From positions 990,001 to 1,022,000 of the forward strand of contig CP104013.1 of NCBI GenBank assembly GCA_025839675.1: DNA of 32,000 nt, in the 5' to 3' direction. The stretch comes from Candidatus Lokiarchaeum ossiferum. Its GTDB lineage: Archaea > Asgardarchaeota > Lokiarchaeia > Sigyniarchaeales > Promethearchaeaceae. Positions 1 to 32,000 of this stretch are shown here, in pieces. Positions within the stretch are counted from its first letter, which is position 1, and each line of letters starts with the position of its first letter. Below the pieces are notes generated by a model, which saw only the letters and a program-made list of their open reading frames with translations, was not told where the DNA came from and made no database searches. Both the position numbers and the translations under genes were made by a program.

Positions 1-35
1 GTTTTGCAAATAAATGGACAGAAAAATTACAAAAT

Positions 36-407
36 ATGGGAAGTATTACAGATATATTAGAAAAAGATGAAGAATTAAGAAAAGCTAAACATGAATTGAA
101 AGAAACGAAGCAAATTTTTAAGCAAGCAAGTGAAAAATTTATTATCCAATACTTCGGAGGTCTCTTATCGAAAATGTTAGATAAAGAGGTAAAATCATCC
201 CAAGGATTAATATATTTATGCCTTAAAGAAGCATTTAACAACAATAACAAGATAAAATTAGATTTCGCAAGCCTTAAGGAGATCTTTTTTAATAATTTGG
301 ATGAAAAATTAATTTCATTAAATTTCACTAACCATGATTTAATTATTAATTCGCTTATTGATGAATTAAGACAACATCAATCATTATTGATGATGATGAA
401 CATATAG
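36..407 (+). CDS. Hypothetical protein, possibly 5'-truncated by the window edge
   Basis: ORF with ATG at 36. The same frame stays open back to nt 3 (..FANKWTEKLQN-MGS..), so the gene may start upstream of the window. The N-terminal part is charged and coiled-coil-like (EKDEELRKAKHELKETKQ). No domain recognised. Confidence 0.4.
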   Translation: MGSITDILEKDEELRKAKHELKETKQIFKQASEKFIIQYFGGLLSKMLDKEVKSSQGLIYLCLKEAFNNNNKIKLDFASLKEIFFNNLDEKLISLNFTNHDLIINSLIDELRQHQSLLMMMNI

Positions 408-421
408 AGTGTGAGAAACTA

Positions 422-1171
422 TTGACAGATATATTAACTATAGTAGTAATGGGGGCAATTTTCTTAGCAATATTAAGTGCTTTCAGTTTAGGACTTTTTA
501 TGACAATAAAAGCACTTCAAACTGAATACTATGATATAATTTATTATGGAATTGGTATTTTCTGTATGGGTTTACTCTATATATTTGAATTAAGTGGTTT
601 GAGATTTTTTCAAGAAACTGTAAAAGTCATTGGATTGTTCTTCTTCTTAATATTTTGCAAGAAAAGCTTTTATAATGAAAAATCACCAACTGTTTTCACT
701 CTCCTATATATATATCATTTCATCCTTCTTTTTATTAATCCAATTTTGAGTTTAAACTATGATAGATTTGCCATTATAATTAATCTCTTTTTTGGTTCCA
801 GTTTAATGTTTATTTTTTTATTAATCTCTATTGGAGCATGGGTCGACTATAAGAAAATAAAAGTACTAAATGTTGAACCTTTTCTTAAGATAAGATATTT
901 ATTAGTCAGTATGGCGAGTTTTCTATTTATAATAACTGGTAGTTCAATTATAATTGGGCACATTTTCCGTAAATATGGTAGTGATAACATTTATAATGTG
1001 ACAGAATTGATAACTATTTTTTCAGCACTTTTGGCTTCTATAGTTTTTTATTTAGCATTTGTAGGACCGAAGAAATTTAGAAAAATCTTTAATCGAACAT
1101 ATAAATCAATAGATATAGATTACAATGGCTTTATCGAGCAGGAAATAATAGGAGATTTATTAGATAAATAG
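422..1171 (+). CDS. Polytopic membrane protein, unknown function
   Basis: 249-aa ORF with a TTG start at 422 (alternative ATG at 449). Several long hydrophobic segments (IVVMGAIFLAILSAFSLGLFM, GIGIFCMGLLYIF, IGLFFFLIF, LLFINPILSL, LMFIFLLISIGAW, MASFLFIITGSSIIIG, IFSALLASIVFYLAF). No catalytic motif recognised. Confidence 0.6.
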   Translation: MTDILTIVVMGAIFLAILSAFSLGLFMTIKALQTEYYDIIYYGIGIFCMGLLYIFELSGLRFFQETVKVIGLFFFLIFCKKSFYNEKSPTVFTLLYIYHFILLFINPILSLNYDRFAIIINLFFGSSLMFIFLLISIGAWVDYKKIKVLNVEPFLKIRYLLVSMASFLFIITGSSIIIGHIFRKYGSDNIYNVTELITIFSALLASIVFYLAFVGPKKFRKIFNRTYKSIDIDYNGFIEQEIIGDLLDK

Positions 1172-1185
1172 AAAAATCAATTCCA

Positions 1186-2058
1186 TTAATATAATGGAGG
1201 GTTTTTTTGCAGTATTAGATTTTTTTGAAAAATGGTGAAAATGCTTGTTTTAAAAATTGAAATGCCTTGGTCAATTGGGACTAAATCCAATACTTTATTT
1301 AATATTTGTTGATTTAAAAAGTCGTTTGAGTATTTCTCTTTATCCAACCCAGGATCATATTTATGCAAGAACAAATTCAATTCAATTTTTAATTTATCTA
1401 CGTGAATATTTTTTAATATAATTTCAAAATAAGATAGAGATTCTTCATAGCGATCAGTATCTTGAATATCTAATACATAGATTATTTTGTCTATGTTTTC
1501 TAGGACTTCATCAGGTTTATTTGTGAATAAATCGCGATAAACAACTTGTCCTCCAAATTCATGGTATATTACCTCAGGTCTATATTTGAATTCCATATTA
1601 AGATCATAAAGGATAGAAGACATATGCTGTTTTCCTTCAGTGGGTTTTAAATTCTGATTAATAAATGCAAGTAGATTTTTTTTACCTAAAAAAGAAAGCA
1701 AAATTGAAGTTTTCCCACTTTTATCTAATCCCATTAGAAGAATGTTTTCTTGGTTTTTAGTTTTTTTTGAAAAAAGAGACTCTTGAGTGGAAATAAACGA
1801 TTCTAAATTTTCAAAAAGGGAATAAATTTGTTTATTCCTTACCATTATATATTTCCGCGTTCCAGATTTTTTAGAACTAATAATTCCTGCATTTTTTAGG
1901 ATTTTTATTTGTTTAAAGGTAGTAGATCGACTACGCCCTATTTTTTGCTCAAGTTCTCCAATAGTTAGTGTACCCTTCTGAAGAACCGATAAAATTTCGA
2001 ACCTTGTCTCATCTCCAATAATTTTGATTAGCTCTAACAGCTGCTGATTGTTGTTCAT
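1186..2058 (-). CDS. ArsR/SmtB-type winged-HTH fused to an Arf/Arl-like small GTPase
   Basis: The N-terminal ~90 aa look like an ArsR wHTH (IGDETRFEILSVLQKGTLTIGELEQKIGRSRSTTFKQIKILKNAGIISS..GTRKYI). The C-terminal part aligns by eye with Arf: G1 ILLMGLDKSGKTSIL (Arf ILMVGLDAAGKTTIL), switch I PTEG, G3 HEFGGQ (Arf WDVGGQ), IIYVLDIQDTDRY (Arf LIFVVDSNDRER) and G4 LHKYD (Arf NKQD). Confidence 0.85.
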   Translation of the reverse strand: MNNNQQLLELIKIIGDETRFEILSVLQKGTLTIGELEQKIGRSRSTTFKQIKILKNAGIISSKKSGTRKYIMVRNKQIYSLFENLESFISTQESLFSKKTKNQENILLMGLDKSGKTSILLSFLGKKNLLAFINQNLKPTEGKQHMSSILYDLNMEFKYRPEVIYHEFGGQVVYRDLFTNKPDEVLENIDKIIYVLDIQDTDRYEESLSYFEIILKNIHVDKLKIELNLFLHKYDPGLDKEKYSNDFLNQQILNKVLDLVPIDQGISIFKTSIFTIFQKNLILQKNPPLY

Positions 2059-2111
2059 TTTTCTTAACTTTTTTTTCTATATTATATTAAACTATTTCAA
2101 TATATATAAAT

Positions 2112-2150
2112 GATTCGGACATTTAATGTTGTGAGATCTCGGACATTTAA
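2112..2150. promoter_or_regulatory. Two direct repeats GAT(T/CT)CGGACATTTAA upstream of the wHTH-GTPase gene, a candidate operator
   Basis: GATTCGGACATTTAA lies at 2112-2126 and GATCTCGGACATTTAA at 2135-2150, with the TCGGACATTTAA cores 24 nt apart. A weaker third copy, TCCGAAACATTTA, lies at 2242-2254. The repeats are next to the A/T box TATATATAAA (2101-2110), 43-52 nt upstream of the start codon at 2058. Confidence 0.35.
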
Positions 2151-2311
2151 AAATATTATTTGATTTCAAACAAAAATTTTCCAAAAAATAATAGAAAATT
2201 CATAAATATATAAGGATCTAAATATGTCATATGTTCGAGAGTCCGAAACATTTATATAATCTAATTGATATGAAATATTTATGATTAGAATTTTTTTTAA
2301 AAAAAACTGGG

Positions 2312-3250
2312 ATGAAAATGATGAACACAATAGATGTAGAATTAAAACAATCAGAAACAAATGATAAAAACAATCCAATAAAAGGTAAGAAGCTAGATTC
2401 AAAAATGAATGTCTGGTCATTCTTTTTGATTACTTATTTAATAAGTTGGATTTTATGGCTTCCTGGGATTCTAAGAACATTTGTCCTTCCTGATATTTCA
2501 AGAGGGTTAGTAGAAGGATTAGCTATGTTAAGCACAATTGTTCCCAGTTGTGTTGGATTGGCTTTCATCTTCAAGGAAAATGGAAAAGAGGGACTTGTCC
2601 AAGTTTTGAAAAAATCTTTCGATTTTAAACATTACAAATGGTTACTCCCATCCTTACTTATCTACTTGGCACTTATAGTAATAAGTCACTTAATCAATCT
2701 CATAAGAAAAGTTCCCTTTCCTGTTGGTTATATATGGCAGGAATGGTGGATGATAATACCTCTCTATATTTTAATGTTAATTATTGGTGGTTCGATTGGA
2801 GAAGAATTTGGATGGAGAGGATATGCAGTCCCTGAACTACAAAAACAATTTAATGCCTATACATGTGCTCTTATAGTAGGGTTTCTCTGGGCATTTTGGC
2901 ATATTCCCACTTTCTTTATTGATGGCGCCAATCAAAGGGATGAAGGATTACCATTTATTCCGTATGTAATAACACTTGTTTGCTTTACGATTATTATGGT
3001 ATGGCAAATAAATATTTCAAAAAGTAGTTTAGTCCCTGCCTTTACACTACATACTTTGATTAATATTACAAACGAATTTTTTCCAATCCTAAATACTGAT
3101 ACGGGAGATTATAGTGCTTGGATCATTATTGATGTACTTTTAATTTTGTGCTGTATCCTAATTCCACTATTTTATCGAGTTGATAATTTTCAAAAACGAA
3201 AAAAAAGTCAATCAGATGACCCCCTTTCTGTCTCAAAAGAACTACAATAA
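2312..3250 (+). CDS. CPBP family (CAAX-protease/Abi-like) intramembrane metalloprotease
   Basis: Signature motifs EEFGWRGY (motif 1, EExxxR) and FLWAFWH (motif 2, FxxxH), plus a later histidine region (FTLHTLIN), embedded in multiple TM helices. Confidence 0.85.
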   Translation: MKMMNTIDVELKQSETNDKNNPIKGKKLDSKMNVWSFFLITYLISWILWLPGILRTFVLPDISRGLVEGLAMLSTIVPSCVGLAFIFKENGKEGLVQVLKKSFDFKHYKWLLPSLLIYLALIVISHLINLIRKVPFPVGYIWQEWWMIIPLYILMLIIGGSIGEEFGWRGYAVPELQKQFNAYTCALIVGFLWAFWHIPTFFIDGANQRDEGLPFIPYVITLVCFTIIMVWQINISKSSLVPAFTLHTLINITNEFFPILNTDTGDYSAWIIIDVLLILCCILIPLFYRVDNFQKRKKSQSDDPLSVSKELQ

Positions 3251-3311
3251 CGATATTTACAAATGAAAATGAAAAAAAAATACAAAAAAAAAAAAAAACG
3301 GGAAAACAAAA

Positions 3312-4106
3312 ATGAATCAAATATTAGAATCAAAAATGAATGTAAAGGGACAAAGAAACCCAAAAATTGTGGCTATTTGTGGTAGTCCTCGAAAAGGTCT
3401 AACGAAAAAAGCTTTAGATCAAATGAGAGATCTTTATCCTGATATTAACTTGAAAATACTCATGCTTAAAGATCTCTCATTAAAACCTTGCCTTGGTTGT
3501 TATTCGTGTGTTTTAAAAGGAGAAGATCGTTGTCCCTTAAAGGATGACCGAAAAATCATTTTGCAAGATATGATTGATGCAGATGGAGTTATTTTCGCAT
3601 CCCCTGTCTTTGTGAATACAATTACTGCCATGATGAAAAATTTCTTTGAAAGATTAGGATATCTTGCCCATAGACCAGTCTTCTTTGAGAAATATGCAAT
3701 GGTCATGTCTGTCTGTGGAGGATTTGGAACGGAACCAGCTAATAAATATATGCAAGATATTGCCCAATCTTTTGGTTTCAACGTGGTTAATTCTTTGGAA
3801 TTAAAGTACTCATCAAGATCAGAAAAGGAACATAATTATAATCTACAATTCATCAAAAAAGCGATGGTTGATTTATTAAATGGAATTAACACTCAAATCA
3901 AAACCAAACCCACAATAACTCAAGTAGTGATGTTCAATCTCTTTAAGTATATTTCATCTGTGAAAAAAGACTATTTTAGCGCAGACTACGAGTACTATAA
4001 GAGTAAATCAGGATTCTTTGATGAGAGAAAAATCAATTTCTTTTATAATTGGATCGCTAAACAACAAATTAAAAAATTTAAGAAAGATTTTGTTCAAAAT
4101 CGATAA
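3312..4106 (+). CDS. Iron-sulfur flavoprotein (Isf)-like NAD(P)H-dependent FMN reductase family protein
   Basis: Flavodoxin-like start IVAICGSPRKG (FMN_red-type GSPR motif). Compact cysteine cluster CLGCYSCVLKGEDRC (C-x2-C-x2-C-x7-C), as in methanogen Isf proteins. An alternative start at 3336 (MNVKGQ) is possible. Confidence 0.8.
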   Translation: MNQILESKMNVKGQRNPKIVAICGSPRKGLTKKALDQMRDLYPDINLKILMLKDLSLKPCLGCYSCVLKGEDRCPLKDDRKIILQDMIDADGVIFASPVFVNTITAMMKNFFERLGYLAHRPVFFEKYAMVMSVCGGFGTEPANKYMQDIAQSFGFNVVNSLELKYSSRSEKEHNYNLQFIKKAMVDLLNGINTQIKTKPTITQVVMFNLFKYISSVKKDYFSADYEYYKSKSGFFDERKINFFYNWIAKQQIKKFKKDFVQNR

Positions 4107-4130
4107 AAATAAAAACTTAAGGAGATTAAA

Positions 4131-4964
4131 ATGAAAAAATCACACTCCACGTCATATACCACCATCCCATGGCCTAAAATTCGAACATTTGTAACCGATT
4201 ATTTAGAAATGGGGATGAAGAAACACAACGTCCATGGTTACGGAGAAATTAATGTTACGGTTCCAAAATCAATCATTAAAACGATTTATGCCGAAACTAA
4301 TGAGAAAATTTCATTCACTGCATATTTTGTACATTCTCTAGCAAAAGCAGTTGGAGAACACAAAATGATGCATGCGATGAAACGCAAGAACAAATTAGTA
4401 ATTTTTGATGATGTTGATGTGGTCACGATTATCGAACGAGATATCAATGGGATGAAGTATCCACAATCTCATATCATTCGAAAAGCTGATAAGAAAACCC
4501 TAAGAGAAATTAATGATGAAATTCGTTCCGTTCAACAAAACCCCTCTCCTCAAAATGGATTCAAAAAACTAGACAAATTTGTGCAATTACCTCGCTTTAT
4601 ACGACGAATGCTCTGGAGATATCTCATGAACCATCCGAAGAAACAAAAAGAATCAATGGGAACCGTGGGGGTGTCATCAATTGGAATGTTCTCACGACAA
4701 AAAGGTTGGGGAATTCCAATTGCACTCCCTACTCTTAGTTTTACTCTAGGAGGAATATATCAAAAAAAATTTTCATCAAGGGATTCTAAACATAATTCTC
4801 AATTTGAAAATCAACTCTGTTATACAATGACAGTGGATCATGATATTATCGATGGTGCTCCTGCTGCGCGCTTTGTAACCCGATTAAGCAATATAATTGA
4901 AGACGCAGAAAGTCTTCAAACTATTTCTACCAAGATGATAGTTCCAAATTTTTTTGTAAAATAA
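4131..4964 (+). CDS. Stand-alone 2-oxoacid dehydrogenase E2-type acyltransferase catalytic domain protein (no lipoyl domain)
   Basis: C-terminal active-site signature MTVDHDIIDGAPAARFV (the DHxxxDG motif of the E2/CAT-like fold). Its 277 aa is the size of a catalytic domain only. AAGGAG lies 8 nt upstream of the ATG. Confidence 0.8.
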   Translation: MKKSHSTSYTTIPWPKIRTFVTDYLEMGMKKHNVHGYGEINVTVPKSIIKTIYAETNEKISFTAYFVHSLAKAVGEHKMMHAMKRKNKLVIFDDVDVVTIIERDINGMKYPQSHIIRKADKKTLREINDEIRSVQQNPSPQNGFKKLDKFVQLPRFIRRMLWRYLMNHPKKQKESMGTVGVSSIGMFSRQKGWGIPIALPTLSFTLGGIYQKKFSSRDSKHNSQFENQLCYTMTVDHDIIDGAPAARFVTRLSNIIEDAESLQTISTKMIVPNFFVK

Positions 4965-4970
4965 TTTAAC

Positions 4971-5837
4971 GTGATGAAAATGCAAATTGAATTTAAAAAT
5001 AATAAATCTGATACACAGAATAAAGTGGTTTTATCCTCGATTTTGTATATTTTTTCAGGAACAGGCAATTCGTTAAATGTTGCCCTGAAAATTAAAGAAA
5101 AAATGCCCGAATTCAAAATTATATCAATAGTTGATGCCTATGAAGCCAAAGAATTTGAAATCAAGGCTTCCAAAATCGGATTTGTGTTTCCAGTCTATTT
5201 TTTAGACATCCCAAATATTGTAAAGAAATTCTTTAAAAAAATGAATATCATTGGAAACCCCTATATTTTTACCATTGCAACGGCTGGAGGCAAAATTGGA
5301 AGAACTTTTAAAACTATCAGCAAAATACTCACCAAAATCGATCGAAAGATGGATGCAGAATATGGTGTAATTACTCCAGGTAATTCGATTGTTATGATAG
5401 ATGAAACAGATACTAATGAAGAAAAGGAATTGAAATTAACGACTTCACGGCAAAGAATAGAGGAGATCATAAAGTCAATAAGAATCAATGAAAAAATATC
5501 TTTTCCAACTAAAAAGCGCACATTTGGGGAATTAATGTTGTCAGTTTCAGGAAAAATATTTCTTTACCGAGTATTTAGCGATAGACTATTTCGGGTCGAT
5601 AAAGAATTATGTAAACAATGTGGAACTTGTGAATCCGTTTGTCCGATGCATAATATTAAATTGATAAACGGAAATCCGACATGGAATCGAAACTGCGAGT
5701 GTTGTGCCGCCTGTCTTCATTGGTGTCCGCATCAAGCCATCAATAATTTGAATACAAAAGGTGTCTCCCGGTATCATCACCCAGAAATATCTCTAAAGAA
5801 AATGAAATCGTTTAGTGAGGGCGTGAAACATGAGTAA
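4971..5837 (+). CDS. EFR1-type flavodoxin-like / 2x[4Fe-4S] ferredoxin fusion protein (paralog 1)
   Basis: N-terminal flavodoxin-like motif IFSGTGNS. C-terminal CKQCGTCESVCP and CECCAACLHWCP cluster motifs. GTG at 4971, ATG at 4974. Confidence 0.8.
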   Translation: MMKMQIEFKNNKSDTQNKVVLSSILYIFSGTGNSLNVALKIKEKMPEFKIISIVDAYEAKEFEIKASKIGFVFPVYFLDIPNIVKKFFKKMNIIGNPYIFTIATAGGKIGRTFKTISKILTKIDRKMDAEYGVITPGNSIVMIDETDTNEEKELKLTTSRQRIEEIIKSIRINEKISFPTKKRTFGELMLSVSGKIFLYRVFSDRLFRVDKELCKQCGTCESVCPMHNIKLINGNPTWNRNCECCAACLHWCPHQAINNLNTKGVSRYHHPEISLKKMKSFSEGVKHE

Positions 5838-6642
5838 CAATAATAACATCAATAGTAAAGAGACCCTTTTGTTTGTTTTTTCAGGAACGGGAAATTCTTT
5901 GTATGTGGCGCAAAAAGTCCAATCTCATCTCACCCATAGTCGCATAATTTCGCTCTCAAAAGCCCTAAGCGAACAGAAATTGGAATGGTCTGCACCTCAA
6001 ATCGGGTTTATTTTCCCCGTGTACTTCCGAGATATTCCCCATGTGGTGGAAAAATTCTTAAAGAATATTTCTATTAAAGATAATCCCTATCTATTTGCTA
6101 TCGCCACAAATGGGGGTGAAGGGGGTCATCCCTTCAAGCTTATGAATAAAATTCTTCACAAACAAGAGAAAAAACTTAATGCAGGATTTTTACTTGCAAT
6201 GCCCCAAAATTCAATTGTGGGTGTTGATAAATTGCATAAACACGAAGAAATAATCCAAATTCTGGATAGCTCAGAAATGGTGATTTCAGATATTATTGAA
6301 TGTATTCTTCAAAACCAAGAGAATCAAAAGGATTTTGTGAAACCTACACTATCCAATCGCATGATGGCTTGGGGAGGGAAATTCTCTATGTTTCGAGTTC
6401 TTAATGATCGGAAATTTCGGGTGGATGAAGAAAAATGCATTGGATGTGGAATATGCCAACGAGTGTGTCCCATGGAAAATATCGAATTAATTGACAAGAA
6501 ACCAAAATGGAACCATAATTGCGAGTGCTGCACTGCTTGTATTCATTGGTGTCCACGTCAAGCCGTAGTGAATGTAGGGACCGAAGGAAAACCGCGATAT
6601 CATCATCCTGAAATTTCAGTAAAGCAAATTAGCTCCTATTAA
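5830..6642 (+). CDS. EFR1-type flavodoxin-like / 2x[4Fe-4S] ferredoxin fusion protein (paralog 2)
   Basis: Same architecture as the upstream gene (VFSGTGNS, CIGCGICQRVCP, CECCTACIHWCP, shared PRYHHPEIS tail). Collinear with it along the full length. The start overlaps the upstream stop by 8 nt. Confidence 0.8.
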   Translation: MSNNNNINSKETLLFVFSGTGNSLYVAQKVQSHLTHSRIISLSKALSEQKLEWSAPQIGFIFPVYFRDIPHVVEKFLKNISIKDNPYLFAIATNGGEGGHPFKLMNKILHKQEKKLNAGFLLAMPQNSIVGVDKLHKHEEIIQILDSSEMVISDIIECILQNQENQKDFVKPTLSNRMMAWGGKFSMFRVLNDRKFRVDEEKCIGCGICQRVCPMENIELIDKKPKWNHNCECCTACIHWCPRQAVVNVGTEGKPRYHHPEISVKQISSY

Positions 6643-6754
6643 ATTTTTGAAATAAGGAACTATTGATTTTTTTTCTTATACATTTTTCAACTAACCGGTC
6701 ATAATTTTATGGTTTTTAACAATTTACACCCAATCTTAAAATTATAATAGGGTT

Positions 6755-6775
6755 GGCGGCTCTCGAGGGGAATCG
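6755..6775 (-). repeat. tRNA-3'-end-like motif, copy 1
   Basis: Plus strand GGCGGCTCTCGAGGGGAATCG. Reverse complement CGATTCCCCTCGAGAGCCGCC, followed by A. Intergenic, between the EFR1 operon and the MBL gene. Confidence 0.7.
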
Positions 6776-6851
6776 CTCTTCTTGTTAGACAATTGTCAGA
6801 CAGAACAACATAAACAAAAAAAAAAATAGTGCACATTTTGCTTAGTTTTCA

Positions 6852-6887
6852 TTGAATTATACCTCATTTCAATTCAAAAAAAAAAAA
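6852..6887 (-). terminator. Oligo-T tract (T12 on the minus strand) with a weak AT hairpin just downstream of the MBL gene stop
   Basis: A12 on the plus strand at 6876-6887 is T12 on the minus strand, starting 7 nt after the TAA stop (6894-6896). The inverted repeat TTGAATT (6852-6858) / AATTCAA (6871-6877) overlaps it. Archaeal termination typically uses oligo-T. Confidence 0.4.
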
Positions 6888-6893
6888 TAGGAA

Positions 6894-8318
6894 TTATGTT
6901 TGAATAGGTTCTTTGGTTTTATCCACCTTTTTTTCTGCTTGAGGGATTTTCCTAGTCTTCTTCAATATCAAAATGCTCCAAATGAGAATAACTGCTTCAA
7001 CGAGAAAATTGAATGCTGTCCGACCGTTAAATCCCGCGTGAATGAATTCACTAATTCGAGTTAGAAGAAGTAAACTCATAACTACTGCCACTACGGTTAT
7101 GAGGATTGGTGCTTTTAATTCTTTCTTTTTACTTATCTTCCGTCCTACAACGAACATGAGGATTAACATAAGCAAGGAGATCACAATTATAACAACTGGA
7201 GGGAACTGGGCCACATCCTTCAAAAGATTTGTAGTAATAATTACCTCAGAATATTTAGGCATACTGATAAAAAAACCATCATATCCAATGGCAATCTCAC
7301 CATCAAAAATTTTAGCAGCATCCCCTATAAATAATCTCTCAGCAATCTGAGATTCGGGGAGTGGTGGAATCATATGAGTATAAACTAAAAATTCAACATT
7401 TGCATTTTTAGCTGTTGTTGCTGCATCTTCTGGGGACATATGATAATCTTGGATATCGGTTAAAATAATTTCTCCATTACTTATACTAGAGCCACCTTCA
7501 CTAGTTGCTTCATTAATCATTTGGACAACTTCAGCATTTAACGCTTCACAAATAAGTAAATCAGCATTCGCTGATTGTGCTTCTAAATTTTCAGAATACA
7601 CAGAATCACCGCTAATTACAACACTCCGACCCTTGTATTCGAATTTATATCCCACTGCAGGTTCCACGGGATAATGATTTACGTTAAACATGGTGATAAC
7701 AATACCTGCTTCATTAAAGATCTCCATACCCGCCATAGTGTCATTACTTATTAGAATAGGGTATGCTATACCACCACTTCCATTTATTGACACATTTTCT
7801 TCACCGTGATGTGCCGTCCTATAGGTAGCATCTAATTCGAAGGCATCATTAAACCCATCTACTACTGATGTAACTCCAGGTGGACCGTATATATGTAAAG
7901 GTGCGCTATTTCCTTCGGTAGCCCATCTTTGTAGCATTAATTCTCCCAAATCGGCAATGTGGTCTGAATGAAAGTGAGTCAAAAATACTGCGTCTATTAA
8001 ACCAGGAGAAATCCCTGATAGCAAAAGATTTCTAGTTGAACCAGATCCTGAATCGACAATGAAATGTTTATCACCAGCAATTACCAAATTTGATGGACCA
8101 ACCCGATCTGGATCAGACATTGGGGATCCAGTGCCTAATAACATTACATGAAGCCCTTGATCTATATCAGGATACGATCTTTGGGACCGAGCAGCCGTAT
8201 TTACAATTTGTCTAGTTAACCAACTTGGAGGATTTGACAAAATGATCCCAATCCCCACAGATAATCCTAAAAGGATAGTTAAACTTATTCCTAGGGTAAT
8301 TTTCTGATTCTTTTGCAT
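6894..8318 (-). CDS. Membrane-anchored MBL-fold metallo-hydrolase
   Basis: The metallo-beta-lactamase motif THFHSDH is present, with later His/Asp positions (ISGDS.., VYTHMIP). There is an N-terminal TM anchor (ITLGISLTILLGLSVGIGIIL) and about three C-terminal TM helices. Confidence 0.85.
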   Translation of the reverse strand: MQKNQKITLGISLTILLGLSVGIGIILSNPPSWLTRQIVNTAARSQRSYPDIDQGLHVMLLGTGSPMSDPDRVGPSNLVIAGDKHFIVDSGSGSTRNLLLSGISPGLIDAVFLTHFHSDHIADLGELMLQRWATEGNSAPLHIYGPPGVTSVVDGFNDAFELDATYRTAHHGEENVSINGSGGIAYPILISNDTMAGMEIFNEAGIVITMFNVNHYPVEPAVGYKFEYKGRSVVISGDSVYSENLEAQSANADLLICEALNAEVVQMINEATSEGGSSISNGEIILTDIQDYHMSPEDAATTAKNANVEFLVYTHMIPPLPESQIAERLFIGDAAKIFDGEIAIGYDGFFISMPKYSEVIITTNLLKDVAQFPPVVIIVISLLMLILMFVVGRKISKKKELKAPILITVVAVVMSLLLLTRISEFIHAGFNGRTAFNFLVEAVILIWSILILKKTRKIPQAEKKVDKTKEPIQT

Positions 8319-8324
8319 TCAGTC

Positions 8325-9176
8325 TCAACTCCCATAATACACTAGCTTCATCATTTCATATGCGGTTTCCGCGCCATCATTTTGATTTTGTCCAGTAACA
8401 ATCTGGTTCGATTCATCAATGGCTACCCAACTTGCAAACATATCCCGGAAGGCAGTCGCACTAACAAAATTGGCCCCTGCTTCTCTCAGTGCGGTTTCTG
8501 GATGTAGAGGTGTGTGGGAAATTCCTAACTCTTCAATTTGTTTATCCGTCACAGCAGTCATTGTTCGACCTTCAACTAATGGATTTCCTTCAGTATCATT
8601 CGCTTGTAAAAATCCTAATGCTCCATGACACACTGAACCCAAAATAACTCCACTTGCATAGGCTTCAGTAATTTTTTGACCAAGAATAGCAGATTGCCCT
8701 AAATCATAGGCAGCACCCCATCCTCCAGCCATATACACTACATCATATTCGGAAAAATTGATATTGTCAATAATTAATGAATTTTCCACTTTATCTAACA
8801 GATCAGCATCGTTTAAGAAACGCTTATCTTGCTCTGTCCTGAGAGGCCATTTCGTACTTACTGGTTCAACCGGGATTTCTCCTCCTTGAATACTTGCTAC
8901 ATCTACTGACATGCCTGCATCCAAAAATGAATAATATGGAACAGTCATTTCTGAAGCAAATACACCAGTAGCTTCCCCTGTTGCATCTAAAGTATCATGA
9001 CTGGTAGTGATAACTAACGCTTTCTTACCACTCATATCAAAAATTTCGTCCCCTTCGAAATGTGGATGAAGACCCATACCTCGTAGTATTGATGGCAGTA
9101 ATATTGTTGTCGTACTGAGTACCACCAAAAATATTGCACATACGATTAGGGCAGTTCTTTTTCTCTTTGTCATCAT
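8325..9176 (-). CDS. DJ-1/PfpI (type 1 glutamine amidotransferase-like) family protein with an N-terminal TM/signal anchor
   Basis: Nucleophile-elbow motif GSVCHGALG and the AGGWGA motif. Hydrophobic N-terminus ALIVCAIFLVVLSTTTILL. I placed the start at ATG 9176 (MMTKRKR), preceded by AGGTGA. The ORF track extends to 9230. Confidence 0.8.
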   Translation of the reverse strand: MMTKRKRTALIVCAIFLVVLSTTTILLPSILRGMGLHPHFEGDEIFDMSGKKALVITTSHDTLDATGEATGVFASEMTVPYYSFLDAGMSVDVASIQGGEIPVEPVSTKWPLRTEQDKRFLNDADLLDKVENSLIIDNINFSEYDVVYMAGGWGAAYDLGQSAILGQKITEAYASGVILGSVCHGALGFLQANDTEGNPLVEGRTMTAVTDKQIEELGISHTPLHPETALREAGANFVSATAFRDMFASWVAIDESNQIVTGQNQNDGAETAYEMMKLVYYGS

Positions 9177-9237
9177 TGTTACTTCACCTTTTTTTGTTTG
9201 TTGTTTTGGTTTATAAAAAAAATTGCACAAATTACCA

Positions 9238-9867
9238 TCATATCATTTTAAAATTACCATTTTCAAATAAAATGTGTAATGCTTGTCTCAACTCAGCCAA
9301 CATATTATCTAACTGGGGTTTTTGCTGTGTTAGCAAATACTTGAACTTATATTCAAAACGAATACCTTGAGAGATATGAATAAGCATTTCTGTAGTTTGG
9401 TGAGTATCGGGAGAATTAATCTCACCATTTTGTTTAGCATCCTCAAGAACAGATTGAATCATTTCACGTTCTAATTTTAAAATTTTAAAGAGTTTCTCCT
9501 TAAGTTCTGGTAAAACTCGTTTTAAATTTAAATCACTTAATTGCTCAGTGATAATATTTTCATGGAAAAAATTTAGTCTCAAGCTAAACAATTCGATTAA
9601 TTTTTCTTTAATCGGGGACCTTTTAGAAAAAATCTCTTCATATTTAAGTCTAAGCTTACTTAATTCATTTAAAAGGCATTCTACATAAATTTGTTCCTTT
9701 CCATTTTTGAAATAATAGTAAATATTTGCCTGACTTTGCCCTATTTCATTCCCAATTTCCACGATAGTTGTTTTTTTATAACCATTTTTTCTGAAAATTC
9801 CCCATGCTGCACTAATGATTTCATTTTTCTTGTTTTCAATCCTGGTAGGAGATGGTTTTCGAGGCAT
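9238..9867 (-). CDS. TetR/AcrR family transcriptional regulator
   Basis: N-terminal TetR HTH pattern (IISAAWGIFRKNGYKKTTIVEIGNEIGQSQANIYYYFKNGKEQIY). About 200 aa. Lies 7 nt upstream of the DJ-1 gene on the same strand. Confidence 0.85.
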   Translation of the reverse strand: MPRKPSPTRIENKKNEIISAAWGIFRKNGYKKTTIVEIGNEIGQSQANIYYYFKNGKEQIYVECLLNELSKLRLKYEEIFSKRSPIKEKLIELFSLRLNFFHENIITEQLSDLNLKRVLPELKEKLFKILKLEREMIQSVLEDAKQNGEINSPDTHQTTEMLIHISQGIRFEYKFKYLLTQQKPQLDNMLAELRQALHILFENGNFKMI

Positions 9868-10103
9868 TTTTTAACTATTTTTTTATAATAAATATTAATT
9901 TATATAATTATTGATTTTATAAAATAATGAAAAATCTCAAGGAGAGAGCCGATCAAGAATAACCATAGGTAACACAAAATCTCGTTCTCATTCAACAAAG
10001 AATTTTAATACACCAAGAATTTTTCAGATTCTTCCATATGTCCTTAGAGAAAAATCTTGAAAGATGAAATCCGATACAAATATTATACTCCGGTGTTACA
10101 TGG

Positions 10104-10125
10104 GTAATACAACCTTATGTATTAC
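10104..10125. promoter_or_regulatory. 8-bp-stem inverted repeat GTAATACA-N6-TGTATTAC
   Basis: GTAATACA lies at 10104-10111 and TGTATTAC at 10118-10125, a perfect 8-bp stem, inside a stretch of GT(N)TACA-like reiterations (10093-10136). It sits 18 nt from repeat copy 2, in the TetR / TIGR04076 divergent spacer. Confidence 0.3.
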
Positions 10126-10142
10126 ACCTGTGATACGAGTAG

Positions 10143-10163
10143 AACCGCTCTCGAGGGGAATCG
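10143..10163 (-). repeat. tRNA-3'-end-like motif, copy 2
   Basis: Plus strand AACCGCTCTCGAGGGGAATCG. The 17-nt core GCTCTCGAGGGGAATCG is identical to copies 1 and 4. Intergenic. Confidence 0.7.
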
Positions 10164-10287
10164 ATTTTAAAAGAAATTTTTTTACAACATAGCTTTTATT
10201 AATAATCAAATAGATAATTTTGTAGAACATTGAATTTATACTTCAAAATATCTATAATCTCTGATTTATTCAAGGAAATGTGATCTT

Positions 10288-10593
10288 ATGTTAAAAAAAG
10301 TTAAAATTACTGTAATTCAACGTAGCGTGAATAAAGAGTTAGCTGAACAGCATCGCAGGGAAATTCCCCCAATTTGTAGTGTATTTGAAGAAGGACAAGA
10401 ATTTATTGTAGACTCGTTCGAAAAACCTGCAAATTTCTGCGATTGGGCATGGATGGATATCCAGCGGGTTATTATTTCTTTCTTGTTTGACGGGAATTTG
10501 AGCCATTTTTCTTCCAATCCGAACGAATTTGTGATGTGTTGTACCGATGCTTATCGGCCAGTGAGCTTTAAAATTGAAAAAATTAATGATTAA
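10288..10593 (+). CDS. TIGR04076-like small Cys-containing protein
   Basis: 101 aa. The pattern KVKITV..., EGQEFIVD, FCDWAWMDI and CCTDAYRPVSFKIEKI matches my recollection of the TIGR04076 family. Confidence 0.6.
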   Translation: MLKKVKITVIQRSVNKELAEQHRREIPPICSVFEEGQEFIVDSFEKPANFCDWAWMDIQRVIISFLFDGNLSHFSSNPNEFVMCCTDAYRPVSFKIEKIND

Positions 10594-10642
10594 AAGCTTT
10601 TGCTCATAAGAAAATAGGTCTTAACTCAAGTTTAACTCTAAA

Positions 10643-10663
10643 GGTGGTTCTCGAAGGGATTCG
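10643..10663 (-). repeat. tRNA-3'-end-like motif, copy 3 (diverged)
   Basis: Plus strand GGTGGTTCTCGAAGGGATTCG, with 3 mismatches to the 17-nt core. The reverse complement (extended by 2 nt, 10643-10665) contains TTCGAATCCCTTCGAGAACCACC. It lies between the convergent TIGR04076-like and SDR genes. Confidence 0.55.
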
Positions 10664-10689
10664 AAGAAAAAATCACATTTTTTGATTAA

Positions 10690-11547
10690 TCATTCAATTA
10701 CATCTGAGGCAATACATCTTTCAGGTTGAGAACCATCTAGATCTGTAAAACCATATTCCCTCGCTAAATTTCCAACATACAATACTTTGCTTGTTTTTTC
10801 CTTAATATTTGGGTCTGTAAGTAAAGAAACTACTGCTTTACCAATGTATCGGGTTGATTCAGTTTTTTTTAGAATTTCTATTTCTTTATAGTTATAATCA
10901 TCAACCAGATATTCACGTTTGATTTTTTCAGTTCTCATCCATCCTGGAGATAGTGATAAGACAGCTATGTTATATTTTTTCAATTCCAGAGCCATGCAGT
11001 ATGCTAACCTATTTACGGCATTTTTAGCGACATTATAGGGGAGAGGTGTAAAAAACCGACCTTCATCCCAAAAAGTAGTATTAATAATCAATCCGTACTT
11101 ATGTTCCATCATTATTGGTGCAATATATTTGCTTGTTAGAAAATGCGCACGGACTCCACTATTGAACATCTTATCCCATCTCCATAGCGGTTGTTTCCAA
11201 AAATTATCATCAAAAGTGTTATCATACCTTTCATATCCTCCCCATACATTATTAACCAAAAGATCTACTTTACCAAATTTTTCTTTTATCATTCGACTTA
11301 CTTTGATTATATCATCTTCTTTCGTATGATCACACATAATTGGATGACATTTGCCTCCTACTTCTTCAACCAATTGTGCAGTTTCATTCAAAGTTTCTGG
11401 ATTTTTTTCTGTAAAATTATGATTTAAACTTCTTCCGGTGACTACTACTGTAGCACCCTGTTGCCCTAATTCAAGTGCGATCCCACGTCCAGCACCTCTG
11501 GTTCCTCCAGTAACAATACAAATTGCATCCTTTAGATTAGAAATCAT
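10690..11547 (-). CDS. Short-chain dehydrogenase/reductase (classical SDR)
   Basis: Cofactor motif TGGTRGAGRGIA near the N-terminus, NNVWG, and catalytic YNVAK (YxxxK). Confidence 0.9.
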   Translation of the reverse strand: MISNLKDAICIVTGGTRGAGRGIALELGQQGATVVVTGRSLNHNFTEKNPETLNETAQLVEEVGGKCHPIMCDHTKEDDIIKVSRMIKEKFGKVDLLVNNVWGGYERYDNTFDDNFWKQPLWRWDKMFNSGVRAHFLTSKYIAPIMMEHKYGLIINTTFWDEGRFFTPLPYNVAKNAVNRLAYCMALELKKYNIAVLSLSPGWMRTEKIKREYLVDDYNYKEIEILKKTESTRYIGKAVVSLLTDPNIKEKTSKVLYVGNLAREYGFTDLDGSQPERCIASDVIE

Positions 11548-11659
11548 TATTTAAATTTGGAACAGTTACTATATAAATTATGAGTAAAAATATTAAAACA
11601 AAATAAAGAGAAAGTAGGGTACCAATCTTTATAAAAAAAACACGTGAAATTACAAAAGT

Positions 11660-11685
11660 GGCAGCTCTCGAGGGGAATCGAACCT
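11660..11685 (-). repeat. tRNA-3'-end-like motif, copy 4 (longest tRNA-like match)
   Basis: Plus strand GGCAGCTCTCGAGGGGAATCGAACCT. Reverse complement AGGTTCGATTCCCCTCGAGAGCTGCC, followed by A. That reads as T-loop TTCGATT, then stem and acceptor 3' strand, then a GCCA end. No complementary 5' acceptor strand lies within 100 nt, so it is a fragment and not a gene. Confidence 0.7.
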
Positions 11686-11838
11686 ATTGTAAGACTTAGG
11701 TGAGAATAAATTTCCAATCATAAAGAGAAGTCTTGTTTTTAATCCCAAATAAACTAAATATCAAAATTATCCATAACGAGATTTTTCATCATTACTTTGA
11801 ATTTCACTATGATTCCGTGCTTGATTTAATAAATCCGG

Positions 11839-12930
11839 TCAGAAAGAATAGTTCTGTTTAAACCATTCGACTGTTTTTTTAAATGCAGTCTCTTTTGAGA
11901 TGATCGGTGCATATCCAAAATCAAGAGAAGCTTGTTTGCTTATAAATGTATGATCCAAGCAAGTTTGAACAACTGAGAAACGATTCAATGTTGCTTTGGG
12001 ATACACTTTTTCAATGAGAGAAGCAAGAAAATAAGCAACTCGATAGGGAACTTTCCGTGTGGGAATGCAAAGGCCAAATTCTTGTAAATATGGTATCATG
12101 AAATCAAAAATATTTTCCCCTGGATAATCTGTAATAAAGTAGTGTTTTCCAGCAATATTAGATTCTGGAGAAAGCTTTTGTGCTGCTAAAAAATGAGCAT
12201 ATGCCGCATTTTCAGAATAAAGATGACTAAATTTAGCACACCCATTCCCAAGACGAAATTTATTCTTTTTTTGTGCCATTTTAATAAAATTTGCAAGATG
12301 ATATTTATCTCCAGGACCATACATTCCAACTGGACGCAATGCACAAGTATTCAAGCCATTTTTTCCGTTGGCTTCAAGAACTAGCTGTTCTGCAATTATT
12401 TTGCTGCGAGAATAGTGATCTTTCGGGAGCTTATCAGGATAACTCATTGAATCATCAACATTGCAGTAGGCTTTTTTTTCATCCGAACAGACCACATCCA
12501 TCGTACTGGTGTAAATTAATCTAGGAATGTGCAGTTCTTGACAAATTTGAACAACATTTTGGTTCCCAGTCACATTCACATCATAATAGGTGGATTTTGG
12601 CAATTTTGGGTCCCAAATTGCTGCTGCTGTTTGAAACACAGTATCTATATTTCGACAATTGTCTTCCACTTGCTCAATCTTTGTAATATCACCTAGTTGA
12701 AAATTCGGATGATTTGTTGAATTACTGATATCCATGATTTTTACGGAGATATCTTGATTTTCGAGTATTTGGACTAAAGCCCTTCCTAATAAACCGGTCC
12801 CACCAATAACAAGACAGTTACCCAAATCTTGCTTTTGATAAGTCTTTTCTGTGGCTTGATTAGTTAAATTATCGGTAAATTTTTCTGATTTCAGGTCATT
12901 TAAGGGATTTATAGATGAAATTTCGTTCAT
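11839..12930 (-). CDS. Extended SDR, NAD-dependent epimerase/dehydratase or 3beta-hydroxysteroid dehydrogenase/isomerase-like
   Basis: Rossmann motif VIGGTGLLGRAL after a ~35-aa N-terminal extension. Catalytic YSRSK (YxxxK). The length and the RPVGMYGPGD segment are typical of the 3beta-HSD/NSDHL-like branch. Confidence 0.75.
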   Translation of the reverse strand: MNEISSINPLNDLKSEKFTDNLTNQATEKTYQKQDLGNCLVIGGTGLLGRALVQILENQDISVKIMDISNSTNHPNFQLGDITKIEQVEDNCRNIDTVFQTAAAIWDPKLPKSTYYDVNVTGNQNVVQICQELHIPRLIYTSTMDVVCSDEKKAYCNVDDSMSYPDKLPKDHYSRSKIIAEQLVLEANGKNGLNTCALRPVGMYGPGDKYHLANFIKMAQKKNKFRLGNGCAKFSHLYSENAAYAHFLAAQKLSPESNIAGKHYFITDYPGENIFDFMIPYLQEFGLCIPTRKVPYRVAYFLASLIEKVYPKATLNRFSVVQTCLDHTFISKQASLDFGYAPIISKETAFKKTVEWFKQNYSF

Positions 12931-12979
12931 TTGTTCTCACTTTTTTAGTTTTGGAAGTATCGATAATCAAATTTTAAAA

Positions 12980-13234
12980 TTATTTAATTTGAATTGCATG
13001 TTCTGGGCATTTTTCAACACATTGCATACAGCGGGTACATAACGAAGGATATAAGGGTGTAATCCTCCAATATTGTGGATCAAGGGGATCATCTTTTTGA
13101 AATAATTTCAATGATTGATGCAAGAGAAACAATGCAGGAGGGCAAATCTTCATACATATAGCACACTGACGAGGATCAATTTTGTGCCCATCTCCACAGA
13201 TATCATAATTTATTTGAATTTTTGTTTTTTTCAT
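12980..13234 (-). CDS. Small 2x[4Fe-4S]-type ferredoxin
   Basis: 84 aa with CAICMKICP and CTRCMQCVEKCP motifs plus an additional upstream Cys. Confidence 0.75.
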   Translation of the reverse strand: MKKTKIQINYDICGDGHKIDPRQCAICMKICPPALFLLHQSLKLFQKDDPLDPQYWRITPLYPSLCTRCMQCVEKCPEHAIQIK

Positions 13235-13261
13235 TCATTGTGGCTTCCATTTAAGAAATAA

Positions 13262-14155
13262 TTAATATCTTCCGCGCACGGCTTCCATTTCATTTCGGGG
13301 AATTATTTTAAGGGCATCAAATTTGCAAGCATGCATACAAACCCCACATCCATAACAGAGGTGAGGATCAATTTCGGTTTGCTTTAAGTTTTCATTAAAA
13401 CTTATTGCTCCAAATTGACACTTCAGAACACATTGTTTGCATCCTTGACAATTATTTTCGTTATGCACCACCACATATTCGCCTTTATAAATAGATTTGA
13501 TCCCAAAATCCAATCGAGGTCGAAATCCAGCACATTCTGGCGATTTGCAAGCGCAAAGATTGTTGATTAGGGGGTATGCACCATACCAAATCGTTCCAAC
13601 ATATCCTTTTTTATTAAATTCTGTAAATTTCCGAATTGCTTCTTCTTTAGAAATTCGGAATTGACTTTCATCGGGCTCTGGGATAAAGCGGGGAAGTTTA
13701 TCAATAACATCACTCATAACCCCAAAATTAATACAACACGCTTCTTTCTCTGCTCTACTCATAAATCGGCACATGCAATATTTCATAATAATTGTATTTT
13801 CATCAACACACCGATCTAAAATCGCAATCGCATCATCGAGGGGAACTACTTGACCAATGTGCCCCTCGGCTTTGAATGGATTAAAAGTGGTTTTTTTTGT
13901 GTGTAACATGCGTTCTGCAAAAGTTTTGATCAAACGCCCCACAAGAGGAATTTGCATTTTATACCCTAAACCAACTGCGCTAAATCCTGCAACTTGTCGA
14001 ACTTGCATCGCTTCAAAAGTTTTGTATTGCTCAAGCAGAAATTCTTTCAAAAAAGCTTCATCTTTACCCATTTCTTCAAGAACTTCTGCTGTATAGTTTT
14101 TTGCATTCAAATACCATTTTCCAGCAGAACCATGTTGCAGACAATGATCACACAT
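13262..14155 (-). CDS. Cys-rich Fe-S protein with a C-terminal 4Fe-4S dicluster domain
   Basis: C-terminal CQGCKQCVLKC and CYGCGVCMHAC motifs. N-terminal MCDHC, internal CMC...CC and CAC...C clusters. The N-terminal domain was not recognised. Confidence 0.7.
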   Translation of the reverse strand: MCDHCLQHGSAGKWYLNAKNYTAEVLEEMGKDEAFLKEFLLEQYKTFEAMQVRQVAGFSAVGLGYKMQIPLVGRLIKTFAERMLHTKKTTFNPFKAEGHIGQVVPLDDAIAILDRCVDENTIIMKYCMCRFMSRAEKEACCINFGVMSDVIDKLPRFIPEPDESQFRISKEEAIRKFTEFNKKGYVGTIWYGAYPLINNLCACKSPECAGFRPRLDFGIKSIYKGEYVVVHNENNCQGCKQCVLKCQFGAISFNENLKQTEIDPHLCYGCGVCMHACKFDALKIIPRNEMEAVRGRY

Positions 14156-14560
14156 ACCTTGCTTATTTCTTAAGCAGAATCAAATTTAAACATTGAGGGT
14201 GAATCGTAATAAATAGAGCCAATTTTGCGAAATTCTTTTTCAATCTTCTCTATATAGTAGAATAGGTTAGTCTACATGGTTTTTTACATCACTTCTACAT
14301 ATAGATTAATTTTTTTTTTTGCCAATACATGAAAATGCCTAAGTTGGTAAAATCCATGAAAATGATTTTAAGATATATAATTGACCCAATTATAACATTT
14401 ATTGGTTTTAGCTATTTAAAATTCACCTTCTTGCTATTTTTTGAAGGATTGGAATTAAATATTATTCAGATTATTAGAGATGGATTCTATAGCAATAAAA
14501 TTTTTTTTAAATCTAAAAAAAAATAACCTTCATTGCATTGTATTTTAGGAAAATTTAATT

Positions 14561-14591
14561 TGAATTACTGACTAAAAAAGTCAGTTATTCA
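14561..14591. promoter_or_regulatory. Long near-perfect palindrome upstream of the DUF4386-TetR gene pair, a candidate TetR operator
   Basis: TGAATTACTGACT-AAAAA-AGTCAGTTATTCA pairs at 12 of 13 arm positions. It lies 58-88 nt upstream of the ATG at 14649. Confidence 0.4.
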
Positions 14592-14648
14592 GATTTTTAT
14601 ATCGTATTTAGAATCATGAATAATCACAATTAAAAAAGTGAGAATAAA

Positions 14649-15353
14649 ATGGACTCAATACAATCATATCAGAAACAAGCACGCGCAAGCGGAATACTTT
14701 TCTTAATGGCAATCCTTACGGGAATTATTGGCGCAGTCCTTTTCGGAGGTCTTTCCAATTTTGGAGCCGATATTACCCAGTTTTCGGAAAATCGATTGAA
14801 GATACTCTTTGGCAGCTTCATGATACTATTAATGGGGATAGCATGCGCCAGCATTGCAATTCCATTATATCCAATAATGAAAAAACAAAATCAACCAATG
14901 GCACTCGCAGCTGTAAGTTTTCGACTTTTAGAAAGTGTGTCTCACATCTTTAATGTTATACTTTTCTTAGTTTTATTAAATCTCAGTTCTGAATATGCTG
15001 CTTCCGAGGTATCGAATCAATCCTACTATGTGATTTTAAATTCTACTCTAAGTGATTTAAGTGATTCCCTTTCACTAATCGGAACAATTTGTTTTAACAT
15101 TGGAGCATTGATGTATAGTTTAATAATTTATCAAACCAAACTTCTTCCAAGATGGATGGCAAGCTTTGCTCTAGTTGGCATCTTTTTAGCCTTGATGAAT
15201 CAGATTCTCGTGTTCTTCGGTGTATACACAGATTCTAGTATTATTGCAACAATGTTTCATCTTCCGACATTAGTTTATGAATTAATTTTCGGTTTCACAA
15301 TGGTGATAAAAGGATTTAATGTAGAAGCTATTCAGCAGTTGGATCAAAAGTAA
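14649..15353 (+). CDS. DUF4386-like integral membrane protein
   Basis: 234 aa. It begins with ..ARASGILFLMAIL.. and ends with ..YELIFGFTMVIKGFNVEA, and contains a mid-protein LLPRWM segment. This matches my recollection of the DUF4386 pattern. About 6 hydrophobic helices. Confidence 0.65.
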   Translation: MDSIQSYQKQARASGILFLMAILTGIIGAVLFGGLSNFGADITQFSENRLKILFGSFMILLMGIACASIAIPLYPIMKKQNQPMALAAVSFRLLESVSHIFNVILFLVLLNLSSEYAASEVSNQSYYVILNSTLSDLSDSLSLIGTICFNIGALMYSLIIYQTKLLPRWMASFALVGIFLALMNQILVFFGVYTDSSIIATMFHLPTLVYELIFGFTMVIKGFNVEAIQQLDQK

Positions 15354-15438
15354 AACCAAATTACAAAATGAAAACACAATTTAACTCCCAAACTTTTTTT
15401 TAATAATTCATATAAATTTGCATGGTTTTTGGTAGAGA

Positions 15439-16041
15439 ATGAAGCAAGATAAGCGAAAACTCATTTTAACTGCGGCTGAACAGTGTTTTGCCAAGTATGG
15501 TTATAAAAAAACCACTATGGAAGATATTAGTCATATTGTTGGCCTCAGTAAGGCTGCAATGTATTACTATTTTAATAATAAAGGTGAAATTTATATTACT
15601 ATAGTTACTGATGCTTATAGAACCCTCGTAAGAGAATTAAGGGAAGAAATTGAAAAAGATCTATCTTGTGACAAAAAAATTATCAAATATTTTCAAAAAC
15701 GGCTTGAATGGCTCTATAAGCAATCGTATATTCTTACTCAAATCACCCAAGATGAATTAATTGCATTTAATAATTTCGGAGGAGGAATAGTTGAAGAAAT
15801 TGGGATGGAAGAACGAAAAATTTTGATGAAGGTTCTTCAAAAGTGTATAAATGACAGTATTTTCAGAAAATTTGATGTAGAAAAAGTATCAAACTATCTC
15901 TTTATTTTAGTAGATGGAATATATAATTTTTATCAACCATCAACGAGTATGGAAATTATGACTCAAGAAAGAAATGAAGTAATCAAAAACGACATATCAA
16001 CAGCACTTCAACTTTTTATTCGAGGAATGAAACCAGATTGA
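15439..16041 (+). CDS. TetR/AcrR family transcriptional regulator
   Basis: N-terminal HTH pattern ILTAAEQCFAKYGYKKTTMEDISHIVGLSKAAMYYYFNNKGEIY. 200 aa. Confidence 0.85.
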   Translation: MKQDKRKLILTAAEQCFAKYGYKKTTMEDISHIVGLSKAAMYYYFNNKGEIYITIVTDAYRTLVRELREEIEKDLSCDKKIIKYFQKRLEWLYKQSYILTQITQDELIAFNNFGGGIVEEIGMEERKILMKVLQKCINDSIFRKFDVEKVSNYLFILVDGIYNFYQPSTSMEIMTQERNEVIKNDISTALQLFIRGMKPD

Positions 16042-16140
16042 TATACGAAATTTTTATTAAAAATTTGCTATGGATCTAAAGGAAAAACTTGATTATCGTA
16101 AATATTATTCAACTAAATAATAGGTTATTGATGTTCAGAT

Positions 16141-16158
16141 ATTGATATCATAATCAAT
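16141..16158. promoter_or_regulatory. Inverted repeat ATTGAT-N6-ATCAAT upstream of glpA
   Basis: ATTGATATCATAATCAAT lies at 16141-16158, 63-80 nt upstream of the glpA ATG. ATTGATGTT at 16127-16135 is a further half-site-like copy. It shares the TTGATAT core with the sites at 20430-20557. Confidence 0.3.
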
Positions 16159-16220
16159 TCATATTAAAAAAATAAGTATTAAATGAATTATAAATAAAGT
16201 ATCAATAACGTGAAAATTCC

Positions 16221-17870
16221 ATGCAAGATAAATTAAATTATAATGCAATAATTATAGGAGGGGGTGCAACTGGGGCAGGAATCGCGAGGGATCTATCATT
16301 GCGAGGGCTCAAAGTAATTGTATTTGAAAAAAAGGACATTGCAGAAGGAACTACAGGAAGATGTCATGGTTTATTACATTCAGGTGCTAGATATGTTAAA
16401 AGTGATCCAGTTGCGGCAAAAGAATGTTCAAAGGAAAACAAAATTTTAAAGAATATAGCCCCCCATATAATAGATCCTTGCAATGGTTATTTTGTGGGAT
16501 TTGAAGGCGATGATCCTGATTATATAAAACATTTTCCACAATATTGCCTTGAATCAGGGGTTGAGTGTGAGGAAATTTCATTATCAACATTTAAAACTTT
16601 AGAACCAGAATGTAGTGATGAGATTATCAAAGTATATAAAGTTTCAGATGCTTATATCGATCCTTTCTTATTAACGTATTACAATATATTAGATGCTGAA
16701 AAACATGGAGCGAAAATTCATCCATACACGAAGGTTATTGATATTGTTAGAGATAAACAGAAAATAATTGGTGTCAAGACCAAAAATATGCAAAATGGGG
16801 AAGTCCAAAATTATTATGGGGAGATTATAGTCAATGCTACTGGACCATGGGCCAATGAAATTGAAGAAAAATTACATGTTTCAGAACCTTTACAACTAAT
16901 TCCCATGATGGGCACCCTTATTATATATGATAAACGATTGGTAAATTCCGTTATTAATCGATTAGTATATCCGAAAGATGGTGATATAATTGTTCCATCA
17001 CATCAATCCATAATAGTTGGAACAACGTCTATTCAAGTTAAATCAAATGACATTGATTCTGTTAGCCCTACAGATTCGGAAATTCAACAGTTAAAGGATG
17101 CGGGAGCTAAATTAATTCCTAAATTAGAAAAATCTCGCATGTTGCGGTACTATTCTGGAGTGCGACCTTTAGTTAAACTAGACCAAACAAAAAAGAAAGA
17201 AAGAGAGCGAGAACTTTCAAATATCTCTCGAAAATATGTTATTGTGGATTATGAAGAACAAGGATTTCCGGGTTTGATTACTGTTTTTGGGGGAAAAATG
17301 ACCACTTACCGATTAATGGCCGAAGAAATTTCAAATTTGGTTTGTTCAAAACTTGGAAATACTTCAAAATGCATTACTCATGAAAAAATACTACCTGGCG
17401 GGAAAAATAGTTACTCGAAGATAGAATTGAAAACACTATTAGAAACTGATGACAAAAATGCTTTTGATATAAGTTTAAAATGGGGCTCTTTCATAGAAGA
17501 AATGACCGAAATCTGCCAAGAATGTTTGAATGGCAAATGGAAAATTATCAACGATCGTATTATTTGTAAATGTGAATCAGTGTCTGAATCAGAAATCCGC
17601 TGGGTTAAAGAAAATCTTCATGTATCGCGAATCGATGACTACAGAAGAAGAACACGGCAAGGAATGGGAAGATGTCAAGGGCAATTTTGTCTTTTTAAAA
17701 TTGCAGATATCGAAACTCAATTGACTACAAAATCCCATGCTCAAATTATCGAAGAATTAAAAGAGGCACTATTCAAGCGCTGGAAAACGGAACAGTGGTC
17801 TGATCAAAATATGAAAAGGCAAATAAAATTATCAAAATTTATGTATCTCTTTGGAGGGGGATTAAATTGA
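16221..17870 (+). CDS. glpA: Anaerobic glycerol-3-phosphate dehydrogenase subunit A-like FAD oxidoreductase with a BFD-like [2Fe-2S] domain
   Basis: FAD dinucleotide motif IIIGGGATGAGIARDLSLRGLKV. C-terminal Cys motifs CKCESVSESEI ... GMGRCQGQFC, typical of the BFD-like domain of GlpA. 549 aa. Confidence 0.8.
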   Translation: MQDKLNYNAIIIGGGATGAGIARDLSLRGLKVIVFEKKDIAEGTTGRCHGLLHSGARYVKSDPVAAKECSKENKILKNIAPHIIDPCNGYFVGFEGDDPDYIKHFPQYCLESGVECEEISLSTFKTLEPECSDEIIKVYKVSDAYIDPFLLTYYNILDAEKHGAKIHPYTKVIDIVRDKQKIIGVKTKNMQNGEVQNYYGEIIVNATGPWANEIEEKLHVSEPLQLIPMMGTLIIYDKRLVNSVINRLVYPKDGDIIVPSHQSIIVGTTSIQVKSNDIDSVSPTDSEIQQLKDAGAKLIPKLEKSRMLRYYSGVRPLVKLDQTKKKERERELSNISRKYVIVDYEEQGFPGLITVFGGKMTTYRLMAEEISNLVCSKLGNTSKCITHEKILPGGKNSYSKIELKTLLETDDKNAFDISLKWGSFIEEMTEICQECLNGKWKIINDRIICKCESVSESEIRWVKENLHVSRIDDYRRRTRQGMGRCQGQFCLFKIADIETQLTTKSHAQIIEELKEALFKRWKTEQWSDQNMKRQIKLSKFMYLFGGGLN

Positions 17871-19186
17871 ATCAAAATTTAAAACCTTCAAACACCATTG
17901 AAAAAGACTGTGATGTTTGTATCATTGGGGATGGATTTGCAGGGTTAAATACGGCACGTTTAATGGTTAAGGGTAACTTCAAAACAAATATTGTATCATT
18001 AGGAACGGGAGCATCAAATTTTTGGCTTGGTTCTGTGAATATTTTAAAATCAATTGATAATTCCAAGGGATTTAATTTCAATTCATTTATTAAAAATAAC
18101 CCAAAACATCCATTTCAATTTACCAATTCTGAATTGATCCAAGAAGCCTTAAAGGAATTCTACTCAGAGATGTCAGAATTGACTCCATTTAGAAATGAAG
18201 ATTCAAAATTTACAAACAAACATATTTTAAGTCCATTTGGAACAATGAAGCAAACGAATGGAAAATGGAACTCAATATTTAGCGATTTCAAAAATCTGAA
18301 AGAAAATGCGGAAGTTTATTTAGTAGATTTCAAAGAATTTGATCTTTCTTCAATGAATTTAGTTGCTAAAGGACTTATGGAAAAATTTAAGGGCGACTAT
18401 CAAGTGATTGAAGTTTCATTGAAAGAAGTATTTGAAAAAATCAAACCTAATTTCTTCACAAAATCGTATTCGGCCTTTTTATCGCCAAAGATGGTTGCAA
18501 ATTTTTTCGATTCCAATAAAGAAAATATGGATCCGTTAATTGATATAATTCGGCCGCTCATCTATAAAAAAGAGCCTACAACAATAGATCCTATAAGGAT
18601 AATCTTATTTCCACCAATAATGGGCTTACTCCATAATGATCTAATATTAAAAAATATTTCATTAAAACTTGATTGCCAGACCTATGAATTAATTTCTTTA
18701 ACCCCTTCAATAATTGCAGAGCGATTAAATCTATCTTTTAAAAAAAGAATTGATAATAAGAATTCGTTGATTAAGATGGATAAAGGATACGCCTTAAAAA
18801 CATTAATTAAGACAGATGAGGGATTCAATTGTGTCTTTGAGAACAAAAAGCATGAAAACATGATGATCCATTCAAAATATGTGATTATTGCTTGTGGTTC
18901 CATTTTTGCTGAAGGGCAATTCAAACTTTTTATAGAAAACTCACTACCGAATGAAAGCGATGTTCAAGATCTCATTCTATCCAAAAATTTTGAATTAGTT
19001 AGCACAGAAGTTTCAAAAGATGCAACTTCTTTTATGGATACCGGAAAAATTTTTGCAGCAGGAAGTTCTATCTTTTTGTTTTCCCCCGAGATCACAGACG
19101 ACGATGAAATTCTAAATGAAACCGGAATGGGAACGGTAATAATCCCCGCTTATCAAATATTTAAGGAATTGACGAAAATAGAATAA
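17867..19186 (+). CDS. glpB: Anaerobic glycerol-3-phosphate dehydrogenase subunit B-like protein
   Basis: N-terminal DVCIIGDGFAGLNTA ... GTGASNFWLGSVNIL resembles E. coli GlpB (GGGLAGL ... SALHFSSGSLDLL). The TTG start overlaps the glpA stop (TTGA). 439 aa. Confidence 0.65.
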   Translation: MNQNLKPSNTIEKDCDVCIIGDGFAGLNTARLMVKGNFKTNIVSLGTGASNFWLGSVNILKSIDNSKGFNFNSFIKNNPKHPFQFTNSELIQEALKEFYSEMSELTPFRNEDSKFTNKHILSPFGTMKQTNGKWNSIFSDFKNLKENAEVYLVDFKEFDLSSMNLVAKGLMEKFKGDYQVIEVSLKEVFEKIKPNFFTKSYSAFLSPKMVANFFDSNKENMDPLIDIIRPLIYKKEPTTIDPIRIILFPPIMGLLHNDLILKNISLKLDCQTYELISLTPSIIAERLNLSFKKRIDNKNSLIKMDKGYALKTLIKTDEGFNCVFENKKHENMMIHSKYVIIACGSIFAEGQFKLFIENSLPNESDVQDLILSKNFELVSTEVSKDATSFMDTGKIFAAGSSIFLFSPEITDDDEILNETGMGTVIIPAYQIFKELTKIE

Positions 19187-19231
19187 AAGTGACGAATTAG
19201 AATTCTATGGTATTTTTTAAAACGCTTATCT

Positions 19232-20365
19232 TCAATTTCTATTAAGGTGATTTGAGGATTTACGAATGAGCAATCTACCTTTAATTTTTTTTTCGCACAT
19301 CTTGGAATCGGGATTTTTTATAAGATTGAACAATATTAAAGCAGCTTGATGTCCAATTTCGTACGTAGGTTGTGAAACTGTTGTAAGAGGGATTGGAAGA
19401 TGTGCGGCGAACACGCGATCATCAAACCCTATTACGGAAAAATCTCTCGGAATTGAAATTCCCCTTTCTAATCCTATTTTTATAACTAATTCCGCGATAG
19501 AATCGTTTACTGCAGCAATTGCAGTTGGACGTTTTGATTGTGGTATGTCCAGTAATAGATCAAATAAATAATTAATGGCTCGATGTTCAATATCTAAATC
19601 GGGTTTATAATCTGAAGGTATGTTTGCAATATCTTCTTGAAAATATAGATGTTTGTCCAATAATGGTACTTTATGATCGATATGAGCTTTGCAAAAGCCC
19701 TCATACCTTTCTAGCTCGGATGAAATTGAATATACAGATGTTCCTACAAAAATTATTTTCGAATGTCCTAATTCTAACAAGTGATTTGTGATCTCATAAT
19801 ATCCCGAATGGTTATCAGTCCAAATAATTGGAAAATCGAGTCCGGAAATTTTCCGATCTATTAAAACTAATGGAAATTTCTGGATGAGTAAACTACTATA
19901 TAATTCCATGTTGATTGGAGAATCTGAGGGATATAATATAATGCCCTTAGAACCACGTTTAATAAGATCTAAAATTACTTTTTTTTCCGAATCAAGATTT
20001 GCGGTGGTTTGGTGAAATGTAACAAAGTAGTTTTGAGTTTTTGCCACATCTTCAATACCCTTCAAGAAATTTTGTTTAAAATTCTCATCATATGGGAGAA
20101 CTAAGGATATGATATCAGGTGAAGAAGATGCTGTGACGAGGCTTTCACCGTAATTCTTGGCATATGATCCACTTCCTTGTATTTTCTTGATAAATCCATC
20201 TTGTTCAAGATCATTCAGCGCCCTAATTACAGTAATTCGACTTACTTTGAACTTTTTTGCAATTTCCATCTCAGTAGGTAATTTTTCCTCAGAGGCAATA
20301 ATTTTCGCAAGAATTTGTTCCTTATAAAATTCGTAGATTATTTCATATTTAGGTTTCTTGGACAT
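19232..20365 (-). CDS. AraR-like chimeric regulator: GntR-type wHTH plus a LacI/GalR-type (PBP1) sugar-binding domain
   Basis: N-terminal GntR pattern (KLPTEMEIAKKFKVSRITVIRALNDLEQDGFIKKIQGSGSYA). It is followed by a LacI-type periplasmic-binding fold (ISLVLP.., GIILYPS, IIFVG, AIAAVNDSIA, VIGFDD). I placed the start at ATG 20365. A GTG at 20374 is the ORF-track start. Confidence 0.8.
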   Translation of the reverse strand: MSKKPKYEIIYEFYKEQILAKIIASEEKLPTEMEIAKKFKVSRITVIRALNDLEQDGFIKKIQGSGSYAKNYGESLVTASSSPDIISLVLPYDENFKQNFLKGIEDVAKTQNYFVTFHQTTANLDSEKKVILDLIKRGSKGIILYPSDSPINMELYSSLLIQKFPLVLIDRKISGLDFPIIWTDNHSGYYEITNHLLELGHSKIIFVGTSVYSISSELERYEGFCKAHIDHKVPLLDKHLYFQEDIANIPSDYKPDLDIEHRAINYLFDLLLDIPQSKRPTAIAAVNDSIAELVIKIGLERGISIPRDFSVIGFDDRVFAAHLPIPLTTVSQPTYEIGHQAALILFNLIKNPDSKMCEKKIKGRLLIRKSSNHLNRN

Positions 20366-20429
20366 TATTAGCACATCCTTTGAGATTTTAATTTAAAATG
20401 CAAATAAAGTAATTTAACAAGCTATATAA

Positions 20430-20445
20430 ATTTGATATATCAAAT
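20430..20445. promoter_or_regulatory. Perfect 16-bp palindrome ATTTGATATATCAAAT in the regulator / GH38 divergent promoter, a candidate AraR-like operator
   Basis: ATTTGATA and TATCAAAT are exact reverse complements. The site lies 65-80 nt upstream of the regulator start, next to the TATA-like GCTATATAAA (20421-20430). Confidence 0.5.
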
Positions 20446-20508
20446 ACGTTTTGAAAAGTCAAAATAATGGACTATAACTGTGCTAAGTGGAACAAAAGAA
20501 AAACATAT

Positions 20509-20527
20509 ATATGTTGATATAACATAT
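20509..20527. promoter_or_regulatory. Second operator-like palindrome ATATGTT-GATAT-AACATAT
   Basis: 7-bp arms at 20509-20515 and 20521-20527. Contains GTTGATATAAC, related to the TTGATATATCAA core. Confidence 0.35.
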
Positions 20528-20544
20528 TAATTAATATTTCAGAA

Positions 20545-20557
20545 GTTGATATATCTA
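20545..20557. promoter_or_regulatory. Third TTGATATATC site just upstream of the GH38 start
   Basis: GTTGATATATCTA lies at 20545-20557, 23 nt upstream of ATG 20580. Confidence 0.3.
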
Positions 20558-20579
20558 ATTTAATCAGTTGAAAAAAATA

Positions 20580-23500
20580 ATGATCAAAAAAGAAATTTAT
20601 CTCGTTCCATATGCACACTTAGACACCCAGTGGCGTTGGGAATATCCAACTACCATCAAAAAATATATTAAGAACACCATTGAAGAGAATTTGGAGTTAT
20701 ACAATAAATATCCTGAACATAGTTTCAACTTTACTGGTGCTATTCGCTATTCCATGATGAAAGAATATTACCCGGAGAAATTTGCAAAGATCAAGCAACT
20801 TATTGCCGACGGACGCTGGCATATAGCTGGAACTTGTCTTGATGAAACCGATGCATTGGTTCCTTCTGTTGAATCCATGATCAGGAATATTCTATATGGT
20901 GACCGTTGGGTTAGGAAAGAATTTGGAAAAACAAGTAAAGATTATATGATCCCAGATTGTTTTGGATTTCCTGCGAATATGCCGAGTGTTTTAACCCATT
21001 GTGGAATTCAAGGGTTTTCGAGTCAAAAATTGACTTGGAATTCAGCAGTTGGAATACCCTTTGAAATTGGTATTTGGAAAGGTCCAGATGGTGCGGAATT
21101 AGTAAGTGCATTAAACCCAAGAGCATATGTATCTCAACTTTTCCGGATGGTTCAACACAATAAGAAACGATTAGCTCATCTCCAAAGATTAGGATTAAAA
21201 AACGGGATATGGAAATCCTTTCAATACTATGGTGTTGGCGATATTGGTGGAGCCCCTAAAGAAGCATCTGTCAGAAATGCAATAAAAAGTATGAAAGCAT
21301 CAACTGATGAATTAACTGTAAGACAAGGAGCAGCAGATCAATTTTTCATTGAGATTACTGAACAAGAAAAGCAAAAAATGGATGAATATACCGGAGATCT
21401 CTTACTGATCAATCATAGTGCGGGGACACTTACCTCAGCTGCAATTATGAAACGGTGGAATCGAAAAAACGAACAACTTGCTTTTGCTGCAGAAACTGCT
21501 GCAATATCTGGAACTCTCGTAGCGGGAGCAGTTTATCCCGCTGAAAAAATTAGATCTGCATGGCATCGCATGATTGGTAATCAAATGCACGATATTTTAC
21601 CCGGAACTTGCACCCCAACAGCGTATTTATATTCACAAAACGATGAAGTCGTTGCTTTAAACACTTGGACGTCTGTTTTAGAAGATGCAGCAACTGCAAT
21701 AGCGCCTTATATTCCAGGAGATGGATCAATTCTGTTATTCAATCCTCTTGGTGAATCCCGAAATGAGGCTGTTGAAGTTGGAATTGACCTTCCTGAACAA
21801 ATTTCAAGCGTTAATATTTCAATATATGATTCAGAGGGTACTTCCTTTCCTGCTCAGTTCAAAAAGTATGAAAATGGAAAATGTTCTGCCATTTTCTCCC
21901 CAAAATTACCTCCTTTCAGCTGGAAAAGATATTCTTTTGATATCAATGAAACTAATTCAAACACCAATAATTATAATTCAATTCGAATTGAGACCACAAA
22001 AGAACAATTTTGCTTGGAAAATACATTTTATCGAGTACAAGTCACTCATAAGGGTAAAATTGAATCTATCTTCCATAAAAAGCTGGAAAAAGAACTTTTG
22101 AAAAAACCTCTGGCTTATGAATTTCAGAAAGAAAAGCCGAGAGCATTTCCATCTTGGAATATGGATTGGAATGACCGAAAAAAACCCCCTTATCAGAGAA
22201 TTGAAGCTGGAGACACAGTTTCTATATTAGAGAATGGTCCTATTCGATGTACACTCCAAATTACAACTAATTTTAATAAATCTGTATTTGTAAAAGAAAT
22301 TTCTCTGAGTCAAGATTCGGAAGTTGTCGAATTTACTGAGCGTATCAAGTGGAGAGAACTGGGTTGTTCTTGTAAATTTGCTCTTACAAGTAATATAGAA
22401 AATTCTGAAGTAACCTATAATTGGGAAACATCTCGAATCAAACGAGGTCTCAATAATCCGAAATTATATGAAATGCCTTCTAGGCTATGGGTAGACGTGA
22501 GCGATCAAGATTGGGGAATATCCTTAATGGAAGATTCTAAATTTGGGTATGATCATCCTGCGGATGACACATTGCGAATGACGTTGATCTACACCCCAAG
22601 CACCCGTCTATTTAATGGATTTCGAGATCAAAAATATCACGATTGGGGAGAACACGTGATAAGATATGGTATTTATGGCCATAAGGGAGATTTTAGATCA
22701 ACAGACATTATGGCTCGTAGTTTTAACCAGCCAATTCGTTCATTTGCTATAAAAGACGAGATCTCATCTTATAAAAAAGATGAATTTTCTTTATTAGAGG
22801 TTTCATCGAAACAAATTGGAATAACTGCTGTAAAAAAATCCGAAGATAGTGATGGGATCATCATTCGCTTGTATGAACGATTTGGAAAAGAAGCGAATGC
22901 AACAATAAGTATTACATTCCCAACTTTAAAAATTGCTTCTGTTTGGGAAGTAGATGGTCTTGAAGAAAAGATTCGTAATACCGATCACACAAAAACCTCG
23001 TTCAAAGTACAAGTCCCCGCGAATGGTATTCGTTCATATCATCTAATCCTTCAAAATGATCAAAAATCTCCGAAAATATTGCAAAGTGTGGTAAATCTTG
23101 ACTACAATTATCGAATGATTAGTAAAAATCATGAAGTACAAGGGTTATATCCAAATGAATTAGTTCCATCTCACATCCAGGCGGGAAATATATTATATCA
23201 GTTAGTGAAGGAAAAAAACTTAAATTCAGTGCGATGCAAAGGACAGGTAATTTCTCTTCCTCATGAATACAATACCCTTTCAATTTTAATTGCTGCAGAA
23301 GAAGAATGCAAAGGAACTTTTACATGGAGAAATTCGAAGGGAGAAGATTTTCAATCAACAATATCTTCAATCCCATCAATGACCAAAAAAGTAGGTTTGT
23401 GGGATACCCGGATATGGAAGAACCCTCCAAAACACTCCAAAAAATTCAAACGAGACTATATTTGGTATAATAAATGTATTGGAGTTGAACCGGGTTTTAT

Positions 23501-23726
23501 CAATCGAAATCGCTTGGAATGGTATTCGACTCATACTCACCAAAATGGAGAAGATCAATACTATCAGTACGGTTATATGTATTCTAAAAAACTTGATATA
23601 CCTACAGATGCTCAACAACTCATTCTTCCAGATGATGGACGCATCTTTATCTTTGCAATCACTGCATCTAATCAAATTGTACGAGTAAATAGCACCCAGA
23701 AACTCAATGATTCTTATGATTTTTAG
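20580..23726 (+). CDS. GH38 alpha-mannosidase (large, apparently cytoplasmic)
   Basis: The N-terminal metal-site motif VPYAHLDTQWRW and the nucleophile-region motif MIPDCFGFP (DxFG) are present. The length is about 1050 aa and there is no signal peptide. ATG is at 20580, and the ORF track starts at TTG 20568. Confidence 0.9.
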   Translation: MIKKEIYLVPYAHLDTQWRWEYPTTIKKYIKNTIEENLELYNKYPEHSFNFTGAIRYSMMKEYYPEKFAKIKQLIADGRWHIAGTCLDETDALVPSVESMIRNILYGDRWVRKEFGKTSKDYMIPDCFGFPANMPSVLTHCGIQGFSSQKLTWNSAVGIPFEIGIWKGPDGAELVSALNPRAYVSQLFRMVQHNKKRLAHLQRLGLKNGIWKSFQYYGVGDIGGAPKEASVRNAIKSMKASTDELTVRQGAADQFFIEITEQEKQKMDEYTGDLLLINHSAGTLTSAAIMKRWNRKNEQLAFAAETAAISGTLVAGAVYPAEKIRSAWHRMIGNQMHDILPGTCTPTAYLYSQNDEVVALNTWTSVLEDAATAIAPYIPGDGSILLFNPLGESRNEAVEVGIDLPEQISSVNISIYDSEGTSFPAQFKKYENGKCSAIFSPKLPPFSWKRYSFDINETNSNTNNYNSIRIETTKEQFCLENTFYRVQVTHKGKIESIFHKKLEKELLKKPLAYEFQKEKPRAFPSWNMDWNDRKKPPYQRIEAGDTVSILENGPIRCTLQITTNFNKSVFVKEISLSQDSEVVEFTERIKWRELGCSCKFALTSNIENSEVTYNWETSRIKRGLNNPKLYEMPSRLWVDVSDQDWGISLMEDSKFGYDHPADDTLRMTLIYTPSTRLFNGFRDQKYHDWGEHVIRYGIYGHKGDFRSTDIMARSFNQPIRSFAIKDEISSYKKDEFSLLEVSSKQIGITAVKKSEDSDGIIIRLYERFGKEANATISITFPTLKIASVWEVDGLEEKIRNTDHTKTSFKVQVPANGIRSYHLILQNDQKSPKILQSVVNLDYNYRMISKNHEVQGLYPNELVPSHIQAGNILYQLVKEKNLNSVRCKGQVISLPHEYNTLSILIAAEEECKGTFTWRNSKGEDFQSTISSIPSMTKKVGLWDTRIWKNPPKHSKKFKRDYIWYNKCIGVEPGFINRNRLEWYSTHTHQNGEDQYYQYGYMYSKKLDIPTDAQQLILPDDGRIFIFAITASNQIVRVNSTQKLNDSYDF

Positions 23727-23800
23727 TTTTCTGGTTTTTAAAGATATTTTTTTCTAAAACAAAATAAGTATAAACAAAAACATTAAAAAAGTGAAAAACT

Positions 23801-25225
23801 ATGACATCCAATACAGTAATGGAAATTTCTGAAGTTATTCCAAGGAATAAAGAGTATCGGAAACAAATTTTGAATTATATTACAATAAAGATCCCTTTTG
23901 GGCTTATTCCAGGAGTATTTTCTATGATATATATTTATTTCTTCTGGGATTATCTGGGCTTAAATCAAACTCTGTATAACATTGCAATGATTATCTATGC
24001 TTTGTTTAATGCTCTAAATGATCCTCTCTTGGGTCAATGGAGTGATCGGATAGATATCAAAAAATGGGGATCCCGAAGATTGATTTTCATCAAATATGGT
24101 GGACCATTGTGGGCCATTATTTTCTTTTTTATGTGGTTCCCGTGGAGTTATGATAATCAAATCATTATTTTCCTCCATTTCGTTATTGCTTTGTTCTTTT
24201 TTGATAACATGCTCTCCTTAGTAATCATCGTATGGGATGCATTATTGCCAGAAATTGCAGAAACATATGAAGATCGCAACAAAATCTTCTTTTGGGCAGG
24301 AATTATTGGGACGATTGCAAGTATTCCGGTTCTTTTTTCAATCACCTTGGTGCAAAATAACCCCATTGGTTTTCGGATATTTACTGGAGTGATTGCTATT
24401 CTTTCTATAATTATTTTTTATGTTACTGCGTCAAATTTAAAGGAAAAACCCGAATATCACCAAGAAAATAATACCCCGGGAGTGATTCAATCTTTAATTC
24501 AATGTTTCAAATCCCGCGGGTTTGTAATCTTTACCTTGTATAGATTTTTCCGTGTTATTACCGAGACAATGCTTTTTTCATTTATTTTTATCTATTCCCT
24601 TCTCTTTCCTACGGGATGGGAAACAATTCTCTTAGTCGCTTTAACAATTGCAGGGATGTTGGGAAGTTGGATCTTTGTGAAATTATCGGAAAAATATGAA
24701 ATGCAATCTCTAATTATGTGGGGAAGATTTCTGGAAATCTTGATCTCTATAACAGCATTCTTTTTTAGTATTCAGGCAGGATTGGATATTATTTGGTATT
24801 CATTATTTTTTATAAAACTCGTGTTGGGAGGCTATATTGTTTTTATGAATCCATATATTTATCTGGTTGCAGATGAAGATGAAATCAAATATGATACTCG
24901 GCGTGAAGGAATGTTTCTAGGAACAAATGCAATCTTCAACAAAATTGCTGAAAGTCTGGGTCCAATTATTGCTGTTGGTATTTTGGTGGCTTTTGGTTAT
25001 TTGAACAATGCTCCTGAAGGCTATATCCCTTCTGAACAAGCGTTCTTTGGTATAAAATTTTTACTTTTAATTATGCCATGCATATTTGACCTCTTAGGTA
25101 TGATAGTCTTACATTTCTATCCAATCAAAGGAGAAAGACTGAAAGAATTACAAGAAAAAATTCATTTATTGCATGAAAAGAAGAAAAAAGAGTATCTGGT
25201 TAAGCAATCAGAGGAAGTTATATAA
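23801..25225 (+). CDS. MFS transporter of the glycoside-pentoside-hexuronide (GPH):cation symporter type
   Basis: About 12 hydrophobic helices. The loop 2-3 motif NALNDPLLGQWSDR matches the GPH signature (D-P-x-x-G-x-x-S-D-R). Confidence 0.8.
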   Translation: MTSNTVMEISEVIPRNKEYRKQILNYITIKIPFGLIPGVFSMIYIYFFWDYLGLNQTLYNIAMIIYALFNALNDPLLGQWSDRIDIKKWGSRRLIFIKYGGPLWAIIFFFMWFPWSYDNQIIIFLHFVIALFFFDNMLSLVIIVWDALLPEIAETYEDRNKIFFWAGIIGTIASIPVLFSITLVQNNPIGFRIFTGVIAILSIIIFYVTASNLKEKPEYHQENNTPGVIQSLIQCFKSRGFVIFTLYRFFRVITETMLFSFIFIYSLLFPTGWETILLVALTIAGMLGSWIFVKLSEKYEMQSLIMWGRFLEILISITAFFFSIQAGLDIIWYSLFFIKLVLGGYIVFMNPYIYLVADEDEIKYDTRREGMFLGTNAIFNKIAESLGPIIAVGILVAFGYLNNAPEGYIPSEQAFFGIKFLLLIMPCIFDLLGMIVLHFYPIKGERLKELQEKIHLLHEKKKKEYLVKQSEEVI

Positions 25226-25255
25226 GCAATTGGAAAGGAGAGAGAGATAAGGACG

Positions 25256-26230
25256 ATGTATATTGTGGGAGTGGATGGAGGGGGTACCAAAACAAGTGTG
25301 ATAGTGTTTCGTGCAACAGGAGAATGTTGTGGTATGCGAACCAACCCCTTTTCATCCAGTATCGATTCTGCACCCATAGAAATTGTCCATCGACAGATAG
25401 AACAAGCAATTATAGACCTTATTCCTCAAACACAAGAAAAAATTTATTTAGCCGCTATTTTTTTAGGAATGGGGGGGATAGTTTCCCCTACTGATGCTGA
25501 GCTTGTCCGATCCTTAGTTCAATCATGGTCAATTTGTACCCCTTCCACCATTATTCAAGTCAAGAATGACATATATAATGCACATGCAGCCGCTTTGCTT
25601 GGAAAACCGGGAATTTGTTTCATTATCGGCACCGGGAGTGTTGGATTTGGAATTAATGAGAATGGGAATGAACATCGGGTAGGTGGATATTCTTTCAAGG
25701 AAGGAGATCCGGGAAGTGCATATCATCTAGGACGATTGGGGCTCAAAAACCTTGCTAAAGCATTAGATAAGCGGATCCCATTCACGCCTGTTTTGAAGGC
25801 TATACAAGATCACTTCAACATTCTAGGGTATATTGGGTATGTTAATATCATCAACAGTATCTCGCGAGAAAAAACGGCCCAAGTCGCAAAAATAATAACC
25901 AAATATGCCGAGGTAGGAGATGAACTTGCCATACAATTAGTTGATTTAGCAGCAGATGAAATAGTACTAATGTTTAGGGCAATAATCGCAACTCTGAATA
26001 TACAGAATCAAGAAATCGCTATTGTTGGAAGTTTGGGAACCCGCAATTCTGAGTTTAAGACCAAAATCTTTGAAAAACTTGCTAAAGCGGCACCTCTATA
26101 TAAAATTTTTTCATCAAAGTGGGAACCAGTGGTAGGTTCTGCCATTCTTGCCTTCCGATCTATCAACAATGAAAATTACCAAGATTATTTGATCTCAAAT
26201 TCTAAATTAATTCAAGATAGGAGGAAATAG
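25256..26230 (+). CDS. BadF/BadG/BcrA/BcrD-type ATPase, N-acetylglucosamine-kinase-like sugar kinase
   Basis: N-terminal phosphate-1 motif YIVGVDGGGTKT and a later IIGTGS motif (ASKHA fold). 324 aa. A GGAGAGAGAG-rich RBS-like region lies upstream. Confidence 0.75.
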   Translation: MYIVGVDGGGTKTSVIVFRATGECCGMRTNPFSSSIDSAPIEIVHRQIEQAIIDLIPQTQEKIYLAAIFLGMGGIVSPTDAELVRSLVQSWSICTPSTIIQVKNDIYNAHAAALLGKPGICFIIGTGSVGFGINENGNEHRVGGYSFKEGDPGSAYHLGRLGLKNLAKALDKRIPFTPVLKAIQDHFNILGYIGYVNIINSISREKTAQVAKIITKYAEVGDELAIQLVDLAADEIVLMFRAIIATLNIQNQEIAIVGSLGTRNSEFKTKIFEKLAKAAPLYKIFSSKWEPVVGSAILAFRSINNENYQDYLISNSKLIQDRRK

Positions 26231-26232
26231 AA

Positions 26233-27981
26233 GTGAAATATGTGTCCTTCGAAAGTGGCTATGAAAAAATCCCTCGGATAGAAATTGATTACCCGATTTA
26301 TGAGAATATTGCGGAAATTATTGATAAGATTAAATCTACCCATAGTCAAACCATTGTCATTGAATGTTATCCAGGTATTGACTATCAACAAATCTTAACT
26401 CAACTTGTTGAACCGTTGGAATATGAGAAAATTATTAAAATCGATGAATTTTCCTATCCAATCAAGAAAATTAATAAGAAATTTGCCCCATATTTAACAA
26501 AAGACCGAATATTCGGTAAAATGTGTCCTTTTTCGATCACAGATTTATATCCGAAATCGATACAAGAAAAACTACAGAAATCGACCCATCAAACACAATC
26601 TACCATAATATATGGTTTTGGAGCATCTTTGGTTGATCATTATGATTTATTGATATATATCGACATCTCACGTTGGGAAATTCAGCAAAGGTTTCGGAGA
26701 AATGAAATTGGAAATTGGAAACTCAATAATCTGACAGAAGATGTGCTCCGAAAATATAAACGAGGCTATTTCATCGAATGGCGGATTGCAGATAGATTAA
26801 AAACAAGTTTGTTTGATAAGATTGACTACTATATCGATGGAAATAAAAATAACCATTTGAAAATGCTGAAAGGATCATTTTTTAATGAAATTTTGAAGGA
26901 AATTTCTACTCAACCTTTTCGGTTAACACCCTATTTTGATCCTGGAGTATGGGGAGGACAATGGATGAAGGAAGTATGCAATTTAGATCCTGAAAAAGTA
27001 AATTATGCATGGAGCTTTGATGGAGTCCCTGAAGAAAATAGTCTTACCTTTTCTTATCAGGGAATTGATTTAGAAATGCCAGCATTGAATTTAATTATGA
27101 AATATCCCCAAAATTTACTCGGAGAATATATATATCACAGATTCGGTGCCGAATTTCCTATCCGTTTTGATTTTTTAGATACTATGGATGGTCAAAATTT
27201 AAGCCTACAAGTCCATCCAATGAAAAAATATATCCAAGAACAATTTGGGATAGAGTATACACAAGATGAATCGTACTACATTTTAGATTCTCGAGAAAAT
27301 AGTTGCGTTTATCTCGGAATGAAGGACGGAATAAATCCCAAGGAATTTATCACTGCTTTGAAAGAAGCCCAGATAAGTAATCAAATGGATGTAGAACGAT
27401 TTGTCAACAAAATTTCTGTAAAGAAACACGACCATATTTTGATTCCCGCTGGAACAGTTCATGGTAGCGGGAAAGATACAATGGTGTTAGAAATCAGTGC
27501 AACCCCCTACATTTTTACGTTCAAACTATGGGATTGGAATCGATTGGATTTAGACGGAAAGCCAAGACCAATCAATATTGATCACGGTTCGAAAGTAATT
27601 CAATTTCAGCGAGATACAAAGTGGATCTCCAAAGAATTAGTAAATCGCATTGAAGTTCTGTCGAATGATGGAGGAGTCATCGAAGAACGAACAGGTCTTC
27701 ATGACCTAGAATTTATTGAAACAAGACGATATTGGTTTGATAAAGTGATTGTCCTTCATACTCGTGATACAGTTCACGTTTCAAATCTTGTAGAGGGACA
27801 ACAAGCGATTGTGGAAAGTCCAATCCATGCTTTCGATCCTTTTGAGATACATTATGCTGAAACGTTCATTGTTCCTGCTGCAGTTGGTGAATATACAATT
27901 CGACCTTTTGGAGTTTCGGAAGGAAAGACCATCGGTCTAATCAATGCCTATGTTAGACCGATTAAAACTACCCCAAAGTAA
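26233..27981 (+). CDS. Long class I mannose-6-phosphate isomerase-like protein (cupin) with an unassigned ~230-aa N-terminal region
   Basis: PMI-type motifs GVWGGQWMK, LSLQVHP, DESYYILD and AGTVHGSG (the Gln/His/Glu/His zinc-ligand pattern of type I PMI). The GTG start is preceded by AGGAGG with an 8-nt spacer. Confidence 0.7.
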   Translation: MKYVSFESGYEKIPRIEIDYPIYENIAEIIDKIKSTHSQTIVIECYPGIDYQQILTQLVEPLEYEKIIKIDEFSYPIKKINKKFAPYLTKDRIFGKMCPFSITDLYPKSIQEKLQKSTHQTQSTIIYGFGASLVDHYDLLIYIDISRWEIQQRFRRNEIGNWKLNNLTEDVLRKYKRGYFIEWRIADRLKTSLFDKIDYYIDGNKNNHLKMLKGSFFNEILKEISTQPFRLTPYFDPGVWGGQWMKEVCNLDPEKVNYAWSFDGVPEENSLTFSYQGIDLEMPALNLIMKYPQNLLGEYIYHRFGAEFPIRFDFLDTMDGQNLSLQVHPMKKYIQEQFGIEYTQDESYYILDSRENSCVYLGMKDGINPKEFITALKEAQISNQMDVERFVNKISVKKHDHILIPAGTVHGSGKDTMVLEISATPYIFTFKLWDWNRLDLDGKPRPINIDHGSKVIQFQRDTKWISKELVNRIEVLSNDGGVIEERTGLHDLEFIETRRYWFDKVIVLHTRDTVHVSNLVEGQQAIVESPIHAFDPFEIHYAETFIVPAAVGEYTIRPFGVSEGKTIGLINAYVRPIKTTPK

Positions 27982-27997
27982 CCTGAGTGAAATATTT

Positions 27998-30559
27998 ATG
28001 AAAAATCATCTCAAAAGAAATTGGAAAATAGTATTACTGCACCATACTCATTTAGATATCGGCTATACGCACACTCAAGAAGAAGTATTAAAGATTCAGT
28101 TTCAACATTTAGAAACAGCCATGGATCTTATTGATAAACACAAGCATAAACCAGATCATTGTAGATTTCGGTGGAACCCAGAAATTCTATGGGCAATTGA
28201 GGAATGGGTGAAACAGGCATCGCCATCAGAAAAAGAGCGATTTGTGAGATTAGTTCAAGAAGGTTATATCGGTTTGGACGGATTGTATGCGAATGTATTA
28301 ACAGGATTATGCCGACCAGAAGAATTGATGGAAAGTTTTCAAATTAAAACCCAAATGGAACACCTCACTAAGACACCAATAGAATCTGCAATGATTACCG
28401 ATATTCCGGGATTGAATTGGGGACTGGTTACTGCCTTGGCAGAAAATAATATTCACTATCTCTCCAGTGGACCGAATCGAAGTGATCGTATTGGATATTT
28501 TCTTAAAGAGTGGGGCGATAAACCATTTTATTGGAGATCTCCTTCGAATCAAGAAAAGGTGTTAGTTTTTATCCATGGGAAGGGTTACTCATGGTTTCAT
28601 TCAGGGATGTATGCTAAAAAGAATTTATCACGCAAATTGAATCCACGACGACTTTCTCGGTATCTGAAAAAACTTGAAGAGCAAAACTATCCATATGACA
28701 CTATTATTATTCGCTACAATATAGGGGCAGATAATGGCCCCCCAGATCCCTTACTAAGTAATATTGTAGTATCTTGGAATCAGAAATACCCACATATGAA
28801 ACTTGAAATCTCCACTACTGCCAAAGCCCTTGCCGATTTTTCTCGAAAAAATAGCAATCTCATTCCCGAATTTTCGGGAGATTTAACCCCCTACTGGGAA
28901 GATGGAGCAGCATCTACAGCGCGAGAGACTGCGATTGCCAGAGAGGCAGGAGAAAGACTCACACAGGCGACAATCTTGTCTGCAATGATGGCTCAGGATG
29001 ACTTTCAAGATCGCATACTCACGACATGGAAGAAGACATATCTCTTCAATGAACATACTTGGGGTGCGCATAACTCCATTAGTTCGCCTGATCACCCCTT
29101 TGTTCAAAGTCAATGGGAGTGGAAAAAGCAAAAGGCATTAAATGCTAACAAAGATGCATTCCACCTTCTTGAGGACATTTCACACTGTAAACTCATCTAC
29201 CCACCATCATATATAGAAAAGCTTAACTTTTTTGAAAAAAAAATCGATTGCACAGAAATCTCTGTGGTCAACACGCATAATTGGCCAATCACCCAAGTTA
29301 TTAAAATCAATACGCCATATAACTGCATATCCGACGAACAGAGAAATTTCCTTAAAACTCAACGATTATCTGATGGTAAACTTGCGTTTATCGCCACCGA
29401 TATACCGGGTTTTGGGAAAAAGAACTATTTCCTAAGCAACATAGAGACTAAGGACCAACGAGAAAAAGGTTTAATTTCTGATCAATTTACTCTCAAAAAT
29501 GAATTTATCGAGGTTTCCATCGATGAAAAATGGGGTACCGTTAAGAATATCTCATATAAGGGAGAAGAACTTATAATGAAGACAGATACTAAACATTTCA
29601 ATGGTTTTATTTTTGCCAAATCCAAATGGGGTACGCAACTTGTCCGTGATTCCTCCAAAAATGTGAAAATTGAGATTATTGATAATGGTCCCATTATATC
29701 CTCCATCAAAATCACATCTTCTGCTTTTCGAACTAATATGATTTCCTCTATCATCTCGATTGAGTCCATTTCAGCCAAAATCTATATTTCAAATCAGATT
29801 AATCGTCCAATTTCAAGAAAGAAAGAAGGCATTTATTTTGAATTTCCCCTCAGTATCAAAAATGGTAGGGTTAAATATGATACGATCTTCGGGTCTGCAG
29901 TTGTGGATAAAGATCAATTACTCGGAGCTAATCGAAATTTTATCTCCGCAACTCGTTGGATAGATATTTCCAATCAAAATTATGGAGTTAGCTGCGCTTT
30001 GCTGGACGCACCACTCTTCAAATCTGGAATCTTGACCCACGATCCAATTCGTTTTGGTCCTCCAAAACTATGTGGATGGCTTCGTAAAACAGAGTATAAT
30101 GGCATTTTTTATTCCTATATAATGAATAATTACTGGATGACTAATTATAAGGCAGATCAACCAGGTAACACGTTATTCAGATATGTTTTTAATCCACACC
30201 AGAAATTTAATGAAAGTGTAACTACTCGATTTGCCCTCGAAGAGGGACAACCCTTGCTTGTTTTCAACAATACTCAAAATATTAGCAAGAATAGATTCCC
30301 TTTAGTAATTTCAAGCAAAAATATTATCATTACAAATGTGAAATTTGATAAAAAATTCATTTTTTATACTGTTAGAGTCTTTAATGCATCAAATTCAATA
30401 CTAAACTGCAAAATAACCGTGAATACTGACTCGATCGCGGAAATTATAGGTCAAAACAAGCAAAATAGGTTAACCAAGGACATCCTTCAGCTCGAACCTC
30501 TTGAAATTATTTCACTAAAAATGCGAGGTGAAATTAAGTTAACGGAATTTAACCCTTGA
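27998..30559 (+). CDS. Second, divergent GH38-family glycoside hydrolase
   Basis: N-terminal LLHHTHLDIGYTH (GH38 HxHxDxG motif). The nucleophile region is MITDIPGLNWG, where the canonical DxFG is replaced by DIPG. I placed the start at ATG 27998 (MKNHLK). The ORF-track start at 27944 overlaps the PMI gene. Confidence 0.8.
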   Translation: MKNHLKRNWKIVLLHHTHLDIGYTHTQEEVLKIQFQHLETAMDLIDKHKHKPDHCRFRWNPEILWAIEEWVKQASPSEKERFVRLVQEGYIGLDGLYANVLTGLCRPEELMESFQIKTQMEHLTKTPIESAMITDIPGLNWGLVTALAENNIHYLSSGPNRSDRIGYFLKEWGDKPFYWRSPSNQEKVLVFIHGKGYSWFHSGMYAKKNLSRKLNPRRLSRYLKKLEEQNYPYDTIIIRYNIGADNGPPDPLLSNIVVSWNQKYPHMKLEISTTAKALADFSRKNSNLIPEFSGDLTPYWEDGAASTARETAIAREAGERLTQATILSAMMAQDDFQDRILTTWKKTYLFNEHTWGAHNSISSPDHPFVQSQWEWKKQKALNANKDAFHLLEDISHCKLIYPPSYIEKLNFFEKKIDCTEISVVNTHNWPITQVIKINTPYNCISDEQRNFLKTQRLSDGKLAFIATDIPGFGKKNYFLSNIETKDQREKGLISDQFTLKNEFIEVSIDEKWGTVKNISYKGEELIMKTDTKHFNGFIFAKSKWGTQLVRDSSKNVKIEIIDNGPIISSIKITSSAFRTNMISSIISIESISAKIYISNQINRPISRKKEGIYFEFPLSIKNGRVKYDTIFGSAVVDKDQLLGANRNFISATRWIDISNQNYGVSCALLDAPLFKSGILTHDPIRFGPPKLCGWLRKTEYNGIFYSYIMNNYWMTNYKADQPGNTLFRYVFNPHQKFNESVTTRFALEEGQPLLVFNNTQNISKNRFPLVISSKNIIITNVKFDKKFIFYTVRVFNASNSILNCKITVNTDSIAEIIGQNKQNRLTKDILQLEPLEIISLKMRGEIKLTEFNP

Positions 30560-30735
30560 AAACAAGAGAAATTTTTGCATTTTTCCCAATTATTCTATCA
30601 AATTTTAACATACTAGTTAAATGGGTTTGATCTATAAGATCTTGGACGCAATCTACAACTTCAAGATTAAGAGTTTTTTCACAAATATCCATAATTCAAG
30701 TCTTTTTTTATTCCTTGATTAAGTATATAATTAAT

Positions 30736-31155
30736 ATGGGAAAACTAGTTCTTCGGTCAGCACAACTCATTGGAGGACTTGCATGTCTCTTCTTTGGTGG
30801 CACTTTTATTCTCATCGGTGTTTCAAGTTTGTTTTCGGATGATCTTGGTTCATCTGATCCTCAAACATTTTACATTGAGCTTTTACCCAACCTTATTTTA
30901 ATTTTCAGTGCGATAATTTGTTTTATAATATTCAATATAAAGAAGAAGTATAAAATCGGCGGTATCTTACTTATTAGTTTCGGCATTGCACTCTTCTGCT
31001 CAATAATAATAACTAAATTAATCCGAACCCATGATTTAGTAGAAAGCATAAGAGCAGGTTCTTTGGGAGGGATGATTTACGGCCCCCCGTTTATTCTTTC
31101 AGGAGTATTCTATCTGGCAGCAGCTAATTCTTATGAATCCATTGATGAGAAATAG
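30736..31155 (+). CDS. Small membrane protein, unknown function
   Basis: Four hydrophobic segments (LIGGLACLFFGGTFILIGV, LILIFSAIICFIIF, ILLISFGIALFCSIII, PPFILSGVFYLAAA). ATG is at 30736, and the ORF track starts at TTG 30715. Confidence 0.5.
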   Translation: MGKLVLRSAQLIGGLACLFFGGTFILIGVSSLFSDDLGSSDPQTFYIELLPNLILIFSAIICFIIFNIKKKYKIGGILLISFGIALFCSIIITKLIRTHDLVESIRAGSLGGMIYGPPFILSGVFYLAAANSYESIDEK

Positions 31156-31217
31156 CAGTAAAAAGAAAACTCTTATTTGTTAAATTATATTTGTATTTCT
31201 ATTTATTTTTTAAAACC

Positions 31218-31775
31218 CTATGACTCATATTTTCGTTGACAATTGGGACATATTCCATGAGTTAGTTTAATTCCATGTTCAGAAGTCAAATATTCCGAAA
31301 TTCGATCCCAATATCCATCATCTTTTCTTACGCTAGAACACCATGAGCATATGGGTACATATTTCTCAAGAATACTCATTTTCTTATTATTCTCGATTTC
31401 AGCTAATTTTCGCGCATGCACATCTACACAACTTCCAATATAACCCTTGAAAAGACCGTTTTCATCAAAAAAAGGAGCACACCGATCAAAAATCCACCGA
31501 TATTCACCATCATGCCTCTTCAAACGGTATTCCATCTCAAATGCTTCCTTTTTTTCAAAAAACGAAATGTATGTTCCAACACATCCATCAAAATCATCAG
31601 GATGTACACCTTCTGTCCATCCATCACCTATTTCTTGATCAAAAGATCTTCCCGTAAATTTAAGCCATGTTTCATTAAAATAATTACATTTTTTACTCAG
31701 ATCAGATCTCCAAATCAGAATAGGGGATTGTTCAACAATGGTTTCAAGTTCGGAATAAGATAATTTTTCGACCAA
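31218..31775 (-). CDS. PAS-domain protein with a C-terminal CxxC...HGICPxC cysteine module
   Basis: PAS S-box features are present (PILIWRSD..., NETWLKFTGRS, GVHPDD, EYRLKRHDGEYRW, GYIGSCVDV). The C-terminus is ICSWCSSVRKDDGYWDRISEYLTSEHGIKLTHGICPNC. The TTG start is preceded by AGGAG with an 8-nt spacer. Confidence 0.8.
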   Translation of the reverse strand: MVEKLSYSELETIVEQSPILIWRSDLSKKCNYFNETWLKFTGRSFDQEIGDGWTEGVHPDDFDGCVGTYISFFEKKEAFEMEYRLKRHDGEYRWIFDRCAPFFDENGLFKGYIGSCVDVHARKLAEIENNKKMSILEKYVPICSWCSSVRKDDGYWDRISEYLTSEHGIKLTHGICPNCQRKYES

Positions 31776-32000
31776 ATAAAGTTCTCCTAACTACGTAAAT
31801 TGATGTGAACCTAAATCATTTTGTTGAAAATTTTTCTTATTATATTCACAACCTAACATTTCGACTCACTCAAATTGTAGCAGCAAAAACATTAGGACTA
31901 AAGAGGGCAATTTTATTTACAGGTAATCAACAACTATTAGCTATAAAAAATATTTATTTTAGAAAACTTTTACCAATGTACTGCAGAAATTGCGTACGAA

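Follow-up and report, generated by a model that had tools for sequence, protein, structure and literature searches.

Candidatus Lokiarchaeum ossiferum is the source of the 32,000-nucleotide stretch of DNA considered here (the window), in which ORF calling finds an uninterrupted reading frame with an ATG start on the minus strand (1186..2058), encoding a protein of 290 aa plus stop that reads as a fusion of an ArsR-type winged helix-turn-helix (wHTH) and a Rag-like small GTPase. The product is 100% identical to NEF87_000796 (UYP44511.1) of this organism, in agreement with the Asgard host proposed in a first-pass annotation of the DNA, and the ATG start is supported because the N-terminus aligns with homologues. 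Convergent with the gene are two plus-strand genes, one for a 123-aa protein (36-407) and one for a 249-aa membrane protein with about seven transmembrane segments by hydropathy (422-1171), neither with a Pfam family; the same arrangement beside the fusion is kept in a Hodarchaeota MAG (tblastn L003/L004, E 1e-22 and 6e-17). A divergent and tightly packed set of five plus-strand genes (2312..6642) encodes an Rce1-like CPBP protease (2312-3250), an FMN reductase (3312-4106), a 2-oxoacid_dh-type acyltransferase (4131-4964) and two flavodoxin-like/4Fe-4S proteins (4971-5837 and 5830-6642), and is a candidate target operon judged only by the promoter module it shares with the fusion gene. Elsewhere the window is unremarkable, with TetR and GntR regulators, dehydrogenases, a GH38 mannosidase/MFS sugar locus and a PAS protein (31218-31775), and no link from these to the fusion was seen.

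Residues 1-95 (1774..2058, minus strand) form an ArsR/SmtB-type winged helix with the element order a1-a2-a3-a4-b-b-a5, as had been proposed earlier for roughly residues 1-90. Pfam HTH_5 scores 34.8 bits (cutoff 22) and HTH_20 27.0 bits against a cutoff of 27, the NCBIfam model "metalloregulator ArsR/SmtB" falls just below its cutoff (52.8 vs 55 bits), and a PDB profile search matches SmtB over residues 5-86 at E 1e-9. The AF2 model agrees, placing helices at 3-14, 17-26, 33-40, 44-56 and 76-95 and strands at 60-65 and 68-73 with a pLDDT of 78-90, and Foldseek on this domain returns SmtB, BigR and CzrA with TM(target) values of 0.70-0.76. The recognition helix spans about residues 44-56 (RSTTFKQIKILKN). 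Fold and element order are those of the ArsR/SmtB metalloregulators (SmtB 1R22/1R1T, CzrA, BigR, HlyU), whose structures are the best non-GTPase PDB matches of the protein at E 1e-9 to 1e-5, but the a3N and a5 metal ligands are missing here and a 190-residue GTPase is added at a5, where classical members end. None of the metal or metalloid ligands (a3/a3N Cys, a5 Asp/His/Glu) was found in the window wHTH: the protein has no Cys at all, and its only His residues (145, 166, 219 and 232) lie in the G domain. Since the wHTH has neither Cys nor His, the reading of this protein as a classical metal-sensing ArsR is rejected and another input is needed.

A linker that is variable in the alignment and has a pLDDT of 53-55 (residues 96-103; 1750..1773, minus strand) leads from helix a5 to the first strand, b1, of the GTPase domain, which occupies residues 104-290 (1189..1749, minus strand). 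The four motifs singled out before are all present on this strand: G1/P-loop GLDKSGKTS (residues 110-118; 1705..1731), in which G-L-x-x-S-G-K-T-S is invariant in 16 fusion homologues; G2/switch I PTEG (139-142; 1633..1644), with an invariant Thr140; G3/switch II EFGGQ (167-171; 1546..1560), in which none of E167, G169, G170 and Q171 varies among the 16 clade members; and G4 HKYD (232-235; 1354..1365). A fifth, G5 TSIFT (271-275; 1234..1248, minus strand), is of the Rag type T-S-I-[YFW] and aligns with TSIYD of RagC and with RagGtr references. HKYD had been called non-canonical; in alignment with RagC (HKVD) and Asgard RagGtr proteins (HKYD/HKFD) it is the standard Rag-family form of NKxD, and 67 of the 70 distinct fused forms carry HKxD by a regular expression that mis-scored the window protein itself at an upstream NKPD. 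In G3 the canonical Asp is replaced by Glu and the catalytic-position Gln is kept; ExxGQ is found in 9/70 fused forms, DxxGQ in 59/70. More distant fusion clusters have lost this Gln (GGK in P0079, GGD in P0081, GGS in P0083). The invariance of G1 to G5 and of Thr140 in 16 clade members implies a working nucleotide pocket.

The suspected insertion in the switch I/interswitch region also proved real, and it is clade-specific: conservation and the G1-to-G3 spacing, which is 50 residues in the window protein and ranges over 48-55 within its clade but is 40 for a further 135 relatives, place about ten extra residues in the interswitch region (143-166; 1561..1632, minus strand), where the clade conserves K-H-M-x-E-I-L with an invariant His145. 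Overall the AF2 model is of moderate quality (pLDDT 73.5); switch I and the insertion fall below 50, as do residues 126-144, and the interface between wHTH and G domain is therefore not predicted. Both folds are recovered by Pfam, AF2 and Foldseek, and both halves score far above chance, which bears out the original picture of a single polypeptide joining an ArsR-type wHTH directly to a small GTPase.

The family label given to that GTPase does not stand: the domain scores better to a non-Arf family, an outcome that the first-pass annotation had itself named as refuting the label. By its sequence the G domain is a member of the Rag/Gtr group of Asgard archaea and eukaryotes, not an Arf. Pfam Gtr1_RagA scores 61.7 bits in the window protein versus 39.9 for Arf, which passes its own threshold with a match that stops at residue 236, and Gtr1_RagA outscores Arf in every family member tested (10/10). 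In PDB profile searches Asgard Rag-like GTPases match the window protein at E 6e-16, and a profile of the family finds LokiRagO (E 2.5e-27) and LokiRagM (E 2.9e-21), then RagC, RagA and Gtr1 over the whole domain, whereas Arf/Arl matches are weaker and cover the first ~120 positions only. GerdArfR1 (8OUM/8OUN), a true Asgard Arf, reaches 29 bits (8oun_A) with this profile against 98.9 for LokiRagO (8yl2); Foldseek likewise places LokiRagO, Gtr1 and RagA above Arf/Arl, with LokiRagO at rank 1 and GerdArfR1 at rank 20. In BLAST against literature-labelled references the RagGtr proteins match at E 6e-39 to 8e-11 and the ArfL proteins at E 0.07-0.6 (NVM27612 and NVM28297, whose G4 is NKQD, at 0.07 and 0.59), so an ArfL assignment is rejected along with the Arf one. 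A neighbour-joining (NJ) tree, rough and without support values, nests the fusion family among the RagGtr references and not with ArfL, ArfR or MglA.

That an Arf-family GTPase of the membrane-trafficking lineage was fused to a transcription-factor domain could be argued from the above-threshold Arf score, from a G1 of the Arf form GLDxxGKT and from the RefSeq name of the protein, "ADP-ribosylation factor-like protein". Against the profile, fold and reference comparisons, and with HKxD at G4 and TSI[FY] at G5 in the fusion protein, this is very improbable. The N-terminal amphipathic helix and Gly2 of Arf proteins are missing as well (residue 2 is Asn), because the N-terminus is taken up by the 95-residue wHTH. 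The closest G domains to the fusion family by both sequence and fold are those of LokiRagO (PDB 8YL2) and LokiRagM (8ZLA), which share with it GLDxSGKTS, a DxGGQ-type G3, HKxD and TSI[YF].

The same architecture recurs at 83 fused ArsR-Rag loci (70 distinct) in MAGs of Loki-, Hel-, Thor-, Hermod- and Hodarchaeota, and at 16 further loci the ArsR protein (104-111 aa) and the GTPase (179-187 aa) are encoded by separate adjacent genes in the same neighbourhood. Read as sequence evidence of the Rosetta-stone kind, fused and split loci together point to a functional tie between the two domains. Tandem wHTH pairs on a single chain (P0078, P0082 and P0127) fit the need for a wHTH dimer. Fused, split and standalone forms are interleaved in the NJ tree, from which no number of fusion or fission events is read. 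One might suspect an artefact of annotation or assembly, or a paralogue in decay without function, given that the homologue search gave this copy no close orthologue above 45% identity and that a second paralogue, NEF87_002160, is present in L. ossiferum; this is scarcely credible for an ORF that is intact in two independent L. ossiferum assemblies (6.04 and 6.27 Mb), has all its nucleotide-binding motifs conserved, keeps synteny with Hodarchaeota and shares its architecture with 83 loci in independent MAGs. The current labels "hypothetical", "Arf-like" and "metalloregulator ArsR/SmtB" are each partly misleading for this protein.

Asgard RagGtr proteins and the eukaryotic RagA-D and Gtr1/2 either carry a C-terminal domain of the roadblock/longin type or consist of a single domain, and none of the RagGtr proteins described has an N-terminal DNA-binding domain (bioRxiv 10.1101/2024.02.28.582541; PMC10933270). 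Standalone relatives of the fusion family, about 180 aa long with the C-terminal tail IFKT[ST]IYT[IV]FQK, are listed as RagGtr in Table S3 (Vargova et al., bioRxiv 10.1101/2024.02.28.582541; Tran et al., PMC10933270). The window protein differs from RagGtr in its N-terminal ArsR wHTH, the G3 Glu, the 10-residue interswitch insertion and the absence of a C-terminal domain: no roadblock domain follows, the chain ending 15 residues past G5 with nothing past residue 285 in the AF2 model. No description of an ArsR and Rag GTPase fusion was found in the literature searched on LokiRag and on Asgard small GTPases or Arf with ArsR/HTH, and neither mentions of HTH, ArsR or DNA binding nor wHTH peptides were found in the accessible parts of the relevant papers and their supplement.

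The DNA between the fusion gene and the divergent operon contains candidate operator sequences. Repeats had been noted there at 2112-2150, and they are indeed exact: the 12-nt sequence TCGGACATTTAA occurs at 2115..2126, right beside the fusion gene's TATA-like box, and again at 2139..2150, 24 bp from the first copy. Roughly 90 nt before the ATG lies an imperfect palindrome, AAATGT-N13-ACATT as read on the minus strand (2125..2148), which is conserved in the clade and serves as the candidate operator; its half-sites are spaced more widely than the classical ArsR 12-2-12. A module of site plus TATA-like box, GTCCGAATCATTTATATA, lies 45 nt before the ATG of the fusion gene (2103..2120, minus strand), and its mirror image, GTCCGAAACATTTATATA (2241..2258, plus strand), precedes the ATG of the divergent gene (2312) by 54 nt; together they constitute an 18-nt inverted repeat (I1) that is 94% complementary. 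The GTCCGAAnCATTTATATA module is thereby found at both divergent promoters, as exact repeats plus the 18-nt inverted copy. Inverted repeats overlapping the promoter are typical of autoregulated ArsR repressors, and the operator-like inverted repeats of the fusion gene overlap its own promoter in the same way.

Among the clade loci 6/7 have an AAATGT-N11-13-ACATT palindrome upstream, the six representing only some two independent lineages, one being the window and the other a group of orthologous paralogues, and the palindrome occurs once elsewhere in 82 kb. The motif AAATGTYY, defined after inspection of the same upstream regions, is found 2.3 times per fusion-upstream region against 0.015 in the 68 upstream regions taken as controls. 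At the syntenic Hodarchaeota locus another palindrome stands at both divergent promoters as well; the recognition helix of its protein is nearer the paralogues' than the window's, yet the AAATGT motif is absent there, so the assignment of motif to protein is insecure and another factor could bind the AAATGT sites. An upstream motif of a separate kind is common to the main clade and the split operons (19/57 and 10/16 regions, against fewer than one expected). Within the 32-kb window no extra regulon members were identified, and a search for TCGGACATTTAA allowing up to two mismatches shows no enrichment outside the promoter region (6 matches vs 5.6 expected); a scan of the window for sigma-70 promoters and intrinsic terminators was uninformative, the host being an archaeon.

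These sites also bear on whether the wHTH acts on DNA at all. ArsR domains are obligate dimers, and the roadblock C-terminal dimerisation domain of canonical Rags is missing here; the wHTH might then be a dimerisation or protein-docking module that replaces it, serving non-transcriptional and perhaps membrane-associated signalling. The conserved neighbour with about seven transmembrane segments would suit such a role, as would a window recognition helix that departs from the clade consensus at three near-invariant positions. The recognition-helix signature of ArsR proteins, S-x-S-T-x-S-Q-x-L-K, is nevertheless kept across the fusion family and locus-specific palindromes stand at the promoters, and we regard a docking module as quite unlikely.

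On balance we favour NEF87_000796 as a one-polypeptide signalling transcription factor in which the G domain serves as sensor in place of the metal ligands. From sequence we infer control by the G domain, DNA binding, autoregulation, any choice between repression and activation, and the coupling to nucleotide state; a GTP/GDP switch on DNA binding, as the first-pass annotation suggested, is the best available reading. The ArsR/SmtB wHTH, its metal ligands lost and its a5 helix joined to the Rag/Gtr domain, would be the module for DNA binding and dimerisation. The protein would dimerise through the ArsR a1/a5 interface, and the dimer would bind the AAATGT-N13-ACATT and TCGGACATTTAA sites abutting the TATA-like boxes of its own and the divergent CPBP-flavoprotein promoters. 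The nucleotide state of the two G domains may then alter how the wHTH dimer is shaped or how tightly it binds, by way of switch I/II or of nucleotide-dependent contacts between the G domains, so that transcription would track GTP versus GDP loading. Loading in turn would be set by partner sensors, which for most family members may be the adjacent MASE3-PAS histidine kinase and a response regulator with REC and longin-like parts, and for the window clade PAS and polytopic membrane proteins as candidates.

Two features of the window gene weigh against this switch model: Glu stands in G3 where Asp would coordinate the Mg-bound water, with a possible effect on nucleotide binding, and no kinase, response regulator or longin gene is adjacent to it. 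Both would suit a simpler sensor of GTP level, in which the G domain reports cellular GTP/GDP, as a measure of nutritional state, to the wHTH, hydrolysing little and having no GAP or GEF of its own. CodY offers the precedent, as a wHTH transcription factor with guanine-nucleotide-responsive DNA binding that even appears as a weak wHTH match to the window protein in Pfam, NCBIfam and PDB profile searches; it senses GTP, however, through a GAF-type domain without P-loop or hydrolysis that is not homologous to the sensor part of the fusion. Loss of the catalytic-position Gln in P0079, P0081 and P0083 points the same way, and eukaryotic Rag GTPases do report nutrient status. In the window clade, though, neither Gln171 nor Thr140 varies, which speaks for hydrolysis and switching having been kept, and most family members lie within a cluster of kinase and response-regulator genes. 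We consider a mere GTP-level sensor unlikely.

The switch model draws on this wider context: most members have a MASE3-PAS histidine kinase and a response regulator as neighbours, a histidine kinase being present at 47/86 loci and a REC protein at 38/86. The main-clade response regulator consists of REC plus an extra C-terminal domain that looks, tentatively, longin-like: it has no Pfam family, hhalign gives a probability of 40%, and PDB profiles return C9orf72 alone at a non-significant E of 0.38-1.2. The 7-TM protein of the window is not a homologue of the 279-aa membrane protein of the paralogue clade (BLAST E 0.016, hhalign probability 0.1%). Rag/Gtr heterodimers are oppositely loaded and act with Ragulator, GATOR and FLCN in TORC1 signalling; no partners of these types were found in the window, and the longin-like response regulator of the main clade would be no more than a suggestive candidate.

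A parallel at the level of the whole system is offered by the actinobacterial conservons (CvnA-D, Mfp), which combine a histidine kinase, a roadblock MglB-like GAP, a CvnC/DUF742 GEF and an MglA-like GTPase (PMC13621833, PMC13343842, PMC4316618, PMC11343762). The main-clade operon similarly brings together a membrane sensor histidine kinase, a candidate regulator of the longin/roadblock type and a small Ras-superfamily GTPase. It differs in that the GTPase is RagGtr and not of the MglA type, and in that the putative regulator domain shares its chain with a receiver domain, which would imply a genuine phosphorelay; its output DNA-binding domain, moreover, is fused or adjacent to the Rag GTPase, in contrast to the indirect outputs of the conservons. 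The window gene departs from the conservon plan further, with the 7-TM, 123-aa and CPBP-flavoprotein genes as neighbours instead of a kinase and response regulator. An earlier bioinformatic proposal of a route from GTPase to transcription concerns the Group 3 MglA systems, which have a neighbouring REC and wHTH protein (Wuichet and Sogaard-Andersen, PMC4316618); these are bacterial and of the MglA family, with the wHTH on a separate receiver protein and no ArsR domain.

We speculate, with considerable doubt, that Asgard Rag GTPases are primarily output switches of sensory phosphorelays acting directly on DNA, in which a MASE3-PAS histidine kinase would phosphorylate a receiver-longin regulator, the longin domain of which would serve as a phosphorylation-gated GAP or GEF for ArsR-Rag, and ArsR-Rag would in turn switch promoters on or off. 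If so, the chain would be a hard-wired prokaryotic counterpart of the axis from GATOR1/FLCN-FNIP/Ragulator through Rag to TFEB/TFE3, the ancestral job of the Rag lineage would have been nutrient- or signal-to-transcription control and not membrane trafficking, and the window protein would have diverged as a paralogue to take other inputs, from PAS or 7-TM proteins. What the fusion protein does is open to direct experiment: L. ossiferum can be cultured, its protein is small and looks soluble, mutants locked in one nucleotide state can readily be designed, and a specific candidate operator stands 50-90 bp ahead of the gene.

Most discussion of Asgard small GTPases treats them as precursors of membrane trafficking in eukaryotes. 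For a sizeable subset of the Rag/Gtr group the fusion family offers a concrete alternative: these GTPases are physically tied to a DNA-binding domain, fused or adjacent, and mostly also to a two-component sensor. The fusion probably lets a GTP/GDP switch act on genes directly, a use of Rag-type GTPases for which no description was found in the literature searched. If a small Ras-superfamily GTPase governs a transcription factor on the same chain, one-component regulators would gain a new type. The fusion family would also inform the origin of the links between Rag, longin and transcription factor in eukaryotic nutrient signalling.

The gene at 1186-2058 on the minus strand is an uninterrupted open reading frame with an ATG start, which is supported because the N-terminus lines up with those of homologues, and its 290-residue product is 100% identical to the hypothetical protein NEF87_000796 (UYP44511.1) of Candidatus Lokiarchaeum ossiferum. 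The fusion of two domains in an Asgard host, as claimed by the first-pass annotation, is borne out, since a single frame identical to an L. ossiferum protein carries both; a second L. ossiferum assembly also encodes the protein, and we consider it extremely improbable that the fusion is an artefact. Databases name the protein "hypothetical", "HTH arsR-type domain-containing" or "ADP-ribosylation factor-like", and its paralogue "metalloregulator ArsR/SmtB". Residues 1-95 form the proposed ArsR/SmtB-type winged helix (wHTH): Pfam HTH_5 scores 34.8 bits over residues 16-62 (cutoff 22), an SmtB alignment spans residues 5-86 (E 1e-9), an AlphaFold model (16-sequence alignment, mean pLDDT 73.5) predicts the canonical a1-a2-a3-a4-b-b-a5 order for this half at pLDDT 78-90, and Foldseek matches it to SmtB, BigR and CzrA. 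The NCBIfam metalloregulator model falls slightly below its cutoff (52.8 against 55 bits). The protein has the fold of ArsR/SmtB regulators and lacks the metal-sensing sites that define their classical members, since a residue count finds no cysteine anywhere and no histidine before residue 145. In the AlphaFold model the long a5 helix (76-95) leads through a short low-confidence linker into strand b1 of the G domain.

This G domain is of the Rag/Gtr type and not Arf, a result on which five independent lines concur. The four motifs noted in the first-pass annotation are all located, GLDKSGKTS (G1) at residue 110, PTEG at 139, EFGGQ (G3) at 167 and HKYD (G4) at 232; the Arf-like label attached to them fails, as the non-Arf P-loop family Gtr1_RagA outscores Arf in Pfam (61.7 bits over residues 106-274 against 39.9 over 100-236), and does so in all ten fusion homologues scanned. 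A G-domain profile of ten family members, searched against the PDB, best matched 8YL2 (E 2.5e-27) and 8ZLA (2.9e-21), followed by RagC, RagA, RagD, Gtr1 and Gtr2 (3e-11 to 5e-7) over the whole G domain; Arf3p and Arl3 reached about 3e-7 to 1e-6 over the first ~120 positions only, and the genuine Asgard Arf GerdArfR1 (8OUN) 29 bits. The top Foldseek matches were again 8YL2, "RagA-like small GTPase from Asgard Lokiarchaeota (LokiRagO)", and 8ZLA, "LokiRagM", with Gtr1 and RagA outranking Arf/Arl proteins. HKYD had been called a non-canonical G4, yet HK[FY]D is a Rag hallmark: in the profile search HKVD and TSIYD of RagC align with HK[FY]D and TSI[FY] of the family. With lower Pfam, profile and Foldseek scores than Rag/Gtr and with Rag-type motifs in the protein, the Arf-family reading was rejected, and we give it next to no weight.

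Published classifications keep true Asgard Arf relatives (ArfR) apart from a non-Arf-related "ArfL" group and from "RagGtr" (bioRxiv 10.1101/2024.02.28.582541; PMC11914678). In Table S3 of the former, Helarchaeales proteins of ~180 residues with FLHKFDP and the tail IFKTTIYTIFQK are RagGtr, and ArfL examples carry NKQD (bioRxiv 10.1101/2024.02.28.582541). By BLAST the window's G domain matches the RagGtr references at E 6e-39 to 8e-11 and ArfL at 0.07-0.6, and in a rough neighbour-joining tree the family as a whole falls among the RagGtr references, ArfL and MglA lying outside. The window protein is thus a member of RagGtr that, unlike canonical Rags, ends 15 residues past G5 without a roadblock C-terminal domain. 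Every member of the window protein's RagGtr subfamily, be it fused, split or standalone, stops 8-16 residues past G5; this tail leaves little space for a normal C-terminal a5 helix, and AlphaFold predicts a short strand there with low confidence.

In the 16 closest homologues (35-45% identity), which make up the window's clade, G1, Thr140, Gly169-Gly170-Gln171, His232-Lys233-x-Asp235 and the G5 residues are invariant, which argues for a working nucleotide pocket. The G3 aspartate is an invariant glutamate in this clade (ExxGQ in 9 and DxxGQ in 59 of 70 distinct fused forms). An insertion in the switch I/interswitch region had also been reported, and it is confirmed by the G1-to-G3 spacing, 50 residues in the window protein, whereas 135 other relatives (fused, split or standalone) keep almost invariably to 40; the clade insertion, 10 residues long, lies after switch I and before G3, carries a conserved K-H-M-x-E-I-L motif and is modelled by AlphaFold without confidence. 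In three related fusion clusters (P0079, P0081, P0083) the catalytic-position glutamine of G3 is replaced by K, D or S (GGK, GGD, GGS) in an ExxGG context, and these may be hydrolysis-dead versions that only bind nucleotide. A simpler variant for the window protein, which keeps this glutamine, would make its G domain a hydrolysis-poor sensor of GTP level; we regard this as unlikely.

A word-indexed search returned 16 full-length fusions and then standalone GTPases of ~180 residues. When 1.84 billion representatives were searched exhaustively, about nine clusters at 50% identity spanned both domains, among them P0079, P0081 and P0083 above and P0078, P0082 and P0127 below. The locus set comprised 160 loci from scans of GTDB genomes and JGI metagenomes, five from look-ups of encoding contigs, and the window, with L004 left out as it repeats L003. 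A scorable match was present at 161 loci: 83 are fused (70 distinct sequences), 16 encode ArsR and, after it, the GTPase as two distinct genes, and 62 have the GTPase alone. Open reading frame listings confirm the split layout at L145 and L074, where ArsR frames of 104 and 111 residues end in a stop and are followed by a GTPase frame of 179-187 residues in another frame. Such a pattern of fused and adjacent genes is classical evidence of two modules working together. The hosts are MAGs of Promethearchaeota/Lokiarchaeia, Helarchaeota, Thorarchaeota, Hermodarchaeota and Hodarchaeota. Asgard-type members also occur in MAGs labelled Nanopelagicaceae and Deferrimicrobium, as a fusion in L009 (DATKTW010000054.1) and as GTPase-only forms in L020, L027, L034 and L070 (DATKTP01... 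contigs); these two "bacterial" labels are probably mis-binned Asgard contigs. The response regulator described below is likewise found under the Nanopelagicaceae label.

The main clade of the family has a recurrent neighbourhood. Among 86 distinct fused or split loci, a divergent Lrp/AsnC-type regulator lies upstream in 61, a large membrane protein directly downstream in 47 and, after it, a ~298-residue protein in 38; the whole cluster is seen at L013:4933-8113 and also at L074, L010, L014 and others. By Pfam the membrane protein is a sensor histidine kinase of MASE3-PAS-HisKA-HATPase architecture, and the ~298-residue protein a response-regulator receiver whose C-terminal domain of ~150 residues has no annotation. 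This response regulator is abundant and strongly conserved, with >120 clusters at >=72% identity, and in its model (pLDDT 82.4) the C-terminal domain runs b-b-a-b-b-b-a-a, which we take to be the longin topology. In the PDB the domain's profile has a single sequence match, to the N-terminal (longin) region of C9orf72; the alignment is collinear for ~133 residues and pairs WDDkxGP with WDNILGP, but its E of 0.38-1.2 is not significant, and hhalign on the pair yields a probability of 40%. The term "receiver-longin response regulator" is thus offered as a lead and not as a finding.

The neighbourhood of the window's clade differs from that of the main clade. Convergent with the fusion gene are genes for a 123-residue protein (36-407) and a ~7-TM membrane protein of 249 residues (422-1171), neither with a Pfam family; homologues (39% and 27% identity) adjoin the Hodarchaeota fusion P0015 in the same arrangement (L003:4875-6445), where the 123-residue homologue is the C-terminal part of a 249-residue protein. 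The L. ossiferum paralogue NEF87_002160 and its orthologues come after a divergent ABC-2 transporter and before a 279-residue polytopic membrane protein and, next to it, a 424-residue double-PAS protein, and the 279- and 249-residue membrane-protein families have no detectable homology. The divergent neighbour in the window (2312-3250) is an Rce1-like type II CAAX prenyl endopeptidase (CPBP) family protein. Eukaryotic Rce1 processes CAAX-tailed small GTPases; the window GTPase ends in ...QKNPPLY, without a CAAX box, so that the two genes are probably neighbours by coincidence.

Farther out, an FMN reductase and a 2-oxoacid-dehydrogenase-type acyltransferase precede tandem paralogous flavodoxin-like plus 4Fe-4S proteins (4971-5837 and 5830-6642, 8-nt overlap), and the acyltransferase has a 40%-identical homologue (L005:8253-9209) in the vicinity of the fusion paralogue P0009. 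A DUF4386 protein lies at 14649-15353, 12 kb from the fusion, and in L002 another one (3964-4608) directly adjoins the fusion paralogue as its divergent neighbour; this may be coincidence. A sugar-utilisation locus (19232-30559) encodes a GntR/LacI-type regulator, two GH38 alpha-mannosidase-like proteins (1052 and 871 residues), an MFS transporter, a BadF/BcrA-type (N-acetylglucosamine-kinase-like) ATPase and a 582-residue product without a Pfam family (26233-27981). A standalone 185-residue PAS-domain protein lies at 31218-31775, 29 kb from the fusion; at other loci PAS proteins adjoin fusion paralogues.

Candidate operators lie in the 253 bp that separate the fusion gene from its divergent neighbour at 2312: a 12-nt direct repeat, TCGGACATTTAA, in two exact copies (2115-2126 and 2139-2150), an inverted repeat of 18 nt (2103-2120/2241-2258, 94% complementary) and three of the six TCGGAC copies in the 32-kb window. 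At both divergent promoters, read gene-wise, GTCCGAAnCATTTATATA stands 45 and 54 nt ahead of the ATGs as a GC-rich site abutting a TATA-like box, in the position expected for an archaeal BRE. A related element, AAATGTYY, precedes the 44%-identical paralogue clade: fusion-upstream regions contain 2.3 copies on average, compared with 0.015 for 68 control upstream regions taken from these loci, the motif having been defined post hoc. The palindrome AAATGT-N11-13-ACATT lies upstream in six of seven clade members (the orthologous loci among them not being independent) and once elsewhere in 82 kb, and is absent at the Hodarchaeota locus. There, a 27-nt element, AATATTAGAATATYCTAATAT..., with the internal palindrome ATTAGAATATYCTAAT occurs in two copies (L003:3676-3702 and 3951-3977), one at either end of the divergent intergenic region, so at both promoters, beside TATA-like boxes, a layout like the window's with a different sequence; the Hodarchaeota recognition helix is nearer the paralogues' than the window's is, yet its motif differs. 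CGATAT repeats or ATCGCGAT occur in 19/57 main-clade and 10/16 split-operon regions against <1 expected, again found post hoc, as were all the operator motifs. That the wHTH is a non-DNA scaffold strikes us as improbable.

Taken with structure prediction and comparative genomics, these data lead us to lean, at somewhat better than even odds, towards a switch-controlled transcription factor, and the link from nucleotide switch to DNA binding suggested in the first-pass annotation is plausible. Most economically, the protein would be a one-component regulator whose G domain stands in for the lost metal site as allosteric input to the ArsR dimer. The G domain is attached to a5, the ArsR dimerisation helix through which classical effectors act. 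In three clusters of distant relatives (P0078, P0082, P0127) two tandem ArsR domains precede the GTPase; judged by sequence these are single-chain pseudo-dimers, and they suggest that two wHTH units are needed per functional unit. Control could be by repression or activation; ArsR proteins repress by default, from a site that overlaps BRE/TATA. In the main clade the nucleotide state would plausibly be set by the pair of kinase and response regulator; in the window's clade PAS or membrane proteins would plausibly take this role.

The nearest system-level analogues are the actinobacterial conservons, G-protein systems of a histidine kinase, a roadblock GAP, the CvnC GEF and an MglA-like GTPase (PMC13621833, PMC13343842, PMC11343762). 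Group 3 MglA GTPases, predicted to regulate transcription with a receiver-wHTH protein (PMC4316618), offer a further analogue of a GTPase-to-transcription link. In both analogues the GTPase is not of Rag type and is not fused to a wHTH, as it is in the window protein. Papers on Asgard GTPases describe GTPase-roadblock or longin fusions and extensive domain shuffling, and in the literature searched we did not find the ArsR-wHTH/Rag GTPase architecture described. The fusion family would represent a widespread link of Asgard Rag-type GTPases to two-component signalling and transcription, undescribed in that literature and amenable to experiment.

Follow-up and report, generated by a model that had tools for sequence, protein, structure and literature searches.

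The 32-kb stretch of Candidatus Lokiarchaeum ossiferum DNA analysed here (the window) contains a variable region that we take, in an evenly balanced judgement, to be a small array of gene cassettes in the chromosome, with recombination at att sites derived from tRNA-Sec and a recombinase acting in trans. The region was compared by blastn with one other genome, the second L. ossiferum assembly CP163304.1 (strain 2, L143). Differences between the strains consist of whole one-to-three-gene blocks with breakpoints inside the sites. The locus of a block encoding an MBL-fold hydrolase, a DJ-1 protein, and a TetR regulator is occupied in the window strain and empty, bearing a hybrid site, in strain 2. 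Finally, the crossover interval coincides with the invariant centre of the site.

Three exact copies of the 17-nt sequence GCTCTCGAGGGGAATCG lie at 6759-6775, 10147-10163, and 11664-11680; the copy at 10647-10663 has 3 mismatches. This bears out, in every coordinate, the original observation of four intergenic repeats in the same orientation (17-24 nt; Table 1). Shuffled sequences gave a chance expectation of 0.02 copies, with four or more matches in 0/100 shuffles. Searching the entire 32-kb window by uniform fuzzy match (<=7 substitutions in 24) and PWM scan returned no site beyond c1-c4, the true sites scoring 27-45 bits, whereas the highest score among 40 shuffled windows was 14.5. The TTGT[T/A]AGAC flank described for copies 1 and 4 is indeed present, 6 nt past the core. 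The paired boxes upstream of c1 (pair I3, with 84% complementarity across 45 nt) may be an accessory binding site; GTCTNAC-like boxes also precede c4 and two strain-2 sites, and a GTTAAAC-TTGA-GTTAAGA pair follows c3.

Table 1. Repeat sites, cassettes, and flanking backbone of the window
Feature	Position	Strand	Description
Site c1	6754-6777	-	AGCGATTCCCCTCGAGAGCCGCCA; 22/24 to tRNA-Sec 3' end including G73-CCA; PWM 44.3 bits; left edge of array, adjoining conserved backbone
Site c2	10142-10165	-	ATCGATTCCCCTCGAGAGCGGTTC; 19/24 to tRNA-Sec 3' end; PWM 37.9 bits
Site c3	10642-10665	-	TTCGAATCCCTTCGAGAACCACCT; 19/24 to tRNA-Sec 3' end; degenerate copy; PWM 30.3 bits
Site c4	11659-11682	-	TTCGATTCCCCTCGAGAGCTGCCA; 23/24 to tRNA-Sec 3' end; PWM 42.8 bits; right edge of array, adjoining conserved backbone
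Paired boxes	6784-6801	-	GTCTGAC-AATT-GTCTAAC (minus-strand reading); 6 nt upstream of c1
Cassette 1	6778-10141	-	3364 nt; MBL-fold hydrolase 6894-8318, DJ-1/PfpI 8325-9230, TetR 9238-9867, all minus strand (Pfam)
Cassette 2	10166-10641	+	476 nt; one TIGR04076-family gene 10288-10593 (NCBIfam TIGR04076, 1.5e-19)
Cassette 3	10666-11658	-	993 nt; short-chain dehydrogenase (SDR) 10690-11547 (Pfam adh_short, 6e-31)
Left backbone	1-6753		RagA-like GTPase, Rce1-like, FMN reductase, 2-oxoacid_dh-like, two Fer4 genes ending at 6642; no sites
Right backbone, no cassette	11683-18343		3beta-HSD-like 11839-12930, ferredoxin 12980-13234, Fe-S 13262-14155, DUF4386, TetR, GlpA/GlpB-like; no sites

The likeness to the 3' part of a tRNA noted originally is genuine and specific. 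The tRNA in question is Asgard tRNA-Sec, whose 3' end the motif reproduces from the T loop through the 4-nt T stem and the 9-nt acceptor strand to G73 and CCA. When aligned to an intact Asgard tRNA-Sec gene, copy 1 covers positions 104-125 (22 nt, 100%), copy 2 positions 103-120 (18 nt, 100%), and copy 4, in its extended form, positions 100-125 (26 nt, 1 mismatch). Intact tRNA-Sec genes at nine related loci match the motif; two intron-less ones score 60.5 and 62.9 bits against Rfam RF01852 (gathering score 47), and one lies directly upstream of SepSecS in a related genome. The copies differ at their 3' termini, and c2 ends in a GCGGT variant also found in the sole fragment of P. syntrophicum MK-D1. 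At least three such 3'-terminal variants exist among the sites, a variety that favours several donors over local duplication.

Very unlikely readings of the motif are a generic repeat between genes and a regulatory binding site, such as a TetR operator, whose likeness to a tRNA would be due to chance. In their favour, every copy is intergenic, a CTCGAG palindrome stands in the core, and TetR genes lie nearby; against this, an identity of 22-26 nt to tRNA-Sec that includes G73-CCA cannot be chance, and the sites keep no constant placement relative to gene starts or ends and fall on structural breakpoints. Nor is the motif scattered: in the 47 kb examined, 4/4 sites of this strain fall within one 4.9-kb variable interval, with none in the remaining ~42 kb of L. 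ossiferum sequence.

As had been noted, the copies are fragments. ARAGORN finds no tRNA in the window, which also lacks any 5' exon, any anticodon arm, and any complementary acceptor strand. The least probable explanation, that the copies function as 3' exons or halves of a tRNA-Sec gene that is split or contains an intron, is effectively refuted by the absent 5' parts, the variable ends, and the coincidence with indel edges. The idea draws on a 31-nt T-loop intron in Lokiarchaeum tRNA-Sec (PMC4989117), on a ~30-nt T-loop intron at TTCGAT|T in the tRNA-Sec of L157, and on the homology of copy 1, which starts inside the T loop. However, the left limit of homology varies among copies (tRNA positions 99-104), two of the four lack G73-CCA, and the copies coincide with the edges of strain-specific indels.

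The two strains are 99.6% identical in the left backbone and 98.4% in the right. Blocks of homology between them end at window positions 6775, 10149, 10659, and 11655, all within sites (chance probability ~1.4e-7); homology on the left stops at 6775 in c1, that on the right starts again at 11655 at c4, and the c3 break lies at 10659. Strain 2 lacks the 3.4-kb cassette 1, and a single hybrid site (site A) stands in its place, whose upstream flank is identical to that of c2 and whose downstream flank is identical to that of c1. The next-best homologues of the cassette 1 MBL protein are <=65% identical, many of them bacterial. The TIGR04076 unit is kept in both strains (97.8% identical to L143 9862-10372), with different neighbours on both sides. 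In place of the SDR unit, strain 2 carries 3245 nt comprising four other small site-bounded units, bounded by five further sites that occur in both orientations. Its variable region thus holds six sites and five segments, of which four carry one or two genes (the TIGR04076 unit; 188 aa; DUF3784 and 125 aa; ParE/antitoxin) and the fifth is an empty 116-nt spacer. The comparison of relatives proposed originally thus shows individual units present or absent precisely at the repeats, one case being an empty/occupied pair in which the empty site is a hybrid. Variability is seen in the three inner units only; the 3beta-HSD/ferredoxin/Fe-S operon, originally counted as a fourth, is backbone conserved in both strains, as are the Fe-S genes on the left. 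Logan contigs were all 100% identical to the window, with no alternative junctions.

Taken by itself, the difference in the MBL block could have arisen by deletion between direct repeats of 17 bp, and junction 1 is the product expected of such a deletion between c1 and c2. The main alternative explanation, which we hold less probable than an array, is that the sites are passive scars, left by serial past integration of tRNA-Sec-targeting elements followed by loss of integrase and core genes (archaeal 'gene capture'). The fragments would then be mere short direct repeats, and each strain would have lost a different set of segments through generic homologous or short-homology recombination, with no present-day cassette system. 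Like attL/attR scars, the sites consist of tRNA 3'-end fragments, and a nearby recombinase is absent. Archaea provide documented cases of tandem integration, post-integration integrase loss, and gene capture (PMC8371274), and tRNA-targeted elements are known from Asgard archaea (PMC8813620). However, neither strain has an intact tRNA-Sec gene or 5' remnant beside the array, and the surroundings of all nine intact tRNA-Sec loci are free of fragments for 4-9 kb. Because no tRNA gene adjoins the array, the earlier framing as a scar of integration at one cannot be taken literally.

The inter-site segments (n=10) measure 116-3364 nt each, and 10/10 lack replication, structural, or integrase genes, so that under passive scarring each element must have decayed fully and independently. 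Units this small and without mobile-element genes are too small to be whole integrated elements, in support of the preference originally expressed for a cassette array. The presence of strain-2 sites in both orientations also speaks against passive scars, as does a Lokiarchaeial contig (L144) in which paralogous ~700-bp units each retain a variant site at the same end. A further array similar to that of the window, with three sites bracketing single genes, occurs on Promethearchaeum sp. contig L036 (MAG).

Three strain junctions share a crossover interval at core positions 12-19, TCGAGAGC. Positions 12-17 are invariant in 14/14 sites, which are partly non-independent, and a 6-column invariant run arose in 0/20000 permutations. 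An invariant centre with variable ends does not fit neutral decay, which again counts against passive scars.

An ordinary integron cassette array without integrase (CALIN), with the repeats as attC sites, is highly improbable. Arrays of this kind are reported from ~8% of Asgard genomes; integrons and CALINs are reported as enriched in Asgardarchaeota, where their cassettes commonly encode toxin-antitoxin systems (Ghaly et al. 2022, PMC9668308). Like the present array, they consist of small accessory cassettes that mostly hold one gene and count toxin-antitoxin pairs among them, as the ParE/antitoxin unit here; a short site delimits each cassette, content differs between close relatives exactly at sites, and often no integrase lies beside the array. 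RYYYAAC/GTTRRRY-like boxes flank some sites, and the site at L143 10355-10378 lies within a ~75-nt imperfect palindrome. However, attC is a 55-141-nt hairpin conserved terminally and variable in its centre, with crossover at G|TT of R', whereas the present site is a 24-nt asymmetric tRNA-Sec 3' end that is conserved and crossed over centrally, with the cassette limits in that centre instead of at a terminal G|TT. Only 1/16 sites forms a whole-site hairpin, z-scores are scattered about 0, and R-boxes are weakly enriched near cores (~3-fold; 7 observed against ~2 expected, 3/7 at one site). The motif is absent from those archaeal attC supplementary files that are in text form, and no IntI is nearby. 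Further, genes lie in either orientation, apparently with their own upstream regions, and strain-2 sites occur in both orientations.

Acinetobacter pdif (dif) modules (PMC6449649, PMC13141974) are likewise small and include TA systems; their short site mimics a host chromosomal target, is acted on in trans by host XerC/XerD, allows shuffling between close replicons, and can alternate in orientation. The target mimicked there is dif; here it is the tRNA-Sec 3' end, without the 11-6-11 dyad symmetry of Xer sites, and the array is chromosomal and archaeal, with a putative recombinase. Archaeal tRNA-targeting elements with tandem integration and gene capture (PMC8371274) share direct repeats formed by the 3' part of a tRNA and the loss of integrase that leaves captured genes behind. 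They differ from the present array, which has no intact tRNA-Sec at either end, packs several units of 0.1-3.4 kb into 4-5 kb, varies between conspecific strains, and lacks integrase, split int fragments, and replication or virion genes. Sugahara et al. 2012 (PMC3293823) described, in Caldiarchaeum subterraneum, a scattered tRNA-Thr fragment linked to a 1.8-kb element that encodes a recombinase. This too is an archaeal tRNA-gene fragment away from its gene, with population heterogeneity at the fragment and a proposed link between mobile-element integration and tRNA introns, but it is a 5' fragment and the element has its own recombinase, in contrast to the multiple 3' fragments, the absence of a recombinase, and the cargo-only units found here.

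The lack of a visible recombinase noted originally held: no recombinase or transposase was found in the 32-kb window, or in strain 2 within ~16 kb upstream or 6.7 kb downstream of the array. Cassette composition is not distinct from the backbone and bears no foreign mark. No viral or mobile-element contig with the site was found, and no cassettes at any second, unrelated locus. We count these observations against an array, along with the lack of alternative junctions in the Logan contigs, the restriction of the comparison to two genomes, and the absence, despite both site orientations in strain 2, of the palindromic hybrids expected from antiparallel recombination.

For the cassette array that we favour, the mechanism of recombination is one that we infer. 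Units of zero to three genes and 0.1-3.4 kb would be parted by a ~24-nt recombination site derived from, or mimicking, the Asgard tRNA-Sec 3' end, and conservative site-specific recombination at this site would insert, excise, or exchange them. The recombinase would be encoded elsewhere in the genome and act in trans, the likeliest enzyme being a tyrosine integrase whose original target was the tRNA-Sec gene. In bacteria, the selenocysteine tRNA gene is a classic integration target (selC-associated islands), and archaeal elements targeting tRNA genes, with gene capture, were reportedly described by She et al. in 2001. Every unit would bring its own copy of the site, a mode like that of integron cassettes or Acinetobacter pdif modules and unlike that of self-contained integrative elements. 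Excised cassette circles would carry the junction ...AGCGATTCCCCTCGAGAGCGGTTC....

In a cultured Asgard archaeon, copies of the tRNA-Sec 3' end at the points where strains differ thus point to an integron-like gene-swapping hotspot with a previously undescribed recombination site.

The 17-mer GCTCTCGAGGGGAATCG occurs exactly at window positions 6759-6775, 10147-10163 and 11664-11680, and a fourth copy with three mismatches lies at 10647-10663. All four copies are intergenic and on the same strand, which confirms the arrangement described in the original prediction. Shuffled windows are expected to contain 0.02 copies, and none of 100 shuffles reached four matches. By PWM, real sites score 27-45 bits, whereas the highest score in 40 shuffled windows is 14.5, and neither a uniform fuzzy search nor the PWM revealed a fifth copy in the 32-kb window. 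Alignment of the copies shows a short core that is kept between unrelated flanks, save for a few bases common to copies 1 and 4. ARAGORN predicts no tRNA genes in the window, and an Rfam search of positions 6500-12000 gave no match at E<=10.

A scan of 185,579 species-representative genomes for the 17-mer returned 54 matches: 48 in unrelated bacteria, about the number expected by chance, and six in Asgard archaea. A metagenome scan returned 77, of which 74 are not derived from Asgard tRNA-Sec and are nearly all high-GC chance matches. The 17-mer forms the 3' end of a tRNA-Sec gene in four of the six Asgard matches, as it does in two metagenome contigs of low GC content. The encoded acceptor stem (GGCTCTTGA/TCGAGAGCC) has 9 bp, the T stem 4 bp and the D stem 7 bp, the last closing a loop of 4 nt; the anticodon loop is CUUCAAA (anticodon UCA), the variable arm is long, and the discriminator is G73 with an encoded CCA, all in agreement with the published description of Lokiarchaeota tRNA-Sec (PMC4989117). 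Two of them, in the related loci L126 and L081, are intron-less 93-mers that match Rfam family RF01852 over its full length, scoring 60.5 and 62.9 bits (gathering threshold 47). In the other four the D stem is interrupted by an insertion of 32 nt, and this accounts for the failure of ARAGORN and of the Rfam gathering threshold to detect the first Asgard loci. The allele in locus L154 contains a compensatory change of an acceptor pair from U-A to C-G, and in L126 the tRNA-Sec gene lies immediately upstream of SepSecS (Pfam 8e-113). All tested gene features agree, and the source of the repeat is tRNA-Sec; the search for a tRNA sharing the motif, suggested at the outset, has thereby found its target.

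In a 24-nt frame comprising the T loop (positions 1-7), T stem (8-11), acceptor strand (12-20), G73 (21) and CCA (22-24), the four window copies agree with tRNA-Sec at 22, 19, 19 and 23 positions, respectively. The earlier reading of the copies as tRNA 3' fragments was therefore correct and, with intact genes found elsewhere, the tRNA can now be named. That they are fragments and not genes also holds, as they match tRNA-Sec positions 100-125 only and the window contains no other part of this tRNA: there is no 5' acceptor strand, D arm or anticodon arm. Nor do they represent the 3' exon of a split or intron-containing tRNA, as the window has no 5' part and the boundary of homology differs from copy to copy. 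The tRNA-Sec of L. ossiferum itself was sought through SepSecS, and L. ossiferum was absent among the 120 matches listed.

The insertion seen in several tRNA-Sec genes of Promethearchaeota and Hermodarchaeota is ~32 nt long and interrupts the 5' strand of the D stem (GGTTAGA[32 nt]GTGGTCTCTGAC). It folds into a hairpin of its own, and the changes between genomes are compensatory. The published Lokiarchaeum tRNA-Sec intron lies in the T loop, not in the D stem (PMC4989117). The gene in L157 (JBHLNF010000001.1, ~5808-5967(+)) has two insertions, one in the D stem and one of ~30 nt in the T loop. The latter (GGAGTTCGAT[30 nt]TCTCC) interrupts the sequence that serves as cassette boundary and reduces its PWM score to background (12.4), and may have a bearing on whether introns protect tRNA genes from integration. 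The order aldo/keto reductase-Fer4, tRNA-Sec, SepSecS is conserved in L126, L037, L154 and L157. In L157 the reductase is duplicated and archaeal SelB (EFsec) lies ~6 kb from tRNA-Sec; for Lokiarchaeum GC14_75, the literature instead places tRNA-Sec near EFsec. In L154 a Lactamase_B (MBL-fold) gene (4982-5881) stands between tRNA-Sec and SepSecS. This gene is largely deleted in L156 (124-140), a contig encoding a SepSecS identical to that of L154, and the 65 nt beside the tRNA are 86% identical between the two, versus 99.6% beyond. The L154/L156 difference was rejected as a site-bounded event because the deletion boundaries are not at a tRNA-like site.

Comparison with a second L. ossiferum strain (strain 2, CP163304.1; 6.27 Mb, versus 6.04 Mb for the window's chromosome) reveals what the sites delimit. 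The MBL protein of the window is 100% identical to one annotated as Ca. Lokiarchaeum ossiferum. The TIGR04076 protein is 96% identical between the two assemblies, and three blocks align between the window and L143, the matching locus of strain 2. All four internal block ends fall inside sites (chance probability ~1.4e-7), bearing out the expectation that gene units would be present or absent in a relative exactly at the repeat boundaries. The 3.4-kb MBL/DJ-1/TetR block is absent from strain 2, which has a single site there instead, with the upstream flank of copy 2 and the downstream flank of copy 1; the locus is an empty-site/occupied-site pair. The TIGR04076 unit is retained, and the 1-kb SDR unit is replaced by 3.2 kb comprising a 188-aa membrane protein, a DUF3784 protein with a 125-aa protein, a ParE/antitoxin pair and an empty 116-nt spacer. 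Each of these replacement units is bounded by sites, six of which, three per strand, lie within 3.8 kb.

Coordinates of aligned strain blocks, tRNA-Sec genes with an insertion, and related features
Feature	Position	Strand	Counterpart in window	Identity
Strain-2 block	L143 3102-9876		1-6775	99.6%
Strain-2 block	L143 9862-10372		10149-10659	97.8%
Strain-2 block	L143 13621-20306		11655-18343	98.4%
tRNA-Sec with D-stem insertion	L035 5843-5967	-
tRNA-Sec with D-stem insertion	L037 1207-1331	-
tRNA-Sec with D-stem insertion	L043 1172-1296	+
tRNA-Sec with D-stem insertion	L044 3691-3815	+
tRNA-Sec with D-stem insertion	L154 ~4788-4913	+
L126 tRNA-Sec neighbourhood	9010-9102 and 7622-9097	- and -
L144 paralogous units	5480-6190, 11880-12540, 12646-13380

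Base-by-base alignment of three junctions places the crossovers within core positions 3-19, 12-19 and 12-23. All three have positions 12-19, TCGAGAGC, in common. None of the 14 confident sites departs from the others at positions 12-17, the ends being variable, and no such six-column invariant run arose in 20,000 permutations. The crossover lies within this invariant centre of the site. The inter-site segments (n=10) measure 116-3364 nt and contain no integrase, replication or virion genes by Pfam and NCBIfam. A compositional signature of the cassettes, also proposed as a check, did not appear, neither GC nor 3-mer content being distinct from the backbone. Logan contigs, all from the same strain and 100% identical to the window, contain no alternative junctions, and contig ends near the repeats were rejected as signs of population heterogeneity because they are scattered.

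Sites are clustered in both strains. Across 47 kb of the present strain, made up of the window, the adjoining 4 kb and an unrelated contig of 10.8 kb, no site occurs besides the four in 6754-11682, and 26.8 kb of strain 2 contain seven, six of them in the variable interval. The seventh (L143 1890-1913(-)), in a region that falls just beyond the window, lies 145 nt from a 570-aa ORF (L143 33-1745(-)) for which no homology was found in Pfam, NCBIfam or PDB. In the Promethearchaeum sp. contig L036, three sites in the same orientation, two of them with a sequence variant, bracket a single RsmB/F-type methyltransferase gene and a single SAP-domain gene. The more distant Lokiarchaeial contig L144 contains three paralogous ~700-bp units, 78-85% identical, with a conserved 48-aa ORF (MIQEQWIIEENQRLDQQILDQQRENAIMREV...), and a variant tRNA-Sec-like site ends two of the three. 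P. syntrophicum MK-D1 and one metagenome contig have a lone fragment each. In MK-D1 the fragment (TTCGATTCCCCTCGAGAGCGGTCA, L018 3253-3276(+)) and a tRNA-Ala(GGC) gene (2838-2909(-)) lie ~340 nt apart on different strands. The exact 17-mer occurs only once in the complete MK-D1 genome, so its own tRNA-Sec, if present, differs or is interrupted. No extra fragments were found near nine intact tRNA-Sec loci, no synteny by tblastx or blastn linking the window to other loci with fragments or with tRNA-Sec, no second copy of the MBL/DJ-1/TetR cassette above 65% identity by MBL protein search, and no sites around more distant TIGR04076 homologues (L150-L153).

Other genes in the window include a Gtr1/RagA-type small GTPase of the Asgard 'eukaryotic signature' type (1186-2058(-)), in an unusual fusion to an N-terminal ArsR-type winged-helix DNA-binding domain. 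Tandem paralogous Fer4-domain genes (4971-5837(+) and 5830-6642(+)) overlap by 8 nt and share ~68% nucleotide identity over 216 nt; a third relative lies on the opposite side of the array, at 13262-14155. A sugar-utilisation cluster (19232-30559) encodes two proteins resembling GH38 alpha-mannosidases (1052 and 871 aa), together with a GntR/LacI-type regulator, a BadF/BadG/ROK-type ATPase and an MFS_2 sugar transporter; a further product, of 582 aa, weakly matches phosphomannose isomerase.

The sites are thus derived from tRNA-Sec, clustered, and the exact boundaries of strain-specific gene units. The cassette-array interpretation first put forward is supported by the tests proposed with it, and we infer that units are gained, lost or exchanged by site-specific recombination. 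In the mechanism that we propose, recombination at the site would be conservative, each unit would carry its own site, as in integron cassettes and pdif modules, and a recombinase encoded elsewhere in the genome would act in trans. An excised circle would carry the predicted junction ...CAAGAAGAGCGATTCCCCTCGAGAGCGGTTCTACTCG.... We give an even chance to the array being an active cassette system of this kind. Several observations count against it. No recombinase was found in the window, nor in the flanks of the strain-2 array (~16 kb on the upstream side, 6.7 kb on the downstream side), although this would be consistent with supply in trans by the host. The site is absent from mobile elements (no IMG/VR contig matches any of three site variants), its orientation is mixed in strain 2, and loss of the MBL block, taken alone, could be a deletion between 17-bp repeats. 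We regard passive scars reshuffled by short-homology recombination as the less likely reading. Three findings favour a dedicated system over scars: genes for integrases, replication and virions are lacking from all ten segments of 0.1-3.4 kb, neither strain has the array at a tRNA-Sec gene, and conservation within the site does not follow a neutral pattern. The coexistence of several 3'-terminal site variants, which implies several donors, points the same way.

About 8% of Asgard genomes are reported to contain integrons, for the most part CALINs without an integrase (PMC9668308), and the motif does not occur in the text-form archaeal attC supplementary files of that study. The array resembles an integron array in its small accessory cassettes and in content that differs between relatives at sites. 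However, attC sites are 55-141-nt imperfect palindromes that fold as ssDNA hairpins, and the present sites mostly do not: a whole-site hairpin is found in one of 16 (z-scores -1.9 to +1.6). RYYYAAC/GTTRRRY boxes are only weakly enriched (7 in 990 nt near cores, three of them at one site, versus a background of 0.0021/nt). In attC the terminal R'' (RYYYAAC) and R' (GTTRRRY) are conserved and the centre varies, whereas here the centre is conserved and the ends vary; integron crossover occurs between G and TT of R', and here within core positions 12-19. No IntI or attI accompanies the array, there being no recombinase domain in the window or the strain-2 flanks. As CALINs likewise lack IntI, this absence does not decide the matter by itself. 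In the way it works the array resembles integron arrays, but it does not belong to their family.

One strain-2 site, B, lies within a ~75-nt imperfect palindrome (L143 10330-10405) with GTTTAAC-type paired boxes on both sides; its ssDNA fold has -10.5 kcal/mol (z = -1.9), and it is the only site of attC-like overall shape. Similar box pairs (TTAAAG-nTTAAC-N4-GTTTAAC) lie downstream of strain-2 sites E and F, window copy 3 and site A of L036.

Integrative elements that target tRNA genes are likewise flanked by direct repeats of the 3' part of their target, but they have the intact tRNA at one end, and no tRNA-Sec is present in the window, L143 or locus L146. The flanks upstream of copy 4 and of strain-2 site F show no similarity to the 5' part of tRNA-Sec. 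Such elements also carry an integrase, intact or split into int(N)/int(C), and replication or virion genes, which the array units lack. Archaeal integrative elements and 'gene capture' (PMC8371274) share the tRNA-fragment repeats, but inserts of element size are missing here. The array resembles Acinetobacter pdif modules (PMC6449649, PMC13141974) in that copies of a host recombination target are used and no recombinase lies nearby. Sites of Xer/dif type carry ~11-bp recombinase-binding arms, inverted about a spacer of 6 bp, and resemble the host dif site; in the present sites palindromy is confined to the central CTCGAG, and the arms lack symmetry. No description of tRNA-Sec-derived cassette boundaries was found in the searchable literature. 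Site-bounded gene cassettes are already known; what is new is the type of site, derived from tRNA-Sec, in a cultured Asgard archaeon.

A broader proposal, which we advance tentatively and hold to be somewhat doubtful, is a Lokiarchaeial gene-capture platform, analogous in function to integrons or pdif modules. Its att site would be a copy of the 3' end of tRNA-Sec, at which a trans-encoded recombinase would shuffle mini-cassettes that bring their own promoters. The unusual T-loop intron of Lokiarchaeum tRNA-Sec splits exactly the site sequence, as the PWM score of the L157 gene illustrates. It may have been selected to shield the essential gene from that recombinase.

Mechanisms of gene flow are barely known, and this locus offers a concrete, sequence-defined candidate in a cultured species, with a 24-nt site marking the exact points at which two strains differ by units of one to three genes. 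The site could also mark variable regions in Asgard MAGs. If active, it would add to integrons and Xer/dif modules a third type of cassette system, and would link pressure from mobile elements to the odd intron positions in Asgard tRNA-Sec genes. Were the gene-capture platform real, it would provide a route by which Asgard archaea take up small accessory genes, including those of bacterial origin.
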